DNA of 64,000 bases from a virus. Taxonomy: Duplodnaviria; Heunggongvirae; Uroviricota; Caudoviricetes. Within the stretch, counting starts at the first letter, position 1. Every line of letters starts with the position of its first letter. A program made the translations under genes and the position numbers. Positions 1 through 64,000 of this stretch are shown here, piece after piece. Location: the IMG/VR virus record IMGVR_UViG_3300028025_000093, positions 24,650-88,649 of that record; one strand, 5' to 3'. The notes under the pieces are model-generated. The model searched no databases and was not told the origin of the DNA. It was given only the letters and a program-made list of their open reading frames with translations.

Positions 1-340
1 ACCAGAAAAAAGTCCCGCAATGGCTATGACAGATAATCCCTATTCTGTTATCCACACTTCTGCGAGGTAGGTGAAAGACCTATCGTAAAAATAGAGTAAT
101 GAGTTGCGCCATTACCTACGGATATCAAGCATGAGGATCGTCGTCCAATATCAGCTAAGACACAATGTTATCTGTTTAGGGACAGAGAGCATTGTTGAAC
201 GTGAATGCAAAAGAAAAGGCAATCCCAACTGTTAGGGAAGAACATCGCTACGTTTAGCTATCCAAGATCTGGAGATGATTACTGATGCCAAAGGTAATCT
301 TAATGCCCAAATGTAGTGAGCCCATGGTCGGCTCTTAAAA
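1..340 (+). ncRNA. Candidate large structured ncRNA (3' part, 5' end probably outside window), GOLLD/ROOL-like context
   Basis: No ORF in track; many stems: TAGGT/ACCTA 68-82, GATAT/ATATC 121-152, ACAATGTT/AGCATTGT 162-195 enclosing TCTGTT/GACAGA, GCTA/TAGC 247-258, GATTACT/GGTAATC 277-299, GAGCC/GGCTC 318-334; abuts tRNA cluster. Confidence 0.55.
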
Positions 341-366
341 TTGTAACAGTACGTTCAACAATGTTT

Positions 367-440
367 GCTCTATTAGTATATTGGTATTATTCCTGTTTTG
401 TAGTCAGGTGAAGGTAGTTCGATTCTATCATGGAGCACCA
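367..440 (+). tRNA. tRNA-Thr(UGU)
   Basis: Acceptor GCTCTAT/ATGGAGC-A-CCA, anticodon loop TTTGTAG, T-loop TTCGATT; U-U mismatch at base of anticodon stem. Confidence 0.85.
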
Positions 441-441
441 A

Positions 442-516
442 GGTAATGTAGCACAGCGGTAGTGCAACTCCTTCATACGGAGTAGGTCGTTAGTTCGAAT
501 CTAACCATTACCACCA
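442..516 (+). tRNA. tRNA with CAU anticodon (elongator Met, or Ile2 if lysidinylated)
   Basis: GGTAATG/CATTACC-A-CCA; stem ACTCC/GGAGT, loop TTCATAC. Confidence 0.9.
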
Positions 517-533
517 AGCATAAGTAGTAGTGA

Positions 534-617
534 GCGCAAGTGGTGGAATGGTATACACGCTGGTCTTAGAAGCCAGTGCCGAAGGGATTGAGAGTTCGAG
601 TCTCTCCTTGCGCACCA
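534..617 (+). tRNA. tRNA-Leu(UAG)
   Basis: GCGCAAG/CTTGCGC-A-CCA; loop CTTAGAA; long variable arm. Confidence 0.95.
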
Positions 618-644
618 AATAACAATAACTGAAAGAGGTTAATC

Positions 645-821
645 ATGGCAACAAAAGGTGGTAATCAAAAAACTCGTAAAGCAGATCCAATGCGTACCAA
701 AACAGGTAAAGAACGTCTTGGTCCATTAAATGTGGCACAGTTGACTGCGTTGAAAGAAAGAACTTCTCAGAAGAAAACCATTGCCAAGATTCAAAAAGAA
801 ATAGATCGTAAGTCAAAGTAA
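645..821 (+). CDS. Small basic protein, 58 aa (MATKGGNQKTRKADPMRTKTGKERLG...), absent from ORF track
   Basis: GAGG SD then ATG at 645, open to TAA 819-821; Lys/Arg-rich. Confidence 0.75.
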   Translation: MATKGGNQKTRKADPMRTKTGKERLGPLNVAQLTALKERTSQKKTIAKIQKEIDRKSK

Positions 822-828
822 AGAATAT

Positions 829-903
829 TCCAAAGTAGCACAGCGGTAGTGCAGCAGACTGTTAATCTGTTGGTCGATGGTTCGATCCCATCCTTTGGAG
901 CCA
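829..903 (+). tRNA. tRNA-Asn(GUU)
   Basis: TCCAAAG/CTTTGGA-G-CCA; loop CTGTTAA. Confidence 0.95.
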
Positions 904-908
904 GTATT

Positions 909-983
909 GGGGGATTAGTGATAATGGGAGCACATGTGCTTTGCAAGCATGAAGTGGGAGTTCGATCCTCCCATCCTCCACCA
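909..983 (+). tRNA. tRNA-Ala(UGC)
   Basis: GGGGGAT/ATCCTCC-A-CCA with G3:U70 identity pair; loop TTTGCAA. Confidence 0.93.
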
Positions 984-992
984 GTTTAGTTT

Positions 993-1068
993 GCCCCAGT
1001 AGCTCATTTGGTAGAGCAACTGATTAGTAATCAGTAGGTGGGCGGTTCGAATCCGTCCTGGGGCACCA
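993..1068 (+). tRNA. tRNA-Thr(AGU), A34 anticodon
   Basis: GCCCCAG/CTGGGGC-A-CCA; stem ACTGA/TCAGT, loop TTAGTAA. Confidence 0.92.
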
Positions 1069-1072
1069 ATAT

Positions 1073-1146
1073 ATCTCGATGGTGTAATGGCAGCATAAGT
1101 GTCTCCAAAACACTTGGTTGGGGTTCGAGTCCCTATCGGGATGCCA
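1073..1146 (+). tRNA. tRNA-Trp(CCA)
   Basis: ATCTCGA/TCGGGAT-G-CCA; loop CTCCAAA. Confidence 0.92.
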
Positions 1147-1148
1147 AT

Positions 1149-1222
1149 GCAGGTAAGCTAAAGGTTAGACGCCAGCCTTCCAAGCTGCGCTGAGTGGGGT
1201 TCGACTCCCCCTACCTGCTCCA
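1149..1222 (+). tRNA. tRNA-Gly(UCC)
   Basis: GCAGGTA/TACCTGC-T-CCA; loop CTTCCAA; U discriminator. Confidence 0.9.
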
Positions 1223-1242
1223 ATTTTTTAATGGAGTGTATT

Positions 1243-1725
1243 ATGAAACGTATCGACATCGATGAAGTAAAACAATTCATCGAGGCACAGAGTCCCAGCA
1301 CTAAGATCTATATCGGTGGTGACTCTGAACGATTCCTTAGCGGAAAAGATTGGTACGCAGATTACACACTCGCCATTGTTGTTCACATCAATGGTAATAA
1401 TGGATGTAAAATCTTTGGCGAAGTTCAGCGTGAGCGTGACTACGACCAAAGAAGAGATCGTCCACGTATGAGACTGATGAATGAAGTGTATAAGATTGCA
1501 GAGTTATACATCAGATTGCAAGATGTTCTTGAAGATAGAGAAGTTGAAGTACACCTAGATATTAACCCAAACGAGATGTACGGTTCATCATGCGTGATCA
1601 ACGAAGCTGTTGGATATATTCGTGGTATGTGTAACGTCATTCCAATGGTTAAGCCAAATGCGTTTGCTGCTAGCTACTGCGCAGATCGGATGAAGCAGAT
1701 TATGTCTGACCGTAAGGCAGCATAA
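1243..1725 (+). CDS. RNase H-like protein, YkuK/DUF458 family
   Basis: IYIGGDS, RLMNEV, EVHLDIN, KPNAFAAS..AD motifs; GGAG SD favours ATG 1243 over 1231. Confidence 0.8.
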   Translation: MKRIDIDEVKQFIEAQSPSTKIYIGGDSERFLSGKDWYADYTLAIVVHINGNNGCKIFGEVQRERDYDQRRDRPRMRLMNEVYKIAELYIRLQDVLEDREVEVHLDINPNEMYGSSCVINEAVGYIRGMCNVIPMVKPNAFAASYCADRMKQIMSDRKAA

Positions 1726-1728
1726 ATA
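1721..1728 (+). promoter_or_regulatory. T4-type late promoter-like box (CATAAATA)
   Basis: TAAATA core ~25 nt upstream of oxygenase cluster; same core recurs before structural operons. Confidence 0.5.
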
Positions 1729-1753
1729 CATTTATCAAACATGTGAGGATATT

Positions 1754-2497
1754 ATGGAAGCACAATTTAAGTACGAGATTCACGATGGTGTCATTGAAAA
1801 ATCCCATCAAGAAGAAGTTTGGAAATATATCCGTGGACTTGAACATTATGCCATGATGAAAGATGCCAACTATCCAAAAGTTGGCACTGTTGTAACTTAT
1901 TTCCCAGAAGAAAACAAAAAAGAATACTACAACAAAGAGTTAGGTTCTTGGAATAGCCAGTTTATGCATAGAGTTGCATTTGGCAATTCTGAGAATGAAT
2001 TGGAATTTAGACACAGACCAATTGCTAAACTTTGGAAAGAAATTAATAAGCATCTTGGTAACAGATTTACCATTGATGGTGATAAAGAAGGATGTTGGTC
2101 TAAAAGTAATCCAAACTTTTTACAACGTGTTTATGTCAACGTTCAAGGTAATGAAGAGATAAAAAGATCGCATGGTGTTCATCGTGACACTATCGATATG
2201 AACGAAACTAAAAACTACACATTGCTCTATATTGCAAATCCAGTTTGGCACCCAACTTGGTTTGGTGAAAATATATTCTACAGCAATGAAGATCCTACTG
2301 GCGATCACCAGCAATTCCAAAAAGGATGGGGACAATCTCGTGGATTCTCAGTTGGTTATCCATACGCAACAATCCCAACAGTTCCAGGTCGCATCATTCT
2401 ATATGATGGTAGAACACTACACACCACCAGACCAGTGGCTGAGTGGGCAGAAGTTTTTAGATACTCCTTAGCGTTTAGGGTTAGACTAAAGGATTAA
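1754..2497 (+). CDS. 2OG-Fe(II) oxygenase (prolyl-hydroxylase-like)
   Basis: HRD, YTLLYIAN..W, GRIILYDGRTLH, RYSLAF: HxD...H triad plus 2OG-binding Arg. Confidence 0.85.
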   Translation: MEAQFKYEIHDGVIEKSHQEEVWKYIRGLEHYAMMKDANYPKVGTVVTYFPEENKKEYYNKELGSWNSQFMHRVAFGNSENELEFRHRPIAKLWKEINKHLGNRFTIDGDKEGCWSKSNPNFLQRVYVNVQGNEEIKRSHGVHRDTIDMNETKNYTLLYIANPVWHPTWFGENIFYSNEDPTGDHQQFQKGWGQSRGFSVGYPYATIPTVPGRIILYDGRTLHTTRPVAEWAEVFRYSLAFRVRLKD

Positions 2498-2498
2498 T

Positions 2499-3113
2499 AT
2501 GTTTACTCTTGTAGAAGATTGCAGTCCATATTATATAAAGTTTACTTATCCAGGTTCGGAAAAGGTAATTGATTTATGCAACAAATTACTGGAAACTTAT
2601 AAATTTGATCATGACAGATTTTTAACATTTGATGAAGAAACTGGTAAAAAAGTATTAGAAGAAACTAAGTTACTTCCATACTTTGATTTAATGTCGCATC
2701 GTGTTTCGATATTTTATACTGATAGACCATATAAATCTCCTGTGCATAAAGATGGAACAGATCATAGAATTAGTATTAACTTTGCAGTTAAAGTTCTTGA
2801 TAATAAATGCACAACAACTTGGTATCCAGATAGTATCGCTGAAGGGTACTCACCAGACTTAGCAGAAAAATATGCAAAAGCCAAACATAAATATCTAGGC
2901 ATCAATTCTAGAGAGTTTGATGATTTTGATGAAGATAAACACAAACCAATTGCAAGTATGGTTGCTAAGCAAGGTGAGGTTATATTATTCAATACTGATA
3001 TTTACCATCGCTGGGCGAATTTGTCACCCAATCATCGTGCCATGCTAACATTAAGAGTTAAGAATCCTGGCGATTTTTATTTTGAAGATGCCAAGAAAGT
3101 ATTATTTGGATAA
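2499..3113 (+). CDS. Cupin / 2OG-Fe(II) oxygenase-like protein
   Basis: PVHKD, ISINF, LFNTDIYH, RAMLTLR. Confidence 0.7.
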   Translation: MFTLVEDCSPYYIKFTYPGSEKVIDLCNKLLETYKFDHDRFLTFDEETGKKVLEETKLLPYFDLMSHRVSIFYTDRPYKSPVHKDGTDHRISINFAVKVLDNKCTTTWYPDSIAEGYSPDLAEKYAKAKHKYLGINSREFDDFDEDKHKPIASMVAKQGEVILFNTDIYHRWANLSPNHRAMLTLRVKNPGDFYFEDAKKVLFG

Positions 3114-3117
3114 CAAT

Positions 3118-4017
3118 ATGAATTTTTGTTATGGTAGTGATGGTTGGATACATTATGATTATAGCATAGTCAATCAACGTGCAACATTCTCAGTTGCACT
3201 AAAACCCACATCAACAGCCAAAGACGATATAAGTTTTGCTCAATCAGCAGATGATGTTGCAAAAGAATTGCATCAAACATACGGCAAAATATTCGTAGCA
3301 ATGAGCGGAGGAATAGACTCTGAGTATGTTGCAAATACATTCCTACGAAACAACATCCCAATCCAACCAATCATATTCAAAGCAGAAGATCTAAATGAGT
3401 TAGATGTTTGGTGGGCGATTGAGTGGTGTAAAACAAATAAAATAGAGCCAGTAATAATTAAACAAACAATCAAACAGTTCTGTGATGGATTGATTAAACA
3501 GTCACACAAATTTGGAGTCAGATGGTTTCCAGGTGTATATGGCATAAATCAGTGTGCCGAGCACGCAAAGAAAAATGGTGGTGTATTGATCACAGGCTCA
3601 GGTAATTATACTCATTACCCAGATCTCGTTTTATCGCAGATGAAGAAAACCAGTGAAGATGTTTATAAGTATGATGACTACCGAATTGTTGAAGACGGAT
3701 ACTATTTTCACTTACCGTTTTTAGTTAGCAATCAACTTAACCCAGAGATGCCATTTAGTTTTTATGATTGGAATCCACAGATAGTTTATAGTTATATAAA
3801 AGAATACGATTTAAATTTTAATAGTGCTGAGAACAAAGCCAGAATAATGGGTTGCGATAGAAGACCAAAGAACGTAGGATACCCAGAATACTTTTGGAGA
3901 ACTGAGCCACTACTTCAAGAAGAAAATCGCAAGAGAAGATTTATTTCCAAACCACAAACTGAAGTTGATTATCTTGGAACTAGAGAACACCTAATGAATT
4001 TACTTAGAGGAATATGA
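3118..4017 (+). CDS. PP-loop ATP pyrophosphatase (asparagine synthetase C-terminal-like, no glutaminase domain)
   Basis: VAMSGGIDSE motif near N-terminus. Confidence 0.75.
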   Translation: MNFCYGSDGWIHYDYSIVNQRATFSVALKPTSTAKDDISFAQSADDVAKELHQTYGKIFVAMSGGIDSEYVANTFLRNNIPIQPIIFKAEDLNELDVWWAIEWCKTNKIEPVIIKQTIKQFCDGLIKQSHKFGVRWFPGVYGINQCAEHAKKNGGVLITGSGNYTHYPDLVLSQMKKTSEDVYKYDDYRIVEDGYYFHLPFLVSNQLNPEMPFSFYDWNPQIVYSYIKEYDLNFNSAENKARIMGCDRRPKNVGYPEYFWRTEPLLQEENRKRRFISKPQTEVDYLGTREHLMNLLRGI

Positions 4018-4709
4018 TGGAATCGATGGAACAAAAACCAATTACCTATGTAAAGCACAATGATGAGGTTGTTGACGAGGTTCATAATCTCTGGCAAACT
4101 CCAGTAATTACTGCCAGACCATTCACTGAAGACTTTATCTGTCAACTTGAAAAAGATGTAAAGTATTTGTTAAAACCTGGAGCACCTGCTACACTTAACA
4201 AAACTAATATCTGGGAATTGCCAGACCTACCTGATAGTTTTAGAGAAGTAGAGAAAAAGTTTATTGAGCTAACTGACAAGTACTATCGCCCACTAACAGA
4301 AATGCCTTTGCCACCATTGTACTGTTCAAAGGGTTATTTCCGTGACATTAAACAAAACAGTGTTTATCGTATTTCACCACACAAGCATGCCCAGACATTG
4401 GGTGTTGGTATAATCTATCTTACTGTACCAAAACGTAACGCTGGTAATCTAGTCTTATTGGACCCACGTGGTGGTGTTATGTGGCACAATCAGTTTACGC
4501 CATTTAAACGTATTGCTGTTGAACGTGGTTTGATGGTTATTCATCCTGGATACTTAGTGCATTTCGTTGAGCCAACTGACTATGATAATGCTAGATATGA
4601 TTACAGAAATGCGTTAGTTTCTAACATTCACTGGAAACACGCTGACTTTATCAAAGAACTTGAGAAGAATGAAGAATCCGTATTCAAAATGGGGAGCATA
4701 GAGGTATGA
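4014..4709 (+). CDS. Putative 2OG-Fe(II) oxygenase, TIGR02466-like
   Basis: PHKH, GIIYL, GNLVLLDPRGG, HPGYLVHFVEP. Confidence 0.75.
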   Translation: MMESMEQKPITYVKHNDEVVDEVHNLWQTPVITARPFTEDFICQLEKDVKYLLKPGAPATLNKTNIWELPDLPDSFREVEKKFIELTDKYYRPLTEMPLPPLYCSKGYFRDIKQNSVYRISPHKHAQTLGVGIIYLTVPKRNAGNLVLLDPRGGVMWHNQFTPFKRIAVERGLMVIHPGYLVHFVEPTDYDNARYDYRNALVSNIHWKHADFIKELEKNEESVFKMGSIEV

Positions 4710-6130
4710 TGTTTTTTGAAAAATATAATGATTTTATGGATGTTGATCCAAGAAAAGACAGAGCATTGACACAAGTTAATGCAGAGTCTATGACCAAGAG
4801 GTGTGAAGTTACTATACCAAAATGGTTAGTAGAAGGTAAAACTATTTTAGATTTAGGATGTTGTTATGGTGCTTACGGACAGTGGGCACTTATGCATGGA
4901 GCAAAACATTATACAGGCGTAGAACTACAAAAGAAGTTTGTTAATCCTGGAAGAGATTTGTTAAATAAGTATCACGACGAATCTAAATTCTCAATGATTG
5001 AACAAGATGCAGCAGAATTCCTTGAACAAAATAATCAGAAGTATGACATAATTATTGCAGCTGGAGTTATCCATGGATATACTGATGTAATACATTTCTT
5101 AAAACTTATTTCCGAACATGCCAATGAGTATGTTCTTATAGAATCAATTGAGTTGCCTGAGCCACACTATCCAAGAATTGAATTTAAACCATATAGAATG
5201 GTAATCCCTAAAATTAATGATAGTGGTCTGTATAGATATTCTGAAGGTATGACTCCTATTGCTGGGTTTAAAGCAGTAACACTAATTCTAAATGAATATG
5301 GTTTTGAAAACGATGGTGGTAGAATTAAACCAGAAAAGATAAACACGTGTCAAGACATATACAATAGTGCTATTGATGACGCAAAAACAAATTCAGATCC
5401 AACTAGAATTACAGCAAATAGATTTATATCTAGATATGTAAAATCTTCTGAAACTAAAAAGGTTTCGTTACAACACAAGACAGAAAAGAATAATGGAAAC
5501 TTCTTACCGAAGCCTTGGAAGTTTGATGATGATGTAGCTAAAAGATTCCAGCGAGAAGCAAGAACTAATATACCAGATTACGATAGAGTTATTGGTATGT
5601 GTTTAGCATTAGCAAACAAAAAATTTGATAAAACCTGTTCAGTAATTGATGTTGGTTCTGCTCTTGGATATACAATTGATGTTTTCACTAAAGACGGATT
5701 TAAAACTGTATCTGGAGTAGATAACTCTAAAGAGATGATTAACCACTGTCCTTACAAAAATTTTATTACATTATCAGATAAGTTACCAAAAGGTAACTAT
5801 GATTTAGTATTGGCTAATTGGACATTGCACTTTGTCAATGAACGTAAGCAATATATCCAAGATGTTTACGATTCTCTATCTGCCAATGGCACGTTTATCC
5901 TGTCAGAAAAAACCACACAGAGCGATGATGTTAAAGAACTGTATTATGACTTCAAACGCAACAATGGTATTACTGATGAATACATATATGAAAAGGAAGA
6001 GAAGCTAAAGGGATATATGAATCTAATGCCTGTTGAATGGTATTTACAAACCCTTGGTGATATTGGTTTCAAGTCAATACAAATTATTAATAGTAGACTT
6101 GGGTTTGTTACGTTTTATTGTAATAAATAA
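4706..6130 (+). CDS. Two-domain SAM-dependent methyltransferase; N-terminal CmoB-like class I domain, C-terminal CmoA-like domain
   Basis: N: GKTILDLGCCYG...GAKHYTGVE; C: WKFDDDVAKRF...IPDY, DVGSALG, VDNSKEMI, NWTLHF, FILSEK, DFKRNNG, aligning with recalled E. coli CmoA. Confidence 0.8.
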   Translation: MMFFEKYNDFMDVDPRKDRALTQVNAESMTKRCEVTIPKWLVEGKTILDLGCCYGAYGQWALMHGAKHYTGVELQKKFVNPGRDLLNKYHDESKFSMIEQDAAEFLEQNNQKYDIIIAAGVIHGYTDVIHFLKLISEHANEYVLIESIELPEPHYPRIEFKPYRMVIPKINDSGLYRYSEGMTPIAGFKAVTLILNEYGFENDGGRIKPEKINTCQDIYNSAIDDAKTNSDPTRITANRFISRYVKSSETKKVSLQHKTEKNNGNFLPKPWKFDDDVAKRFQREARTNIPDYDRVIGMCLALANKKFDKTCSVIDVGSALGYTIDVFTKDGFKTVSGVDNSKEMINHCPYKNFITLSDKLPKGNYDLVLANWTLHFVNERKQYIQDVYDSLSANGTFILSEKTTQSDDVKELYYDFKRNNGITDEYIYEKEEKLKGYMNLMPVEWYLQTLGDIGFKSIQIINSRLGFVTFYCNK

Positions 6131-6639
6131 TGCAAGATCTTTTTCACTGTTTTGAAAACTATCCCAGCTTGAGTTCATCAATTATTCAAGAAGGTAGTAC
6201 TTCTACATTCAGTGAACATTATTATCCACACGTATATAAAGCTGACTGCTCATTTGGTAGTTGTAATTTTGTAAATTTACTAAAACAAAACTTAGGTGAC
6301 GTAACTGCTCTATGGATACAAAACCCACCAAATACATTATACGATTGGCATATTGATAGGGAAATTCGTCAGTGTTCTATTAACTTTGAGATTAAAGAAA
6401 ACCACAATGCCATGGCACTATTTCGTGAACCAATAGGTAAGGGTAAAGACATAATCTATTACAATATACATAAGGTTAAATACGCAATTGGTAAACCAAC
6501 AGTATTGAATGTCAAAAGCCCACACTGCGTAATAAACCACTCCAACGAATCCAGAGTTATATTAAGTTTGTGTGTTCACAAATCGTCATATAAAGAAACT
6601 GTGGATTATATGAAAACCTTAAACATAAGTGAATACTAA
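6130..6639 (+). CDS. Cupin / oxygenase-like protein
   Basis: DWHID, CSINF, LNVKSPHCV, RVILSL pattern shared with 2499..3113. Confidence 0.6.
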   Translation: MQDLFHCFENYPSLSSSIIQEGSTSTFSEHYYPHVYKADCSFGSCNFVNLLKQNLGDVTALWIQNPPNTLYDWHIDREIRQCSINFEIKENHNAMALFREPIGKGKDIIYYNIHKVKYAIGKPTVLNVKSPHCVINHSNESRVILSLCVHKSSYKETVDYMKTLNISEY

Positions 6640-6900
6640 ATGTGGTTCAATAATCATCTAAAAGAAGCTGCACTTTACTCCAGAACTAAAACTGGCGTAA
6701 AGTTCTATTTCACTCATATGCTCTGGGCAATACACTTGGCTGGTTTACTATTTGTTTGGTCATTACTTATGATAGTGCACGCTATTGTACCGCAGCTGGT
6801 AGGATTTACAATACTTGAGAATATAGTTAATTTACTCAAGCAAATGAAACTGCAACATCCCGATGACCCTTTACTAAAAAAGATAAACTTTGATGCATAG
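6640..6900 (+). CDS. Small membrane protein, DUF6356-like
   Basis: HL.E...YF.H...A......MIVHAIVP pattern; hydrophobic core. Confidence 0.6.
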   Translation: MWFNNHLKEAALYSRTKTGVKFYFTHMLWAIHLAGLLFVWSLLMIVHAIVPQLVGFTILENIVNLLKQMKLQHPDDPLLKKINFDA

Positions 6901-7594
6901 ATATGAGATAATTCGAGCTGGTTTGCCAATCACTGCGGCAACAACCACAACAGAGTTTATGGATATTGTAGATACTCTAAAGACAAATCCAAAGTGGATT
7001 GCCGTGACAACCAGCAATGACGAAAAGAACGCACCAGCAGGATATAAAATCCTACGTGAACATAATATATCCCCAGTAGAATTTTCAGTATGGGAAAGTA
7101 ATAGAGATCCCGCAACAGCAACTGTATCACTACTAACTCAATTACATAAACTGCACTCAGAAACCTTATTTGAGTGTGCCGTATTATTAACTCCAGGTAG
7201 CCCTTACATAGATGATGCAATAAGTAAAGTATTGCTATCAGCGTACAACGACATAAGGGTAATTGATACCAAAGGTGCACCACAAATTGCCAGCGACATT
7301 ATTACAGAACTAACTGGTCTAGATACTGAAGTCCGCAATTACCACGATGATTTTGTGTTGATGTTAAATCCAACCATAGATAGATCTCGGGTGAACATTT
7401 TTAGTTGTTTACAAAGGCTATATAATGTAGATCTACGTAAGGTAGTTACTACCCTTCAACCCACCAGAGTAATAGCAGTAACCATTGGCACAGAAATAAT
7501 TACAAAGCAGTACACGTATGACGAGATCCTAGAATGTAGTGACGAACTATCCAATAGCGATACTACTTACACATTTGGGTTTATATTTGATTGA
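6893..7594 (+). CDS. Hypothetical protein
   Basis: 233 aa ORF coupled to neighbours. Confidence 0.65.
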   Translation: MHRYEIIRAGLPITAATTTTEFMDIVDTLKTNPKWIAVTTSNDEKNAPAGYKILREHNISPVEFSVWESNRDPATATVSLLTQLHKLHSETLFECAVLLTPGSPYIDDAISKVLLSAYNDIRVIDTKGAPQIASDIITELTGLDTEVRNYHDDFVLMLNPTIDRSRVNIFSCLQRLYNVDLRKVVTTLQPTRVIAVTIGTEIITKQYTYDEILECSDELSNSDTTYTFGFIFD

Positions 7595-7604
7595 GGAGAA
7601 ATGT

Positions 7605-7799
7605 ATGACAGAACCACTATCGTTTAAAGAACAATGGGAAGCAAAAAAGCTACTCAAGAAGTCAAAGAAGAAAGCACGCAATAATGCCATGAAGGAACAC
7701 GGCATGACTAAAAGCGAAGCTACCTCGGCAGTTAAAAAAGCTGTAGGTCGCATTGCTTCAAATAAACCAACAACTCGTTCAGCTGGTCGAGGAAGATAA
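7605..7799 (+). CDS. Small basic protein
   Basis: GAGGAG SD before ATG 7605; very Lys/Arg-rich. Confidence 0.75.
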   Translation: MTEPLSFKEQWEAKKLLKKSKKKARNNAMKEHGMTKSEATSAVKKAVGRIASNKPTTRSAGRGR

Positions 7800-8680
7800 T
7801 GCGTTTATTTGTTATGATGGCATCACTGATGCTAAGTACGGTAGTTGCAGCCCAAGAAACTGTGCGTATCTATAGTCCATACTCGGCAACGCATTCTGGT
7901 ACGCCAGCAATGTATCGCATCTTGGAAACTGCCAACAAATCTCAAAACATCTATAACTTTATACTTGAGTTCAAACCAGGTGGTAATCAGATAATTGCGT
8001 TAAAAGCAATGGATGAAAACTCTCTGGCCATTATTGCACCAGCATTCGTTGAGAACGTTGCTGCAGGTAAAGTTATTGAGTCAGATTACATTCCAATCCA
8101 TACTATCGGTGATGCTTGCTGGACTGTAATTACCAATGGACCAATCAATGCCAACAAAGAACTAACAGTTGGTGGTGTAGGTTTTGGTAATGCAGCACAT
8201 CTAACAGCCCTAGCACTTGGAGAGAAATACAAGTTCTCAGTTCGTTACATTGTGTTTAAGTCCAACAACGACGCACTTGTAAATATGGCTGGTAATAATG
8301 GAATCTTTATGGTGATTGATCGTTACGAAGCGTATGAGTCAATGAAAACCAAGAATCCAAATCTACAAGCATTCGCTGCATCTTGTCCAGTTAGACTACC
8401 AATGGCACCAAAGGTCAAGACGCTAAAGGAAATTGGTATTGATGCGCCATACGTATTTAATATTACAGTTGCTCACAAGTCAATGAATTCAACAAAGCGT
8501 AAAGCCATTGGCATCATTCTAAACGATGCTCAAGAAAAGGTTGGAGCAGATGAAATCTTCAAGATCTCAGGTATGAAGATACCGCAGGAAAGTGCTCAGG
8601 AATTCTATACTAAGTCTATTACAAAGGTGCAAACTTTGCAAGCCAAGTATCGTAAAGAAATAGAACAAGCCAGCAAATGA
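7799..8680 (+). CDS. Bug/TctC tripartite tricarboxylate transporter substrate-binding protein
   Basis: Signal peptide; VRIYSPYS, KPGGNQIIA, GFGNAAHL, LP.APKVKTLKEIG motifs. Confidence 0.8.
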   Translation: MRLFVMMASLMLSTVVAAQETVRIYSPYSATHSGTPAMYRILETANKSQNIYNFILEFKPGGNQIIALKAMDENSLAIIAPAFVENVAAGKVIESDYIPIHTIGDACWTVITNGPINANKELTVGGVGFGNAAHLTALALGEKYKFSVRYIVFKSNNDALVNMAGNNGIFMVIDRYEAYESMKTKNPNLQAFAASCPVRLPMAPKVKTLKEIGIDAPYVFNITVAHKSMNSTKRKAIGIILNDAQEKVGADEIFKISGMKIPQESAQEFYTKSITKVQTLQAKYRKEIEQASK

Positions 8681-8799
8681 GATGTTGTAATGATAACTGT
8701 CGTCAGGGAAGGGATTGTCCCGTGCGACTACATAACGAAAGATTCTTAAACTTATGTTTATGGATCAAATCAAAATTTAATTTTAGGAGAAAAGTATGA
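8677..8799 (+). CDS. Cys-rich micro-protein, 40 aa (MRCCNDNCRQGRDCPVR...)
   Basis: ATGA overlaps at both ends; not in ORF track. Confidence 0.6.
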   Translation: MRCCNDNCRQGRDCPVRLHNERFLNLCLWIKSKFNFRRKV

Positions 8800-8978
8800 G
8801 CATAGAAAACCCACAATTTAACGAAGGTGACAAGGTTACCATCAAAGGAATCCCAGCAACGGTAAAAACCCAAGTACTAACGTACAATGATAGTGGTGCT
8901 GCTTGGGGACAAGTTTATGCCCTAGATGCCAATGGTGGTCTAATCATCGCCAATCCAGAGGACTGCGTGGCTCAATAA
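8796..8978 (+). CDS. Hypothetical protein
   Basis: AGGAG SD; 60 aa. Confidence 0.7.
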   Translation: MSIENPQFNEGDKVTIKGIPATVKTQVLTYNDSGAAWGQVYALDANGGLIIANPEDCVAQ

Positions 8979-9004
8979 TCCTTGTATATCAATGACTTAC
9001 CCAT

Positions 9005-9029
9005 AACCCTACTCTAAGTAGGGTTTTTT
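9005..9029 (+). terminator. Stem-loop / intrinsic terminator
   Basis: AACCCTAC-TCTAA-GTAGGGTT followed by T run. Confidence 0.7.
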
Positions 9030-9039
9030 CATAAATCGC

Positions 9040-9068
9040 TTTACTTTAATTGCGAATAGTGGTATAAT
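9040..9068 (+). promoter_or_regulatory. sigma70-type early promoter
   Basis: TTTACT-N17-TATAAT, ATG 6 nt downstream. Confidence 0.8.
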
Positions 9069-9100
9069 AGTCTTATGATGAATAGAAAAGGAAATTGATA

Positions 9101-9292
9101 ATGGCTTATAATCGTGTAAAACATATTAAAGAAATGGCTGCATCTGTTGCTGAAATGAATGGCATTAGTATTGAGGACTTCGATGCCGAGGATATTGCTT
9201 ATATTGGTGATGAAACTCAATGTTGCTATGCAGACGTTGCTGAGATTCTAAATCTCCCACTACCCAAGTCACTTGGACCTGTATCTGTTTAA
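9101..9292 (+). CDS. Hypothetical acidic protein
   Basis: AAGGA SD; ORF track. Confidence 0.7.
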   Translation: MAYNRVKHIKEMAASVAEMNGISIEDFDAEDIAYIGDETQCCYADVAEILNLPLPKSLGPVSV

Positions 9293-9294
9293 TA

Positions 9295-9516
9295 ATGTTA
9301 GATCTGAATAAATTCTTGGAGTGGGTAGCCACAATCGTTACGTTGGGTGCTGCTGGGGCAACTGCCCTTTCGTACGACCCACTAAATATCTATCTCTTTA
9401 ATCTTGGTTCCATCCTGTGGTTAGTCTGGGCAGTACGAATCAAGAAACCCTCGCTAATAGTGGTCAACGTTGGATTGCTGTTGGTTTATTTTTACGGAGT
9501 ACTAGTGAGATTATAA
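9295..9516 (+). CDS. Small multi-TM membrane protein
   Basis: Three hydrophobic segments. Confidence 0.7.
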   Translation: MLDLNKFLEWVATIVTLGAAGATALSYDPLNIYLFNLGSILWLVWAVRIKKPSLIVVNVGLLLVYFYGVLVRL

Positions 9517-10022
9517 TGGAATTAGCAACACTGAAACAATACGCAAAGCACAAGGATGGTACATACGTATCCTTAAATCTATCCCAAGCATCAAAGGAAT
9601 TGCTGGATAATTTCGTTGAGATGAATCTCGGTCTTACCGAACGAGTTGATTCAAACACTTATCATATTACAGTGATTTACTCTCGTACACCTGTTCCAAC
9701 AGCTGAAAACTTGTTGCATATGAATAACCCACTGCCAGTTGAAGCTCAAGTAAGTGGTTATGAAGTATTTCCAACCAAGAACGATGGCAAGTGTTTGGTT
9801 ATGCGATTGGATTGTCCTTACGCAACTAGGTTAAATACCGAGCTAACCAAGCAAGGTGCCACATCCGACTATGATCGATACAAACCACATCTAACCATTG
9901 CGTATGACATGGCTCAAGAAGTAGATATCAACGATCTGCCACTGCCACGTTTTACCTTGGAGTTTGACAAGCTAAACGTAGATGCTCTTGATCCTCAATT
10001 TACACCCGAGAACAAAACATGA
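9516..10022 (+). CDS. acb1: 2H phosphoesterase, T4 gp57B/Acb1-like anti-CBASS nuclease
   Basis: GTYVSL, YHITVIYSR and PHLTIAYD (two HxT motifs), GATSDYDRYKPH, matching recalled T4 57B. Confidence 0.8.
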   Translation: MELATLKQYAKHKDGTYVSLNLSQASKELLDNFVEMNLGLTERVDSNTYHITVIYSRTPVPTAENLLHMNNPLPVEAQVSGYEVFPTKNDGKCLVMRLDCPYATRLNTELTKQGATSDYDRYKPHLTIAYDMAQEVDINDLPLPRFTLEFDKLNVDALDPQFTPENKT

Positions 10023-10144
10023 AAACCCTACAAGAACGAGAAACTGCAGCATTCCTGGCCATGGTTGAAGCCATGAAAGCACTGGAATTGCAACTGGCCA
10101 TTGCTCAACAACGCATCCGTGAATTGGAAGCTAATATCAAGTGA
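10019..10144 (+). CDS. Small coiled-coil protein, 41 aa
   Basis: ATGA and GTGA overlaps with neighbours; not in track. Confidence 0.6.
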   Translation: MKTLQERETAAFLAMVEAMKALELQLAIAQQRIRELEANIK

Positions 10145-10437
10145 TAACTGATCCCCTATTCGAAAGCTACGATTACGCTATCGGTGGTAAGATGGTTGTG
10201 GGACGAGCCACACTAACTGAAGACTACCGTATGATGATCGAAGATGGAGATCAAGTAGCCACGCTAAGGTTAAAGACAGAACTGATTCATCAGATGGCAA
10301 CTTACATGCTGGAGAATAATCTGGTTGAATTTACCCACTATGATAATCCCATAGACTATTCAAAATCCGTGGCAGTGCGGGCATATCTCGCTCCCAATGA
10401 TCAAGTACGAATACTAAGACTGGCAAAGTTAATATGA
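10141..10437 (+). CDS. Hypothetical protein
   Basis: ORF track; coupled. Confidence 0.7.
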   Translation: MITDPLFESYDYAIGGKMVVGRATLTEDYRMMIEDGDQVATLRLKTELIHQMATYMLENNLVEFTHYDNPIDYSKSVAVRAYLAPNDQVRILRLAKLI

Positions 10438-10634
10438 ACACCTTACACTTACATCGCGAAGATTTAACCGCAATATTGGAATTCTTTAACAAGTATCCCG
10501 ATCAAGAGTACATTACCATTACCGCTGACTCATCAAGTGGCATTGGCAGTATTATTAAAGCATCAATCAAAGCACCCATCAATGGTGACTTTGTTACTAT
10601 TACTAAAGATATTGTGGACGAATCATCATGGTAA
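10434..10634 (+). CDS. Hypothetical protein
   Basis: ORF track; coupled. Confidence 0.7.
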   Translation: MNTLHLHREDLTAILEFFNKYPDQEYITITADSSSGIGSIIKASIKAPINGDFVTITKDIVDESSW

Positions 10635-11050
10635 TGGATATCCTACGCAAGGAATGGTACAGGCTCAATGCCATCTCAACTAAAGGAATGAGCCCACGAG
10701 ATATCGGATACAACGTAGGCATGAAAGCAGGCATTCTTAAGGCAATGAATCTAATTAACGTAATGGCTGGTGCCGAACAGCAAGGCGATGACGACAAGGA
10801 ATATCAAATCTCCACACAGGAAAAGTACGAGGAATTTGTCTTAAAACGCAACTATCACTACAGCAATACCTCTAGTCCTATTGACTTTCCCAGATGTTGG
10901 TGCCATACTTGCAGACCAATAAAACTGGATGATATGCGTATGATTCTATGCCCTGACTGCGGTAATAAACGATGTCCCAGAGCCAATCACCACGATAATG
11001 AATGTACCAACTCCAACGATCCAGGACAAAAAGGCAGTGCTTACCAATGA
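10628..11050 (+). CDS. Hypothetical protein with C-terminal Zn-binding domain
   Basis: CWCHTC and CPDCGNKRCP..NHH...C. Confidence 0.7.
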   Translation: MVMDILRKEWYRLNAISTKGMSPRDIGYNVGMKAGILKAMNLINVMAGAEQQGDDDKEYQISTQEKYEEFVLKRNYHYSNTSSPIDFPRCWCHTCRPIKLDDMRMILCPDCGNKRCPRANHHDNECTNSNDPGQKGSAYQ

Positions 11051-11241
11051 AAATTACCAGACCAATGCCAGTGGCAGGAACAAGACGTACACGTAAGGTA
11101 TATGCCCTATTACCAAAGTTCTTTGTTCACGGATCCCTCAATGAACCACTAAGAACCCTAGTATGGTTTGACTACTATCTTGTTGATGAAACGTATGAGT
11201 ATGGCGAGTGGAATTACCGAGGACGCAGACTAGATGAGTAA
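11047..11241 (+). CDS. Hypothetical protein
   Basis: ATGA overlap with upstream stop. Confidence 0.6.
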   Translation: MKITRPMPVAGTRRTRKVYALLPKFFVHGSLNEPLRTLVWFDYYLVDETYEYGEWNYRGRRLDE

Positions 11242-11518
11242 GAAACTGGTTATAGCTGGAACCACACATCAAGCCAGAGATTGGATTATCCAGGATTTGG
11301 AACGTCGTGAGCGTGCAGGAGAAACTACCCTTTCCCTTTCAGAATACACTATCGTTCATAGAGCAGACCAGCTACGAGGTCTACGTAATCCCGATGGTGT
11401 GTTCATTGGCACTTGGCGAGAGCGTAGAGATCTGGTAGAGATCGTTGATGGGCTTGCAATAATTATGACCGAACCAACCAAGTACGACATTATTCGACAA
11501 CTGCAAAGAAATCTATGA
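11234..11518 (+). CDS. Hypothetical protein
   Basis: ORF track; coupled. Confidence 0.7.
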   Translation: MSKKLVIAGTTHQARDWIIQDLERRERAGETTLSLSEYTIVHRADQLRGLRNPDGVFIGTWRERRDLVEIVDGLAIIMTEPTKYDIIRQLQRNL

Positions 11519-11856
11519 AAGTAATTATCGCTGGTGGTCGCACAATAACTGACTACTCTCTGATACTCTCTGCTCTGGCGGAAAGCCAATTTATTCCAAC
11601 AGAAATCGTCTCTGGTATGGCTCCAGGAGTGGATACTCTGGCAATCCAATACGCCACAGAAAACAATCTTCCACTAAAGGAATTCTGGGCTGACTGGAAT
11701 CAATACAAACGTGCTGCAGGTCCGATAAGAAACAGACAAATGGCTGAGTATGCCGATGCCCTAATCGCAATCTGGGATGGTGAATCACGTGGAACCAAGA
11801 ATATGATTGAAGAAGCCACCAAGAGAAACTTACAAGTCTATGTTAAACGAATCTAA
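11515..11856 (+). CDS. SLOG superfamily protein (YspA/DUF2493-like)
   Basis: IIAGGR, IVSGMAPGVD, AAGPIRN.QM, WDGESRGTKNMI. Confidence 0.85.
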   Translation: MKVIIAGGRTITDYSLILSALAESQFIPTEIVSGMAPGVDTLAIQYATENNLPLKEFWADWNQYKRAAGPIRNRQMAEYADALIAIWDGESRGTKNMIEEATKRNLQVYVKRI

Positions 11857-11906
11857 AGCCGAAAAAGCTCTATCTATTATTATTCTCCAAGCGAAGCGGA
11901 GTTGAC

Positions 11907-12179
11907 TTGATACACCTTTACATTCTATCTGCAATACTTGAAATCGCTGGCTGTTACTATATGGTCAAGCAGAATTACTGGTTATCCATTCCTCTACTCA
12001 TTGCATTTGGTTATAGTTTAACGCTACAACCCTATGAGCCAGCCAAGTCATACCTAATCTATGGTGGAATCTATATACTAACCTGTCTTGGTTTAGCCAT
12101 GATTACAGGGCTGGAACTAACAACAAAAGACTGGATTGGAATCGCTCTAATACTCATTGGTGTAGGAATAATGTTATGA
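11907..12179 (+). CDS. YnfA/UPF0060 SMR-like membrane protein
   Basis: LEIAGCY, LTLQP, YGGIYI, DWIG. Confidence 0.75.
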   Translation: MIHLYILSAILEIAGCYYMVKQNYWLSIPLLIAFGYSLTLQPYEPAKSYLIYGGIYILTCLGLAMITGLELTTKDWIGIALILIGVGIML

Positions 12180-12319
12180 CTGACGAAGAAGTACTTGAAT
12201 ACTATAAGAAACTGGAAGAATACTACGGAGAAAAGCTGGTCAATCCAGAGCATTATCCCTATCAGTTCCGTAATCAGCTGAGGTTATATAGATACTATAA
12301 GAGTCAACAGCATGATTAA
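12176..12319 (+). CDS. Small hypothetical protein, 47 aa
   Basis: ATGA overlap; MTDEEVLEYYKKLEEYYGEKL... Confidence 0.6.
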   Translation: MTDEEVLEYYKKLEEYYGEKLVNPEHYPYQFRNQLRLYRYYKSQQHD

Positions 12320-12470
12320 ACTACTGCAGCATTACCTATCCTTGCAACGCATAGAGCATAGATTCAATGATCACATCTCTGGTAAGGAAGTCTGGTTATA
12401 TAGAGATAGTGCAGGAGAATATTGGTTAAAGGACAGTCGCTGGTCGTTCTTTCGTGTACCCCATAAATAG
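12312..12470 (+). CDS. Small hypothetical protein, 52 aa
   Basis: Open frame overlapping previous stop; ends TAG. Confidence 0.55.
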   Translation: MIKLLQHYLSLQRIEHRFNDHISGKEVWLYRDSAGEYWLKDSRWSFFRVPHK

Positions 12471-12530
12471 GTATCATCGCAGACGCTGAAAAACAAGGTT
12501 TGTCTTTATACGCTCATCTTTACTAACATA

Positions 12531-12827
12531 ATGCCGCAAAAACGCCAACGAAAATATCCAGAAAAGCAGTGCCCCACGTGCTCTAAGACATTCGCCAAAC
12601 AAGGCAAGTACTGTAGTAGAGCATGCGGTAACTCACGTGTATTTACCACTACTGCCAAAGCGCAGATGAGCAATAAGATACGCCAGAAGATTAATGATGA
12701 TCCTGAGTACAAGGATAAAATCACCTCGCATATACACCCTGATATACCCATTCCTCCCCAGCAGGAATCACCTCTTGGTCTTAACCAATTCATCGCTGGT
12801 GGTGACCTATGGACTGAGATAGACTAG
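12531..12827 (+). CDS. Zn-ribbon protein resembling the DNA-binding part of HNH homing endonucleases, no nuclease domain
   Basis: CPTC...YCSRAC followed by basic helix. Confidence 0.55.
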   Translation: MPQKRQRKYPEKQCPTCSKTFAKQGKYCSRACGNSRVFTTTAKAQMSNKIRQKINDDPEYKDKITSHIHPDIPIPPQQESPLGLNQFIAGGDLWTEID

Positions 12828-12969
12828 ATTTGCAAGAAAAATAAACTTGCCTTTTACTTGCCGAACAGGTAAACTAACTGTGTTAGGGTTGATCGGTAGT
12901 AATCCCTACTGATTCTGAGGGTAATTAAACCCTTTTAAATCAATGACTTACGTGCTCTCAAGAAATCGC

Positions 12970-12998
12970 TTTACGTTTATTCAATAAACCCGTATAAT
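12970..12998 (+). promoter_or_regulatory. sigma70-type early promoter, leaderless
   Basis: TTTACG-N17-TATAAT, ATG at 13005. Confidence 0.8.
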
Positions 12999-13004
12999 TC
13001 TCTT

Positions 13005-13931
13005 ATGATGAATAAAAACGTGAAAGAAAACTCTGTGAAATCCAATATCTCTTTTGACTCTGCTTCTGGTAAGTTTGTCGGTACTGTAAACGGTAAAGTT
13101 GTGGTTCGTTCTAAGTACGAATCGGCTGTCCAGATGCGTATCTCGGAGTTGTCTGGTTCTATCGCTATCGCTCAAACTGCTCTCGATACCAAGAACGAAA
13201 AGTACGGTATTAATGAGCGATTTGGTTTCGTGGAAAAGCTGGTAACTATGGTTGCCACTGGTGTTCAACCCTCTGCCGTGATCACTGGTGAAGGTGGTTT
13301 GGGCAAGACTTATACTGTTACCAAGACACTTGAAGCCAATGGTCTCAAGGATATCTCTGATCTTGCAGACTTTCAAGTTGGTTCTGTAATTAACACTCGC
13401 AAGTGCTTTACTTTCGTTAAGGGGTATAGCACTGCAAAGGGTCTGTATCGCACACTCTTTGAGAATCAGAAAAGCACCATTGTTTTTGATGACTGTGACG
13501 CTGTGTTGAAAGATCCAGTTGCACTTAACATTCTTAAGTCGGCTCTTGACTCATATGGTAAGCGTATTATTAGCTGGAATGCTGATATGCGTGATGATGA
13601 TCTCCCACGTAGCTTTAACTTTGAAGGACGGGTCATCTTTATTAGCAACATGCCTCAGGACAAGATTGATCAAGCGATTCGTTCACGTTCGATGATGATT
13701 GATCTCTCCATGAGTCTGACTCAAAAGATTGATCGTATGGAACACATCGCCTTATCTGAAGAGTTCCTGCCTGAGTATGACAAAGAGATCAAGTCCGATG
13801 CTCTTAGCTTGATTCGTGAGATTAAAGATGACTGCAAAGAAATCTCTCTACGCACACTTATCTCTGTAGCCAAGGTTCGTGCCAGCAATAAAGACTGGAA
13901 AGATCTGGCTACTTATATGTTGACTGCTTAA
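13005..13931 (+). CDS. AAA+ ATPase
   Basis: Walker A GEGGLGKT, Walker B VFDDCD, IFISN sensor, AIRSRS. Confidence 0.85.
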   Translation: MMNKNVKENSVKSNISFDSASGKFVGTVNGKVVVRSKYESAVQMRISELSGSIAIAQTALDTKNEKYGINERFGFVEKLVTMVATGVQPSAVITGEGGLGKTYTVTKTLEANGLKDISDLADFQVGSVINTRKCFTFVKGYSTAKGLYRTLFENQKSTIVFDDCDAVLKDPVALNILKSALDSYGKRIISWNADMRDDDLPRSFNFEGRVIFISNMPQDKIDQAIRSRSMMIDLSMSLTQKIDRMEHIALSEEFLPEYDKEIKSDALSLIREIKDDCKEISLRTLISVAKVRASNKDWKDLATYMLTA

Positions 13932-14045
13932 TGTTCAAGTCTGGATGGAGGGGTATCCTAGGGCAGACTATAATTAACCCTAAACAGCAGCAGTCTATTT
14001 TTGCTTGTTACAGACTATAAAGAAAAACAAGCACTAATTTAAAGG

Positions 14046-14264
14046 ATGTATATGACTATCACTGGGTTAACAAAACGACAAGTATTCCTACTAGACAAGA
14101 TGTGGAGTATTAAGGGTATAGAGGAGTATGAAGAGTGGAAGTCTGGGTTGAACGAACAGACTATGAACACAGTAGATAGCCTAGAGCAATTGGTGATGTG
14201 GGCAGAACTAGATGACATTACAGATGTATCAGATGCTGTGCGTGTACTAGGGGGTATCGTATAG
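14046..14264 (+). CDS. Hypothetical protein
   Basis: AAGGA SD; ORF track. Confidence 0.65.
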   Translation: MYMTITGLTKRQVFLLDKMWSIKGIEEYEEWKSGLNEQTMNTVDSLEQLVMWAELDDITDVSDAVRVLGGIV

Positions 14265-14498
14265 GGGGTCAGGTTTAAAACACTGACTTAAATTCACGGG
14301 TCCCCTTTCGTGGTTTATTGGGGTATGGTATTATCCCCATCATATAATATCATCCCTAAGAAAACCTTAATGACTCGTATTTCGTTTCTCGGCTAAAAAT
14401 CGCCCGTATATTTTTTTGTGAAAAAGGTTGCTAAGAATGTCTCTGTTGTTTATTGCAATTGTTATCGGTTTGTTTCTTAGATATGTTAGGATGTAATT

Positions 14499-14627
14499 AT
14501 GGCCAATGTAAAACAAGGTAATTTAACCAAGAGTCCTCAGTGGTGGCGACACCTACGAGATTGGAAGCGTATTTTCTGGAAGAGCGAGCGTAAGGCTCAG
14601 AAGCGAGAGATTAAAAATGAGTCTTGA
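14499..14627 (+). CDS. Small basic Trp-rich protein, 42 aa
   Basis: AGGA SD; MANVKQGNLTKSPQWWRHLRDWKRIFWK... Confidence 0.6.
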   Translation: MANVKQGNLTKSPQWWRHLRDWKRIFWKSERKAQKREIKNES

Positions 14628-14964
14628 TGTTTCACTGATAATTACTAAGCCTACTGAGGTTTACTCCGCTAATATTACTCACAATCTTGGCGAGATGGCT
14701 GAGGCTGTTAAGCTAAGTGATGGTAATACTCTCTACAATATCCTTTGGAGACCTGATGAGTGTATTCCTCCCTACACTAAGGCTAGTGAGATCTCTGAGT
14801 TGCTTGATGAAGGATTGAATATCTTACTCTCAGATCCTGACAAGTACAAGCAATATAATCCCGAGAATGGCTGGGGTTCTTATGATGGTTTGGTTAGTTT
14901 TGTTTATCGTTATCGTAACGCTACTTGGGATAATCCTGATAGTACGTTGCAAATTTCACGCTAG
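14617..14964 (+). CDS. Conserved phage hypothetical protein
   Basis: MSLDV, NITHNL, LWRP, YNPENGWGSY. Confidence 0.75.
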   Translation: MSLDVSLIITKPTEVYSANITHNLGEMAEAVKLSDGNTLYNILWRPDECIPPYTKASEISELLDEGLNILLSDPDKYKQYNPENGWGSYDGLVSFVYRYRNATWDNPDSTLQISR

Positions 14965-14972
14965 GAGTTGTT

Positions 14973-15239
14973 ATGATAGAATCTCCCTTTCACGCCACTG
15001 GTGGTTTACGCATACCCTATGAGGTAGCTGATGGTATTACTGTAACAGTATTGCAAGATCAGTTGGCTTATCTGTTACGAGAACAACGTTGGTTTGAAAC
15101 TCCAGCAGCAGATCGCTTCGCTCTGGAGGAAGAGTATGGATATAAGATGTGGGTGCATCCTGAGGATTATGCCAAGAATCGGGATGAACTAATTCCCGCT
15201 CTTAGGTTGATTATAGAATATTTTGGAGGTGTGGTATGA
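14973..15239 (+). CDS. Hypothetical protein
   Basis: AGGAG SD. Confidence 0.7.
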   Translation: MIESPFHATGGLRIPYEVADGITVTVLQDQLAYLLREQRWFETPAADRFALEEEYGYKMWVHPEDYAKNRDELIPALRLIIEYFGGVV

Positions 15240-15325
15240 TTATTGCTCTTTATCTGTTGGGATTGTTTTTGCTTGCTGCACTTGTTGGAGTACTTCTCAA
15301 TAAGTTGGTGCGTTCTTTGTTTTGA
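15236..15325 (+). CDS. Single-TM micro-protein, 29 aa
   Basis: ATGA overlap; wholly hydrophobic core. Confidence 0.5.
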   Translation: MIIALYLLGLFLLAALVGVLLNKLVRSLF

Positions 15326-15350
15326 CTTTAATGAGTAGTTGGAGTATAAT
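15322..15350 (+). promoter_or_regulatory. sigma70-type early promoter, leaderless
   Basis: TTGACT-N17-TATAAT, ATG at 15357. Confidence 0.8.
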
Positions 15351-15356
15351 TAGGGT

Positions 15357-15446
15357 ATGGACAATAGAATTCTTTATTGGATTATGCGTGGGATTGAGAT
15401 GATAACTTGCATACATATTATTGCAGGAATTTGGAGACACTGGTGA
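15357..15446 (+). CDS. Leaderless micro-ORF, 29 aa (MDNRILYWIMRGIEMITCIHIIAGIWRHW)
   Basis: ATG 6 nt after -10; TGA overlaps GTG of next gene. Confidence 0.55.
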   Translation: MDNRILYWIMRGIEMITCIHIIAGIWRHW

Positions 15447-15691
15447 GTACACTTAAAGAACAATTTGAGAAACGAGATGCGCACAAGCCTGCACCAAAGT
15501 GGGTATACGGAGATCGTGTAAGTGGTCGGATAGGTAAGATTCCTGTTGTGGGTCAGGTTATCCGTGAAAACTACGTTGAACCAGAAATGGTTCTGTGTCA
15601 TCTGGATCTACCAATAAAGATAGAAGAAGAGTATCGTTATGTTGTATACGTCCCTGCCAAGGGTATGAAGCGATTGAAGGAAATTGTATGA
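15443..15691 (+). CDS. Hypothetical protein
   Basis: GTG start in GTGA overlap. Confidence 0.65.
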   Translation: MSTLKEQFEKRDAHKPAPKWVYGDRVSGRIGKIPVVGQVIRENYVEPEMVLCHLDLPIKIEEEYRYVVYVPAKGMKRLKEIV

Positions 15692-16107
15692 CCGATGAAG
15701 AACGTGCGATTCGTCGTGATCTTTGGAAAGCCCAGTACGATGCTGATGTAGCTTCTACTAAATTACAAGTGTGCAAACTTCTTGAGGAAGATTTGTTAGA
15801 TGACGATGGTTACCCAACAGATGCTGCACTAAAGATTGTTGAGATTTGGCACTGGAGCGATCCCAAGGGTTGGTTTGAGTTCATTAACTCAATCTGGCAT
15901 CTACGTTCTTGGGGATGGTCTGAGGGTGAAGAACAGCACGACTGGGACAAGGATGAGCAAGTTTATCGTTATAACATCTCCACTGCTGGTTGGAGTGGTA
16001 ACGAAAGTATTATCAGTGCCATGCAAAGTAATGATGTGATGTGGCACACTACTTGGGTTCAATCTCGTAGAGGTGGACACTATATTTTTGAAGGTAAGGA
16101 ATTCTAA
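15688..16107 (+). CDS. Conserved phage hypothetical protein
   Basis: DDDGYPT, STAGWSGNE.II.AM, RRGGHYIF. Confidence 0.7.
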   Translation: MTDEERAIRRDLWKAQYDADVASTKLQVCKLLEEDLLDDDGYPTDAALKIVEIWHWSDPKGWFEFINSIWHLRSWGWSEGEEQHDWDKDEQVYRYNISTAGWSGNESIISAMQSNDVMWHTTWVQSRRGGHYIFEGKEF

Positions 16108-16985
16108 TGAAAATCGCACTATGTTCTGACGTCCATCTTGAGTTTGGAATGACAGATAAAATTAAAAACCCAGGAGGAGTAGATGTTCTCATTCTTAGTG
16201 GTGACATTCTTGTTGTTCGCGATCTTATGGATTATGATCCATATGGGATTGTGGACTTTGGCAAGTCTACTCGTTATCATGAGTTTTTTGCTGATTGCGT
16301 TCGTGAGTTTCCTCATGTTGTATATGTTGCTGGTAATCATGAGCACTATCATGGTGATTTTAAGTACACTATTTCTGATCTAAAGAAACGTCTTGCGTAT
16401 CTTAAAAATGTTCACGTCTTGGATAAAGAAACCTTTGAACTAGATGATGTGATGTTTGTTGGTGGAACTCTATGGACTGATATGAACAAAGAAGATCCAA
16501 TGACTCTTCATGCCATCTCTCGTATGATGAACGACTTCCGCTGCGTGGAAAATAGTAATCGAGTTGTCAACTACAAAACCTTTGATGACAACGAGAATCC
16601 TGATAAGCCAACTTTCCGTACTCGCCCTGCAAGATTCTGTCCCGAGGATGCCGTTGAAGACCACAAGAAAATGTTGGACTATATCCGCATCGTTTATGAG
16701 GATATGCCACCTTGGAAGCAAATGGTAGTTGTTGGGCATCATACTCCATCACACTTCTCTTGCCATCCCAAGTATAAAGATGATCAATTGATGAATGGTG
16801 GGTATCATAGCGATCTATCTGAGTTTATCCTTGATCGTCCAGGAATTAAACTTTGGACTCATGGTCATACTCATGAGGTGTTTGATTACACCATTGGTGA
16901 TACTCGTGTTGTTTGCAATCCACGTGGTTATATCGGATATGAAACACTTGCGGATAACTTTGAATTGAAAGTAATTGAACTATGA
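16107..16985 (+). CDS. Calcineurin-like metallophosphoesterase
   Basis: SDVHLE, LSGDI, AGNHEHY, GHH, WTHGHTH. Confidence 0.9.
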   Translation: MKIALCSDVHLEFGMTDKIKNPGGVDVLILSGDILVVRDLMDYDPYGIVDFGKSTRYHEFFADCVREFPHVVYVAGNHEHYHGDFKYTISDLKKRLAYLKNVHVLDKETFELDDVMFVGGTLWTDMNKEDPMTLHAISRMMNDFRCVENSNRVVNYKTFDDNENPDKPTFRTRPARFCPEDAVEDHKKMLDYIRIVYEDMPPWKQMVVVGHHTPSHFSCHPKYKDDQLMNGGYHSDLSEFILDRPGIKLWTHGHTHEVFDYTIGDTRVVCNPRGYIGYETLADNFELKVIEL

Positions 16986-17179
16986 GTAAAACAAATTGGG
17001 TAATTGAAGTACAAGAGGATCCCGAAACTGGAGATAAGATTCTGGAATTCCCAGACGATCTTATGAGTAGTGCAGGATGGAAAGAGGGAGATGTCCTTGA
17101 GTGGATTGATAATAAAGATGGTAGTTGGTTACTAAGGAAAAAAGATGATAACACAGAACAAGATGCAACAAGCAGTTGA
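16982..17179 (+). CDS. AbrB/MazE-like DNA-binding protein
   Basis: ILEFPDDLM...GWKEGDVLEW. Confidence 0.7.
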   Translation: MSKTNWVIEVQEDPETGDKILEFPDDLMSSAGWKEGDVLEWIDNKDGSWLLRKKDDNTEQDATSS

Positions 17180-17324
17180 GGACATTCAAAACAAAATCTG
17201 TCCGAACGAGATGGAAGAAGCAGTGGTATTTTTGTTCACGGAAATCACTAAACTGAAACACGAGAATGAAAATCTAAAAGAAACTATTAAACAATTGAAC
17301 TGGTCACTACAGGAGCACGACTAA
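17145..17324 (+). CDS. Small coiled-coil protein, 59 aa
   Basis: AAGGA SD; TAATG junction with next gene. Confidence 0.6.
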   Translation: MITQNKMQQAVEDIQNKICPNEMEEAVVFLFTEITKLKHENENLKETIKQLNWSLQEHD

Positions 17325-17617
17325 TGCCAAAATTTACTTTTATTTGCGAAGATGATCCAATGCCTTTTAGCGAAAGCATTGTGACAAAACGAACTGTTGA
17401 GTTTGATGCCGTACACATCAATGATGTTGTATCAGAATTTGAATTATTTCTACGTGGTGCTGGATTTAATCCTCACGGCACGTTGGATTTTATTCCAGAT
17501 GATGAATATTACGGTGAAGGTCCAGAGTGGAACACTGAAGAGTTCTATACCCCACAACCAGAAGATGTTCCTTCAACAAAATCTTCATACTATTTTGATA
17601 CGGAGCGAAACAAATGA
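17324..17617 (+). CDS. Hypothetical protein
   Basis: AGGAG SD. Confidence 0.7.
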   Translation: MPKFTFICEDDPMPFSESIVTKRTVEFDAVHINDVVSEFELFLRGAGFNPHGTLDFIPDDEYYGEGPEWNTEEFYTPQPEDVPSTKSSYYFDTERNK

Positions 17618-17988
17618 GCAAAGTTTTCACTGATGTTGCAGTTTTCCTGAAGGCATGTGGTCAAGATTATCCAGTTACGCCAAGTCCACAGAATGAATTG
17701 TCAAAATTGTACTTAAAACTCATCCACGAAGAGTATAATGAGTTCAAAGAAGCACTGGTAGATGACGATGATGCTGAACAACTTGATGCTTGCTTTGATA
17801 TGATGTGGGTTATCATTGGATATATGAAATCTCGTGGTTGGGATTGTGAAAATTCGTGGGATGAAGGTGCCATGAGCAATCTTGCAAAGATTGATGATGC
17901 CACTGGCAAGGTAATTCGTCGTGAAGACGGTAAAATCCTCAAACCAGAGGGTTGGAAGCCACCTAATTTTGCTAAATTCGTGAAATGA
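17614..17988 (+). CDS. MazG-like / PRA-PH NTP pyrophosphohydrolase
   Basis: LIHEEYNEF, DACFD, SNLAK, REDGKILKP. Confidence 0.85.
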   Translation: MSKVFTDVAVFLKACGQDYPVTPSPQNELSKLYLKLIHEEYNEFKEALVDDDDAEQLDACFDMMWVIIGYMKSRGWDCENSWDEGAMSNLAKIDDATGKVIRREDGKILKPEGWKPPNFAKFVK

Positions 17989-17989
17989 C

Positions 17990-18018
17990 TTGACCTTAAT
18001 TCAATTTTGGGGTATAAT
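17990..18018 (+). promoter_or_regulatory. sigma70-type early promoter, leaderless
   Basis: TTGACC-N17-TATAAT, ATG at 18025. Confidence 0.8.
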
Positions 18019-18024
18019 TATATT

Positions 18025-18531
18025 ATGATTACACTATACTTAGACATGGATGGCGTGCTTTGCAACTTTGACAAGGCATATCGGGTATATGACCCACAAA
18101 AAGAAGACCGAAAGAAATTTCGATCCGCTGTTTTAGAATATTGCATCTTTGAAGACCTTGAATTTATGCCTGATACTCAAGAACTGCTTAATTATGTGAG
18201 CAAACTTGATGACATTACCATTCAAATTCTTACTTCAATGGGTACTTTCGATGCTCAGCAAGGTATGGCAGCGAAAATTCAAAAACAAAAGTGGTTAGAC
18301 AAGTGGAATATTCCTTACAAAGCAAATTTTGTGCGTTGCAAGGAAGAAAAGGCTCAATACGCAACTGAAAATACTATTTTGGTAGATGATTCAATTGGTT
18401 GCATCACTCCATTTAATGCTAAAGGTGGTCACGGTATACTTCATACTCGATCTTCTGACTCAATACAACAAATTCACAATGTGATTCGTGGAATTAAAGG
18501 GTTGAATGCCCTACGAGGTGCTTATGCTTGA
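18025..18531 (+). CDS. HAD-family 5'(3')-deoxyribonucleotidase-like protein
   Basis: YLDMDGVL, ILTS, EKAQYA, ILVDD. Confidence 0.85.
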   Translation: MITLYLDMDGVLCNFDKAYRVYDPQKEDRKKFRSAVLEYCIFEDLEFMPDTQELLNYVSKLDDITIQILTSMGTFDAQQGMAAKIQKQKWLDKWNIPYKANFVRCKEEKAQYATENTILVDDSIGCITPFNAKGGHGILHTRSSDSIQQIHNVIRGIKGLNALRGAYA

Positions 18532-18808
18532 TATTTTTGAACCAACTTTAAGATGGATACGTGATGACTGGAATAGTAATAAGTTTCGCTTTATTATTGA
18601 GTTGCTGGCTTGGGCTATTAGTATTGGTTGTGCGATCGCCATGGCACTCACTGTTCCAACTCCACCATTACTTATTCTGTATCCTGTCTGGATTACTGGT
18701 TGTGCTATGTATGCTTGGGCTGCTTATACTAGGAAATCGGTTGGGATGCTTGCTAACTACCTATTGCTTGTAACTATTGATATTATTGGTTTGGTTCGAA
18801 TGCTATGA
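18524..18808 (+). CDS. Membrane protein
   Basis: GAGG SD; three hydrophobic helices. Confidence 0.7.
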   Translation: MLDIFEPTLRWIRDDWNSNKFRFIIELLAWAISIGCAIAMALTVPTPPLLILYPVWITGCAMYAWAAYTRKSVGMLANYLLLVTIDIIGLVRML

Positions 18809-19416
18809 ATATATTTTATCTTCACGAAGATACTAAAGAATGCGCAAAGCAACATCTTGATAAGCATGTTGTTAAGATGATTCTAGAATACGCACAACTT
18901 TTATCTACTGCTCATCGTCTTCTTGATGGATATGAGTATGTAGGAAAGTCTATTTCTGGTCGCAAAGCCATGCGATGGAAATTAGATGATGCTCGTGAAG
19001 ATAATTTGTATATGGCTTCACATATGAACCATCCATCTGGTATCTGGTGTCGTCAGTCATTAGATAATTATTGGTGGCTGTATAATCTTTGGCGAGATCT
19101 AATGAAAGAGTATACATTTCGTTATGGAAACCATCATGTTGCTGAAAGATTAATTCCATTTCTTTCCAATCCACCAACAAATATTCCAGTTGATATTGCT
19201 AAACCAATGCCTCAGTGTATGCCTGAACCATATAAAGTTCCTGGAGATTCCATTCGAGCATATCACAATTATTATATCGGAGATAAACAAAGATTTGCTG
19301 TTTGGACGAATCGTGAAATTCCAGAATGGTATGTAAAAGCGTACCTAGAACAAAATTATAAACCTGTTTACGTCGCAGAGCAAAATAAAGTTCGATTCAA
19401 GATGATTCCAGCATAA
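18805..19416 (+). CDS. Pyrimidine-dimer DNA glycosylase-like protein (DenV-related)
   Basis: MNIFYL, DKHVVKMILEYAQLLSTAH, HMNHPS, EYTFRYG. Confidence 0.75.
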   Translation: MNIFYLHEDTKECAKQHLDKHVVKMILEYAQLLSTAHRLLDGYEYVGKSISGRKAMRWKLDDAREDNLYMASHMNHPSGIWCRQSLDNYWWLYNLWRDLMKEYTFRYGNHHVAERLIPFLSNPPTNIPVDIAKPMPQCMPEPYKVPGDSIRAYHNYYIGDKQRFAVWTNREIPEWYVKAYLEQNYKPVYVAEQNKVRFKMIPA

Positions 19417-19437
19417 ATACTAATGTAAGGAGTTATA

Positions 19438-19680
19438 ATGCCAACATACGAATTTAGAAACAAAGAAACAGGTGATGTGACTGAACATATTATGCGCATT
19501 TCTGAAAGGGATCAATTCATTTTAGACAATCCACATTTAGAACAAACTATTACCATAGCTCCAGCTTTTGCAGGAGATCACATTAATCTCAAACGAGACA
19601 CAGGCTTTAAAGAAGTATTGCAAAAAATCAATGAGCGTAATCCGCACAATGATTTAAGTAAAACTTCTTCACAATTATAA
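19438..19680 (+). CDS. FmdB-like regulatory protein
   Basis: MPTYEF.NKETG, NPHLEQ; CATAAATA late box at 19412. Confidence 0.65.
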   Translation: MPTYEFRNKETGDVTEHIMRISERDQFILDNPHLEQTITIAPAFAGDHINLKRDTGFKEVLQKINERNPHNDLSKTSSQL

Positions 19681-19691
19681 TAAAGGTAACC

Positions 19692-20462
19692 ATGGCTCGA
19701 GTACCAGCAAAATCCAGACAACCAGATAATGTTCAAAGTGAAACTACCCCAAGAAAATCAGCAGCAACAGGATCCCATCTTAAATTACGTTTAGATGATT
19801 TAAAAACTTTTGATCCACTGACAGACAATCAAAGAATATTCTTTGAAGCGTATAAACGTGGTGACTACTTTGTAGCATTGCACGGAGTGGCAGGTACTGG
19901 TAAAACATTTATTGCTCTATATAAAGCAATTGAAGAAGTGATGGATAAATCAAATCCATTCAATAAAATTATTGTGGTACGTTCAGCAGTACAATCTCGC
20001 GAGATTGGTCATCTTCCAGGTGACGTGAACGAAAAGATGGAAATCTTCCAACAACCTTATCGTCAAATTTGCGAAACTCTTTTTGGTCGCAAAGATGCGT
20101 GGGATCGTTTAGAAGAACAGCATCATATTGAGTTTATTTCTACATCATTCATTCGTGGTATGTCATTCGATGACGCAATTATTATTGTTGATGAGATGCA
20201 GAACTTAACCTTTGAAGAGATTGACACAGTTATGACTCGTGTTGGTTATCGTTCAAAGATTATCTGGTGTGGCGATTATCGTCAGACCGACTTGAATAAA
20301 AAGAAAAACGACATGTCTGGAATCTTGAAATTCTTTGACATTGCTATGCATATGAGTTCATTCACTAAGGTTGAATTCACTCCCGACGATATTGTTCGTT
20401 CTTCTCTTGTTAAAGAATATATTTTAGCCAAACTTAAAATAGAAGATCAGGAAACAAAATGA
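19692..20462 (+). CDS. phoH: PhoH-like ATPase
   Basis: GVAGTGKT, IGHLPG, FIRGMSF, IIVDEMQN, GDYRQTD. Confidence 0.95.
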   Translation: MARVPAKSRQPDNVQSETTPRKSAATGSHLKLRLDDLKTFDPLTDNQRIFFEAYKRGDYFVALHGVAGTGKTFIALYKAIEEVMDKSNPFNKIIVVRSAVQSREIGHLPGDVNEKMEIFQQPYRQICETLFGRKDAWDRLEEQHHIEFISTSFIRGMSFDDAIIIVDEMQNLTFEEIDTVMTRVGYRSKIIWCGDYRQTDLNKKKNDMSGILKFFDIAMHMSSFTKVEFTPDDIVRSSLVKEYILAKLKIEDQETK

Positions 20463-21079
20463 TTACAGCAGAACAATTTAAAAAGTTATTCCCAAGAGCA
20501 CAAGACCATCAGGGATGGGCTGACTCTATGAATGCAGTTTTCCCAACATATGACATTAATACTCCACATCGTGTTGCAGCATTCCTTGCTCAATGTGGTC
20601 ATGAGTCTGGTGGTTGGACTACCTTTGAAGAAAACCTAAACTACTCTGCAAAGGGTTTAAATGGTATCTTTAAAAAGTATTTCCCTACACTTGAATCAGC
20701 TCAACCATATGAACGCAAACCAGAAATGATTGCCAATAAGGTTTATGGTGGTCGTATGGGTAATGGTCCAGAATCATCTGGCGATGGTTGGAAGTATCGT
20801 GGACGTGGTCCAATTCAACTTACTGGTAAATCAAACTATATGGCATTTGCCAAAGAAATGTTTGATGACTGGGAAAATCTATTCAACAATCCAGATTGGG
20901 TTACTGCAGATCGTGACTTTGCTCTTATGTCTGCAATTTGGTTCTGGAATAAAAATGGTTTGAATCGTTACGCAGATCAGGGCGATATTAAAACTATGAC
21001 TCGTATTATCAATGGTGGTTACATTGGTCTTGAAGATCGTATTCACCACTACGAGGAAGCAATTCACTTACTTACATAA
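20459..21079 (+). CDS. GH19 chitinase-like endolysin
   Basis: AFLAQCGHES, EENLNYS, YRGRGPIQLTG, TRIINGG. Confidence 0.92.
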   Translation: MITAEQFKKLFPRAQDHQGWADSMNAVFPTYDINTPHRVAAFLAQCGHESGGWTTFEENLNYSAKGLNGIFKKYFPTLESAQPYERKPEMIANKVYGGRMGNGPESSGDGWKYRGRGPIQLTGKSNYMAFAKEMFDDWENLFNNPDWVTADRDFALMSAIWFWNKNGLNRYADQGDIKTMTRIINGGYIGLEDRIHHYEEAIHLLT

Positions 21080-21732
21080 TGAAAACATTTATACATCATG
21101 ATCTACCCAAACTTGTACGTGACACCAAACCCAATGGTACCAGAGTCTACAAGACACCATCGGGTTCAGCCTATCCAAGCGTCACCACAGTTACAGGCTT
21201 ACACTCAGCAAAAGGAATCGCAGAGTGGCGGAAGCGAGTTGGCGAAGCAGAAGCCAACCGCATCTCCGCAAAAGCCAGTTCAAGGGGAACACGGATTCAC
21301 CAGTACTGTGAAGACTACCTACGAGGAAACATATTCGAAGCAGATATGTTTGACCTCCAAATGTTTAACTCAATCAAACCCTTGCTCGACCAAGTTGACA
21401 ACATTCACTGTTTGGAAGATGCGTTATATTCTGACCACTTACAAGTCGCTGGAACAGTGGACTGCATCGCAGAGTTCCAAGGTAAACTTAGTGTCATAGA
21501 TTTTAAAACATCTAGCAAGCCAAAAGATCGTGATGATATTCACAATTACTTTATGCAGACTGCAGCTTATGCTGTTGCATTTGAAGAACTGACAGGTATC
21601 CCTATTGGCAGACTTGTAATCATTATGGCAGTAGACAATGATGATCCTCGTTGGTTTATTGAAAAGCGAGACAATTGGATTGGTGGATTTAAAAAGCTAA
21701 GATTGGATTACAAAAATAAATTTGCTTTATAA
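21079..21732 (+). CDS. PD-(D/E)XK exonuclease (Cas4-like)
   Basis: YPSVTT, GTRIH, AGTVDC, VIDFKTS, QTAAYA. Confidence 0.9.
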   Translation: MKTFIHHDLPKLVRDTKPNGTRVYKTPSGSAYPSVTTVTGLHSAKGIAEWRKRVGEAEANRISAKASSRGTRIHQYCEDYLRGNIFEADMFDLQMFNSIKPLLDQVDNIHCLEDALYSDHLQVAGTVDCIAEFQGKLSVIDFKTSSKPKDRDDIHNYFMQTAAYAVAFEELTGIPIGRLVIIMAVDNDDPRWFIEKRDNWIGGFKKLRLDYKNKFAL

Positions 21733-21750
21733 ACATATATAAAGTATAAT
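21722..21750 (+). promoter_or_regulatory. sigma70-type promoter of tmRNA
   Basis: TTGCTT-N17-TATAAT. Confidence 0.7.
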
Positions 21751-21756
21751 TAAGGT

Positions 21757-22074
21757 TATTGCTGTATGAAGCAAAGAGAAAAGTGTTCTGGACGAGGGTT
21801 CGATTCCCTCCACCTCCACCAAAAGTATATTGACAAACCAGATTAAGTTCAGGTAGCAAACACGAAAGTGGCAATATACTTCTGATGGGGGTGACTAGGT
21901 TTCGACAGGGCAACAAGTAAACAAGTGGACAGCACGGGAATGTGAAACCCGTAGGATTGGGGAAACTCGGTCGAAGAAGCAAAAAACGTAAATGCAAACG
22001 ACGCACAGTTCGCTTTAGCAGCCTAAACACTGCTTAGGGTTTCGATAGGTTTCCTCGTAACAGAATAACCTATC
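21757..22074 (+). ncRNA. ssrA: Circularly permuted (two-piece) tmRNA; tag ANDAQFALAA at 21994-22026
   Basis: T-arm GAGGGTTCGATTCCCTC and CACCTCC-A-CCA ending 21821 lie BEFORE the 5' GGGGGTG strand at 21887 (G3:U70); resume context TAAAT-GCA; tag ends ALAA-TAA. Confidence 0.92.
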
Positions 22075-22091
22075 ACTAATTTAAGGATATT

Positions 22092-22370
22092 ATGCAAATT
22101 ACACCATTGAAAAATAAAGTTCTTGTTGCTGAAAACAAGACAGAACATAAAAGTGAATCAGGTATTATTTTGGATGGAGTGAATTCAGTTGCCGTGTCAA
22201 AGACAGCTACTGTGTTGGCTATTGGTCCAGATGTAGTTGATGTTGTAGTTGGAGATGTTGTTTATCTAGAATGGCCAAAGGGTCAGATTGTTAAGATAGG
22301 TGATGCTCAACGTGTTATCATTGAAGATAAATATATTGTAGCAGTTTTAGAAAAGGATACTACTAAATGA
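22092..22370 (+). CDS. groES: GroES-like co-chaperonin
   Basis: ITPLKNKVLV, SESGIIL, VLAIGP, VGDVV. Confidence 0.85.
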   Translation: MQITPLKNKVLVAENKTEHKSESGIILDGVNSVAVSKTATVLAIGPDVVDVVVGDVVYLEWPKGQIVKIGDAQRVIIEDKYIVAVLEKDTTK

Positions 22371-22573
22371 AGAAATTTTTAATTGCACTAAACTTAGTCA
22401 TCTGGTCATTCGTTGGATTTCAAGTTAGTTCATATGCAGCTGAACCAGCAAAGAAAGATGTTCCAGCAGTACAGAATGATAATTGCGTGAAGAAAGACAA
22501 GAATGGTAAGTGTCCTGCACTACCAAATTCACCAAAGCCTACTCCTAAGAAAAAAGTAGAAGATAAGAAGTAA
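22367..22573 (+). CDS. Small exported protein
   Basis: MKK + hydrophobic signal ending YAA; Cys pair. Confidence 0.65.
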   Translation: MKKFLIALNLVIWSFVGFQVSSYAAEPAKKDVPAVQNDNCVKKDKNGKCPALPNSPKPTPKKKVEDKK

Positions 22574-22650
22574 GCTAAATAGTATACACGAGGGTTGAGA
22601 GAACCCTTTAAAACTCTCATTTTACACACAACACAGAAAGGTATTACAAT

Positions 22651-22923
22651 ATGAGTAACATGACTCCGTTCGAGATTCGCCTAGAACTTTTAAAAATGGC
22701 GAAAGACATGCTTAACGATGAGTACTACGGTAAGCGTGAACAAATTAGCAACGACTGGCATGTAAAGGTCGATTCTGCTAAACTCAATGGTGGAGTGATT
22801 CCTGAACATCCAGGATTCCCTTCTTATCCATCCGAAGCCGATATCATTGCAAAGGCAACTGCCCTAAATGGTTTTGTTTCAAACATCCCTCTAGATACAA
22901 AGACTAGCAAAAAGTCCACCTGA
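22651..22923 (+). CDS. Conserved T4-like hypothetical protein
   Basis: TPFEIRLELLKMAKDML; CTAAATA box at 22575. Confidence 0.75.
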   Translation: MSNMTPFEIRLELLKMAKDMLNDEYYGKREQISNDWHVKVDSAKLNGGVIPEHPGFPSYPSEADIIAKATALNGFVSNIPLDTKTSKKST

Positions 22924-22931
22924 TAAGGGGT

Positions 22932-22951
22932 TGGGGTGCATTCGTGCACCC
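22932..22951 (+). other. UUCG-capped GC-rich hairpin
   Basis: GGGGTGCA-TTCG-TGCACCCC; weak U tract, so terminator or stabiliser. Confidence 0.65.
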
Positions 22952-22974
22952 CTCTTACTAACAAGGAGATAACT

Positions 22975-23478
22975 ATGCGAGTATATACAAAAATACTCTT
23001 ATCGATTGCGTTAATTATATCAATTACTGCGATTGCTGTAAAGCAAAATAATGATGGTGATTTAAAAATCGCTTATACAGAACTAACTAAAGACGCTAAG
23101 AAACAAATTGATTGTCTTGCTGAAAACATTTATTATGAAGCAGGATGGGAACCACCTAGTGGTCAACTTGCAGTTGCTCTGGTTACTTTAAACCGAGTCA
23201 ACGATCCAAGATTTCCCAAAGACATTTGTAATGTTGTAAAACAAAAGACACAAGGTATGTGTCAGTTCTCTTGGTTTTGTGAACCACTTAAACCAAAGAA
23301 CCAATATGTTTACCGTAAGAATTTAGAAGTAGCGTTATACGCATACGCTAATTATGAACGTATACAGGACTTGACTCAAGGTGCTATATACTATCACGCT
23401 GATTACGTGAACCCTCGTTGGAAGTTGGAAAAGACTACTACAATTGGTAGACATATATTTTATAAGGATTACAAATAA
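22975..23478 (+). CDS. SleB/Hydrolase_2 cell-wall hydrolase
   Basis: CLAENIYYEA, AVALVTLNRV, CQFSW, YYHADYVNP.W, IGRHIFY; N-terminal anchor. Confidence 0.9.
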   Translation: MRVYTKILLSIALIISITAIAVKQNNDGDLKIAYTELTKDAKKQIDCLAENIYYEAGWEPPSGQLAVALVTLNRVNDPRFPKDICNVVKQKTQGMCQFSWFCEPLKPKNQYVYRKNLEVALYAYANYERIQDLTQGAIYYHADYVNPRWKLEKTTTIGRHIFYKDYK

Positions 23479-24035
23479 TGATGCAAAAACTGAATCTGCA
23501 GCTAAAGGATGAGCAATCTGCACATTCATTCTTTTTATTGATGGAAGATATTTCATTATCTACCTGCAAACAAGCCATCGAATGGATCCTAGAAGCAAAC
23601 TTTTCCGAAGAACGACCAGACATGTTAAATCTGTTGGTGTGTTCTCCAGGTGGTGATTTAAATGCTGCGTTTGCGTTAGTTGACACCATGCGTGGTTCAG
23701 CTATTCCAGTTCGCACAATCGGCTTGGGTCAAATTGCATCGGCAGGATTGTTAATTTTTATCAGTGGCGAAAAGGGTCAACGTATCCTTACCCCAAATAC
23801 TTCAATTCTATCACATCAATATTCTTGGGGTGCGTTTGGTAAAGAGCATGAGTTGTTTGCCACTATTAAAGAGTTTGACTTAACCACAAAGCGTATGATT
23901 GCTCACTATAAAAAATGCAGTGGTCTTACAGAACAAAAAATTCGTGAAGTGCTACTTCCACCACAAGACGTTTGGTTGTCTGCCATGGAAGCTAAAAAAT
24001 TAGGATTATGCGACGATGTTAAAGATCTTAAGTAA
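23478..24035 (+). CDS. clpP: ClpP-like serine protease
   Basis: SPGGD, IASAG (Ser), SHQ (His), WLSAMEAKKLGL.D. Confidence 0.88.
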   Translation: MMQKLNLQLKDEQSAHSFFLLMEDISLSTCKQAIEWILEANFSEERPDMLNLLVCSPGGDLNAAFALVDTMRGSAIPVRTIGLGQIASAGLLIFISGEKGQRILTPNTSILSHQYSWGAFGKEHELFATIKEFDLTTKRMIAHYKKCSGLTEQKIREVLLPPQDVWLSAMEAKKLGLCDDVKDLK

Positions 24036-24204
24036 TTATATTCGTTACTCTGGTATTTGGGTTACCTTTGGATTAAACCCACTTCACTGGAGTTTTAAAT
24101 TTGAATTCATGCATCCTGACGAGTTAAATCCAAAGATGCGTGGAATCTACTTTGTACTGGCATTTGTGTCAGTACGTATTGTTATTGATGATGGTTCTTG
24201 GTAA
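24016..24204 (+). CDS. Hypothetical protein
   Basis: ORF track. Confidence 0.6.
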   Translation: MLKILSNYIRYSGIWVTFGLNPLHWSFKFEFMHPDELNPKMRGIYFVLAFVSVRIVIDDGSW

Positions 24205-24214
24205 GGAGAATAGT

Positions 24215-24454
24215 ATGGAACGTAAAGATATTATTGCATTTATTTTTGGCGCAGTTTTAGTTGCCATGACTGCTATTATTTGTATGACATATTACAGTCT
24301 GCAAAGAGATTCAGCAATGAAGTCAAATATTGAATCAGCAATTGTAAAGGGAATTGACCCTATTGCAGTTCGTTGTGCTTATGGATCAAGCGATACTCTA
24401 TGCATCGTTTACGCATCTACCCACAACAAAGAGATTCCCAACTCTAAGAAGTAA
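24215..24454 (+). CDS. Membrane-anchored hypothetical protein
   Basis: AAGGAG SD; one TM; GIDPIAVRCAY. Confidence 0.7.
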   Translation: MERKDIIAFIFGAVLVAMTAIICMTYYSLQRDSAMKSNIESAIVKGIDPIAVRCAYGSSDTLCIVYASTHNKEIPNSKK

Positions 24455-24518
24455 TCCCAATAACCCTCAGTTCTTGAGGGTTATTTTCCCCTTTAAAATC
24501 AATGACTTACGTGAGGGG

Positions 24519-24547
24519 TTTACTTTAATTCAATTTCAGCGTATAAT
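24519..24547 (+). promoter_or_regulatory. sigma70-type early promoter
   Basis: TTTACT-N17-TATAAT; preceded by hairpin 24459-24484 and ATCAATGACTTAC. Confidence 0.8.
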
Positions 24548-24576
24548 TATATTATGATGATTGAAAAGGAGTTGTT

Positions 24577-24786
24577 ATGAAATATCGTGTTATTGTGAAT
24601 GGTGTATCTTTTTATACCACTGGTGCTGCAATTAAACGTGGCGTTGGCGATTCTGTTAGCGTCAATACTGTAGTTCGCCAGCTGTTTGAAAACTTGTTTA
24701 ACGCAGTTGGCATTGCTTCAACAATGACAGTGTATGATAACAAGATGAACCGAGTTAAGTACGACGTTCAAATATCCAAAGTTTAA
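24577..24786 (+). CDS. Hypothetical protein
   Basis: AGGAG SD. Confidence 0.7.
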   Translation: MKYRVIVNGVSFYTTGAAIKRGVGDSVSVNTVVRQLFENLFNAVGIASTMTVYDNKMNRVKYDVQISKV

Positions 24787-24787
24787 C

Positions 24788-24816
24788 TTTACTTTAATTC
24801 AGTAATCAGGTATAAT
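24788..24816 (+). promoter_or_regulatory. sigma70-type early promoter, leaderless
   Basis: TTTACT-N17-TATAAT, ATG at 24823. Confidence 0.8.
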
Positions 24817-24822
24817 TATATT

Positions 24823-25164
24823 ATGATGATTTTTACCACACCACATCGTTCCAAAAAACGCAAGCCTACGGCAAAGCAACGGGAGTTGTCTAATTCTTGG
24901 AACGATCTGTTAAAGAAGTACCCCACAAAGACTGTTGTGAGACCAAAGCAACAACTCAGTGACGTGTACTCGCTTGGAAAACCTGCTTGTCGTGAGACAC
25001 CTAAGATTCCAAGTCTTCCCTTCAGTGGTGGTGCATGCACCAAAAAAGATTCACCAGTGTATACAGGTACCAAGATCAAAGGTATCGGTACAATGCACAA
25101 GTCGAATGCAGTTCCTATATTTTCTGATGAAGAAGCAGTGGCTATTGCCACTATGCGGAGATAA
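24823..25164 (+). CDS. Conserved basic T4-like hypothetical protein
   Basis: YTGTKIKGIGTMHKSNAVPIF...MRR. Confidence 0.75.
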   Translation: MMIFTTPHRSKKRKPTAKQRELSNSWNDLLKKYPTKTVVRPKQQLSDVYSLGKPACRETPKIPSLPFSGGACTKKDSPVYTGTKIKGIGTMHKSNAVPIFSDEEAVAIATMRR

Positions 25165-25165
25165 T

Positions 25166-25399
25166 ATGAATAAAAAGGTTTTGATGAAGATTCGCTTGAA
25201 GCAAGATGGTACTTGGGAACATGTCTATCAAGATGGTTCTGTAGATGATGAGTTTTATCAATTGAATGTTGTAGAACTTGCCAAGATGCAACGTGCCAAA
25301 TATTTTGAGCAATCCCAAGATTATGTTGAACAAGCTGTTGAGATTTCTGGTTACAAAGATGCTATTCAAGTTATCGATCATATAAGGAAATTGAAATGA
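25166..25399 (+). CDS. Hypothetical protein
   Basis: GGAG SD favours ATG 25166. Confidence 0.65.
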   Translation: MNKKVLMKIRLKQDGTWEHVYQDGSVDDEFYQLNVVELAKMQRAKYFEQSQDYVEQAVEISGYKDAIQVIDHIRKLK

Positions 25400-25584
25400 G
25401 CGAGTTCTGCGTAAAGTGTGCTGAAAAAGAAGCACAGATGGAAATTGTATTAAAGAAATACTATGATGAAATTGAAATCCTCAAGAAACGTATTGAGAAG
25501 TTGGAAAATGAAAATGAAGCACTAATTTTAGATGTGGCATTTTATGGTGGTAATATGATCAACTTGTCTTGTGATAACAAATAG
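25396..25584 (+). CDS. Small coiled-coil protein
   Basis: ORF track; coupled. Confidence 0.65.
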   Translation: MSEFCVKCAEKEAQMEIVLKKYYDEIEILKKRIEKLENENEALILDVAFYGGNMINLSCDNK

Positions 25585-25595
25585 GAATTTATATA

Positions 25596-25856
25596 ATGAA
25601 CGCAGCATATCAACAACTTGTAACAGCCAGTGCAAATAATGATAGACAAACTCTTAATGATATCTACATTTCTTTGCTAAATCAAAAAATGAAGTTGGAT
25701 AAATTCTTTAGTATGTTTCTTGATAAACTTGGCGACAAAATGGATCCCGATGAAACTGATACTCCAGTCTGGAAATTATATCGTGAAAAGACTAAAGAGT
25801 ATTCTGAGTTGGATAAAACAATTAAAATTGCCAACTATTACTTGAAGAAGAGCTAA
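25596..25856 (+). CDS. Hypothetical protein
   Basis: AGGA SD. Confidence 0.7.
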   Translation: MNAAYQQLVTASANNDRQTLNDIYISLLNQKMKLDKFFSMFLDKLGDKMDPDETDTPVWKLYREKTKEYSELDKTIKIANYYLKKS

Positions 25857-25857
25857 T

Positions 25858-26073
25858 ATGTTTAGAACATCGAATGAATTTTCTTTACACATTGAGCAGA
25901 TAGTTAAGGAAAAGCGTATGTCTCATATGGACGCTGTGCTTGAATATTGTAAAGAAAACTTTCTTGAACCACAGGATATTGCTAAATTGGTAAACAAATC
26001 TTTGAAAGAAAAGATTGCCATTAATATGCAAGATTCAAACCTAATGCCGAAAACAGCAAAACTTGATATTTAA
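25858..26073 (+). CDS. 33: Late transcription coactivator gp33
   Basis: FSLHIEQIV, MDAVLEYC, LVNKSLKEKI; synteny 33-59-32. Confidence 0.85.
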   Translation: MFRTSNEFSLHIEQIVKEKRMSHMDAVLEYCKENFLEPQDIAKLVNKSLKEKIAINMQDSNLMPKTAKLDI

Positions 26074-26086
26074 CTGAGAGAAACTT

Positions 26087-26701
26087 GTGGACGGATTTAA
26101 AGCCTACAAATATTATATTGCAATTAAGCTGCACTTTACAAAAGATAACTTTGATGTTTTTAAAAATCGTGGTAACGTAAAAGGTACTCGTGATGCTTTC
26201 AATGCTCGTAATGATCGTTATATGTTTGAGAAACTTGCACGTAAGTACCCAGTTGATAAAGATTTAATTCAGTACTACGTTGCAAACTTTGCTTATGGTA
26301 ATGATGCTGCAATCTATTCTTTTGAAGAAGCTGAAACTAATCTATTAGAATGGAATCGAAGAAAGCAAAGTATTACAAAAATCTTTGCAGATGATTGTAA
26401 TAAGATTCTTATGGATGCTTGCAAAAGTAAATACAAAGAAGAATCAATATTTAACTTGACGAATAAAGGATATTCAAGTATACTTAAATTATTCCTTGGC
26501 AATCAGATCTCTTTAGAAAGCCTAAGAATAATTGATGACTTGCATCCAGTGATTGATTCTTGGAAAGAAAATTCATCTATGGTTTTGTTATGGGAAAATG
26601 AAATTCGCAGGATTGAAAAGTCCAAGGGTTTTGTTAAGTATGATAGTGAGAAAGTAGCAAAAGTTTTTAATAACTTTATTCAGGAAATTAAAGAGTTATA
26701 A
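26087..26701 (+). CDS. 59: Helicase loader gp59
   Basis: YKYYIAIKLHFT, F..RND.Y.FEKLA; synteny. Confidence 0.85.
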   Translation: MDGFKAYKYYIAIKLHFTKDNFDVFKNRGNVKGTRDAFNARNDRYMFEKLARKYPVDKDLIQYYVANFAYGNDAAIYSFEEAETNLLEWNRRKQSITKIFADDCNKILMDACKSKYKEESIFNLTNKGYSSILKLFLGNQISLESLRIIDDLHPVIDSWKENSSMVLLWENEIRRIEKSKGFVKYDSEKVAKVFNNFIQEIKEL

Positions 26702-26702
26702 G

Positions 26703-26924
26703 ATGGGCAAGACATACCTTAAGAATCAAAAATCTTATGAAGAGCAATCCAGTGGTCGTTCTGGAAAGCATGCTAATCATACCAGTGGTAAAAAAACTGG
26801 TGGTATGAAAACGCTAAATAGTTATGTTGAAGAAGATTATGAAGATCCGTTCCAAGATGATTTTGGAATTGAAGATAGTATTTCGATTCAACATACAAAA
26901 GACGATACAACAAATACACCGTAA
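26703..26924 (+). CDS. Hypothetical protein
   Basis: ORF between 59 and 32. Confidence 0.65.
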   Translation: MGKTYLKNQKSYEEQSSGRSGKHANHTSGKKTGGMKTLNSYVEEDYEDPFQDDFGIEDSISIQHTKDDTTNTP

Positions 26925-26945
26925 TATTAATATAAAGGAAATACG

Positions 26946-27866
26946 ATGGACATTCAAACACTCCGCAAAATGCGCAACTCTGACTTTGGTGCTATCTCTA
27001 GCGCATTCGACAAAGTCGCAAACCCATCCTCAGAAAAGAAAAGTTATGCTGATGATCGCTTCTGGAAACTAGAAGGTGACAAAGCAGGTAACGGCACAGC
27101 CACAATTCGTTTTCTACCACGTGTAGAAGGTGATGAGTTGCCTTGGGTACGTATCTTTTCTCATGGCTTCCAAGGACCAACTGGTAAGTGGTACATTGAG
27201 AACTCACTAACTACTCTTGGTGAGAATGACCCTGTTGGTGAACTCAACACTCAACTGTGGAACTCTGGTTCTGATGCTAACAAGAAAATTGCTCAGGCTC
27301 AAAAGCGTAAGCTAAGTTTCATTGCTAACATTATGGTTGTTAGTGATCCAAAGCATCCAGAGAATGAAGGTAAAGTATTCTTGTTTAAGTTCGGCAAGAA
27401 AATCTTTGATAAGATTATGGACAAAGCACGTCCAACCTTTGAAGATGAGAAGCCAGTAAATGTGTTTGACTTCTGGGAAGGTGCCAACTTCAAACTGCGT
27501 ATGCGTAAGAAGGATGGTTACATTAACTATGATGAGTCAGCATTTAGTGACCCAGCTGCTCTAGCCAATGGAGATGAAGAAGATATCCTACGTATTGCAA
27601 ACCAGCAACACAAGTTGGCTGAGTTTACCGATCGTAAGAACTTTAAATCTTACGATGAACTCAAGAAGAAACTTCAAGAAGTTCTTTCTGGTGATGCATT
27701 CGCAAGCAAGTCTGCTGCGGAAATTGCTGAAGAGGAAGATCGCCCAGTTCGTACCGCACCTGAACCACGTTCAGTACCAGCACCTGCTGCAAAGACATCG
27801 TCAGTTGATGACGACAATGATGATGACGTAATGTCATACTTTGAGAAGATTGCTAAGGAAGACTAA
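26946..27866 (+). CDS. 32: Single-stranded DNA-binding protein gp32
   Basis: DDRFWK, GNGTATIRFLP, WYIENSLTTLG, FKFGKKIFDKI, acidic tail. Confidence 0.95.
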   Translation: MDIQTLRKMRNSDFGAISSAFDKVANPSSEKKSYADDRFWKLEGDKAGNGTATIRFLPRVEGDELPWVRIFSHGFQGPTGKWYIENSLTTLGENDPVGELNTQLWNSGSDANKKIAQAQKRKLSFIANIMVVSDPKHPENEGKVFLFKFGKKIFDKIMDKARPTFEDEKPVNVFDFWEGANFKLRMRKKDGYINYDESAFSDPAALANGDEEDILRIANQQHKLAEFTDRKNFKSYDELKKKLQEVLSGDAFASKSAAEIAEEEDRPVRTAPEPRSVPAPAAKTSSVDDDNDDDVMSYFEKIAKED

Positions 27867-27886
27867 ACAAATCCCATGCATGTACT

Positions 27887-27912
27887 AAGGGCAGCTTCGG
27901 CTGCCCTTTTTT
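27887..27912 (+). terminator. Intrinsic terminator between convergent 32 and tail block
   Basis: AAGGGCAGC-TTCG-GCTGCCCTT + T run. Confidence 0.9.
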
Positions 27913-27913
27913 G

Positions 27914-29644
27914 TTATGCGAATCTGGTACGAACGTATCGGTTCATAGTCTGTTCTTGATTGCGAACAGGCAACTGAATAACTTGTCTAGTGTTAGATAT
28001 GTTTGTGGTTGGTGCATTAACTGCTGTATTGTTACCACCAGAACCACCACCAGCTGCAGTTCTAGCACTATCGTTTGCTGCAGATTGAGAAGAAACTGCA
28101 TTGGCTGAACCCATGGCTAATCCCATTGCCGCAATTTTCTCAGTTGGTAAAGCAGCAATTGCTTTTATTTTGTCAGCATCTATTGAAGAGAATGCCTTTA
28201 AGCCGTTACCTAATTTCTCTACACCGATACCAGCTTTTTCAATATTAGCTCCACTTTCACCAAGAGCAATAATTTGATCAACTGGAGATTTCTGTCCAGA
28301 AACTTTTGACAGTAAGCCACCAACCAAGTTACCTACACCAGCAACGGCATTTGCTGCACCAAACGTAGCCATACCAGCAGATACTGCTATTAAACCAGCA
28401 CCTACTTGAATTAGATTCATACCATCAACAGCAGCCAATCTTTCAATGGCTTCAGTGATTGAATTAACAATTGCTACAACTCCTTCAGCAATACCAGAGA
28501 TAATCTTTTCAGCAGCATTACCGAATGCTTCAATTCCAGGTGCAGCCATTTCAAGTGCTTTACCAATACCCATAACTGCTAAAGTAACAGCACCAAGACC
28601 AATTAGCGTAGCTGGGTTGGCCATAGCAGCCAGTCCCCTAGCCAGTCCAAACAATAATGATTGAATACCTTTACCAGCACCTTTGCCCAGAGCAGACAAA
28701 CCACCACCTAGTGAAGCAAGTCCCAATCCAATACCACCCAAGATTCCACCACCTCCACTAGCTTCAGGTGAAGCACCTTTAGCTTTATCACCACCCATTA
28801 ATGCCGTATTCTTTTCGATCTTTTCAAGAAGTGCACTTTGTGCTTCATCTCTACGAGCAGATTCCATTTCTTCTTCAGAAACATTGACTGCATCGTTTTG
28901 TTCTTTATTTGTAAGTGGAGTTCCAGCCGATTCTGCTTTACCAACTAAACTTGCACGGATATCTGTTTTAGCAAATGCGTCAGATAGAGTTTCACGTTTT
29001 GATATAAGACGTTTACCTTCTGGAGTTGCAGATAATTGTTTCTCTGTTAAACCAGTTTCAGATTTTAATTTTTCAATCTGGCTTTCATTGGTTTTAATTT
29101 CTTTGGCAGTAGTATTTCTTGCAGCAAAATCTTGACGTAAATCTTTATCAGATTTTTCACTTCCAAGTTTACGCTGTTGGTCAACGAACTGTCTTTCAGC
29201 AATTTTCTTATTTAAGAAACCACCAACGTTGACTGCCTTAAGTACAGTTGTTCCTGTTGCTCTTAATGAACCAAACTTATCGCCCAACCCTCTACTCATA
29301 TTACGGAATTTATCACCTAAACTATCAAATGTCTTGACAGTTTTAGCAATATTACCAATAGCCTCAATCATTTCATCACGAGCAACTTGGGCTGCTTTAA
29401 TATCTTCAAGAGATTCTGCCATACCCTTTGATACTTTTAAAGTTTCTTTTTGAACTTTAAGCATCTCTTCATTTTCTATCGAAGAAGTTTTATCGGAAGG
29501 TTTTAATCCTGCGAGTTGTTCTTCTCTATTTTGTTCCATAATAGTTTGCATGGAACGCAATGAAGACAAAGATTCTCGTTGAGCTTCTAGTAGTGATTTA
29601 AAATCACTAGACTGAACGTGTACCATTATCGGTGGTTTGGCCAT
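27914..29644 (-). CDS. Tape-measure / baseplate hub-like protein (gp29-like)
   Basis: 576 aa, coiled-coil N-half, Gly/Ala-rich hydrophobic C-half; follows gp26/gp51. Confidence 0.65.
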   Translation of the reverse strand: MAKPPIMVHVQSSDFKSLLEAQRESLSSLRSMQTIMEQNREEQLAGLKPSDKTSSIENEEMLKVQKETLKVSKGMAESLEDIKAAQVARDEMIEAIGNIAKTVKTFDSLGDKFRNMSRGLGDKFGSLRATGTTVLKAVNVGGFLNKKIAERQFVDQQRKLGSEKSDKDLRQDFAARNTTAKEIKTNESQIEKLKSETGLTEKQLSATPEGKRLISKRETLSDAFAKTDIRASLVGKAESAGTPLTNKEQNDAVNVSEEEMESARRDEAQSALLEKIEKNTALMGGDKAKGASPEASGGGGILGGIGLGLASLGGGLSALGKGAGKGIQSLLFGLARGLAAMANPATLIGLGAVTLAVMGIGKALEMAAPGIEAFGNAAEKIISGIAEGVVAIVNSITEAIERLAAVDGMNLIQVGAGLIAVSAGMATFGAANAVAGVGNLVGGLLSKVSGQKSPVDQIIALGESGANIEKAGIGVEKLGNGLKAFSSIDADKIKAIAALPTEKIAAMGLAMGSANAVSSQSAANDSARTAAGGGSGGNNTAVNAPTTNISNTRQVIQLPVRNQEQTMNRYVRTRFA

Positions 29645-29655
29645 CTTAGTTTACC

Positions 29656-29799
29656 TTACTTTCTTTGTGCATCTAATCGTTGTTTTTCTTCTTCTAGATA
29701 TTTAACTAGCATAGCAACGTAAATCTCTCGCTCAAACGGTATCATACTTTCAAGTTCATTCAGCGAGTATTTGTGGTACTGCATCAAAGCAAAATTCAT
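29656..29799 (-). CDS. 51: gp51-like baseplate hub assembly domain (47 aa from ATG; probably also reached by -1 frameshift from upstream gene)
   Basis: NFALMQYHKYSLNELESMIPFEREIYV; frame open back to T8 run at 29840-29847. Confidence 0.8.
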   Translation of the reverse strand: MNFALMQYHKYSLNELESMIPFEREIYVAMLVKYLEEEKQRLDAQRK

Positions 29800-29837
29800 T
29801 TTGTAATAATTATACAAAGTGTCATGACAAAGGTTTA

Positions 29838-30551
29838 TTAAAAAAAACTTTGAAGACCCTCCAGGGTCTTCTTATGATGCTTTTTACATACAGGACAATC
29901 ATACTCAACATCTTGTTTCAATCTTGGCATAGTCTCAAAGAACTTTTGTACTTTGGCAAACTGCTCAGATGTTAAGTTGTTGATAAAATCTAATAGTTCT
30001 TGCTGAGTCTGTTCCTTAGCATAAAACAACTCATCACCCTGATAGATGTAATCAATGCACTTGGCAATTATCACAAACAAGTCATCAAGGTTTTCTGTAT
30101 CTAAAACTTGTAACTGATTCAATACTTGTAGAGTAGGGTACTTCATAACAACACCTACATCTCCGAATAGCGAAATATTAGCTTGGTGATCTGGAGACTT
30201 TTCTACAGCAATTTTTGTAATGTCAAAAGAGATTTGAACTCTGGCTTTTTCATCATCACAAGTATCACATGGAAAAATTAAATCAATAGTTTCCCCAACC
30301 GATTTAGCACGTAGTTGAGTGAAGATGTATTCTAGATCAAATGTAGCTAGATCATCTGGATTAATGTCCTCAACCACGCAAGACTTAACAACATCTTTAA
30401 GAGTGTTGACCATAACAATAGGATCTTCACTCTGTTGAGCAATCATCAATGCCTTTTCTTCACGAACTAGAAATGGTCTATATTTAATTTCTTTTCCACT
30501 AGACGGAATGGTCAACGTATACGTTGGGGTATTACTCATTGGTAAAGCCAT
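29838..30551 (-). CDS. 26: Baseplate hub assembly protein gp26-like
   Basis: YRPFLVREEK, DLEYIFTQLRAKSVGE, CDTC and CPVC, LEGLQSFF. Confidence 0.88.
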   Translation of the reverse strand: MALPMSNTPTYTLTIPSSGKEIKYRPFLVREEKALMIAQQSEDPIVMVNTLKDVVKSCVVEDINPDDLATFDLEYIFTQLRAKSVGETIDLIFPCDTCDDEKARVQISFDITKIAVEKSPDHQANISLFGDVGVVMKYPTLQVLNQLQVLDTENLDDLFVIIAKCIDYIYQGDELFYAKEQTQQELLDFINNLTSEQFAKVQKFFETMPRLKQDVEYDCPVCKKHHKKTLEGLQSFF

Positions 30552-30553
30552 AG

Positions 30554-30970
30554 TCAATCTCCTTTAGTCATATTCTTTATAAGTTTATTCAATTCAGCAG
30601 TGCTACCTACAAAGATAGCATTATTGGTTACGTTTTTAGATGAATCTTTTGGACCATCTAATTTAGATTTCTGTTGGTGCAAATCTAATAACTGTTGGTT
30701 TATATCCGCCAACTGTTTTACTAAATTACCTACAACTTCAAATGCACGTGGGTGCTCAGATTGCTTGGCTACCTCAAGTGCATGCATTAGTGCTTCTTGT
30801 CCTTGTGATAGTAGATCGTGTAAATTACCACGTGCTTTGTCAAAGTCATTTTCAATTTTATCTGATGGCTTTTGAATTAGTTCTCCAGTAGCAGCATCAA
30901 TAATCTCAACTTCAGTTTTAGTTACCGTTGGGGTATCAAAAACTTCAGATAATTTATCATCAAGTTTCAT
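30554..30970 (-). CDS. 16: Terminase small subunit gp16-like
   Basis: DFDKARGNL, SEHPRAFEV, TNNAIFVGSTAEL. Confidence 0.85.
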   Translation of the reverse strand: MKLDDKLSEVFDTPTVTKTEVEIIDAATGELIQKPSDKIENDFDKARGNLHDLLSQGQEALMHALEVAKQSEHPRAFEVVGNLVKQLADINQQLLDLHQQKSKLDGPKDSSKNVTNNAIFVGSTAELNKLIKNMTKGD

Positions 30971-31299
30971 TAGTCATTCCTAGTATTACGAACAGGTGGA
31001 TCTTCCAAATTAGTATTTATGGGTTTAGTAATAGGTGTTGCAGGAATAACTCCAGCTATCTTTTCTTGACCACGTGACCACGCAGCAATCCCTAAAATAG
31101 CACCCATTGCCATATGAAATAAACCAGCACCTTTAAGTGTTAGTGGATCCCATTGACTGGTTACTGTACCGTTAGCCAATGCTTGTAGGATTGACCAAGC
31201 CATTGGATAAATGGCAAAGTCTAGAATACAAATGACCATGTACGTCCAACCCATGGCTGGACGCCATTTTTTATTCACCCAAGATTCTTGTTCTGTCAT
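30970..31299 (-). CDS. Putative 3-TM holin
   Basis: WVNKKWRPAMGW, LTL.GAGLFH.AMGAILGI.AW.RGQEK. Confidence 0.7.
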   Translation of the reverse strand: MTEQESWVNKKWRPAMGWTYMVICILDFAIYPMAWSILQALANGTVTSQWDPLTLKGAGLFHMAMGAILGIAAWSRGQEKIAGVIPATPITKPINTNLEDPPVRNTRND

Positions 31300-31739
31300 T
31301 AATCGTTACGAGTGTTTCTAGCCACTGGATCTCCAGGCTCTAGATAACTGCTAGACATTCCCATTGGCATTTGTGGCATTCCAGGCATAGAGGGCATTGA
31401 TGGGCGAGGAGGCATTCCACCAGCTGGAGGTGTTGGTGAAGATGGTGGGCGAGTCCAACCAGCATTAGCAGCTTTAAGTGCTTCAGCTTGAGCAGCTTTA
31501 TCATTACCAGCAAGCATAATACCAGACAGTGTACCTGTTAGGAATGTTGCGATAGGAATAATCAATTCAAAAAACTTTGAATCAATTGGTGAGATGGCAT
31601 TAAGTGGCTGTGTTACAAAGATGATAGAATATAAAACTACAAACACAATTCCAGTCAACGTTAAGGCTAGACAGATTCCAATAAAGAATCTCAGACGAGC
31701 CATCAGCTGATCTTCGGTATACATAAATTGATCGTTCAT
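31299..31739 (-). CDS. Two-TM membrane protein with Pro/Met-rich tail
   Basis: Two hydrophobic helices; C-terminus PVARNTRND like next gene. Confidence 0.7.
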   Translation of the reverse strand: MNDQFMYTEDQLMARLRFFIGICLALTLTGIVFVVLYSIIFVTQPLNAISPIDSKFFELIIPIATFLTGTLSGIMLAGNDKAAQAEALKAANAGWTRPPSSPTPPAGGMPPRPSMPSMPGMPQMPMGMSSSYLEPGDPVARNTRND

Positions 31740-31996
31740 TTGCAAGATACTCCTGATGTTGGGGTTGATTGTTTAGGTTGTTCTGTGACTGGACCAAGTC
31801 TAGGATCACGTTGACCTTTAAAAATATGTTCTGGGCAAGATCTTGTTATATCACACAATGGCAGTTTACAAATATCTTTATCCCAGTTGGCTGGATCTTG
31901 GCATGGATATCTGTAACGATCTCCACCAAAGAATGCTAAAACTAATGGCAATACTAATAGTATGGCCAAATACTTAAATAGTTTTTTATCGTTCAT
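31736..31996 (-). CDS. Membrane-anchored Cys-rich protein
   Basis: N-terminal TM; RYPCQDPANW...C...C....C. Confidence 0.7.
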   Translation of the reverse strand: MNDKKLFKYLAILLVLPLVLAFFGGDRYRYPCQDPANWDKDICKLPLCDITRSCPEHIFKGQRDPRLGPVTEQPKQSTPTSGVSCK

Positions 31997-31998
31997 TT

Positions 31999-32754
31999 TT
32001 ATCTTCCAGAAAATACAGAAGTAACACCAGTAGTTATACCTTGAGTTTCCCCAGTATTAACTTGCTGTTGAAATCCGTTAAAGTCGTTTGTATATTCAGT
32101 TGGAACGCTCTGTGCTTGACTCATGCCTGGAATTGGTTGTCCATTAATAGTAGGCATTTGAAAGAATCTTGAGAACTGAGATTCTTTAGCTTCTTTTGGC
32201 GTACTGTACGCAGTTGAACGCCAGTACTTGTAATTCATACTAACTTGTAGTTTCATTACTTCTTTTGTTTCATACCCAAGAGATATTGGGCTAATACTTT
32301 TCGGATAGCATTCAGACAGTTTAACTGAGTAGCGTTTTCTATCTTTTAAATCTTCAACTTCAATATCCAAGTCTGTAATATAGTTTTCATAATACTCAAA
32401 TGTTCTTGTGTATGGATTTTGAATAGAATCTATCCAACGATCAAAGAATAGTTTAACTTCCATATTGTTATCAACATAGAAAGTCATACTGATGTTATCA
32501 AATGTTTTCTCAGAAGGTACTTCACGTATCTCACCGTATTGTCTAATTTGATTGGTTATTAAGTTTTGTCCAGGAAGTGAAATCTCTGAACAAAACAACA
32601 ATAACTTTCTCATATTAGCAACAGATCCTACTGATTTTGGTGGGGTCATCATTACTGCGTATCTTGACGAACGCATTAACCCTTCAGTTTTAATCGTTGA
32701 TATAAAATTTCTTAAGCCAGAATTCTTTTGTGCTGGCGGATTGAAAATAGCCAT
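31999..32754 (-). CDS. 54: Baseplate tail-tube initiator gp54-like
   Basis: LLFCSEISLPG, FDNISMTFYVD, FFDRW, LSECYPKSI. Confidence 0.75.
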   Translation of the reverse strand: MAIFNPPAQKNSGLRNFISTIKTEGLMRSSRYAVMMTPPKSVGSVANMRKLLLFCSEISLPGQNLITNQIRQYGEIREVPSEKTFDNISMTFYVDNNMEVKLFFDRWIDSIQNPYTRTFEYYENYITDLDIEVEDLKDRKRYSVKLSECYPKSISPISLGYETKEVMKLQVSMNYKYWRSTAYSTPKEAKESQFSRFFQMPTINGQPIPGMSQAQSVPTEYTNDFNGFQQQVNTGETQGITTGVTSVFSGR

Positions 32755-33354
32755 TTAACCCATCTTCCTTTTTGAATCTGTCCAAACTTGTTGAGTAGTT
32801 GCGCCAACAAACCTTTCGACTGGCAATAACATAGCAGTTGCCCAGTCGTATGAAGGAACTTCTCTAAATGCGGATCTAACATGACCATCTAAATAATGTT
32901 TGACGCAAGGGATAGCTCCATTAAATCTTGATACTCCATCAATTAGTGCCCAAGAATACTTAATTCTAGTGGCTTCATTTAGCTTATTATTGCTGGCGTA
33001 CTGCATAAGTTTATCCAACAATCTAATACGTAATTGGTAGGGCAAATAGTGCATATTTAACCCAAGGAATCCGCCTTGCACCTTTCTAAACGGAAATACC
33101 AAGGGAAATCTATCGTAGTAAGGTAATTCGTTTTTAAGTTTAGGGTCGTATAAAAACATATACAGCTTACCTGGCATAATGGTCATCTTCAGCTGCTGCG
33201 GATTACCCTTTAACACTTTAGGTGGTGTTATTGATTGCTTAGACATAAGCAATGCTTGTTGACTGAACCAAGCACGAGACTTCTTGACTGCGTCGTCAAG
33301 GTTATACTTGTTTCGTTCGAATACGTCTTGGAGTGTAGGTGATTGTGTAGCCAT
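32755..33354 (-). CDS. 2: DNA end protector gp2-like
   Basis: PGKLYMFLYDPK.K.ELPYYDRFPL, GLNMHYLP, CVKHYL. Confidence 0.88.
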   Translation of the reverse strand: MATQSPTLQDVFERNKYNLDDAVKKSRAWFSQQALLMSKQSITPPKVLKGNPQQLKMTIMPGKLYMFLYDPKLKNELPYYDRFPLVFPFRKVQGGFLGLNMHYLPYQLRIRLLDKLMQYASNNKLNEATRIKYSWALIDGVSRFNGAIPCVKHYLDGHVRSAFREVPSYDWATAMLLPVERFVGATTQQVWTDSKRKMG

Positions 33355-33367
33355 ACTATTATTTAGG

Positions 33368-33805
33368 TTACTTTAAGCCAAGTTCATGCTCAGTTATGAT
33401 CTTAAATTCCCAATTACGATCCTTAGCGTATTCCGTGGCAGCTTTCCACTTAGCTTGATTCTTAATAAAGGTCATAGACTCGGTTAAATACCTTTGAGTT
33501 TGACGACCTGGATATACTGGAGGTTGGGTTTGGCTAAAGGGTTTTACTTCTACTAGGTAAGTCTTTAATAAGCCATCTTTTTGTTTGACTTGTATCTGAA
33601 AGTCCACAAAATAGCGATGGATTCTGTCGTCAGTTGGGCATCTATACGGAACAACTGTTTCCTCAGATAACCATTTAACCACGGCAGGGTTTTTATCACA
33701 CCAAGAAGCGAATCTGGTCTCCCAAGACGAACGCATAATTATGTTCGTTGGATCTCCAGTATACTTTTGTGGAAACAGTGGTTTGAATAATCTTTTGTGG
33801 TACAT
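33368..33805 (-). CDS. 4: Head completion nuclease gp4
   Basis: RSSWE, WLSEE, HRYFVDF, EVKP, NQAKWKAA, ITEHEL. Confidence 0.92.
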   Translation of the reverse strand: MYHKRLFKPLFPQKYTGDPTNIIMRSSWETRFASWCDKNPAVVKWLSEETVVPYRCPTDDRIHRYFVDFQIQVKQKDGLLKTYLVEVKPFSQTQPPVYPGRQTQRYLTESMTFIKNQAKWKAATEYAKDRNWEFKIITEHELGLK

Positions 33806-33808
33806 CGC

Positions 33809-33839
33809 CTAAATAATAGTAGTAATTGCTAATATTTAG
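33809..33839. promoter_or_regulatory. Crossed divergent late promoters (CTAAATA on + at 33809-33815 and on - at 33833-33839)
   Basis: Two opposed TAAATA boxes in the 42-nt gap between divergent genes 4 and 48. Confidence 0.7.
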
Positions 33840-33847
33840 GGTGCCCA

Positions 33848-34990
33848 ATGCCAAACGCAGATAGAACAGCAGCAGAACAGGCTTTACAAGAAAGACTGAA
33901 AACCTCAACAAAATCATTCCAAGGTGGACCTCTGGAAAGAACTACTTTTGCTGATGGTAAATACGACATTAAAAACCACTCATATCCATCCAATTTGATG
34001 AGTTATGAATATGGTGGTAACTACGTTATTTTTTATATTAACGTGGCAGTCGAGTCAAAGCTATTCAACGATAAAACCATACAAACCGTAGCTGACGTTC
34101 CACCACGTCTACGCAGTAATGGTTTAATTGCTCAGAATGAACGACTATTTGGCAATGGTAGTGCTGGTGTAGATAAAGTAAAATTTGTTGGATTAAATGC
34201 AGCTGGACAAGTTATTGAAGGTGCAGTTGGTGGTGGTTTGCTAGCAGGTAAGGGTGGTGCTGTTGCTGGTGCAGCTTTAAATGCCGCACCTGCAGCTATT
34301 GGTATTGGTGCTGCAGCAACTCAAGCTGCATCTATTACTCGTGCTCAGAAAAGACTAAAAACTGCAATCGCCTTACATGTACCAAACCAATTAAATATTC
34401 GATACGGTGTAAGCTACTCTGAAGAAGATACGTTTGCATATCAAGCAGCTGCTGGTGGTGCTGAGGCTATTTCTAAATTTCTAGGTAAGGGTGGTAAAGC
34501 CAGTGAATTGGGCAATGATGCCGCAGCTATGGTTGGTGCCATGGGATTGAAGAGCGATAAGCAAGGTGCTGCTGCTTCAGCAGCCATGGGTCTTGCGGCA
34601 AATCCAAAGAAAGAACAACTATTCAAAAGCGTAGACTTTAGAACTTTCCAATTTGATTATCAATTCTTCCCAAGAGATATTGGTGAAGCTGAAAACGTAT
34701 TGCGTATTATTGAGCAATTCAAGTATCATATGCATCCAGAGTTTAAAGACACAAACCAGTTTTTATACATCTACCCATCTGAGTTTGATATTGCGTATTA
34801 TCAAGATGGTAAAGAAAACAAAAATCTACATCGTCACACTTCGTGCGTTCTTACAGAGATGAGTATTAATTACACACCTAACGGACAGTTCAATTCTTTC
34901 GCCAATGGTATGCCTACTCAAATTAACGTAGTGTTAAACTTTAAAGAACTTTCTACTCTTACCAAAGATCTTATTAAGGAAGGTTTATAA
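33848..34990 (+). CDS. 48: Baseplate tail-tube cap gp48-like
   Basis: NPKKEQLFKSVDFRTFQFDYQFFP, FLYIYPSEF, CVLTEMSINY. Confidence 0.85.
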   Translation: MPNADRTAAEQALQERLKTSTKSFQGGPLERTTFADGKYDIKNHSYPSNLMSYEYGGNYVIFYINVAVESKLFNDKTIQTVADVPPRLRSNGLIAQNERLFGNGSAGVDKVKFVGLNAAGQVIEGAVGGGLLAGKGGAVAGAALNAAPAAIGIGAAATQAASITRAQKRLKTAIALHVPNQLNIRYGVSYSEEDTFAYQAAAGGAEAISKFLGKGGKASELGNDAAAMVGAMGLKSDKQGAAASAAMGLAANPKKEQLFKSVDFRTFQFDYQFFPRDIGEAENVLRIIEQFKYHMHPEFKDTNQFLYIYPSEFDIAYYQDGKENKNLHRHTSCVLTEMSINYTPNGQFNSFANGMPTQINVVLNFKELSTLTKDLIKEGL

Positions 34991-35484
34991 TGTACTTTCA
35001 AGATTTCCCAAATTTCCTTTATGATTTTGAGTTTACTAAAAATAAACGTGATGCACTTGTAATAACTGACATTACTCGCAACATTCGTTTCCGTAGAGAT
35101 GTATTGGCAAACATTACAGTATACGATGAGTATGATGTTATGGATGGTGAAACACCAGAGATAGTTGCCGAGAAAATTTACGGTAATGCTGAGTACCACT
35201 GGATTGTTATGTTAGTCAATGAACGCTTTGATTATAGAAAAGACTGGGTATTATCAATACCAAGACTAGAAGAATTCATCGCAGCCAAATATGGCGCACA
35301 ATCAGATGCTATTCATCACTATGAGGATAGTAAAGGTAATATTGTTCATGCAACAGCATCAGGTGCAGTTTCAGTTTCAAATCGCCAGTACGAAGAATAT
35401 GAAAACGAAAAGAAACGCAGAATTAAAATAGTTTCTCCTGCACTAATTGATACTGTTTTAAATAACTTTAAAGACTTATTATAA
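34990..35484 (+). CDS. 53: Baseplate wedge gp53 (LysM-like)
   Basis: MYFQDFP, GETPEIVAEKIYG, HWIVMLVN. Confidence 0.88.
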   Translation: MYFQDFPNFLYDFEFTKNKRDALVITDITRNIRFRRDVLANITVYDEYDVMDGETPEIVAEKIYGNAEYHWIVMLVNERFDYRKDWVLSIPRLEEFIAAKYGAQSDAIHHYEDSKGNIVHATASGAVSVSNRQYEEYENEKKRRIKIVSPALIDTVLNNFKDLL

Positions 35485-36764
35485 TGCAACCTTCAAGTGT
35501 ATTAAGATTTGCTGGTGACGTAACAATAAACAAAGTTCTTGTTATTACACCAAGCGGATTTTATCAAGATATTGCCAACCAAGTTAAAGGTATTCAAATC
35601 TTTGAAGATTTGTTATCGCCATTTATCACAGGTTCAATAGTAGTAAAAGATTCCTTAGATTTAATGAACCTATTCCCATTCGTTGGTGAAGAATTCTTAG
35701 AGTTAGATGTAACAACACCTACTCTAAAAGAAGGTAATATAAAAGGTAAATTTTATATTTACAAAATGACTGATCGTGAACTAATTGGGGATAAAGCAGT
35801 TGCGTACCAATTACACTTTACCTCACAAGAGTCATTATTAGATTTAAACAAATCAATTAGTAAATCATTCTCTGGTAAAGTCTCTGATATTGCCACCAAG
35901 TTTTTAATGGATAAAACTATTGGATTGCAATCTACTAAAAATAATATTGTAGAGCAAACTTCCAATGAAACCAAGTATGTATCAAACTTTTGGTCACCTG
36001 TTAAAAACTTAGTTTATCTAACAGAACAAGCACTTAATAAAAGTGGTTCGCCAACATACGTATTCTTTGAGAATCGTGACGGATATAATTTCGTTTCACT
36101 TGAATCATTATACAAGAAACCTGTTAAACACAGTTTCATTAAAGACAACTACACCAGAGATGCACGTGGAACTACAGGATCTGTTAAGAATGTTCAAGAA
36201 GATTATAAACGTATAACTGACTTAAAAATTCCAGTGGGTATCGATTACATTGATAGAATTCAAAGTGGTGTGTATGCTTCCAGAATGTATTCATATGATC
36301 TAGCCACAAAGAAAGTTGAAAGTAAAAACTTTAGCGCAGTGGAAAAATTTAATCAAAGAAGCCACTTAAATGAGTTTCCAGCTTATTCTAAAAAAGTTAT
36401 CTCACGTTATGGTGCTAAACTATTTAATGAGTTAAAGTATTACAATAACTTTAGTAACTTTGGAGATGCTACTCCAACCAAGAGCATTCAAGAACGCATT
36501 TCTTTAATGAAGCAATCTGAATCTACTAAAATTGAAATTACAGTTCCAGGTCGTTGTGACTATACTGTTGGACAAAAAGTAGATATTAAACTATACAAAG
36601 CACAACCTACTAGTAAGAATGATAATAAAACCTTGGATAATATGTTCTCAGGCAACTATATTATTTCTGCTATAAATCATATGATAACAAGAGAAATGCA
36701 CGAGTGTTCTATGGAACTAATAAAAGATTCTCTATTAGTAAATCTTGATGGGAAAACCAAATAA
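35484..36764 (+). CDS. Baseplate hub protein (gp27-like)
   Basis: IFEDLLSPFITGSI, FFENRDGYNFVSL, VPG...TVGQ; position between 53 and 5. Confidence 0.7.
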   Translation: MQPSSVLRFAGDVTINKVLVITPSGFYQDIANQVKGIQIFEDLLSPFITGSIVVKDSLDLMNLFPFVGEEFLELDVTTPTLKEGNIKGKFYIYKMTDRELIGDKAVAYQLHFTSQESLLDLNKSISKSFSGKVSDIATKFLMDKTIGLQSTKNNIVEQTSNETKYVSNFWSPVKNLVYLTEQALNKSGSPTYVFFENRDGYNFVSLESLYKKPVKHSFIKDNYTRDARGTTGSVKNVQEDYKRITDLKIPVGIDYIDRIQSGVYASRMYSYDLATKKVESKNFSAVEKFNQRSHLNEFPAYSKKVISRYGAKLFNELKYYNNFSNFGDATPTKSIQERISLMKQSESTKIEITVPGRCDYTVGQKVDIKLYKAQPTSKNDNKTLDNMFSGNYIISAINHMITREMHECSMELIKDSLLVNLDGKTK

Positions 36765-39598
36765 TGAATTTATTCACAGGCGTAGTTGAAAACAGACAAG
36801 ACCCATTAAAGTTAGGTCGTTGTCAAGTTAGAATTGTTGGTATTCATACCGATGATAAAACACTTTTACCAACAGCAGACTTACCTTGGGCGTATCCCGT
36901 TCAACCAGTAACTTCTGCGGCAATTAGTGGTATTGGTAATTCACCAGTTGGTCCAGTTCCAGGAACTTGGGTTGTTGTTATGTTCCGCGATGAAGATCAA
37001 CAGATGCCTATTATTATGGGTACTATTGGTGGCATTCCGCAGACTAAGTCTGGTGCAAGAGCACTTGATGACTCAAATGATTCTATTCTACCAACAGATG
37101 GTGGATATCTAACTTCCAGCGATGGAACAGTTGTAACAGATGGATCTGGTAATCCAATTACAACTGGTACTAACCAAGCAAATAATTCTGCGCCAACCAC
37201 ACCAACTCCTGCTGCAGTTCCAGTAGCTAAGAGTGGTGACACAATAACTAAATTAACACCACCACCAAAGTCAGGTGCTACGAATAAAGCAACTGATGGT
37301 ATTAAAGCATTGATTGCAGCTTGCGATAAAGTTGGATTAACTACAAAGTATGCTAAAGCTGCTTTGTTGGGTATTGCTGGTGGAGAATCTAAATGGGTTC
37401 CACAATTAGAAGCGTACAACTACAATCCAGTTAGATTAAAACAAATCTTTTCCACAGCAACACCTGAAGTGGTTGAACGATATTCGTTTGCCTCTAAAAA
37501 GGGTATGTCCAGAGAAGAATTCTTTCAATTCTTTTATGGACCAGATTTCCGTGGTAAAAACTTCTTGGGGAATAAAACCAACCAAGATGGTGGTAAGTAT
37601 TTTGGACGTGGCTTTATTCAATTAACTGGTCGTGGCAACTATGAACGCTACAATAAACTGGCCAATCAAAAGTTTGGATTGAATTTAGATATTGCTAATA
37701 ATCCTGATTCACTGGATCAAGACTTAGAAACTTCTGCCTTAATTGCTGCAATTTATATTACCGACCGAGTTAAAGGTTGGGAAAAGTTAATGTATGAGCC
37801 AGGATTCTTTCAAGCTGCTAAGAATGCCGTTGGTGTAAACTCTCCAGATATTGCCCTAGTTAAACAACAGTACTATGAATATTTCTTGGATGGTTCAAAC
37901 GATCCAGTTTCCACAAATAAAAATGCAACTGCTACTGAGCCAAACTTAACACCTGAAGAAATAGCGAAAGCATCACCAGAAAAACAAGAAGCGTATAAAG
38001 AAGATCGTTCAGGAAACTCTGCTCAGTATGGATTTACAGATCCTAGTGGCAAGTATCCACTGCGTGACCATATGAACGAATCAGATACTAATCGTCTGGC
38101 ACGTGGTATTATTGACGGAACTTGTTTTAAGTTTAAAGATGCTGTTCGCAAACAAGATATTCCAATCACTGGTGGGAAAACTTGGTCACAACCACTATCA
38201 GCTTACAACACAGTTTATCCATATAACAAAGTTATGGAAACTGAGTCTGGTCACATTATGGAGTTCGATGATTCTCCTGATGGTGAGCGTATACACTTAT
38301 ATCACCGTAAGGGTACATTCTTAGAGATTGATCCAAATGGTTCACAAACAAACTTTATCGTTGGCGATGGTTATCAAATCGTACTACGCAACAATAACAT
38401 TTATATTGTTGGTACAGCAAATTTAACTGTTGGTGGAAATATCAATATTCTTTGCCAAGGCGACGCTAAGATTGAAGTTGAAGGTCGCAGTAATATCGCA
38501 CTAAAAGGTGATGCTGAGTTGGGAGTTGCTGGAAACTTAGATATGACTGTTGGTGGAGATTATAAACTTAAAGTTGATGGTGACTATAATATAGAAACAA
38601 CCAACCTAACAACAAAGACTTCTGGTTATCAGATTCACGATTCTGCTGCAGACTGGTCAGTTAAATCTGCGGGTAATGTTGCAGTTAATGCTGGTGGAAA
38701 CTTTAATGCTGACTACGCAGAAATGCAATTTGCCAATGGTCAAGCAGAAGTTGAAGACGCACCTACTACTGGTTTAACTGCTCCAGAATTGATTAATGCT
38801 GTTATTGCAGATTTTAAAAATATGGAACCACCAGAAAGATCGTTTGAAGATATTGCTAAGTTTGAAACTCCTGATGAGTGGGTAACTCCAGAAGGACAAC
38901 TAGAGAAAGAAAAGCAATACGATACTCCTTCATACAAAGCACCAGAAAATAAAAATGGTGATGCTCAAGAAGCAGCAGTACCTCCACCAAATAAAGTTGA
39001 GGGTAAGAAAATCGATACTGCACCATTCTACAATACCACTGACTTCCCACCATCATACAAGTTGTCAAAGAACTTTACTGTTGGACATTTAATAGAACCA
39101 TCTGTTATCCTACGTGATGCAACTATTATGGGTAAACTGTTCAGTAAGCAAGATATTATTGCAAACTTGGCAGCACTTGCAACAAATGTGGGTGAACCAA
39201 TATATGATTTATATGGTCCAACCAGTGGTAAATTTGCGGCAATGTCTTCAAAGGGATTGTGGTGCATCAATTCTGGATTACGTAATGGTACAAATAATTC
39301 TGAGCATAATATGGGTAGAGCCATGGATCTTAGATTTAATCCAAAACGATCTTTTGAAGAAATGTGGAAGTTGGCTGTTGAATTAGAAAAGATTTTACCT
39401 TACAATCAATTGATTTTAGAATATAGAAAACCTGGAGCAAATTATAATCCAGGTCCAGGATGGATGAATTGGATTCATATTTCATACTCAACTGAAGGTA
39501 ATAAGAAACAAGCATTCACTATGATTGATGATAAATCTGTTGACTCAAAGGGTAATGTAGCACCTGGTACTCGTGGATTATTCTTGTTTGGTAATTAA
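36764..39598 (+). CDS. 5: Baseplate spike gp5-like with GH19-like and C-terminal M15 peptidase domains
   Basis: OB-fold GVVENRQDPLKLGRCQVR; YFGRGFIQLTGRGNY; YPYNKVMETESGH; SGLR..SEH..G.AMD..WIHIS. Confidence 0.9.
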   Translation: MNLFTGVVENRQDPLKLGRCQVRIVGIHTDDKTLLPTADLPWAYPVQPVTSAAISGIGNSPVGPVPGTWVVVMFRDEDQQMPIIMGTIGGIPQTKSGARALDDSNDSILPTDGGYLTSSDGTVVTDGSGNPITTGTNQANNSAPTTPTPAAVPVAKSGDTITKLTPPPKSGATNKATDGIKALIAACDKVGLTTKYAKAALLGIAGGESKWVPQLEAYNYNPVRLKQIFSTATPEVVERYSFASKKGMSREEFFQFFYGPDFRGKNFLGNKTNQDGGKYFGRGFIQLTGRGNYERYNKLANQKFGLNLDIANNPDSLDQDLETSALIAAIYITDRVKGWEKLMYEPGFFQAAKNAVGVNSPDIALVKQQYYEYFLDGSNDPVSTNKNATATEPNLTPEEIAKASPEKQEAYKEDRSGNSAQYGFTDPSGKYPLRDHMNESDTNRLARGIIDGTCFKFKDAVRKQDIPITGGKTWSQPLSAYNTVYPYNKVMETESGHIMEFDDSPDGERIHLYHRKGTFLEIDPNGSQTNFIVGDGYQIVLRNNNIYIVGTANLTVGGNINILCQGDAKIEVEGRSNIALKGDAELGVAGNLDMTVGGDYKLKVDGDYNIETTNLTTKTSGYQIHDSAADWSVKSAGNVAVNAGGNFNADYAEMQFANGQAEVEDAPTTGLTAPELINAVIADFKNMEPPERSFEDIAKFETPDEWVTPEGQLEKEKQYDTPSYKAPENKNGDAQEAAVPPPNKVEGKKIDTAPFYNTTDFPPSYKLSKNFTVGHLIEPSVILRDATIMGKLFSKQDIIANLAALATNVGEPIYDLYGPTSGKFAAMSSKGLWCINSGLRNGTNNSEHNMGRAMDLRFNPKRSFEEMWKLAVELEKILPYNQLILEYRKPGANYNPGPGWMNWIHISYSTEGNKKQAFTMIDDKSVDSKGNVAPGTRGLFLFGN

Positions 39599-40065
39599 TG
39601 TTTAACCCAACAGAATCAGTTTTATATGGACCAGATCAGTTAAACGAACTGGTCAACTTTACACAGACGATTACGTATACGAACGATGAAGTTCTTTATC
39701 CAGGTGAGACTTGGGAAGTTTCAATAGTATCCAGTGAAGTTAATGCAACTGTTAATATTACGGGTGGAACTATAAGTGGTTACTATTCATCGGCATTTGA
39801 CGGATATTCAATAACATATTTAAACAGATCTAATGAATATAAAACTGCACCAGCTTGGTCACAGATAGCAAATGCCAGAGAGATTGTTAATTATACCCCA
39901 GCTATGATTCAATATAAAATATTTACGTATACTGCCACTGCAACTAGTAGCCCATCTAATATGACTGAAACTAAACAGTATCAGATTACCGTCACTAATA
40001 ATTGGACAGTTGGGTTAAACTTATTAAAAGCAGCTATTGCTCAAACTATTGCGGAGAGAACATAA
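39598..40065 (+). CDS. Hypothetical virion protein
   Basis: ORF in baseplate operon. Confidence 0.65.
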   Translation: MFNPTESVLYGPDQLNELVNFTQTITYTNDEVLYPGETWEVSIVSSEVNATVNITGGTISGYYSSAFDGYSITYLNRSNEYKTAPAWSQIANAREIVNYTPAMIQYKIFTYTATATSSPSNMTETKQYQITVTNNWTVGLNLLKAAIAQTIAERT

Positions 40066-40367
40066 TGCCAGCCGTAGCCAGAAAAGACGATTTATCTACA
40101 GGACACGGATGTTTCCCACCAACAGCCTTAACTGTTACTGTGGCTACAAAGAGTTATTTTAATGGTAAGCTGGTAGCATTAAAGGATAATGGTACTCAGT
40201 TTGTGCAGCACGTATGTGGTAGAACTACTCATACTCAAAGTCAGAGATTTATTAGTAGTGGTTCTTCCAAGACTTTTATTGAAGGTAAAGCCGTAGCAAG
40301 AATCGGGGATGATATTGCTTGCGGAGATGCAATTGCTCAAGGATCCCCCAACAGTTTCGTAGAATAA
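40065..40367 (+). CDS. PAAR spike-tip protein (gp5.4-like)
   Basis: MPAVAR.DD..TGHGCFPP, HVC, AVARIGD..ACG. Confidence 0.88.
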   Translation: MPAVARKDDLSTGHGCFPPTALTVTVATKSYFNGKLVALKDNGTQFVQHVCGRTTHTQSQRFISSGSSKTFIEGKAVARIGDDIACGDAIAQGSPNSFVE

Positions 40368-40380
40368 GCTAAATAATAAG

Positions 40381-40773
40381 ATGGCACGCAATACTAGAAC
40401 TTTTTCGGACTTAGACTTAAATTTCACTGCTCACCCAGTGACTAAAGACATTACACGTCGCTTTGACGAGAATGCCATTAAAACTAGCCTAAGAAACCTA
40501 ATCTTAACATCAAACTATGAAAGACCATTTCATAGTGAAATAGGTTCACCAATTAAACGATTGTTGTTTGAACCAGCAACTCCAATGACTCAAGTTATGA
40601 TTAAAAAAGCAGTAGAAGATACTGTTATTAACTTTGAGCCTAGAGTACAATTACTTGAAGTTGACGTTAATGTGAGTGGGGATAATAATTCAGTATACGT
40701 CAGCATTTATTTTAAAATCGTAAACACCGAAAGACCTTTGAGTCTAGACCTCGTATTAGAGAGAACACGATAA
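40381..40773 (+). CDS. 25: Baseplate wedge gp25
   Basis: FSDLDLNF, YERPFHSEIGS, FEPRV; CTAAATA at 40369. Confidence 0.9.
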   Translation: MARNTRTFSDLDLNFTAHPVTKDITRRFDENAIKTSLRNLILTSNYERPFHSEIGSPIKRLLFEPATPMTQVMIKKAVEDTVINFEPRVQLLEVDVNVSGDNNSVYVSIYFKIVNTERPLSLDLVLERTR

Positions 40774-42650
40774 TGGCTAATAAAAAAATCAACGTAGCAG
40801 AATTAGATTTTGATGGAATTAAACAAAATCTAAAAACCTTTTTAAAGGGTCAAACTGAATTTCAAGATTATGATTTTGAAGGTTCTGGTATGAGCATTCT
40901 TATGGACGTGTTGGCATACAACACTCACTACAATGCATTATATAATAACTTGACTATCAATGAGATGTTCTTGGATTCTGCTTCAAAGAGAAATAGTGTT
41001 GTATCTCTTGCTAAAATGTTGGGTTACGTTCCAAGATCTTGCTCTTGCTCAAGAGCTAAAGTTAGATTAACTGTAAATAATGGTATTATTGGACCAAGTT
41101 CTCTAACTCTACCTGCAAACTCAACTTTTGCCACCCAAGTTGATGGTGTTCAGTATAACTTTTATACCACATCTCAGTATACAATTTCTGGTGCAGGTAC
41201 TTCTTATACATTCGACAATGTTGAGATTATTGAAGGAACACCACTAACATTCCAGTGGGAATATACTACTGGTGCTAGATTTATTATACCGAATTCAAAT
41301 ATTGATCTTACTACTTTAAAAGTTAAAGTTCAAGAATCTATAAATTCTACAAAGTATGAAACTTATACTAGCTCTTCAGATATTACTACTGCAGATTCAA
41401 CCACTAAAGTTTATTTTATTAAAGAAATAGATGATGGTTTATACGAACTAACTTTTGGTGATGGTATTATTGGTAAACAACTAACTGTTGGTAATGTTGT
41501 TCATGCTGATTATATGGCGTCTTCTTTGAGTGCGCCAAATGGAGCTAGAATATTTAATTATAATGGCGAAACCCTAATCAACAACTCAACGAATCTTGTT
41601 AGTACGCTAGCTATTGCAGCAGGTGGTTCTGGTGCTGAGGATATTGAGTCAATTCGTTTCAACGCACCAAGAATGTATGCCACACAAAATCGCGCAGTAA
41701 CTCCAGAAGATTATAAAGCCATTATCTATTCAGCATTCCCTGACGCACAGTCTGTTTCAGTTTGGGGTGGTGAAGATAATAATCCACCAGTATATGGTAA
41801 AATATTTGTTTGCGTTAAACCAAAAGATGCCAATAAATTAACACAATTACAAAAAGCAAGTTTACTCTCAACTGTACTTACAAGCAAAAACGTAGTTTCT
41901 GTTACTCCTGAATTAGTAGACCCAGACTTTATCAATATCTCATTGAATGTAAATGTATATTACAATCCAAGAGAAACTACCAAAACTGCTCCAGAAATTG
42001 CTTCTCTTGTATCCCAAACTATATTTGCGTACGATGATAGTGACTTACAAAGATTTGATGGAGTATTCCGTTATTCTAAGCTATCTCGTTTAATTGATAC
42101 AACAGAAGACTCTATTACAAATAACATTATGACTGTGTTGTTACGTAGAAATATATCTCCACGTTACGGTGTTTCTGCTCAGTATATGTTGAACATAATT
42201 AACCCAATTGCATATTCTGAAGTTGCTGGTGGTTCTATTGCAACTACTGGGTTTTATATTGAAGGTAGTGATGATATTCACTACATTGACGATCTTAAAA
42301 CAGAATTACGTTTATTTAAATATGGCACAAACGCAGAAAAGATTATTATCAATGAACGAATTGGTACAATTGATCACGAAAAGGGTGTTCTAGATATTAG
42401 AAACTTAAACGTAGTTGCCTTAGCTGATATTGATTGGGAATGGACAGTTAAGCCAAGATCAAACGATGTAGTTTCTGCGCTAACCCAAATTGCTAAAATT
42501 GCCAGAGATCATATGTATGTAACAGCAATCCCTGATAACTCTTCATCTGGTGATTTACGTGCTGGCTATAACTATACATTCTCAGACTCATCAGCCACAG
42601 TTTTGGGCGATAAAGTTGGTAATAGTTCAGAGTTAATTAACAACCAATAA
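40773..42650 (+). CDS. 6: Baseplate wedge gp6
   Basis: ELDFDGIK, FQDYDFEGS, LAYNTHY, QNRAVT..DY, SVWGGED. Confidence 0.92.
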   Translation: MANKKINVAELDFDGIKQNLKTFLKGQTEFQDYDFEGSGMSILMDVLAYNTHYNALYNNLTINEMFLDSASKRNSVVSLAKMLGYVPRSCSCSRAKVRLTVNNGIIGPSSLTLPANSTFATQVDGVQYNFYTTSQYTISGAGTSYTFDNVEIIEGTPLTFQWEYTTGARFIIPNSNIDLTTLKVKVQESINSTKYETYTSSSDITTADSTTKVYFIKEIDDGLYELTFGDGIIGKQLTVGNVVHADYMASSLSAPNGARIFNYNGETLINNSTNLVSTLAIAAGGSGAEDIESIRFNAPRMYATQNRAVTPEDYKAIIYSAFPDAQSVSVWGGEDNNPPVYGKIFVCVKPKDANKLTQLQKASLLSTVLTSKNVVSVTPELVDPDFINISLNVNVYYNPRETTKTAPEIASLVSQTIFAYDDSDLQRFDGVFRYSKLSRLIDTTEDSITNNIMTVLLRRNISPRYGVSAQYMLNIINPIAYSEVAGGSIATTGFYIEGSDDIHYIDDLKTELRLFKYGTNAEKIIINERIGTIDHEKGVLDIRNLNVVALADIDWEWTVKPRSNDVVSALTQIAKIARDHMYVTAIPDNSSSGDLRAGYNYTFSDSSATVLGDKVGNSSELINNQ

Positions 42651-42662
42651 CGGGAGTAAACT

Positions 42663-44549
42663 GTGTCATTGGTTAAGCCAAAACTATCGTCATTAATACA
42701 ATCACAACTTCCAGAGTTTGTAAGAGAAGATCATAAGACGTTTGTAGCATTCCTTAAAGCGTACTACGATTATCTTGAAACACAAACTCCAGATGTAAAA
42801 AGCCTACGAGATCTAGATACTACTCTTGAGTCGTTTATCGTTCACTTTAAAAATGAACTTGCGCTAAACTTACCAAATAGTATTGAAACTGATCCTAGAT
42901 TTTTATTACAACATATTAAAGATCAGTACTTATCTAAAGGTTCTGAGGATTCGTACAGATTATTATTTAAATTACTATTCAATAAACCAGTAACTGTTGA
43001 TTATCCATCGAAACAGATGCTACGTGCTTCTGATGGTAAGTGGAATCAAGACGTTTCATTAATGGTTAAAGTTACCTCAGGGCATCCAGATCAAATCGTT
43101 GGTCGCTTAGTTGATGTTGTAACTCCAAGTAAAATCATTCGTATTCAAATCGATCGTCGTCAATATATTGAAGTTGAAATAGAACGTGTAACTAAAATCT
43201 CTGAAGATATTTACGAATTCTATATTGATCGTAGATACTTTGGTGATATTAGTGTTGGCGATCGTTTACGTTATAAGACAGACACCATTTATTTCACTGG
43301 TGATATTTTAGCCACAACGTCAAATCTTAAAGTATTAGTTCCAGGACAAGGATTTAAGGTTGGGCAACTTTATGGTATTCGTAATGGTCAGGGAACTGGT
43401 TCCATTATGAAAGTTACAAAAACTAGTAGTTCTGGTGGTATTATTGCTGCTGAATTTATTAAGTTTGGTACTGGCTATACAACGGATTTCACATCAACAA
43501 TCTACGCTGACTTGGGTCAGTCTGCAACAGGCACAGGTGGAAGTTCTTTACAAATCATCGGTGGAAATGTTAGTATTGTTGAATCTCTAGATGGGTTTAC
43601 TGAAGCTGGTACAATTAACATTGCCAACTATTGGTTATCGTACGGTGATGGTACTTATGCTGGTGAACTCTTGCGCGAGTTCGGTGACAGTGGTACTGGT
43701 TCTGCTGTATCAAGTCCCTTTGAACCTGCTGTTATTAAAATTAGTCTTGGTCCTCTTGCCAAATATCCTGGATACTACCTAAACAATGATGGTTTCTTGG
43801 ATGATGCTGTTTTTATTCAAGATAGTAGATTTTATCAAGCGTATTCTTATGTTATTAAAATTGATGAGCGTCTAGAAACTTATAAATCTTACGTTAAAAC
43901 ATTACTACACCCAGCAGGCATGGCTGTGTTTGGTGAGTATGATATTCGTAACGAATTTGATATTGGCATTGAACTACAATCAATGATCAAAATTCTTGCC
44001 GTCACTGAGCAAGATGAAGTATCTCTTGCAGATCGAATATCTGAATTGTTCATGACCAAAGGGTTTGAACATAGTGTATCAATGGCCAATGATTTCTTGC
44101 CATCTAAAGTATTGGCTAAATTATTAGCTGGTCACTTATTAAACGATAATGTCACGCCAGATGTAAATACAGCTATTTTAACCGATGGGATCACTTCCCG
44201 AGATTTCGGTAAGGGATTAAATGGTCATCTACTAAACGATGGCATAACTGTAGATAATAACGCAACAGTTATGCTTTCTGGTATAACTGCCAGAGATTTT
44301 GGTAAACGTCTTGATGATTTCCAACCCATGACAGACGCTATTAGTGCAAGAGATTTTGGTAAACGTCTTGATGATTTCTCTACCATTACTGAAATACCTT
44401 TGCTCAGTATTACTAAATATATTGATCCCACAATTTCTGGTGTAGATGAAACTATCCCTCAAGATAGTGGTGGATTTATGCTCGTAAACCCTTACGCTGA
44501 CGCAGGGTGGTTCTTAGAACAATACGTCGGCGAACCAATCAATTTCTAA
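42663..44549 (+). CDS. Baseplate wedge initiator gp7-like
   Basis: QLPEFVRE, YLSKGSE.SY.LLFK, IQDSRFYQ.YSYV, HPAGM. Confidence 0.7.
   Translation: MSLVKPKLSSLIQSQLPEFVREDHKTFVAFLKAYYDYLETQTPDVKSLRDLDTTLESFIVHFKNELALNLPNSIETDPRFLLQHIKDQYLSKGSEDSYRLLFKLLFNKPVTVDYPSKQMLRASDGKWNQDVSLMVKVTSGHPDQIVGRLVDVVTPSKIIRIQIDRRQYIEVEIERVTKISEDIYEFYIDRRYFGDISVGDRLRYKTDTIYFTGDILATTSNLKVLVPGQGFKVGQLYGIRNGQGTGSIMKVTKTSSSGGIIAAEFIKFGTGYTTDFTSTIYADLGQSATGTGGSSLQIIGGNVSIVESLDGFTEAGTINIANYWLSYGDGTYAGELLREFGDSGTGSAVSSPFEPAVIKISLGPLAKYPGYYLNNDGFLDDAVFIQDSRFYQAYSYVIKIDERLETYKSYVKTLLHPAGMAVFGEYDIRNEFDIGIELQSMIKILAVTEQDEVSLADRISELFMTKGFEHSVSMANDFLPSKVLAKLLAGHLLNDNVTPDVNTAILTDGITSRDFGKGLNGHLLNDGITVDNNATVMLSGITARDFGKRLDDFQPMTDAISARDFGKRLDDFSTITEIPLLSITKYIDPTISGVDETIPQDSGGFMLVNPYADAGWFLEQYVGEPINF
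44195..44380 (+). repeat. Imperfect coding repeats ((S/A)RDFGK x3; GHLLND x2 nearby)
   Basis: agagattttggtaaacgtcttgatgattt present twice exactly, third degenerate copy upstream. Confidence 0.8.
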
Positions 44550-44560
44550 AGGAGATTCAT

Positions 44561-45001
44561 ATGAATTTAATCGAAGGCTTAAAAATGAAAGGCGAACTAA
44601 CTATCGTAGTTCGTGGCGATGATGGATTAGTTAAGAATTCTATCCATGTTCCAAACTTAGTTGTTACTGCTGGTAAGAACTTTATTGCATCACGTATTGT
44701 TGGTACTGCATCTCCAATTATGTCACATATGGCTATTGGTACTGGTACTGCAACTCCAGCTGCTGGTGATACAACTCTAGGTACTGAAGCAGGTCGTGTA
44801 GCTACAACTGGTACAGCTTCAACAAATCAAGTTACATTTACGTCAACATTCCCAGCTGGTACAGGTACTGGTGCTATTACTGAAGCAGGTGTATTTAATG
44901 CAGCTTCTCTTGGTACTCTATTGTGCCGTACTACTTTCCCAGTTGTAAACAAAGCTGCTGGCGACTCTATCGCTATTACTTGGGTTGTTACTGTAAGCTA
45001 A
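44561..45001 (+). CDS. Virion structural protein
   Basis: AGGAG SD; NLVVTAGKNFIA, HMAIGTG, ITEAGVF. Confidence 0.75.
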   Translation: MNLIEGLKMKGELTIVVRGDDGLVKNSIHVPNLVVTAGKNFIASRIVGTASPIMSHMAIGTGTATPAAGDTTLGTEAGRVATTGTASTNQVTFTSTFPAGTGTGAITEAGVFNAASLGTLLCRTTFPVVNKAAGDSIAITWVVTVS

Positions 45002-45021
45002 CCTTTCTATAAAGAGATAGT

Positions 45022-47580
45022 ATGTCTTCTTCATCACTGTTAAAATCAGGATTACATAATTCCATTGCTGAGGGGTTGTTTAGCGAGATTCAAAATCGTA
45101 GTGCTCGCTATTATTATTTTCTAGGCAAAACCTTAGCGTGGAATAATGAATTGCAACCACCATTTCCTATTGACTCATTTGATTACGAATTAAAAACACG
45201 TAATGAAATTATTACAATGAAAGAAATTAAGTCTACAGACGTCGCTTTCATTGTTGATCGTAGAGATTGGACTGCTAATGAAATTTATGATATGTATGAT
45301 GATAAGTACAGCGATGAATTGGACAGTATCGATCTAATCTCTGGTGGGTTTGGTTTTGCTGATCCACCAACAGTTACTATTACTGGTGGTGGAGGCACGG
45401 GAGCAACTGCGGCTGCAACTATTGCCAATGGTGTCATTATCGATATATCATTAACAAATCCAGGTCGTGGGTATACTAATACTCCAACAGTTACTATTAC
45501 TGGTGGTGGTGGCGAAGGTGCTAATGCAGCAGCTATTTTACCCAAAGCATTCTCTGGTGTACAAAGAATGGAAGATGCTAATTTTTATGTGTTGACTGAT
45601 GAGTTCAACGTATATAAATGTTTGGATAACAATAATAACGCTAGATCTACATATAAACCAGTTGGTACAACAGTTGATCCTGTAACTATGCCTGATGGTT
45701 ATATTTGGAAATATTTGTACTCAATTCCTATTGCGTTACGTAATAAGTTTTTTACAGATGCATATATGCCAGTTGTTACTGCCTTACGTAGTCAGTTTTA
45801 TTCAAACGGTAATATACAAAACGTAAGAATCGATAAAGCTGGTAAGGATTATACGTCAGCAAGTATTTCAGTAGTAGGTGATGGTAGTAGAGAAAGTGAC
45901 CCACTATTAATTACAGGAACTAGTATTGCAAATGGTGGTTCTGGATTTACCACTGCAATAGTTAATATCGAGCCACCATTTGCGGGTAACGTATGGACAG
46001 ATAATGTCCAAGTTTTACTTGGACAAAAGTTTTATTACGGACTTAACATATATGAAGTAACTCTTCCAGGAACATTAGCATCACCAGCACCTACTCATAA
46101 ATCAGGTATTGTTTCCAATGGAACTGCTGCACTAAAATATATTGGTACTACAGCAAAAGCAACTGCAACTGTTAGTGGTGGTAGTGTTACCGCAGTTAAT
46201 CTTATTGGTAGTCTGCTTGAAGTTAATATGACCTCAGGTGGTCTTGGTTATACTTCACCCCCAACTATTACGTATACTGGTGGTGGTGGTTCTGGTATTG
46301 TTTCTTCTGCAGTTATGTCTGGAACATCAGTGCAAAAAGTTGTTGTAATGGATTCTGGCGATAACTATACTAGCGTTCCAACAGTACAATTTGGAACTGC
46401 TTGGGCAGCAACAACTGCATATACAGTTGGTCAACAAATATTTGCTTCAAACAGACTTTATACTGTAACTGTTGCAGGAACAACAAGCTCAACAGCACCT
46501 ACTCATACTTCTGGTAGTGCAACAAATGGTACTACGACATTATCATACGTAGGATCTCCAGCTACTGGTACTGCTGTGTTACGTTATGGTGCTGGTTATT
46601 CATCTCTACCAGCTATTACGTTCACTGGTGGTATTGGAGCATCGGCATATTTTAATGGTGTTAAATCTGAAGCAAAACTAATTCCATTATTATCTGGTGG
46701 ACAAGTTGTTGGTGTTCAGATTGACGATGGTGGAGTTGGTTATACTTATGCCAACTTAACAGTTTCTGGAAATGGTACTCAAGCAGAATTAACAGCTGAT
46801 CTTTCTCCAGGTGACGTTTCTACTCTACAAGCTAATACTGAACTACTAACTATTGATGGTCGTATTATGTCTTGTAAAGTTCAATCTGGTGGTTTTGGTT
46901 ATGCTGCTGCTGTAGTTACTATTGAAGGTGATGGTACTGGCGCAACAGCAGAAGCAGTACTTTCTCTCGGACGTATAGTTAAAATTAATATAACTAACTA
47001 CGGACAGAATTATCGTTGGGCACGTGTTACTATTACTGGTAACGGATACGGAGCCAAAGCACGTGCTGTTATCACTCCGTTTGGTGGGCACGGTAAAGAT
47101 TCAATTAATGGTTTATATACAAGATCATTAATGTTTTACACCAACGTATCTAAAGATAAAAATCAAGGGTTTGACGTAAATAATGACTTCCGTCAAATTG
47201 GTATTGTTAAAAACCCAAGAACTTATGGTGGAACAGAAGGTTTAAATTCAGCGTTGGCTTCTACTTGTTTTGTTATCAATGGAAGTATTAATTTGTCACA
47301 GTTTAGCCAAGATATGATTATTCGTTTGTCGACAAATAACACTCGTTATAGAATTGTTAATCTAAACGCAAATTCAGCTTTAGTACAATCTCTAGATAAT
47401 GGTGTTCCAGTCACTGGTGGTGTTATGTCAAATGAAGCATCCCAAACATTCGGTATTAATGGAGTTACTTCTCCAACAGCAGATAAATATTCAGGTGACT
47501 TGTTGTTTATTGATAATAAGCAAGCATTTACCCCAACTGCAGATCAAACAGTTACTTTAAGAACTGTTATTAAATTCTAA
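45022..47580 (+). CDS. 8: Baseplate wedge gp8-like with large beta-rich insertion
   Basis: NVYKCLDNNN, DGYIWKYLY, NDFRQIGIVKNP, SGDLLFIDN. Confidence 0.85.
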   Translation: MSSSSLLKSGLHNSIAEGLFSEIQNRSARYYYFLGKTLAWNNELQPPFPIDSFDYELKTRNEIITMKEIKSTDVAFIVDRRDWTANEIYDMYDDKYSDELDSIDLISGGFGFADPPTVTITGGGGTGATAAATIANGVIIDISLTNPGRGYTNTPTVTITGGGGEGANAAAILPKAFSGVQRMEDANFYVLTDEFNVYKCLDNNNNARSTYKPVGTTVDPVTMPDGYIWKYLYSIPIALRNKFFTDAYMPVVTALRSQFYSNGNIQNVRIDKAGKDYTSASISVVGDGSRESDPLLITGTSIANGGSGFTTAIVNIEPPFAGNVWTDNVQVLLGQKFYYGLNIYEVTLPGTLASPAPTHKSGIVSNGTAALKYIGTTAKATATVSGGSVTAVNLIGSLLEVNMTSGGLGYTSPPTITYTGGGGSGIVSSAVMSGTSVQKVVVMDSGDNYTSVPTVQFGTAWAATTAYTVGQQIFASNRLYTVTVAGTTSSTAPTHTSGSATNGTTTLSYVGSPATGTAVLRYGAGYSSLPAITFTGGIGASAYFNGVKSEAKLIPLLSGGQVVGVQIDDGGVGYTYANLTVSGNGTQAELTADLSPGDVSTLQANTELLTIDGRIMSCKVQSGGFGYAAAVVTIEGDGTGATAEAVLSLGRIVKINITNYGQNYRWARVTITGNGYGAKARAVITPFGGHGKDSINGLYTRSLMFYTNVSKDKNQGFDVNNDFRQIGIVKNPRTYGGTEGLNSALASTCFVINGSINLSQFSQDMIIRLSTNNTRYRIVNLNANSALVQSLDNGVPVTGGVMSNEASQTFGINGVTSPTADKYSGDLLFIDNKQAFTPTADQTVTLRTVIKF

Positions 47581-47620
47581 TAAATAGTAGTAGAAACTTA
47601 ACTAGAATAGAGCAAAAAGA

Positions 47621-50600
47621 ATGATAGATTTTAACACAGAGCCGTATAATGACGATTACAATGAGAATAGTAAATTCTACCGAATCTTATTTCGTCCATC
47701 TTTTGCAGTTCAAGCCAGAGAACTAACTCAATTACAAACCATCCTGCAGAATCAGATTGCTCGTCACGGCAATCATATATTCAAGCAAGGTTCGATGGTT
47801 GTTCCTGGTCAAATCTCAATTGACACAAAGGCTAATTATGTTAAACTGCAACCACTATACAATGGTGTTGCAGTAGAAACATTTATTGATGCGTTGCAAG
47901 GTAAAACTGTTAGGGGTGCAAATCAGCAGCTTACTGCTGAGATTATTAAAGTTGAAAGTCAGCAAGCCACTGAGCCTACTACAATTTACGTTCGTTATAC
48001 TAGTTCTGGTAATAATAGCACTACTAAAGTTTTTGCCAATGAAGAAGTTATCACTACTACAGACGGATTATATTCGTTTCAAGCACAAGCCGTAGATTCT
48101 ACTGGAGTAGGAACAATTGTTTCTATTGAACGTGGTATTTACTATGTCAATAATTTCTTTGTATTGGTTGATGCTCATTCTCTAGTTATCGACAAATATG
48201 GTATTACTCCTTCTTACAGAGTTGGTCTTGCGATAACAGAATCAACTGTTACACCAGAAGATGATGAAACATTATTAGATAATGCTCAAAATAGTTATAA
48301 CTTTGCTGCTCCTGGAGCACATCGCTATTATATCGATTTACAATTAGCCAAACTACCACTTAACTCAGTTACTGATAAAGATTTTATTGAATTATTACGC
48401 ATTGAAGATGGCGTAAACAGAAAAATTGTAAGTCGAACAGAATATTCAATCCTTGAAGAAACTCTTGCTCGTCGTACACATGATGAGTCAGGCGATTATA
48501 CAATTCGCAATTTTAATATTGATGTTCGTGAACATCGTACAAACGATCGTGGTCAGTGGACTCAAAACACAGCATTCTTAATTGGCGACGTAGTATTAAA
48601 TGCAGGTAACCTTTACGTAGCAAAAAATAGCGGAACATCAGTAACAACTGCACCAGTTCATACTACTGGCACTGCATATGATGGTCCAGGTTCTACTGGT
48701 ATTCAGTGGGAATTTACAACAACTCCAGTATATAATCGTGGTATTTTTAAAACTGGTGATGAATCTAAATTAGCAATTGGTTTAGAACCAGGCAAAGCAT
48801 ATGTTCGTGGATATGAGATTGAAAAGATCGCCACTGAATATGTTGCTGTTAACAAAGCACGTGACTTTGTTCAAGCAGATAATGCATTCACATCAGCTGA
48901 AATGGGTGCATTCGTAATTGTAACTAATTTAACAAAGTTGCCTCTACTTACAACCAATCAAGTTGTTACTCTACAAGATAGAATAACAGCAACTCGTGGT
49001 ACCCCAGCTGGAACTGCTATTGGAACTGCTCGTGTTCGTGCCATTGAATATGATAATGGTGTATTAGGAAATACTGCAGCTACTTACAAACTATTCCTTT
49101 ACGATATTCAAATGACTAATGGTAAGTCCTTTGAGCGTAATGTTAAACAAATTGCTGCAGTTTCTTCTGGATTTAGCGCAGATATTAATCCGATTCTCAC
49201 ACCAAAAATTGGTTCTGTAACTGCTGCAGGAACTGGAGTTACAGGTACTGGAACTTCATTCTTAACTGATTTAGTAGTTGGTGATTATATTAGAGTTGGA
49301 ACTACCAACCATTTAGTATCAGCTATTGCATCACAAAATGCTTTAACTCTAGATGCTGCAACACCCCTAACTGTCACTGGTTCTGCGTTTTCTTTAATAG
49401 AAACTAGCATTATAGATGCTGCAAAAGAATCTACTAACTTTAAATTACCTTACCCAACAGTTAAATCTGTAAGAAGTGCTCTTGGTACAAATGATACTAC
49501 GTATACTGTTACAGGTTATTTTACTGGTGTAGTAGCATCAGGTACTTTAACTATTAATGCTTCTTCAGGTACGTTTGCTTCTGGCACAGTTAATGGTAAC
49601 TTTATTGTTGCTAGAAATGACACTGGTGATATTGTACCAGCCACAGTAACTGTTGCAGGATCAAGTGCAACTATCAACGTTGGTGCACCATTAAATGGTG
49701 TAACTTGTATCGTTATTGCAGTTATTAATAAGACTGGTGCTGGTTCTACTGAGAAAAGTAAAACCCATGTTATTGGTGCTACTGCTACTTTCTCCACAGC
49801 AACTGTTGCCACTGCACCAGTACTTTCTCTTGGTAAAGCAGACTGCTGGAAGATTAATAGTATCTTAATGGACACTGGGTCGTTTGCGTCGCCATCTGGA
49901 ACATACAGCATTGATATTAGCGATCGTTACGATTTTGATAATGGACAACGTAGTACTCACTACGATCTAGGTAGACTACTACTTAAAGATACTTACGCTC
50001 CACCATCAGCTCCTGTTAGGGTTACCTTTGAGCATTTCACTCACACTAGTGGTGACTACTGCACAGTTAATTCATACCCAGCAACTATCCCTTATGATTC
50101 TATTCCTACTGAGTTGCGTGATGGATTAGACTTCCGTCCTCGAATTGACGATAATGGTAGCTTCTCTGTGGTAACATTGTTGCCAAAACGTGGTTCTACT
50201 ATTAGTACAGATTTCACTTACTATCTTGCACGAAATGAAAAAATTGCTATAGATATCAGTGGAGAAATTTTTAGTATCTCTGGAACATCTTCATTAAGCC
50301 CAGGAGAGCCAGAAGATCCAGCCACAGGTATGGTTTTATATAAACTACGTCTCGACCCTTATACATTTGATATAAACGATGTTCGTGTTGAGAGTGTTGA
50401 CAATCGCCGTTATACAATGCGTGATATTGGTAAACTAGAAAAGCGTATTGATAACCTTGAGTACTATACTTCTCTTTCTTTATTAGAACAACAAACAGAA
50501 TCTTTAACAATTACAGATAGTTCTGGATTAAATAGATTTAAAAATGGTTTCACTGTAGATAACTTTACTGGTCATAGCGTTGGTCAAGTAAGTTCCCCAG

Positions 50601-53600
50601 ATTATCGTTGCGCAATTGATATGGAGAATGGTGAACTACGCCCATTCTATTCTATGCGTAATGTAAACATGGTTGAGAAAGCATCTACTCCAGCTGCCAG
50701 AGCAGCTGCTTTCTATCAAGAACATTCTGATGTAATTACTTTACCTATTTTAGAAAACGTTGAGTTAGTGAAACAAAACTTCGCTTCTCGTTTAGAAAAT
50801 ATTAATCCGTTTGCAGTATTTACTTTCTTAGGTGATGTTAAGCTAAACCCACAAACTGATGACTGGTTTGAGGTAGATCGTCGCCCAGATATTATCAATA
50901 ATATTGACGGAAACTTTAGCACGATGTCAATCCTAGCTGAAAAAGCTGGTGCTCTTGGAACAGTTTGGAATGCTTGGCAAACTCAGTGGACAGGTGCTCC
51001 TGTTTCACAAGGTCTTTCTGGAGGGTTTGGAAGAGGATTCTGGCAGATAAGAGAAACTTTTGCAACTGAAGTTGGTCAATCTAGAACTGGTATTAAAACT
51101 TCATTGGTTCCTAAAGTAGATCATCAAATTGTTTCAGATCGTGTGTTATCAACTGCAGTAATCCCGTATATTCGTTCTAGAAATATTCTAGTTCAAATCC
51201 GTGGATTAAAACCAAAAACACGTTTCTACCCATTCTTTGATAACGTAGATATTTCTGCTTATTGCACACCAGCTACTAAAATCACTTACACTTCAACTGG
51301 TGTATTTGATACTGATACCAACGTTGGTGGTGTTGCCACTGAAACTGCTCGTCGCATTAATGGCGATACTCAAGTTTGCTTAAATCGTGGTGATTATATC
51401 CGTGGTGTAACTTCTAATGCGACTGCAGTTGTTGTGGGATCAGATCTTAATAAAGTTGATCCATTAAACTCAGCTACTTGGATTAAAACGCTGCACGTTG
51501 TAAACATTATTGGCACTTTCCAAAATGGTGAACAATTCACTGGTTCTGTATCGAATACTGTTGGTCAAATCACTAGCGTAGGAACTATTGCTGCTGCTGG
51601 AAGTAATATTATAACTAACCATAATGGTGATGTCAATTTAATATTCAATATTCCAAATACAGAGTCTGTTCGTTTCCGTACTGGCAGCAGAGAGTTAAAG
51701 TTAGTTGACGTTCCACTCGCTACTGGCGCATTCACTTCCCGTGGTCGTGCTAATTACCGTGCTGAGGGTGTTGTTGAAACTAAACAGTCAACAGTTAATG
51801 CTGTTCGTAATGCTGAGTTGGTTCAAGAAGCAGTTCAAGCTACTCAAACTATTGTTGAGAATTCAACTAATATTGTGGCACAAGGATGGTACGATCCTCT
51901 AGCACAATCATTCTTGATCGACAATAAAGGTGGTGCGTTCTTAACTAAAGTAGACATATTCTTTGCCAGCAAAGACAACAATATTCCAGTTACAATGGAA
52001 ATCCGTGAGTGCGTGAATGGTTATCCTGGAAAACGTGTGTTACCGTTCTCTAGAGTTACTCTAAAGCCAGAGCAAGTTACACTATCAACAAACACTGTTG
52101 ATTTAGATGGCGTAGCTACTCCTTCTTATGACACACCAACTTCTTTCGTATTCCCTGCACCTGTATACGTTCAAGACAAGGGTGAATATGCAATCGTTTT
52201 ACTTTCTGATTGCAACAATTATAAAGTTTGGATTTCTCAGTTGGGTGATCCTGTTCCAGGAACTTCTAGAACTATTTCTGAGCAACCGTATCTTGGTTCA
52301 TTGTTTAAGTCTCAGAATGCTTCGACTTGGACAGCTGACCAAACTCAAGATTTGAAGTTTACCATTTACAAAGCCAAGTTTGATACTTCTGCTGTTGGTA
52401 CAGTTCAGTTTGTGAATGATGTTTTACCATATACTACTCTTGAGCAAGATCCATTCCAGATGACTGCTGGTTCAAATATTGTACGTGTATGGCAAAACAA
52501 TCATGGATTAACTGACAACTCTAAAGTTACTATAACTGGCGTTTCTGGTACACTAAATGGTATCCCAGCAGCTCAGTTAAATGGAACTTGGTTTGTTACA
52601 AATATTGATCTAGACTCGTATACTATTAGCACTACTGCAACAGCTACTGCCACTGGATATTTTGGTGGAAGCACAGTTCGTGCTACTGGTCAAGTTCAGT
52701 TCGATGCGTTCCAACCAGCAGCTCAAATTCAAAGTTTCTCTGAGACTTCTGTTTCGTATGGAATTAAAACTACTTCAGGTAAATCTGTAGATGGTTCTGA
52801 AGCCCCATACGTTCAAGATGTTGGATTCTTGGATTGCTTGGCTAACTCTAATAACTACGTGTATAGCCCTAGAGTTGTAGCTTCCGAGGTTAATGAAAAT
52901 AGCTTTACTGGTGGTAATAAATCGCTGACATTTGCGGTTAATATTTCCTCAACTAATGATTCATTATCTCCTGTTCTAGATACTCAGCGTATGTCTTTAA
53001 CTGCGATCTCGAATAGAATTAACTCGGCTACAAACACAAATACCAATGTAACTCCAGTAGACTTTACAACTGTATTTACTGGCGCAACTGGAGCATTTAG
53101 TTTCTCAGGTTCTACCATTACTTCTAGTGTTACTGCAGTTACAGACTTAATGAAGACTATTGGTATCGGTCACTTTATCCGTATTACTTCTGCTACTACA
53201 GCTGGAAATAACGGACAGTTCTTGGTGACTAACATAGAAAATACTACTGGAAGCACTTGGGTTATTACCGTTTCTGGTGTGACATTTACCAGTGAAGCAG
53301 CTGTTACAGGAACTACTGTAGATTCAATTAACTTATTCACAGATGACATTACTCCAATAGGTTCTTCATCTGCTTCTAAGTATGTTACAAAACCTGTTAA
53401 ACTTACATTACCTTCTACTTTCTTGAAGGTAAGATTTGCTGCAAATATCCCTAGCCAGTCTGATGTTCTAGTATACTACAAGACTTCTCTTGGTTCTACA
53501 GGAACTTTAGATAAGACTAAATATACTCTAGCAAGTCCTGTTTCTGCTCCAACTAAGGTTGAGAATGGAAACGAATCTTTCTACGACGTAGATTATTCAT

Positions 53601-53710
53601 TGACTAACCTAGTACCTTTTGATGCTGTTCAAGTCAAGTTGGTTATGAAGTCAACAAATAGTTCTGCTATCCCAAGAATCAAAGACTTGAGAATTATTGC
53701 TTGCGCATAA
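47621..53710 (+). CDS. Large virion structural protein (DUF4815-like), 2029 aa
   Basis: PYNDDY, QARELTQLQ, ARRTHDESGDY, PGKAYVRGYE, YTMRDIGKLEKRI, DPLAQSF. Confidence 0.85.
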   Translation: MIDFNTEPYNDDYNENSKFYRILFRPSFAVQARELTQLQTILQNQIARHGNHIFKQGSMVVPGQISIDTKANYVKLQPLYNGVAVETFIDALQGKTVRGANQQLTAEIIKVESQQATEPTTIYVRYTSSGNNSTTKVFANEEVITTTDGLYSFQAQAVDSTGVGTIVSIERGIYYVNNFFVLVDAHSLVIDKYGITPSYRVGLAITESTVTPEDDETLLDNAQNSYNFAAPGAHRYYIDLQLAKLPLNSVTDKDFIELLRIEDGVNRKIVSRTEYSILEETLARRTHDESGDYTIRNFNIDVREHRTNDRGQWTQNTAFLIGDVVLNAGNLYVAKNSGTSVTTAPVHTTGTAYDGPGSTGIQWEFTTTPVYNRGIFKTGDESKLAIGLEPGKAYVRGYEIEKIATEYVAVNKARDFVQADNAFTSAEMGAFVIVTNLTKLPLLTTNQVVTLQDRITATRGTPAGTAIGTARVRAIEYDNGVLGNTAATYKLFLYDIQMTNGKSFERNVKQIAAVSSGFSADINPILTPKIGSVTAAGTGVTGTGTSFLTDLVVGDYIRVGTTNHLVSAIASQNALTLDAATPLTVTGSAFSLIETSIIDAAKESTNFKLPYPTVKSVRSALGTNDTTYTVTGYFTGVVASGTLTINASSGTFASGTVNGNFIVARNDTGDIVPATVTVAGSSATINVGAPLNGVTCIVIAVINKTGAGSTEKSKTHVIGATATFSTATVATAPVLSLGKADCWKINSILMDTGSFASPSGTYSIDISDRYDFDNGQRSTHYDLGRLLLKDTYAPPSAPVRVTFEHFTHTSGDYCTVNSYPATIPYDSIPTELRDGLDFRPRIDDNGSFSVVTLLPKRGSTISTDFTYYLARNEKIAIDISGEIFSISGTSSLSPGEPEDPATGMVLYKLRLDPYTFDINDVRVESVDNRRYTMRDIGKLEKRIDNLEYYTSLSLLEQQTESLTITDSSGLNRFKNGFTVDNFTGHSVGQVSSPDYRCAIDMENGELRPFYSMRNVNMVEKASTPAARAAAFYQEHSDVITLPILENVELVKQNFASRLENINPFAVFTFLGDVKLNPQTDDWFEVDRRPDIINNIDGNFSTMSILAEKAGALGTVWNAWQTQWTGAPVSQGLSGGFGRGFWQIRETFATEVGQSRTGIKTSLVPKVDHQIVSDRVLSTAVIPYIRSRNILVQIRGLKPKTRFYPFFDNVDISAYCTPATKITYTSTGVFDTDTNVGGVATETARRINGDTQVCLNRGDYIRGVTSNATAVVVGSDLNKVDPLNSATWIKTLHVVNIIGTFQNGEQFTGSVSNTVGQITSVGTIAAAGSNIITNHNGDVNLIFNIPNTESVRFRTGSRELKLVDVPLATGAFTSRGRANYRAEGVVETKQSTVNAVRNAELVQEAVQATQTIVENSTNIVAQGWYDPLAQSFLIDNKGGAFLTKVDIFFASKDNNIPVTMEIRECVNGYPGKRVLPFSRVTLKPEQVTLSTNTVDLDGVATPSYDTPTSFVFPAPVYVQDKGEYAIVLLSDCNNYKVWISQLGDPVPGTSRTISEQPYLGSLFKSQNASTWTADQTQDLKFTIYKAKFDTSAVGTVQFVNDVLPYTTLEQDPFQMTAGSNIVRVWQNNHGLTDNSKVTITGVSGTLNGIPAAQLNGTWFVTNIDLDSYTISTTATATATGYFGGSTVRATGQVQFDAFQPAAQIQSFSETSVSYGIKTTSGKSVDGSEAPYVQDVGFLDCLANSNNYVYSPRVVASEVNENSFTGGNKSLTFAVNISSTNDSLSPVLDTQRMSLTAISNRINSATNTNTNVTPVDFTTVFTGATGAFSFSGSTITSSVTAVTDLMKTIGIGHFIRITSATTAGNNGQFLVTNIENTTGSTWVITVSGVTFTSEAAVTGTTVDSINLFTDDITPIGSSSASKYVTKPVKLTLPSTFLKVRFAANIPSQSDVLVYYKTSLGSTGTLDKTKYTLASPVSAPTKVENGNESFYDVDYSLTNLVPFDAVQVKLVMKSTNSSAIPRIKDLRIIACA

Positions 53711-53711
53711 T

Positions 53712-53936
53712 ATGAAAATACTAAAAGTTTCTGGTCACGATGACTTAGTTAGAGATACTTCTTCTAATGCCATCGTGAACACTAATATGTCTGCATACGC
53801 TGAGTATGTTAATCGTAGAAACGCTGTTCAAGAAGAAAAAGAAACAATTGCACAGCAGGGCGTAGAAATAAATAATATTAAATCAGAGCTTTCTGATATA
53901 AAGCAAATGCTAAAAACATTATTAAACGCTCGCTGA
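53712..53936 (+). CDS. Small conserved T4-like protein
   Basis: KVSGHDDLVRDTSSNAIVN + coiled coil. Confidence 0.75.
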   Translation: MKILKVSGHDDLVRDTSSNAIVNTNMSAYAEYVNRRNAVQEEKETIAQQGVEINNIKSELSDIKQMLKTLLNAR

Positions 53937-53952
53937 ATCAAAAGGAAAAATA

Positions 53953-55131
53953 ATGGCGACATTAGTCTTAAGAACTACCAAAGGTTCTCCCCTTACTAAC
54001 GTAGAAGTAGATGCTAACTTTACGAACTTAAATGACGAGTTAGCAACTAAACTAAATTCAGCGAGTTACAATGCTGCGGATATCTTAACAAAGATAAAAA
54101 CTGTTGATGGAACAGGATCTGGTTTAGATGCAGACTTTCTTGATGGATTATCTGCGTTAGCTACACTACCTGTACCAACAGATAAAAGTTCTATCGTTGC
54201 ACGTGATGCCACTGGTAATGTCGGCTTAAATGCACTTACTTTGGCTGGAGCACTATTAGGTACTTCTGCCACACTAACAGGTAATTTGTCTGTTGGTAGT
54301 ATTACTATCTCTGGTGGATCTATTCCTGTTACTGTTGGTGGTACTGGTGCCACTAACGCTACTAACGCTAGATTAAATCTAGGTCTGGAAATTGGTGTAA
54401 ATGTCCAAGCATACGACGTTGAACTGGCTGCCATTGCAGAATTAACTTCTGCAGCAGATACTACTCCATATTACACAGGTTCTGGAACTGCTGCCTTAGC
54501 ACCTTATACTGCATTTGCAAGATCATTTGATGCTGCAGCCAATGCTACTGCTGCTCGTTCTGTACTTGGTCTTGTTTTGGGTACAGACGTTCAACCTTAC
54601 GATGCGGACTTAGTAGCACTATCTGGTATCGCTACTAACGGTATTTACGTTAGAACTGGTAACGGAACTTCTGTAACACGTGGCATTACTGGCACTACTG
54701 GTCGCATCGTTGTTACTAATGGAGATGGTATTGACGGTAATCCTACACTGAATACTGGTGAAGACGTACCTTCTCTAGCTGGAAATAATACTTTTGCAGG
54801 ATCGGAGAATACATTTAGTGGTACTGTTTTTGCAAGTTTATTCCAACAATCCTCAGATGCCAGATTGAAAGCAGATGTAAAAACGCTAAATAATGCTGTA
54901 GATGTTGTTAGTAACCTGCGTGGCGTTTCTTATCTAAAAGATGGTAAGAAAGAAATCGGTCTAATTGCCCAAGAAGTCGAAGAGTTTTTACCAGAAGTAG
55001 TTGGTGAAACTGCCGATGGATTTAAGACTGTTGCGTATGCAAACGTGGTAGGACTTTTAATCGAAGCGATTAAAGAACAACAAAACACTATTAAAGAATT
55101 AAATACTCGTTTAGAGAAACTGGAGAAATAA
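53953..55131 (+). CDS. Tail fibre with C-terminal peptidase S74 intramolecular chaperone
   Basis: SGLDADFLDG, GGTGAT, ARLNLGL; SDARLK...IGLIAQEV...LIEAIKE. Confidence 0.85.
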   Translation: MATLVLRTTKGSPLTNVEVDANFTNLNDELATKLNSASYNAADILTKIKTVDGTGSGLDADFLDGLSALATLPVPTDKSSIVARDATGNVGLNALTLAGALLGTSATLTGNLSVGSITISGGSIPVTVGGTGATNATNARLNLGLEIGVNVQAYDVELAAIAELTSAADTTPYYTGSGTAALAPYTAFARSFDAAANATAARSVLGLVLGTDVQPYDADLVALSGIATNGIYVRTGNGTSVTRGITGTTGRIVVTNGDGIDGNPTLNTGEDVPSLAGNNTFAGSENTFSGTVFASLFQQSSDARLKADVKTLNNAVDVVSNLRGVSYLKDGKKEIGLIAQEVEEFLPEVVGETADGFKTVAYANVVGLLIEAIKEQQNTIKELNTRLEKLEK

Positions 55132-55132
55132 T

Positions 55133-55501
55133 ATGCCTGTAGCTGCAACTGGATTTAGAATATCAAACGGCACAGACCTTAATGGTTTATTTTGGACATG
55201 GCAGGGAGACACTGGTAATCGTGGCGTAAACGATGCAAACGGTAACTGCGGATGGGCTTGCGCATGTAATGCGTGTAACTCTGCGTGTAACTGTAACTGC
55301 GGTAACTGCGATGCGGCAGACTTAGCGTTCAACGTACACGTTACTGACTGGCGTTTAAATGTATTCCGTAACACTACATACGCTGATGGTCTACGTCATG
55401 ACTCCCAAGAACAAAGTATGGGTCACTTTAAGTACTTGCGTGTAAACTGTAACTGTAACTGCGCATGTAACTGTAACTGTGCTTGTAACTGTAACTGCTA
55501 A
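55133..55501 (+). CDS. Cys-rich (NC)n protein, 17 Cys in 122 aa; candidate radical-SAM substrate / fibre-tip protein
   Basis: GGAG SD; blocks NCGWACACNACNSACNCNCGNC and NCNCNCACNCNCACNCNC*. Confidence 0.85.
   Translation: MPVAATGFRISNGTDLNGLFWTWQGDTGNRGVNDANGNCGWACACNACNSACNCNCGNCDAADLAFNVHVTDWRLNVFRNTTYADGLRHDSQEQSMGHFKYLRVNCNCNCACNCNCACNCNC
55446..55498 (+). repeat. Coding tandem repeat (AACTGT)n encoding Asn-Cys
   Basis: aactgtaactgtaactgc...aactgtaactgc with synonymous variation. Confidence 0.85.
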
Positions 55502-55514
55502 GGATTAGCCCAAA

Positions 55515-56633
55515 ATGTATAAAATTTTTAAAATCAATATTATCGGACTTGATACTTCAGACGACACTCTTGGCATTAATCCTACAGTAAGAGCAACTAT
55601 GGGATACAGTGAATCTACCAAACAGATCACTGTTTTAGTAGAAAAGATTATTTTCCCAGAAGTTCCAACAACTGAGTCTGTTGATCTAAGAGGTGAACAC
55701 ACAACAGTTACGTATGAAACTTTGTTAGAGAAAACATTCACTCCAGAAGACTTCCCAAAAACACGTGGATCTATTCGTTGGGTAGTTGACTATGATGTTG
55801 CCAATAATAAGATTGTTGGTCCATTTGATGCTCTAGAGTATACAAAAACTAGAGCAACAAGTACCACATCACATCGTTTAATTCCTAGAATCGTTAAAGA
55901 ACGCTACACTACAGATCTAATTCCATTATTCACTATTGATAATTTTTATAAAGCTGCTGCAGATTTCGACGCATCTATAATGACTGTATATCTTGATAAT
56001 CAAGGTATAGAATTTAACGATACAGTTTTAACAGGTGACTTAACTACAGCTGAAGAAGTAATTCAAGCTGGTGCAACAACTTGGCAATATAAAAACTTGC
56101 ATACTAATGTGCATTATGAAATTCTAGATAATGATGGAAAGATTATGTCAACTATTCTTCCATATACAAAGGATAGTGCTAAAGCAGCAATTACATATCC
56201 AATGATAGTTCCAGCAGAATTGATACAATCTGCAGAAGAAAACCCTCATACATCACCAATCGGTGGCAATCGATTTAAAGTTCAATTACCAGCAGCTGAA
56301 TATTATAACGTAAGAGCTTCTTTTGATACTCATTACCCAAATAAAACAATACCTGTTGAATTTGGTGTAACTTGTGTTAATGGCGTACCAAACAAAACCA
56401 GATTAGTAGCTGGTGGTTACGATAAAGATCGCTTTGCTGCAGGTGACGAAACTAATCAGAATATTATTAACTACAGAAATCAGCACGATCAAACTGGATC
56501 GAATCGTACCTTGAATGGTGTGGATTCATTACGAATTAGCACCAATGGTTTGGTTGCTGGTGATTTTATTAAATTAAAGTTAAATATTGGTGAATTCTAT
56601 TCTTATTCTGAACTTTGGATCGAAATAGTATAA
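55515..56633 (+). CDS. Hypothetical protein between Cys-rich gene and radical SAM
   Basis: 372 aa, beta-rich, no recognised motif. Confidence 0.75.
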   Translation: MYKIFKINIIGLDTSDDTLGINPTVRATMGYSESTKQITVLVEKIIFPEVPTTESVDLRGEHTTVTYETLLEKTFTPEDFPKTRGSIRWVVDYDVANNKIVGPFDALEYTKTRATSTTSHRLIPRIVKERYTTDLIPLFTIDNFYKAAADFDASIMTVYLDNQGIEFNDTVLTGDLTTAEEVIQAGATTWQYKNLHTNVHYEILDNDGKIMSTILPYTKDSAKAAITYPMIVPAELIQSAEENPHTSPIGGNRFKVQLPAAEYYNVRASFDTHYPNKTIPVEFGVTCVNGVPNKTRLVAGGYDKDRFAAGDETNQNIINYRNQHDQTGSNRTLNGVDSLRISTNGLVAGDFIKLKLNIGEFYSYSELWIEIV

Positions 56634-56671
56634 CTAAATACAATTGTTATTAATACATTATAAGGATTAAC

Positions 56672-58144
56672 ATGAGTTTGTATAAAATGGTTCTTACTGG
56701 AGCCAATGATGTGGAACAGTATTTAATTTATGATCCAATGACTTCTGAGATCTACTGGGAAGAAACTGGTGAGCAGCCTACTCTGGAATACATTTCAAAG
56801 GGGTTGACTTACCAGATTGACTCCAAAGTGTGGACTCCAGCTAAAGTTACAAATCCCCACAATCCTGAACTTCACGGTAAGAAATCACGCAAGCCAACTA
56901 CACTTAAAATCACAATGGGTCTTAAGTGTAATTATGCGTGTTCTTACTGCAATCAAGCCCATCAGCCACATGACCCAGTAGGTGGTCCAGAAGATGCTGA
57001 AGAGTTGGTTGAAAAGATGAAAAAGAGTTTTGACTTCAACACTTATGATAAGTTTCGTTTAGAATTCTGGGGCGGTGAGCCTATGGTTTATTGGAAGACA
57101 CTAAAACCACTTGCAGAAAAACTTAAAAAAGTTTATCCGAATGCTCAATTTATGATGGTTACCAATGGTTCTTTACTAACTAGAGAAAAGATAGATTGGT
57201 TTAATCGCATGGGATTCGCTATTGGTATGTCTCACGATGGTCCACTGCATGCGCAGAATCGTGGTCCAGATCCACTAGATGAACCAAAAGCTAAAGATGC
57301 TGTAGTTTATGCGTTAAAAACTATGGGTCAAGGTAGATTTACATTCAACTGCGTATTGACACGTGAGAATGTTTCAATACCAGCTGTTCGAGATTTTATT
57401 TGCGATAAGTTGAATCGCAAAGATTTTGGTTATGATGATGTGAAAGTTGATCAAATGGAACTTCAGGTAACTACTGAAGAATTGATGTTGCCTTATGATG
57501 ATGGTGGAATGGCACATTCTTTGCAAACTCCAGATGAAAAGAAAGAAATATTACATGCACTTTTCTGGGAAACTATCCAAGGAAATAATCAGTTTAGTTG
57601 GACAGTAAACTCAAAAATTACTGGGTTCTTTGAATCTTTAGTTTATAAGAGACCTGCAGAAGTAGTTGGTCAAAAGTGTGGTATGGATAAAGAAGATAAC
57701 ATTGCTATCGATATGAAGGGTAATGTTACTACTTGCCAGAACACTTCTTCATTAACCAAACACAATTTAGGTAATATTGAAGACTTAGATAATGTTAGAT
57801 TGACTAACTCATATCACTGGTCTACACGAGCCGAATGCCCTTCTTGTCCTGTAGTTCAGTTGTGTCAAGGAGCTTGTTTGTTCCTAGAAGATAAACACTG
57901 GTCTCAAGCATGTGAGAACTTATTCTATTACAATCTTGCAATTTTAGCAGGATCTCTGTTCATAATGACTGACGGATTAATTTTGACTAGAATAGAAGGC
58001 GAGAAGATTAGGTTTGATGATGTCAAAGCACTTGATATTATTGACATCAATTTTGTTAAATCTGGTGGAACTAAAAAATCTTGGAAGGTTCGTAAGCCAA
58101 TTAACATTCCAGTAGTTTCTATTCCAGAGATGCCAGTAGTATAA
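56672..58144 (+). CDS. Radical SAM enzyme with SPASM domain
   Basis: CNYACSYC (CxxxCxxC), FWGGEP, SHDG; SPASM: KCG..GNVTTC and CPSCPVVQLCQGAC..C; CTAAATA at 56634. Confidence 0.93.
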   Translation: MSLYKMVLTGANDVEQYLIYDPMTSEIYWEETGEQPTLEYISKGLTYQIDSKVWTPAKVTNPHNPELHGKKSRKPTTLKITMGLKCNYACSYCNQAHQPHDPVGGPEDAEELVEKMKKSFDFNTYDKFRLEFWGGEPMVYWKTLKPLAEKLKKVYPNAQFMMVTNGSLLTREKIDWFNRMGFAIGMSHDGPLHAQNRGPDPLDEPKAKDAVVYALKTMGQGRFTFNCVLTRENVSIPAVRDFICDKLNRKDFGYDDVKVDQMELQVTTEELMLPYDDGGMAHSLQTPDEKKEILHALFWETIQGNNQFSWTVNSKITGFFESLVYKRPAEVVGQKCGMDKEDNIAIDMKGNVTTCQNTSSLTKHNLGNIEDLDNVRLTNSYHWSTRAECPSCPVVQLCQGACLFLEDKHWSQACENLFYYNLAILAGSLFIMTDGLILTRIEGEKIRFDDVKALDIIDINFVKSGGTKKSWKVRKPINIPVVSIPEMPVV

Positions 58145-58458
58145 TGGCTTTTTTGGACTGTATGATATGGGAATTGAATAAGTTCCCGAGATATGGTAGA
58201 TACCGAAACATTTATACCATATCTAATGTTTTCCATTATTGTTCTAGTACACAAGAGTATCAGAACAATAATGTTGCTATTCAGATTCCAGAATTTGAAC
58301 TTATTGCATCAAAAGCTGATCTAGAGTTTTTTTATGAATATAAGAAGCAAATTATTGAAAAAGGCATTCCTGCAATAATAAATTTAATAAATAATGATGT
58401 AGAGACATGGTCTTTAGACCTTTCAAAAGCAAAATTTTTACAACACCTTAAACGGTAG
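58144..58458 (+). CDS. Hypothetical protein
   Basis: TAATG coupling to radical SAM gene. Confidence 0.65.
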   Translation: MAFLDCMIWELNKFPRYGRYRNIYTISNVFHYCSSTQEYQNNNVAIQIPEFELIASKADLEFFYEYKKQIIEKGIPAIINLINNDVETWSLDLSKAKFLQHLKR

Positions 58459-58467
58459 GAGAAACAA

Positions 58468-59415
58468 ATGAGTAAAAAGCACGTAAAATGGGTTATCGCC
58501 CACGAGCCAATCGGGTTATTTCTTAAAGTAGCTGAGTCTTTCGCTAAAGAAGTAAACGAAAAAACAAATGGTCAATTTGATATTGAAGTTCTTTCTCTTT
58601 CTGCATACGCTGAGAAATACAACGCAGGTAAGAAAGTTACTAAGAACGATCTAATGCAATTGATCAATGATGGCACTATTGAAATGAGCCACATTTATAC
58701 TACATGGTTGGCAGACTACAACAAAGATTTAAACGCATTAGATTTACCTTTCCTATTCCAAGATCACGCCCACGCTGATCGTGTTTTAGAAGGCGAAATT
58801 GGTACTCAATTGTTAGCTGACGTAAGCAAGAATTCTAACATTCACGCTATGTCTTTCACTTACTCTGGTGGCTATCGTGTAGTTCCAGCAAACTTTAAAG
58901 CTGACACTGTAGACGCATGGAAATTTAAGAAAGTTCGTACTAGCCGTTCACCAGTTGCTATCGATACATTCAAGTTACTAGGTGCTAACACTTATCCAGG
59001 AATTGATCTTGAAGAAATGAACACAGCTGCACAAGCTGGCGTTATCAATGCTGGTGAGTCTACTTATGTACGTATTTTCCCACTACAGCAAAATGAAGCA
59101 TTCAAGTATGTTAATGACACTGCTCATAGCTTGTTCTTAACTTCAATCATCGTCAACAAAGACTGGATGGCTCAGTTTGACGAACAAACTCGTGAAGTTA
59201 TGGCAACTGCTGCATTTAATGCTGCACGTAAAGAGCGTCGTGAGTCTGTTGCTGATATTCCAAACATCCTTGCAGAGTGCGAAGCAAAAGGTGTTAAAGT
59301 TATCAAGATGTCTGAAAAAGAAGAACAGAAGATGAAAGATGTTACTTCTAAAGTGTACGAAATGTACGCAGACTACTTTACTCCAGGTTTAGTTGCTAAA
59401 ATTAAGCTACAGTAA
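58468..59415 (+). CDS. TRAP transporter substrate-binding protein (DctP family) without signal peptide
   Basis: FAKEVNEKTNGQFDIEV, LDLPFLF, KVRTSRS, YVNDTAH; AGGAG SD before MSKKHVKWV. Confidence 0.85.
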   Translation: MSKKHVKWVIAHEPIGLFLKVAESFAKEVNEKTNGQFDIEVLSLSAYAEKYNAGKKVTKNDLMQLINDGTIEMSHIYTTWLADYNKDLNALDLPFLFQDHAHADRVLEGEIGTQLLADVSKNSNIHAMSFTYSGGYRVVPANFKADTVDAWKFKKVRTSRSPVAIDTFKLLGANTYPGIDLEEMNTAAQAGVINAGESTYVRIFPLQQNEAFKYVNDTAHSLFLTSIIVNKDWMAQFDEQTREVMATAAFNAARKERRESVADIPNILAECEAKGVKVIKMSEKEEQKMKDVTSKVYEMYADYFTPGLVAKIKLQ

Positions 59416-59437
59416 TACTGTCTAAATACATTATGTT

Positions 59438-59464
59438 AGGGGATGTTTAGGCATCCCCTTTTTT
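59438..59464 (+). terminator. Intrinsic terminator-like hairpin
   Basis: AGGGGATG-TTTAGG-CATCCCCT + T run. Confidence 0.75.
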
Positions 59465-59475
59465 ATTGGGGATAT

Positions 59476-60555
59476 ATGAATCAAATTTTATTTTATAACA
59501 CTGGATTTGTTAGGCAAGTTATAGAACAGCAGCCTAATATTTTAGATGGATACTTGTTAGATAAAGATCTATTTCATTTTTATGATAAACATAAAATGAA
59601 CTTAAATGTAGCTTATGATAGAACAGGTAATGTCCCGCACTATTTGAATATTAAGTCTGGATTACTTCAGATACCTAAAGTTGATTCAGCTTTTAATAAA
59701 TCATTCGCTGAGTGCGTTGAGGATAGGTGTAAAGAACTATTATCTCTTGGTAAGCGAATAAATGTAGTGTGGAGTGGCGGAATAGACAGCACATTAGTTT
59801 TGTGTGCTTTGTTACACTACGCAAATGATCCCAGTCAAATAGTTGTATACGGAACGTACACATCCGTTTTAGAATCAGGTGATTTCTTAGAGAAACGAAT
59901 TATCCCCAGAGGTGTTGAGGTAAAACTTAAAGTATCTTCTCGTAGAGATTTTGATGATTGTTCATCAGATGAGATTTTTGTTACTGGGTTTTTTGGCAAC
60001 CAGCTATTTGGACCAACGGATAACTTTTCAGTAAACTCAACTGTAAAAACTGACATATCATTCTTTCATCATCAGTTCAATGGTGATCCTCTAGAGGATT
60101 ATACAAAGTATGTTGACCCAGAACTTCACGAGTTTTTGTTGCCGTGCATTAAAGCTAGCCCCAAGAAAATAGAAACGCTAAGAGATTTACGCTGGTGGCT
60201 TATATTTAATTTTGATTGGTATACTGCAGAATTTGCAACTAGAGTAAATACTAATCAGCAGAATAATCAATATCACTTTTTTAATACTGATGATTTTCAG
60301 CGTTATGTTCTAACTACAAAAGAACCATTTACTAAAGAAGTTGGTAATCCGCTTACACATCGTTGGGTAATGCGACAGTTAATTGAAGAGATGACTGGAG
60401 ACAGCAATTATGCTTGGACAAAACCAAAAGGGGTTTCCAATTTAGGAAACCCCGATCCAACATGGTTGCTTTTACTAGAAGATTATAGTGTGTTTAAATT
60501 ACCAACTACATCTTTTATAAATCAAAGCAGGATTACTGCCCAAAACCGACCTTGA
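59476..60555 (+). CDS. PP-loop ATP pyrophosphatase (asparagine synthetase C-terminal-like)
   Basis: VVWSGGIDSTLV, VTGFFGNQLFG, FFNTDDFQ. Confidence 0.8.
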   Translation: MNQILFYNTGFVRQVIEQQPNILDGYLLDKDLFHFYDKHKMNLNVAYDRTGNVPHYLNIKSGLLQIPKVDSAFNKSFAECVEDRCKELLSLGKRINVVWSGGIDSTLVLCALLHYANDPSQIVVYGTYTSVLESGDFLEKRIIPRGVEVKLKVSSRRDFDDCSSDEIFVTGFFGNQLFGPTDNFSVNSTVKTDISFFHHQFNGDPLEDYTKYVDPELHEFLLPCIKASPKKIETLRDLRWWLIFNFDWYTAEFATRVNTNQQNNQYHFFNTDDFQRYVLTTKEPFTKEVGNPLTHRWVMRQLIEEMTGDSNYAWTKPKGVSNLGNPDPTWLLLLEDYSVFKLPTTSFINQSRITAQNRP

Positions 60556-61132
60556 TATTTAATGTAACATAGGCTTGAGTATCTAGATTTGTTTCAGTAT
60601 AACGCATTAGATATCCAGGTGTTACGAAGATTTCACCAAATCTACCACGAATTTGAAACGAAGTAGATACTAAGTTTTGTGAACATACTTGTCTAGTAGT
60701 GTGAACACCACCACGTGAATCTGCAAAATATGTTGGTGGAGTATATTCTCCAGTATGCAGAACTAATGTAAATACCAACGGGACATGCTCGTAAGCGTGC
60801 AAAGGAATGTGTTCTAATTTTTGCTGGAACATAGCATTAGAACCAATAATTAAAGGTGTATACTGCATCTCATTATTAAATTCTGGAAGATCTTGACAAA
60901 TAGTATAAACAATCTCTTTGATTTTATCTACGTATTTGTTATCTTCCATCTTGAATAGATCGTCAGTTACCGTTGTTGATACTGAATTTACTAAATCGAT
61001 AAATTCTTGATCTTGAAAAGTCAAGCCATCCATCATTTCAGGATTGATGTCAAAACTCTTAAACTGTGTTGAAAATAGTTCTTTTGCACAGCTTTCTGTT
61101 ACAAGTTTTGAGACAGGGTTAGTGTTTTCCAT
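60533..61132 (-). CDS. TIGR02466-like oxygenase homologue with degenerate metal ligands
   Basis: PLHAY, FADSRGG, TPGYLMRYTETN; GGAG SD before ATG 61132. Confidence 0.65.
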   Translation of the reverse strand: MENTNPVSKLVTESCAKELFSTQFKSFDINPEMMDGLTFQDQEFIDLVNSVSTTVTDDLFKMEDNKYVDKIKEIVYTICQDLPEFNNEMQYTPLIIGSNAMFQQKLEHIPLHAYEHVPLVFTLVLHTGEYTPPTYFADSRGGVHTTRQVCSQNLVSTSFQIRGRFGEIFVTPGYLMRYTETNLDTQAYVTLNIKVGFGQ

Positions 61133-61246
61133 GGTATCTCCATAATAGGTTAAATATCGCTTCAAAGAGCTCAATCTATTTATACTATTCGCAACCAGCG
61201 TTTCAAAATTCAATAAATAAGTATGTATATTGGGAGAAAATAAACA

Positions 61247-61582
61247 GTGGCTACAGTAACAAACCTTTACGTTGATCAAGGCGCATTTTACAGAACATAC
61301 GTGACAGTCGCTAATACTGATGGTACTCCATTAGATTTGACTGGGTTCACTGCAGCTTCTCAAATGAGAAAGTCGTATCAGTCCTCAACTGCTTACAACT
61401 TCACTACTTCTATAAGTAATCCGTCTCAGGGTAGAGTTCGAGTAGAACTATCTTCTGAGCAATCTAGGGTAATCCCAGCAGGTAAGTATCTATATGACAT
61501 AGAAGTTAGATCTCCAACAGGAGAAAGAACTAGAGTTGTAGAAGGTATTGTTTTGATCAACCCAGAAATAACAAAGATTTAA
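61247..61582 (+). CDS. Small virion structural protein
   Basis: NLYVDQGA, LDLTGFTAASQMRKSY, YLYDIEV, RVVEGIV; ATAAATA at 61213. Confidence 0.75.
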   Translation: MATVTNLYVDQGAFYRTYVTVANTDGTPLDLTGFTAASQMRKSYQSSTAYNFTTSISNPSQGRVRVELSSEQSRVIPAGKYLYDIEVRSPTGERTRVVEGIVLINPEITKI

Positions 61583-61583
61583 T

Positions 61584-61814
61584 ATGGCAGATATTATAGC
61601 AACTGTATCCGACCCATATGGTAATACCACTGATGGTGGGGCTACAGTAGTAGCCAGTCAAACATCAGTAGCACCAAACACGATAGAAAACATGTTAGAT
61701 GTTGACTTACAGTCACTAACTAACGGATCGATTTTAATTTACAAGAATAACACTGCCAAATGGACTGCTTCTATAAACTTAGATGCTCAGAACATGGAAG
61801 GCGGAGAATTTTAA
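61584..61814 (+). CDS. Small virion structural protein
   Basis: DVDLQSLTNGSILIY...W, DGG-like tail MEGGEF. Confidence 0.65.
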   Translation: MADIIATVSDPYGNTTDGGATVVASQTSVAPNTIENMLDVDLQSLTNGSILIYKNNTAKWTASINLDAQNMEGGEF

Positions 61815-61826
61815 CGGAGACATAAG

Positions 61827-64000
61827 ATGGCATCTATTATTCGCATAAAGCGTTCATCAGTTAGTGGAAATCCAGCAACGCTGGGTGCTGGTGAATTAGC
61901 GTACTCAGCATTAACCGATAACGGCTCAAATGGTGGTGATCGTTTATACATTGGTTTTGGTACAGAAACTGCTGGCAATGCTGCTAACCACATTGTTATT
62001 GGTGGTAAATATTTCACCGATATGTTGGATCATACTAAGGGTGCGACGCTTGCAAACTCTGCTCTTATAACTGATGCAAATTCCAAATTAGATCTATTAT
62101 TAGTTGACAATTTATCGCTAAATGGCAATACTTTAAGTTCAACAAACACCAATGGTAATTTAACTCTTGCTGCAAATGGCACTGGGTTTATTGATATCTC
62201 TACTGGTGTCGTTAAAATTGCTTCCACTACTGCAGCCACTGGTTCAAATACTGGTGCGTTACAAGTTGCTGGTGGTGTTTCTATTGAAGGTGCTCTTTAT
62301 CTTAATGGTACATTAGCAGCTGGAAGCTCATCATTCACTTCTATTAATAATACACCAATTGGTAATACTACACCAAGCACTGGTGCATTTACAACTTTAT
62401 CTGCAAGCAGCACATTAACTGTTACTGGCGCAGCGACATTTAATGGCGCAGTAAACATTGGTGCTGTAACTCTTGCTGAGTACATCTATGATACAGTTGG
62501 TGGTGCTGTAACTGGTGGAACAGGTATTACTATTACAAATAGTGATGCTGGAAATACTTCTACAGTTTCTATCACCAATACTGGTGTAACTTCTGGGTCA
62601 TATGGTTCTACTACAGCAATTCCAGTTATCACTGTTAATGCTCAAGGTCAATTAACTGGCGTTACAACTGCTCCAATCACTACAACTCTTGGTATTGCAG
62701 CTGATACAGGCACAGATTCTATTGCTCTTGCCAGTGATACATTAACTTTTGCTGGTGGTGAAGGTATTGATACTTCTATCAATACAGTTACTAATACACT
62801 TACTATTGCAGCAGAAGATGCTTCTACATCTAACAAGGGTGTCGCTTCTTTTGAAACTGCAGATTTCAATGTAACAGCTGGTGCAGTTGAATTAAAAGAT
62901 ACAGTTGTTAAATCTGTTACTACAGATTCTGGTGCTTTAACTCCAGCCACTCATGGATTCTCTATCCTTGGTGGTGAAGGTATTGATGTAACTCACTCTG
63001 GTACAACAATCACAGTTACTGGTGAACTGGCTTCTACAACTAATATCGGTGTAGCATCTTTTGACACTAATAACTTTACTGTTACAGCTGGTGTTGTTGC
63101 TGCTAAAACTGTTACTCTTGGTTCTTCTACTTTAACACTTGGTTCTACCACAACTGCTATTGCTGGTCTTACTGAACTAACTGTTGATAATTTAAACTTT
63201 AATGGCAATACAATCAGTTCTACTGATACTAATGGCGATATTATCATTAGTCCAAATGGTACTGGTAAGGTTGACGTTGCTGGTTCTGTTATTACTGGTC
63301 TTAGTGAACCTGTTGGTCCAACTGATGCAGCAACAAAGAACTATGTTGATACTGTTGCTGAAGGATTACACGTTCACGAAGCTGCAAAAGTTGCAACTAC
63401 TGACACTCTTGCTGTTCTTTCTGGTGGAACTGTAACATATGCCAATGGTACTGCTGGTGTTGGTGCAACACTTACTCTTTCTGCTGGTTTAACAGCACTT
63501 GATGGTGTAACACTGGCCAATGGCGATCGTATTCTTGTTAAGAATGAAGCAAACCAAGCACACAACGGTATGTATGTACGTACCAGTGCAACTGTTCTTA
63601 CTCGTGCTTCTGACTTTGACACTGCTGCTGAAATCGGTGGTGGTGACTTTACTTTCGTTGAAAATGGTAGTACATACGGAAACACTGGTTGGGTACAAAC
63701 TTTTGAAGTATTGACTGTTGGTACAGATACTGTTATCTGGCAACAGTTCTCTGGTACTGGTACATTTACTGCTGGTGCTGGTTTAACTATTTCTGGTACA
63801 GAGTTTAATGTTATCGGTACTGCAAATAGAATTACAGTAAATCCAGATAGCGTTGATATTGCTTCCACTTATGTTGGTCAAACTTCTATCACTACTCTTG
63901 GAACAATTAGTTCTGGTACTTGGCAGGGCACTATTGTTGCTGGTCAATACGGTGGTACTGGTGTTAACAATGCTGGTAAGACAATTACTCTCGGTGGTAA
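61827..64000 (+). CDS. Long tail fibre-like protein, truncated at window end (not in ORF track)
   Basis: GGAG SD; MASIIRIKRSSVSGNPATLGAGELAYS...; Gly/Thr-rich frame whose reverse strand yields many shadow ORFs. Confidence 0.85.
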   Translation, partial: MASIIRIKRSSVSGNPATLGAGELAYSALTDNGSNGGDRLYIGFGTETAGNAANHIVIGGKYFTDMLDHTKGATLANSALITDANSKLDLLLVDNLSLNGNTLSSTNTNGNLTLAANGTGFIDISTGVVKIASTTAATGSNTGALQVAGGVSIEGALYLNGTLAAGSSSFTSINNTPIGNTTPSTGAFTTLSASSTLTVTGAATFNGAVNIGAVTLAEYIYDTVGGAVTGGTGITITNSDAGNTSTVSITNTGVTSGSYGSTTAIPVITVNAQGQLTGVTTAPITTTLGIAADTGTDSIALASDTLTFAGGEGIDTSINTVTNTLTIAAEDASTSNKGVASFETADFNVTAGAVELKDTVVKSVTTDSGALTPATHGFSILGGEGIDVTHSGTTITVTGELASTTNIGVASFDTNNFTVTAGVVAAKTVTLGSSTLTLGSTTTAIAGLTELTVDNLNFNGNTISSTDTNGDIIISPNGTGKVDVAGSVITGLSEPVGPTDAATKNYVDTVAEGLHVHEAAKVATTDTLAVLSGGTVTYANGTAGVGATLTLSAGLTALDGVTLANGDRILVKNEANQAHNGMYVRTSATVLTRASDFDTAAEIGGGDFTFVENGSTYGNTGWVQTFEVLTVGTDTVIWQQFSGTGTFTAGAGLTISGTEFNVIGTANRITVNPDSVDIASTYVGQTSITTLGTISSGTWQGTIVAGQYGGTGVNNAGKTITLGG

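Follow-up and report, generated by a model that had tools for sequence, protein, structure and literature searches.

The open reading frame at positions 4706-6130 of the 64,000-nucleotide window (the whole stretch of phage DNA analysed here, in which all the features described below lie on the plus strand) raises the question of whether a single chain combines a cofactor synthase related to CmoA with a transferase that uses its product. A second question is what follows, for the identity of that product, from a Glu residue at the position of the Arg that in CmoA binds the carboxylate of carboxy-SAM (Cx-SAM), one of very few natural SAM derivatives. The frame is open throughout and encodes a protein of 474 residues (P0001), in which two class I methyltransferase-fold domains are joined by a variable linker. 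The N-domain (residues 1-245; 4706-5440) is a class I SAM-dependent transferase of short form, distantly CmoB-like; the linker (residues 246-265; 5441-5500) is Lys/Ser/Asn-rich and poorly conserved; and the C-domain (residues 266-474; 5501-6127) belongs to the CmoA clade and has the SAM-binding motif set intact. The start of P0001 and the stop of the preceding gene share 4 nt, and at the other end the stop of P0001 overlaps the start of the following gene. The source phage is marine and T4-like, with a complete genome of 161,882 bp.

The C-domain aligns with E. coli CmoA over the whole chain. All five motif pairs quoted in the sequence-only reading match the actual E. coli K-12 CmoA (NC_000913.3), i.e. 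DWTFDERVA/PWKFDDDVA, IDNSPAMI/VDNSKEMI, NFTLQF/NWTLHF, DFKRANG/DFKRNNG and QKRSMLENVM/EKEEKLKGYM (CmoA/P0001). P0001 matches CmoA from PDB entry 4gek by phmmer with E 4e-13, and a family profile of 62 sequences matches the same entry with E 1e-28, covering CmoA residues 30-254; among PDB sequences, the runner-up to the CmoA entries 4gek/1im8 is at 2.5e-9. The C-domain model (pLDDT 95) places CmoA at all of Foldseek ranks 1-6, with TM 0.84-0.86. The CmoA-type N-terminal lid motif, W-x-F-D-x-x-V-A, is kept, with W271, F273, A278, F281, P290 and Y292 conserved in the lid region, and of the CmoA SAM-contact residues compared (Y39, D62, G64, S66, D89, N90, D117, N132 and F137) the equivalents Y292, D315, G317, D339-N340, D358, N371 and F376 are present, only S66 differing (Ala319). 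The C-domain is thereby shown to be a divergent member of the CmoA clade, in which the lid motif of CmoA is retained along with the residues that bind SAM. Its divergence is substantial: the best NCBIfam match, TIGR00740, scores 70-71 bits against an equivalog cut-off of 193.3, and NF011995 54-56 against 285. The validated CmoA of Synechococcus phage S-B43 (SpCmoA), at 115.6 bits, is also below the TIGR00740 cut-off, yet 45 bits above the C-domain, and other phage CmoAs checked score 121-155 bits, such that the C-domain (70) is the most divergent.

Arg199 of E. coli CmoA forms a salt bridge to the cofactor carboxylate (PMC3663124). That this residue is replaced by Glu in P0001 (Glu431, codon 5996-5998) is agreed by four methods, i.e. 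phmmer, the family profile against 4gek, MAFFT and hmmalign. Among 117 full-length homologues the position is occupied by Glu in 101, Lys in 14 and Gln in one, with the preceding Lys430 (codon 5993-5995; Lys198 in CmoA) being invariant; in the wider family E, K, A, Q or V occur, but never R. The Glu is thus a family trait, rather than an oddity of a single protein. The proposal that an acidic residue here should disfavour Cx-SAM is not, however, supported. SpCmoA produces Cx-SAM from SAM and prephenate; its kcat, 2.33 per s, is tenfold that of the E. coli enzyme (PMC12783734). It reads KEKELR opposite KRSMLE of E. coli CmoA, so has Glu at 199 and Arg at 203, one helical turn on. Because a proven synthase has Glu at this position, Glu431 is no obstacle to a Cx-SAM scheme and, since the residue varies within the family, the Arg199 site is not a determinant of specificity or cofactor. 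P0001 reads KEEKLK, with Lys435 (codon 6008-6010) falling on Arg203 of SpCmoA, but only ~40% of family members have a basic residue four places after Glu431 (+4), so a charge swap in the manner of S-B43 is not general. A role for Glu431 as a metal ligand, like Asp191 of CysG, was considered and dropped, given the variability of the site and an unsuitable residue spacing. The comparison with SpCmoA implies that Arg199 is not required for Cx-SAM synthesis, which corrects a textbook assumption and alters the annotation of CmoA homologues.

The alignments instead point to His375 (codon 5828-5830) as the real family-specific active site change and the invariant hallmark of the family. It lies in NWTLHF and is present in 63 of 63 family C-domains, whereas the E. 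coli, S-B43, SPbeta-like and HJ05 CmoAs all have Gln at this position of the post-beta4 motif (T-L-Q-F). The invariant changes of the family that are absent from Cx-SAM synthases comprise Gln136 to His375 and Ser66 to Ala319, together with Y383, Y413 and W445-Y446.

The N-domain is predicted with high confidence (AF2 pLDDT 94) and has as invariant residues D14, R16, R19, R/K32, D49, G51, Y69, D114, G120, R239 and R243. Related N-domains include one cluster of large fusions, part of which may be non-viral. Fold searches, by Foldseek and by Z-scored comparison, do not separate CmoB from dozens of other class I methyltransferases: the best folds are tied at Z 16-17.5, with CmoB at Z 15.9 and having the longest alignment (207 residues), and CmoB appears only at Foldseek ranks 16-47. 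The N-domain profile finds only ToxA and PRMT1 among PDB sequences (E ~1e-5), CmoB being absent from the list. Such specific affinities as there are, all of them weak, are to CmoB. The sole family-specific signal comes from PF08003, the best such Pfam match, which is below threshold and seen in 23 of 62 members; the nearest Atlas cluster is 'tRNA mo5U34 methyltransferase'. The scores are below the CmoB cut-offs throughout (PF08003, 17.7 versus 23.8; NF011650, 25-31 versus 209; TIGR00452, 23-29 versus 275), although a few relatives of the N-domain pass a CmoB threshold, over the Rossmann core only.

In a global hhalign alignment to E. coli CmoB, residue 1 of the N-domain falls on CmoB residue 91, and the N-terminal domain of CmoB (~100 residues, with Lys91) has no counterpart in the 245 residues of the N-domain. 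Lys91 is essential for the Cx-SAM selectivity of CmoB, the K91A mutant becoming a methyltransferase (PMC4482062). With respect to the CmoB residues that contact the cofactor carboxylate, Tyr200 corresponds to N-domain position 123, which is His in P0001 and, of 54 sequences, Tyr in 24, His in 20 and Phe in five. Arg315 corresponds to the invariant R239 in a low-confidence global alignment only (57%), in which R239 follows a Pro, like CmoB P313-K-R315. The description of the N-domain as CmoB-like is thus weakly supported: its specific affinities are to CmoB, but no curated threshold is reached, the Lys91 domain is missing and the fold does not discriminate; it is best described as a generic class I SAM-type transferase that is weakly CmoB-like.

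At least 270 full-length two-domain homologues were found, with 38-66% identity, in viral contigs and metagenome assemblies, the family comprising several hundred viral proteins; the full-length fusion occurs in no cultured phage of the INPHARED collection. The family is large, phage-specific and previously undescribed. Across 63 viral loci the N- and C-domains are fused in ~40 and split as adjacent overlapping genes in ~20, the region of the linker (residues 246-265) being the gene boundary in split forms. Being fused or adjacent and overlapping, the two domains are therefore functionally coupled. This fits the proposal of a cofactor synthase and its transferase in one protein.

A PP-loop ATPase is shown to be a recurrent third partner of the pair. 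The gene at 3082-4017, with SGGIDS at residue 75, belongs to a family-less viral clade, remote homologues of which occur within 6 kb in 28 of the 63 loci. The PP-loop gene overlaps the N/C pair in about 8 loci (including L023, L062, L066, L068, L069, L075 and L077) and is fused in four database proteins, i.e. P0131 (N-domain and PP-loop), P0255 (PP-loop, N- and C-domains), P0228 and P0237. The best PDB matches of the clade are MnmA and NAD synthetase (E ~8e-4) and its Pfam matches are divided among QueC, MnmA, Asn_synthase and NAD_synthase; on this basis it does not appear to be specifically Asn-synthetase-like. Resemblance of the 3082-4017 product to CmoY-type ligases is seen by profile comparison only (hhalign 94.6%, over only 99 columns in the ATP-binding half), BLAST and phmmer giving no match. 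The gene directly upstream of P0001 and translationally coupled to it (4014-4709; PF13759, 27.5 bits) is 2OG-Fe(II) oxygenase-like, with homologues in 19 of the 63 related loci, often directly upstream. The same island contains a 2OG-FeII_Oxy_3-like gene (1754-2497) and a 204-aa ORF with no family assigned (2499-3113), whilst the coupled downstream genes (6130-6900) encode a 169-aa ORF, present in 9 loci, then an 86-aa membrane-like ORF; an 84-aa ORF in L004/L009 matching the latter is DUF6356, the cluster occurring in 16 loci.

The reading that we prefer, albeit tentatively, is that cofactor synthase, carboxymethyl transferase and amide ligase form one module acting on nucleic acid, probably tRNA; with the same reserve, the P0001 module may be regarded as a variant of the CmoA/CmoB and CmoA/CmoX/CmoY systems. 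The C-domain would convert SAM to Cx-SAM or a very close analogue, and the N-domain would accept this scarce cofactor directly, passing its carboxymethyl group to a nucleophilic site of a base in nucleic acid. As the target, the 5-hydroxylated wobble uridine of the single-isoacceptor family-box tRNAs of the phage would be the most plausible, with Ala-UGC, Thr-UGU, Pro-UGG, Val-UAC and Leu-UAG as candidates. The wobble hydroxyl might be supplied by the host or by the adjacent 2OG-Fe(II) oxygenases; TrhP and rhodanese/TrhO were not found in the phage genome. The PP-loop ATPase could then adenylate and amidate the new carboxylate, as CmoY does in phage S-B43.

The genomic context of the family is of interest in this regard. 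The 27-gene tRNA array of the phage lies 3.56 kb upstream of the P0001 ORF, the last seven genes (367-1146) being Thr-UGU, Met, Leu-UAG, Asn, Ala-UGC, Thr-AGU and Trp; the 27 tRNAs include a single U34 species for Pro and for Val, and for Ala only a U34 species (two copies). tRNA or tmRNA genes occur within 6 kb of family members in 31 of 63 loci and within 100 bp in 14, several members being inside arrays. Measured against the remaining ORFs of these +/-6 kb loci, a conservative control, adjacency is not significantly higher (22% versus 13%, p 0.06). T4-like phage tRNA regions are general hot spots for accessory genes. The tRNA linkage of the family is no more than suggestive, and the other neighbours, including desaturase, peroxiredoxin, BKACE, acyl-CoA ligase and TctC, are of mixed metabolic character, which counts against the preferred reading.

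The likeness to the E. coli enzymes (4gek, 4qnu) lies in the combination of a CmoA-clade domain with a second class I transferase fold, encoded by coupled genes as in the cmoA-cmoB operon. By contrast with E. coli, P0001 is a single chain, with transferase preceding synthase; it has Glu for Arg199, His for Gln136 and Ala for Ser66; its N-domain has no equivalent of the first ~90 residues of CmoB, including Lys91; and both domains are far below the curated cut-offs. The established Cx-SAM systems pair a CmoA with a separate transferase, i.e. CmoB, TglF, the MccB C-terminal domain or CmoX (PMC10491745; PMC12783734). In S-B43, the CmoA-CmoX-CmoY system furnishes the DNA with 5-carboxymethylcytosine and the glycine amide of this base (PMC12783734). 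Like the P0001 locus, it has a phage CmoA homologue in which Glu stands for Arg199 (KEKELR, compared with KEEKLK) and three tightly linked parts, viz. synthase, transferase and a PP-loop/Asn-synthetase-like ATP-dependent enzyme. The differences are, however, considerable: the P0001 transferase has a CmoB-like class I fold, whereas CmoX is a C5-cytosine methylase, no homologue of which (with the SPPC motif and carboxylate-binding Arg) was found with PF00145 in the complete P0001 phage genome; the PP-loop protein resembles CmoY over the ATP-binding half only; the C-domain is ~32% identical to SpCmoA over 112 residues; and the P0001 family occurs near tRNA arrays, the S-B43 genes near replication genes. 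In TglE/TglF (3-thiaglutamate) and MccS/MccB C-terminal domain (microcin C-like) systems a CmoA homologue likewise feeds a dedicated carboxymethyltransferase, but these are described as bacterial, with separate proteins and peptide or peptidyl-nucleotide substrates, genes for which are absent at the P0001 locus.

It may be, with a probability of roughly one in four, that both domains are plain SAM methyltransferases, with the C-domain lacking ylide/carboxylation chemistry and using His375 as a base or metal ligand, and with the N-domain methylating the same molecule a second time, as paralleled by the tandem plant phosphoethanolamine N-methyltransferases. Such an arrangement would accommodate the invariant Gln to His change in the post-beta4 motif, the family-specific aromatic residues, a C-domain score that is far short of the CmoA cut-off and lower than that of validated SpCmoA, and an N-domain without the Lys91 region, the loss of whose Lys turns CmoB into a methyltransferase (PMC4482062). 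Further, the nearest folds after CmoA (Foldseek E 1e-14, TM ~0.80) are the small-cap O-methyltransferases CysG/BelI and MM_2633 (9fcl, 9fce, 3dtn), in which the position of His375 is occupied by the first His of a His-His-Asp calcium site, in the same motif, or by that of IHHL. Their sequence match is, however, marginal (E 7e-4 to 7e-9, versus 1e-28 for CmoA), and the P0001 family shows no evident counterpart of the other two residues (His and Asp) of the CysG/BelI metal triad. CmoA outranks true methyltransferases by ~20 orders of magnitude, the match including its specific N-terminal lid motif, and plain methylation leaves unexplained both the fused or adjacent PP-loop partner, of a carboxylate- or carbonyl-activating type, and the constant pairing of a CmoA-type domain with a second transferase fold.

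The module might alternatively act on a small metabolite (an osmolyte, a lipid precursor or a carboxylic or hydroxy acid, for instance), with P0001 then being an auxiliary metabolic gene without a nucleic-acid role; we regard this as unlikely. The loci do have the appearance of typical accessory-gene islands, with acyl-CoA ligase, SDR, BKACE, MaoC and TctC/DctP binding proteins, as well as desaturase, AhpC, alpha/beta hydrolase and class IV aminotransferase, and the best PDB matches of the N-domain are small-molecule N-methyltransferases, e.g. ToxA and MtfA. None of these neighbours is, however, conserved across the family, and clustering of the gene neighbourhoods gave no conserved metabolic partner besides the PP-loop ATPase and 2OG oxygenases; by contrast, both the PP-loop ATPase and the tRNA arrays are met again in contexts that are otherwise unrelated. 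Moreover, the substrates of all known CmoA-clade systems are tRNA, DNA or peptide/nucleotide antibiotics (PMC10491745).

Less likely still is that the C-domain, with its His375 and aromatic changes, produces a SAM derivative different from Cx-SAM, or draws on a donor different from prephenate, with the transferase and PP-loop enzyme then building a novel amide-capped wobble modification on the phage tRNAs; were this so, a single U34 tRNA could decode entire codon boxes without dependence on the host. There is only a slim chance that the domains form a CmoB-like and CmoM-like pair, in which the N-domain uses Cx-SAM from the host to make cmo5U and the C-domain, without cofactor synthesis, methyl-esterifies the carboxylate (mcmo5U-type). 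The tRNA array context is compatible with such a pair, and 8k5l (deposited under the old name 'tRNA (cmo5U34)-methyltransferase') and the carboxyl O-methyltransferases BioC, Tam, JHAMT and CysG recur among C-domain matches, but CmoA is far nearer in sequence to the C-domain than is 8k5l or any carboxyl methyltransferase, the PP-loop ligase and a methyl-ester cap would compete for the same carboxylate, and a Cx-SAM-producing host is needed. Equally improbable is that phage DNA, rather than tRNA, undergoes CmoX-independent base carboxymethylation then amidation, for restriction evasion: the use of CmoA with an Asn-synthetase-like ligase in phage DNA hypermodification is a direct precedent, and CmoA, Asn synthase and an oxygenase occur in Erwinia jumbo phages with no C5 methylase next to them, but the complete 161,882-bp genome contains no C5 DNA methylase (PF00145), DNA methyltransferase motifs or ThyA-type hydroxymethylase, and no affinity of the N-domain to DNA methylases was seen.

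Returning to the preferred assignment, i.e. of a Cx-SAM-type synthase, its transferase and an amide ligase acting on nucleic acid, the known Cx-SAM transferase partners are, to our knowledge, only four: CmoB, TglF and the MccB C-terminal domain, joined in late 2025 by phage CmoX. If correct, the P0001 family would be the fifth, being phage-specific, with hundreds of members, and combining one chain with a recurrent ATP-dependent third enzyme; as a natural synthase-transferase fusion it would be an attractive scaffold for enzymatic carboxymethylation. The family would point to a novel hypermodification of nucleic acid in T4-like and jumbo phages, which are abundant in aquatic habitats, and, if the target is tRNA, to the first phage-encoded pathway for wobble (carboxy)alkylation, which would give phages with full tRNA sets control over decoding.

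The 474-residue product of ORF 4706-6130 (+) comprises two class I methyltransferase domains (Pfam, residues ~42-140 and 305-413), the C-terminal of which is related to the carboxy-SAM (Cx-SAM) synthase CmoA. The C-terminal half directly matches CmoA chains of known structure (4gek, E 4e-13; Haemophilus influenzae YecO, E 1.6e-11), and with a 62-sequence family profile CmoA chains are recovered along the entire chain at E 1e-28, the next best match being 8k5l (2.5e-9). CmoA structures occupy Foldseek ranks 1-6 (TM 0.84-0.86) for an AlphaFold model of residues 266-474 (pLDDT 95). The motifs that the sequence-only reading had quoted for Escherichia coli CmoA are all correct against the NC_000913.3 sequence, the reference used for both CmoA and CmoB. 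On TIGR00740 (cut-off 193 bits) the C-domain scores 70 bits, the CmoA of Synechococcus phage S-B43 116 and other phage CmoAs 121-155; as judged by sequence, it diverges from canonical CmoA more than any phage CmoA tested.

In E. coli CmoA, Arg199 forms a salt bridge with the bound cofactor's carboxylate; Byrne et al. took this residue to define Cx-SAM binders (PMC3663124). The proposed replacement of this residue by Glu431 (nt 5996-5998) is borne out, in that QKRSML of CmoA falls on EKEEKL in every alignment. Alignment of 117 full-length homologues (Glu in 101, Lys in 14, Gln in 1; preceding Lys invariant) confirms Glu at this site as a family property. Across 63 viral loci the site is Glu, Lys, Ala, Gln or Val, and the residue at +4 is basic in only ~40% of members; position 199 is thus no conserved determinant of anything in the family. 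The earlier corollary, that Glu disfavours Cx-SAM, is weak, because S-B43 CmoA, with Glu at the same site, makes Cx-SAM from SAM and prephenate tenfold faster than the E. coli enzyme (2025 paper, PMC12783734). MAFFT, hmmalign and BLASTP agree in placing S-B43 KEKELR on E. coli KRSMLE, i.e. with Glu at 199 and Arg one helical turn later at 203; the equivalent stretch here is KEEKLK, Lys435 falling on the S-B43 Arg. An acidic residue at 199 is therefore compatible with Cx-SAM synthesis. Two further phage CmoA homologues, which adjoin C5 methylases or stand alone, also lack Arg199, i.e. those of the Staphylococcus SPbeta-like phage (L013 2998-3684; Ser, with Arg at +4) and Aeromonas phage HJ05 (L012 2645-3382; Asn), so that on these alignments Arg199 is poorly conserved among phage CmoAs generally.

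Other positions set the C-domain apart. Conservation of 85% or more within the family, with a different residue in E. coli CmoA and in S-B43 CmoA alike, is seen at His375 in NWTLHF (63/63 of the family; Gln in all four reference CmoAs), Ala319 (Ser66 in the reference CmoAs), Trp372, Tyr383, Tyr413, Trp445-Tyr446 and Pro361. His375 is located in the post-β4 motif lining the transfer site. After CmoA, the nearest folds are CysG/BelI and MM_2633; the first His of the MM_2633 IHHL motif aligns with His375, and the first His of the CysG/BelI His-His-Asp calcium site probably corresponds to it. Given these residues and the divergence from canonical CmoA, the chemistry may have changed. The main rival to the model favoured below is that the CmoA-derived domain now acts as an ordinary methyltransferase in which His375 serves as base or metal ligand; it is considered less likely than that model.

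The N-domain (residues 1-245) is CmoB-like only loosely: weak PF08003 and hhalign signals sustain the proposed resemblance to this tRNA U34 carboxymethyltransferase, but the domain is not a member of the CmoB family. Its model (pLDDT 94) has a class I fold with a β-rich C-terminal extension. Dozens of methyltransferases reach Z 16-17.5 in VIA-align; CmoB (4p7c) reaches 15.9 and has the longest alignment (207 residues). In Foldseek the top hit is ToxA, and CmoB appears at ranks 16-47. The CmoB family PF08003 is the commonest specific Pfam family (23 of 62 members, all sub-threshold); a few relatives exceed the threshold across the Rossmann core. In the ESM-Atlas the closest cluster is a 225-residue 'tRNA mo5U34 methyltransferase' (PF08003 in 65% of members). 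An hhalign comparison with E. coli CmoB reaches 86% probability across residues 121-269 and extends past the Rossmann core. These signals are weak, but all point in one direction. A low-confidence global alignment places residues 1-245 on CmoB 91-323, His123 on Tyr200 (in the family, Tyr in 24 and His in 20 of 54) and P-x-Arg239 on P313-K-R315. The CmoB selectivity lysine, Lys91, lies in a CmoB-specific N-terminal domain (PMC4482062); since the protein starts at the Lys91 position in this alignment, both that domain and the lysine are absent. The invariant residues R16, R19, R/K32, R239 and R243 point to an anionic ligand.

At least 270 full-length homologues were found, none of them in cultured phages (INPHARED collection); across 1.8 billion representatives, a profile search gave 179 N-domain clusters at E <1e-30, fused and stand-alone. 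Among 62 IMG/VR loci, ~40 have the fusion and ~20 an N gene followed immediately by an overlapping C gene, with the genes apart, or C only, in a few. Such a pattern is Rosetta-stone evidence for joint action of the two domains. Clustering of all neighbours gave one recurrent enzymatic partner, PP-loop ATPases; apart from these and the oxygenase-like gene described below, the neighbours are a shifting set of accessory genes. The ATPases are found no more than 6 kb away in 28 of 63 loci, form four remotely related clusters (hhalign 93-97% among the three compared) and overlap the methyltransferase pair in L023, L062, L066, L068, L069, L075 and L077. ORF 3082-4017 (SGGIDS) of the window is one of them; chance adjacency is unlikely because the 162-kb record has only two PP-loop ORFs. 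Database proteins also fuse the parts, as N + PP-loop (P0131), PP-loop + N + C (P0255), PP-loop + N + cupin (P0228) and PP-loop fragment + N (P0237). No curated family covers this PP-loop clade. In the PDB it comes closest to MnmA and NAD synthetase, and over its ATP-binding half hhalign links it to CmoY-type ligases from S-B43, PaBG and Erwinia phage Y3 (94.6%). The second PP-loop ORF (59443-60555, +; SGGIDS, 370 residues), near a radical-SAM protein (phrog_1802; 56672-58144), could represent another modification cassette, perhaps of cluster-6 PP-loop type.

The window covers bases 24,650-88,649 of a complete viral record (161,882 bp, direct terminal repeats). GC content is ~37%, and the phage is a T4-like myovirus: between 36 and 45 kb the window holds a baseplate wedge, a hub and a lysozyme. 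Its 27 tRNA genes form a single array (record 21450-25795; the final seven at window 367-1146), 3.56 kb upstream of the fusion, which belongs to a run of genes whose stops and starts overlap (1754-2497, 2499-3113, 3082-4017, 4014-4709, 4706-6130, 6130-6639, 6640-6900). The 2OG-Fe(II) oxygenase-like gene at 4014-4709 is found in 19 loci, frequently directly upstream. Between array and island is an RNase H-like protein (1231-1725, +; PF04308, 66 bits), with homologues in 12 related loci. A TctC-like periplasmic solute-binding protein follows at 7799-8680 (+); phage-encoded proteins of this kind turn up again close to family members in contigs unrelated to one another (L008, L010, L072), with a DctP-like one in L008. 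A permuted, two-piece tmRNA (21729-22117, +; ARAGORN; tag ANDAQFALAA) has counterparts close to the methyltransferase pair in several related viral contigs (L043, L059, L066, L069 and L070), where the tags are of the ANDxxFALAA type; this hints at alphaproteobacterial or cyanobacterial hosts.

Of 63 loci, 31 have tRNA or tmRNA genes (ARAGORN) no more than 6 kb away and 14 have them within 100 bp; the methyltransferase gene sits inside a tRNA array, with 6-18-bp spacers, in L029, L032, L035, L036, L041, L047, L050 and L073/74; the excess over other ORFs of the same loci, a conservative control, is modest (22% versus 13%, p 0.06). Downstream of the fusion in L029, L032 and L041, tRNA genes alternate with those for a dual-specificity phosphatase, a calcineurin-like phosphoesterase and an AAA_33 kinase, a set reminiscent of RNA repair or healing. 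For Pro and for Val the present phage encodes one U34 tRNA species each; Ala is represented by UGC only (two copies), and Thr-UGU (two genes) and Leu-UAG are also encoded. These are five of the six species bearing cmo5U in E. coli (PMC5909439). A rare tRNA-Thr with an AGU anticodon lies beside both Thr-UGU genes.

Smaller rivals concern the target and the pairing. In two 170-kb relatives (L004 1165-4242 and 7445-8035; L009 2235-5306 and 7433-8023) the fusion lies within a cluster of acyl-CoA ligase, SDR, β-keto-acid cleavage enzyme, oxygenase and MaoC dehydratase, which looks like a phage-carried small-molecule pathway; a small-molecule target is one such lesser alternative. Another is DNA; no C5 DNA methylase or ThyA-type hydroxymethylase was found in this genome. 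TrhO/TrhP is likewise absent from it. The last of the smaller rivals, a CmoB/CmoM-like pair, is also minor.

Known Cx-SAM pathways each pair a CmoA with a separate transferase (PMC10491745, PMC12783734), and that of S-B43 adds an ATP-dependent ligase amidating the new carboxylate (PMC12783734); its CmoA gene is the first of a trio with Asn-synthase-like and cytosine-methylase genes. A three-part model is favoured here for these reasons. The S-B43 system has the same logic, but the transferase here differs in being CmoB-like. In jumbo Erwinia and Dickeya phages, such as Erwinia phage Y3 (L011 4028-6619), CmoA (Arg199 kept) is followed by an Asn-synthase-like gene and an 'oxygenase', with no adjoining C5 methylase, a set paralleling the present island. 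No phage pair or fusion of CmoA-like and CmoB-like enzymes is described in the literature searched, and the S-B43 authors, searching outward from CmoX, reported no other CmoA-linked carboxymethyltransferases (PMC12783734). In the favoured model, the C-domain would be the cofactor synthase, the N-domain would transfer the carboxymethyl group onto nucleic acid, and the PP-loop ATPase would activate the new carboxylate. Tentatively, the three may act together on nucleic acid, the most plausible substrate, from genomic context, being the wobble uridines of the phage's own tRNAs.

Follow-up and report, generated by a model that had tools for sequence, protein, structure and literature searches.

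A radical SAM/SPASM enzyme paired with a C-terminal cysteine ladder in phage tail-fibre loci points to probable enzymatic maturation of the fibre tip

The 64,000-nt stretch of viral DNA analysed here (the window) carries, among its tail-fibre genes, a small protein ending in a ladder in which Cys alternates with Asn or Ala, and a radical SAM/SPASM enzyme whose start lies 1.17 kb downstream of this ladder on the same strand. Well over a hundred other phages and prophages share the pairing, and in these viruses the host-recognition fibre is very probably chemically modified. Our preferred reading, to which we give a little better than even chances, is that the phage enzymatically matures the tip of its tail fibre, the SPASM enzyme acting on the ladder and most likely installing thioether cross-links rather than loading metal. 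We found no paper describing a ladder paired with a radical SAM enzyme at a fibre tip, which agrees with an earlier note on this DNA whose author knew of no characterised system of such kind.

The module begins directly 3′ of the gene for a VrlC-type baseplate protein (2029 aa, 47621..53710, + strand; phrog_358, E = 0; given for context only), in the tail-fibre part of the genome. This baseplate protein is homologous to ORF044 of Ralstonia phage RSP15, and ORF044 adjoins the radical SAM gene of that phage. In pelagimyophages the position after VrlC, with its tail fibres, has been termed the 'host recognition cluster' (PMC7029224). All five ORFs that the earlier note had placed here lie where it put them: a fibre, the Cys-rich protein, a 372-aa protein, the enzyme and a 104-aa ORF. 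The first is a tail-fibre shaft (392 aa, 53953..55131, + strand) with matches to many PHROG tail-fibre families and a C-terminal Peptidase_S74 domain (PF13884, 2e-13), which at residues 301–350 scores 50.8 bits against a cut-off of 22. By analogy this intramolecular chaperone domain (residues ∼301–392, nt 54853-55128, + strand) would be expected to cleave itself off the fibre. The fibre stop codon (TAA) is followed after 1 nt by the ATG of the Cys gene, with a GGAG upstream, and the stop codon of the enzyme shares 1 nt with the ATG of the 104-aa ORF (TAATG). The late-type box noted previously ahead of the enzyme is present as a CTAAATA heptamer (56634..56640, + strand) 31 nt upstream of the enzyme ATG, and is a plausible candidate for a cyanomyovirus-type late promoter; however, the heptamer is not enriched in the whole window (13 found against ∼16 expected), so we treat it as a lead only.

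Translation of the Cys-rich gene (55133..55501, + strand) yields a 122-aa protein with 17 Cys in two blocks, as originally described. Eight fall in block 1 (residues 38–59, 55244..55309, + strand), which matches the NNC.GY.PNGNC / NCNCG.FNC blocks of full-length fibres, and nine in the C-terminal Asn/Ala-Cys ladder NCNCNCACNCNCACNCNC (residues 105–122, 55445..55498, + strand), the defining motif of the system. The Cys run of this protein is far beyond chance. Neither the window nor the complete 161.9-kb genome, translated in six frames, contains a second ([NAD]C)≥3 run, and the genome has one ladder gene and one enzyme. Across 15 relatives of the T4-like lineage all ladder Cys are invariant (alignment A4), and the ladder DNA is not a perfect hexamer repeat because synonymous codons are mixed. 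Searches of Pfam, PHROG and NCBIfam gave no match for the 122-aa protein. Its N-terminus bears AATGFRISNGTDLNGLFW (residues 4–21, 55142..55195, + strand), an instance of TGF+I..GTDL..LF, the conserved motif with which the C-terminal tip domain begins in full-length fibres, and hhalign matches the protein to the full-length fibre family at 96.8%. In most other phages the tip domain is fused to the fibre, whereas here it is encoded separately; these alignments indicate that the 122-aa protein is a split-off version of that domain, and we presume it to be the substrate of the enzyme. The N-terminus was thus rightly judged to be no cleavable leader, while the idea that the Cys-rich protein is itself an adhesin in the gp38 position gives way to that of a tip domain, the 372-aa partner being the one that behaves as an exchangeable adhesin.

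The earlier note had proposed that (NC)n proteins and SPASM enzymes would occur together, and this holds strongly in both directions. Among enzyme-homologue loci with at least 3 kb of upstream sequence, 128 of 136 have an upstream same-strand ORF carrying (N/A/D-C)n, n≥3 (pattern ([NAD]C) three or more times); the same pattern gives 0 matches in 1,837,108 control residues of those loci. In the reverse count the enzyme lies downstream of 29 of 30 real ORFs ending in NCNCNCxC, versus 2 of 30 spurious matches. All 10 full-length relatives of the 392-aa fibre whose flanks are long enough have the motif gene as well as the enzyme, and the enzyme is absent from all 39 other fibres that share only the S74 domain or a partial segment. 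The enzyme homologue loci span about 38 lineages at 60% identity, and those with both ladder and enzyme include T4-like myoviruses, the siphovirus JWF, RSP15 and lambda-like prophages of Alpha- and Betaproteobacteria; a visible ladder is lacking at a few enzyme homologues (L122, L134). The ladder is the sole feature common to otherwise diverse upstream proteins, and in most lineages it ends a 200–730-aa protein with tail-fibre family matches. It lies ≤11 residues from the stop in 114 loci, and in the 13 loci where it is internal a Hint-like start (CFPAGT or a variant) follows immediately in all 13; several families of these self-cleaving, intein-like domains match from profile position ∼1–15 right after the ladder, all below their cut-offs (E 1e-6 to 7e-3), and gp028 is listed as a Hint family protein in the annotation of JWF. 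We define this unnamed system as (N/A/D-C)n, n≥3, at the mature C-terminus of a fibre-type protein together with a downstream same-strand phrog_1802-type enzyme, and the window contains it. These counts support the view that, in a tail-fibre locus, enzyme and (NC)n protein function as a pair.

The enzyme (490 aa, 56672..58144, + strand; phrog_1802, 7e-64) was correctly identified as a SPASM radical SAM protein, scoring 41 bits for the radical SAM superfamily (PF04055, cut-off 29.5) and 35.9 bits for the SPASM subfamily (TIGR04085, cut-off 27). It has the radical SAM cluster motif CNYACSYC (CX3CX2C; C86, C90 and C93; nt 56927-56950, + strand), invariant in alignment A2, and a seven-Cys SPASM region (C336–C414, nt 57677-57913, + strand) arranged as C336-X13-G-X4-C355, C389-X2-C392-X5-C398-X3-C402 and C414, with all Cys invariant. 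Its best NCBIfam match is the PapB model NF047865 at 68.5 bits (cut-off 340), with QhpD (TIGR03906, 60 bits, cut-off 453), anSME (TIGR03942, 59.8 bits, cut-off 349) and the SCIFF maturase (TIGR03974, 51.3 bits, cut-off 425) also below threshold; the enzyme thus lies under the curated cut-off of every named maturase family, so that family membership cannot be used to assign its reaction. By fold it is closest to CteB (5WHY/5WGG, E 1.5e-15, identity about 16%), and in the SPASM alignment neither CteB nor the phage enzyme has the additional Cys that follows the first SPASM Cys in anSME (CGMNGTCTC). In anSME this extra Cys fully ligates auxiliary cluster I; the thioether-forming SPASM class has an open site on auxiliary cluster I, with seven SPASM Cys and none directly after the first. 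The mechanistic meaning of the missing Cys reportedly goes back to the CteB structure paper. The phage enzyme agrees with this class, having only seven SPASM Cys and none directly after the first, and the profile and fold comparisons support a full SPASM enzyme that is closest to the thioether-forming maturases. An RRE in its N-terminal ∼70 aa, for which the earlier note had proposed a test, is not supported: no winged-helix RRE is found in the enzyme, as residues 1–93 of the AF2 model are without helices, and the first ∼75 consist of three short strands and coil. This lack weighs against the preferred reading.

The comparisons establish the gene pairing, the architecture, the enzyme class and the cluster-ligand pattern; the ladder as substrate, the thioether chemistry, the trimeric state and the roles of partner and oxygenases are inferred. 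If the preferred reading is correct, this dedicated SPASM enzyme would act in the cytoplasm of the host, as the fibre assembles or earlier, on a free C-terminal ladder alternating Cys with Asn, Ala or Asp. Following the precedents of CteB, PapB and NxxcB, the thiolate of a substrate Cys would bind the open iron of auxiliary cluster I and the 5′-deoxyadenosyl radical would take a hydrogen from a neighbouring residue (Asn/Asp Cβ, or Cα), giving a thioether. Repeated along the ladder, the reaction could produce a reduction-proof, protease-resistant knot, either within one chain or between the three chains of a presumably trimeric fibre, replacing disulfides, which the phage would be unable to make in the cytoplasm. 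Asn and Asp are acceptor residues of known ranthipeptide enzymes, and across loci the ladder x positions are N in 142 cases, A in 52, D in 30 and others in 15. Ala, at about a quarter of the x positions, is no known ranthipeptide acceptor, so these rungs would need Cα (sacti-type) links or would stay unlinked. The acceptors of PapB are Asp and Glu (PMC12373016).

The 2OG oxygenases of the module may in turn hydroxylate ladder Asn or Asp positions. The window encodes a 2OG-Fe(II) oxygenase-like protein (60533..61279, – strand; hhalign against the oxygenase family 96.7%, E 3.3e-10), a remote member of a family that many other lineages encode between partner and enzyme and whose members match PF13759 and phrog_81; the family belongs to the module. 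The 104-aa ORF (58144..58458, + strand) is indeed translationally coupled to the enzyme, but its conservation is limited to T4-like lineages, the distant L097 among them; it is specific to these and no core part of the module, and no family or atlas leads were found for it. Two further genes follow, one for a DctP-family solute-binding protein (58468..59415, + strand; PF03480, 3.7e-44), which accompanies the enzyme in T4-like lineages and lies 3′ of it in L097 and close relatives, and one for a PP-loop (SGGIDS) ATPase-like protein (59443..60555, + strand), which accompanies the enzyme in T4-like lineages and in L020, where the gene directly after the enzyme is 33% identical to it (E 5e-41); AsnB/LarE-type matches of the PP-loop gene are weak.

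It is conceivable that the enzyme modifies the ladder without cross-linking it, through formylglycine formation as in anSME, epimerisation, C–C or C–O links or methylation, leaving a tip that is chemically reactive or has an unusual shape. One point that speaks against the thioether reading speaks for this one: anSME (4K36-4K39) is nearly as close by fold, being the second-best match with the highest identity (20–22%, or about 21% against 16% for CteB), and is also close by HMM. SPASM enzymes moreover catalyse many reactions (SuiB, ChlB, TigE and YydG/EpeE are among the enzyme's matches), and no curated cut-off is reached. However, anSME oxidises Cys to formylglycine within a C/S-x-P/A-x-R motif that the ladder proteins lack, the phage enzyme has no extra Cys to complete auxiliary cluster I and matches CteB there, and many strictly kept Cys beside Asn or Asp suit donor-acceptor pairs better than oxidation of a single residue. 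We regard a modification of this kind as unlikely.

The ladder might instead bind metal or clusters as a spine on the fibre's three-fold axis, with the enzyme either aiding metal loading, as the earlier note had already raised, or acting on another substrate (the partner, a different virion protein or a small molecule). Alternation would put every Cys on one face of the strand, CxC runs are typical of metal-thiolate proteins, and metal binding by residues that alternate on the axis of a trimeric fibre is known from T4, which counts against thioethers: the fibre tips of that phage are metal-binding trimers, gp37 and gp12 carrying His-x-His iron or zinc sites. If the ladder were independent of the enzyme, many ladder fibres without an enzyme would be expected, yet 29 of 30 have one. 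Conversely, the ladder is found at 128 of 136 enzyme loci and is all that the diverse upstream proteins have in common, and its x positions are restricted to N, D and A (15 others), which metal binding alone would not need. We also know of no SPASM enzyme that serves as a metal-loading factor, and consider this explanation improbable.

The 372-aa partner (55515..56633, + strand) is an all-beta protein with a C-terminal Ig-like sandwich, as judged by hhalign, AF2 and fold search. Pfam, PHROG and NCBIfam gave no match for it, and hhalign places it in the family of RSP15 ORF047-like partners (97.0%, E 1e-10, 235 columns). Full-length fold matches of its AF2 model (pLDDT 89.4) are uncharacterised phage proteins only, of 250–315 aa (E 7e-14 in BFVD, 1e-15 in AFDB), with Ig-like folds at Z 6–7 and gp38 absent from the match lists examined. 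It is the fastest-evolving gene of the module, 25–45% identical at loci where the enzyme is 70–88% identical, and is cassette-swapped in locus L006, yet its C-terminal beta-sandwich core stays conserved. Because of this rapid evolution and exchange it makes a better counterpart of gp38 than does the Cys protein, and under the preferred reading it is probably a virion-borne exchangeable adhesin or a tip-specific helper. A further explanation, similarly improbable, is that the enzyme welds proteins together, joining the fibre ladder to the partner, or three fibre chains to each other, so that the adhesin becomes covalently attached. Welding would be in keeping with the rapid evolution and exchange of the partner and its conserved core, with a partner gene placed between those of fibre and enzyme in 27 of 41 lineage groups, with two tandem partner paralogues in L025 and with a ladder that is always a free end. 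Against it, Cys are few in the partner, a conserved Asn/Asp patch was not identified there, about a third of lineage groups have no recognisable partner within the flanks, and we know of no intermolecular radical SAM cross-link between two proteins.

A classical RiPP pathway, in which a modified C-terminal peptide would be cut from the Cys-rich precursor and released as a diffusible product such as a bacteriocin or signal, is very improbable, for although a SPASM enzyme beside a small Cys-rich ORF is the usual sacti-/ranthipeptide cluster signature and the bacterial homologue L122 adjoins ABC-transporter and HlyD-like genes, the ladder in most lineages ends a 200–730-aa protein with tail-fibre matches, the loci lie inside tail modules without protease or exporter, the 122-aa protein begins with a fibre motif rather than a leader, and the enzyme has no RRE. 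The strict-sense definition (leader/follower, RRE and released core) was likewise rejected, there being no RRE, protease or exporter and substrates of mostly 200–730 aa; the system works like RiPP maturation, though it is not RiPP in the strict sense.

Radical SAM gene cassettes come and go in the host recognition cluster of pelagimyophages, at the same genomic position as here, after VrlC and tail fibres, and were reported as variable content only, with no Cys ladder, pairing or function described (PMC7029224). Among characterised enzymes, CteB with CteA (SCIFF thioether maturase) likewise combines a radical SAM/SPASM enzyme with a Cys-rich ribosomal substrate and has the same seven-Cys SPASM pattern without the extra anSME Cys; in contrast to CteB, which has an N-terminal RRE and a leader-bearing ∼45-aa peptide as substrate, the phage enzyme has no RRE and its proposed substrate is the C-terminus of a virion fibre. 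NxxcB links Cys to Asn by a thioether in the NxxC motif of NxxcA, and NCNC contains overlapping NxxC. PapB joins Cys to Asp or Glu in PapA (freyrasin) and can use the C-terminal residue of the peptide (PMC12373016); the x positions of the phage ladder are mostly Asn plus Asp and the ladder is always C-terminal or before a Hint-like start, but the CX3D spacing of PapB is impossible in its strict alternation. Unlike in ranthipeptide systems, the putative phage substrates are structural proteins that reach 730 aa, and release of a peptide is not expected. anSME resembles the phage proposal in modifying Cys within a folded-protein substrate, although its target motif is absent here.

The T4 fibres gp37 and gp12 are trimers whose distal ends carry ligand residues in alternation, as proposed for the ladder, but the T4 tip needs no modifying enzyme, and neither the 122-aa nor the 372-aa protein shows any sequence or family relation to T4 fibre tips in Pfam, PHROG or NCBIfam. 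T4 gp38 is the product of a small gene directly after the fibre gene and determines or assists receptor binding; here adhesin-like evolution is seen in the 372-aa partner rather than in the Cys protein. For maturation of a whole protein in place of a peptide, the closest precedent is QhpD, a radical SAM/SPASM enzyme that installs Cys-to-Asp/Glu thioethers in QhpC, a Cys-rich polypeptide kept as a structural subunit of a protein complex. QhpC is a subunit of a periplasmic enzyme, whereas the putative phage substrate is a component of the virus particle that ends in a repetitive ladder.

The phage genome is T4-like, complete and 161.9 kb long, and has terminal repeats. The locus follows its baseplate genes and a gene for a 2029-aa VrlC-type protein, and the genes of the locus, tightly packed, are all on the + strand. 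A 392-aa fibre protein with a C-terminal S74 chaperone domain (PF13884) is followed, 1 nt past its stop codon, by a 122-aa protein with 17 Cys (55133-55501) that ends in NCNCNCACNCNCACNCNC; we refer to such a C-terminal (N/A/D-C)n run as the ladder. Then come a 372-aa protein (55515-56633) without a match in the family searches, a 490-aa radical SAM/SPASM enzyme (56672-58144) and a 104-aa ORF (58144-58458) whose ATG overlaps the enzyme's stop. An earlier note, made from the sequence alone, had listed these five ORFs in this order, with this end of the Cys protein and this class of enzyme, and was accurate in every detail. Where it placed a late-type box, a CTAAATA lies 31 nt 5′ of the enzyme's ATG, but the heptamer is not enriched in the window (13 copies vs. 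∼16 by chance); others lie 15 nt 5′ of a PP-loop gene (59422-59428) and within the VrlC-type (53517-53523) and fibre (54886-54892) genes. The whole 161.9-kb genome encodes exactly one ladder and exactly one enzyme.

The nearest named phage relatives of the enzyme are in Achromobacter phage JWF, Ralstonia phage RSP15 and Achromobacter phage 2-1, and in JWF and RSP15 the enzyme gene lies directly 3′ of the tail-fibre genes; NCNCDCNCNCSC of JWF gp028 is immediately followed by a Hint-type domain, and NCQCGN forms the end of the RSP15 side fibre. Co-occurrence of (NC)n proteins with SPASM enzymes, as put forward in the earlier note, is found in both directions. We collected 180 loci (L-numbers below) around enzyme homologues from viral contigs and bacterial genomes, and restricted the forward test to the 136 with at least 3 kb upstream of the enzyme, which cover ∼38 enzyme lineages at 60% identity. 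A same-strand upstream ORF with the strict motif, ([NAD]C) repeated at least three times, is present in 128 of them, and the 1.84 million residues of all other six-frame ORFs at these loci are free of it. Among the eight loci in which the strict motif is absent, three have relaxed versions of the ladder (RSP15, L021 and L097), L019 has its fibre outside the fetched flank, L060 and L157 are truncated remnants, and L122 and L134 are genuine exceptions without a visible ladder. For the reverse test a DNA pattern for NCNCNCxC was searched anywhere in viral contigs; an enzyme lies downstream of 29 of the 30 real ORFs ending in this motif vs. 2 of 30 spurious matches. Ladder gene and enzyme are both present with all full-length relatives of the window fibre (10/10), and the enzyme is present with none of 39 other fibres sharing merely the S74 domain or a partial segment. 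Chance pairing is ruled out by these control counts (the 1.84 million residues, the spurious matches and the 39 other fibres). When the phage collection was searched with the locus at the nucleotide level or with the 122-aa protein there was no match, and the enzyme alone recovered relatives.

Viral contigs L189, L199, L214, L232 and L287 encode small Cys-rich proteins (∼40–80 aa) with an internal NCNCNC, in which ...KCKNCNCNCHC... stands near the N-terminus and the chain ends in ...C-E-x-C-Q, and no enzyme homologue lies nearby. This family is of a different kind from the ladder proteins, and the enzyme association is therefore specific to terminal ladders on fibre-type proteins.

The ladder always stands at the end of its protein, at most 11 residues from the stop in 114 loci, and the internal ladders (13/13) run straight into a Hint-like start (CFPAGT or a variant form), past which the Pfam Hint matches are sub-threshold but consistent; self-cleavage at this start would again leave the ladder as a free C-terminus. 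Across lineages the run comprises 3–10 units and nearly always begins NCNCNC, the residue preceding Cys being Asn at 142 positions, Ala at 52, Asp at 30 and others at 15; the number of units varies inside lineages, and in the T4-like lineage all ladder Cys are invariant. An origin of the ladder in slippage-prone simple-repeat DNA was rejected, as its codons are mixed (AAC TGT/TGC, GCA/GCT) and the motif is retained across lineages with unrelated DNA. The carriers are mostly proteins of 200–730 aa with tail-fibre family matches, in which the ∼140 C-terminal residues are a conserved tip domain, rich in Cys and Asn, with the opening motif TGF+IADGTD(I/L). Since the 122-aa protein aligns to this domain from its own N-terminus (hhalign, 96.8%), it is a stand-alone tip domain, split off the shaft where the S74 chaperone domain now terminates the fibre gene. 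The tip is also split off in L021, L022 and L024, and in the distant T4-like phage L097 it is fused to the fibre. Protein-atlas look-ups of the 122-aa and 104-aa proteins gave no usable lead. At L175:5466-6017, L158:6488-6987 and L291/L292, two tandem small proteins (73–99 aa), each with its own Asn/Asp-Cys ladder, precede one enzyme, which would give it several substrates.

The enzyme, whose phage family is phrog_1802, has a CX3CX2C motif and a complete seven-Cys SPASM motif and passes both the Pfam radical SAM and the NCBIfam SPASM thresholds, and it lies far below the cut-offs of all named maturases (the best being PapB, with 68.5 bits vs. 340). It was not placed in the CXXX-repeat radical SAM system (TIGR04115), whose model is absent from the best 25 of 55 NCBIfam matches. 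An AF2 model (pLDDT 87.5) comprises a radical SAM barrel and a SPASM domain, and the closest solved structures in a fold search are CteB (thioether, E 1.5e-15), then anSME, TigE, ChlB, SuiB and SkfB; those of a sequence-profile search are 8VPO, anSME and CteB. An additional Cys directly past the first SPASM Cys is present in anSME and absent from CteB and the phage enzyme, and only seven SPASM Cys are invariant across the enzyme family. According to the CteB structure paper, the lack of this Cys reportedly leaves one auxiliary cluster I iron free for a substrate Cys, an arrangement used in thioether formation.

In the ∼75 N-terminal residues of the AF2 model three short strands accompany an ordered coil, and because they hold no helix there is no canonical RiPP recognition element (RRE), which the earlier note had proposed to test for here. 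At their C-termini the enzymes share a conserved basic tail and, past it, a P-I-x-V-V-like motif (e.g. KKKPFPIPVV; window 58078-58141, residues ∼470–490, and also homologues); this segment has a pLDDT <50 in the model and may be a docking peptide. L028 encodes a further radical SAM enzyme (1672-2694; PF04055) between the partner protein and the main enzyme; at 340 aa it is shorter than the main type, to which it has 25% identity. On a Sulfuritalea MAG contig (L122:2578-9352) a homologue with 40% identity has a non-phage context, its neighbours being an ABC transporter whose N-terminal region is peptidase-like, an HlyD-like protein and a HicB-like gene; neither a Cys-ladder ORF nor a small Cys-rich precursor was seen at this locus, where a bacterium could be using the same enzyme family for a secreted peptide.

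Clustering of every ORF near the enzyme yielded three families that recur alongside the fibres. Counted over 41 lineage groups, 27 have the first of these, a ∼290-aa partner directly past the fibre. The 372-aa protein is a member of the partner family by profile–profile comparison only (97.0%, E 1e-10, 235 columns), its single-sequence profile giving no link to the partner alignment. The partner model (pLDDT 89.4) is all-beta with a C-terminal Ig-like sandwich; a PDB fold search, which barely probed the N-terminal half, returned generic Ig-like matches only (Z up to 7.7), the sandwich being intimin/invasin- and pilus-chaperone-like at a generic Z of 6–7, and the full-length fold matches uncharacterised phage proteins only. 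No other gene of the module evolves nearly as fast as the partner, which has 25–45% identity where the enzyme has 70–88%, DctP 74–92% and the tip 52–96%; its core of conserved residues is in the strands of the C-terminal sandwich, with variable insertions between them. At one locus (L006) the flanking genes are 84–97% identical but the partner only 28%, indicating a cassette swap. As it evolves in the way receptor-binding proteins do, the partner is therefore a better analogue of the T4 adhesin gp38 than the Cys protein, whose gene the earlier note had placed at the gp38 position. Tandem partner paralogues (238 and 253 aa, 36% identity) lie behind a fibre ending NCNCNC at L025:2724-4201; such duplication is typical of receptor-binding proteins.

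Oxygenases of the PF13759/phrog_81 type (2OG-Fe(II)) lie near the enzyme in 14 of the 41 lineage groups, and profile comparison (96.7%) places the window gene 60533-61279 (−) in this family. The A5 (RSP15_046-like) family of ∼285 aa (e.g. L022:2785-3651 and RSP15 ORF046), found in six of the 41, has no Pfam or PDB sequence match; judged by its invariant H-x-D...H alone (H184, D186 and H273 in L022 numbering), it may be a third Fe(II)-dependent oxygenase type in the module. The set of putative oxidative enzymes is larger at L019:1702-5343, where the interval from partner to enzyme encodes a pair of paralogous uncharacterised proteins, two His-rich membrane proteins resembling fatty-acid desaturases or hydroxylases, and one further uncharacterised protein. 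Three further genes lie 3′ of the enzyme in close relatives of the window (window 58468-61279), namely the 104-aa ORF, one for a DctP-family binding protein that lacks a leader and one for a PP-loop protein (SGGIDS). This set accompanies the enzyme in T4-like lineages only, including L097 (7374-9702), whose enzyme has just 37% identity; the PP-loop gene is also directly 3′ of the enzyme in L020 (7598-8605). All three look like lineage-specific additions to the module. The 104-aa ORF has no similarity to the C-terminal extension of the L020 enzyme (BLAST), nor does its family match other module families (hhalign).

The ladder is paired with the enzyme, terminal and biased in its residues, and the enzyme is of the radical SAM/SPASM class; we infer that the ladder is its substrate, and modification of the ladder is in our judgement probable. 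The enzyme would act in the cytoplasm on the ladder, the free C-terminus of the fibre tip, the most likely products being thioethers from Cys to neighbouring Asn/Asp (β-carbon) or to α-carbons, and the result would be a reduction-proof knot, intra- or interchain, in the fibre. Formation of such thioether cross-links, with which the CteB-like SPASM Cys pattern is consistent, is somewhat favoured. That the enzyme covalently joins virion polypeptides, either three fibre-tip chains or the tip Cys ladder to the exchangeable Ig-like partner, is rather unlikely; such an enzyme would weld the fibre at its host-recognition end, and we know of no description of radical SAM protein–protein ligation as virion assembly chemistry.

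A different radical modification of the ladder has a low probability. That the ladder is a metal-binding Cys spine and the enzyme acts elsewhere or loads metal is doubtful, ladder and enzyme being so closely paired. No less doubtful is an intermolecular welding of tip to partner; the two are neighbours in the window, and a complex prediction for the 372-aa partner and 122-aa tip (score 0.00, without controls and with an uncertain tip fold of pLDDT 37–48) weighs neither way. A classical released RiPP, with tail-fibre carriers and no canonical RRE, is very improbable.

In the general view, phage structural proteins mature by folding and proteolysis, and those of a few capsids also through autocatalytic cross-links. 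Virion assembly would gain an enzymatic post-translational chemistry if a dedicated radical SAM enzyme acts on the host-recognition fibre tip. The system is conserved over dozens of lineages of myoviruses, siphoviruses and prophages, with hosts among abundant freshwater, soil and plant-associated Proteobacteria. Disulfides cannot form in the cytoplasm, and reduction-proof cytoplasmic cross-links would provide a rationale for part of the radical SAM and 2OG-oxygenase genes that marine and freshwater phages of the T4-like type have, so far unexplained, in their 'host recognition clusters'. Radical SAM cassettes have been reported in the pelagimyophage 'host recognition cluster' past VrlC with no function proposed (PMC7029224), and a 2010 survey of peptide-modifying dioxygenases read 2OG oxygenase arrays in cyanophages as secondary-metabolite genes. 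The enzymes would also make up a new SPASM family whose substrate, C-terminal, simple and repetitive, is attractive for peptide stapling, and Achromobacter phage JWF and Ralstonia phage RSP15 are cultured carriers of the system.

A literature search turned up neither an Asn-Cys ladder nor the maturation of fibres by radical SAM enzymes, in line with the earlier note, which knew of no characterised system of this kind, and phage fibre-tip maturation of this sort is apparently undescribed. While the phage enzyme scores below the cut-offs of the CteB, PapB, NxxcB and QhpD families, and the leader/RRE logic of RiPPs is absent, the system would work like sacti-/ranthipeptide maturation (CteB, PapB, NxxcB) and like QhpD, whose feature is the cross-linking of a protein subunit. 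The phage system is real and widespread, a probable radical SAM/SPASM maturation, of putative chemistry, applied to the tip of a virion fibre.
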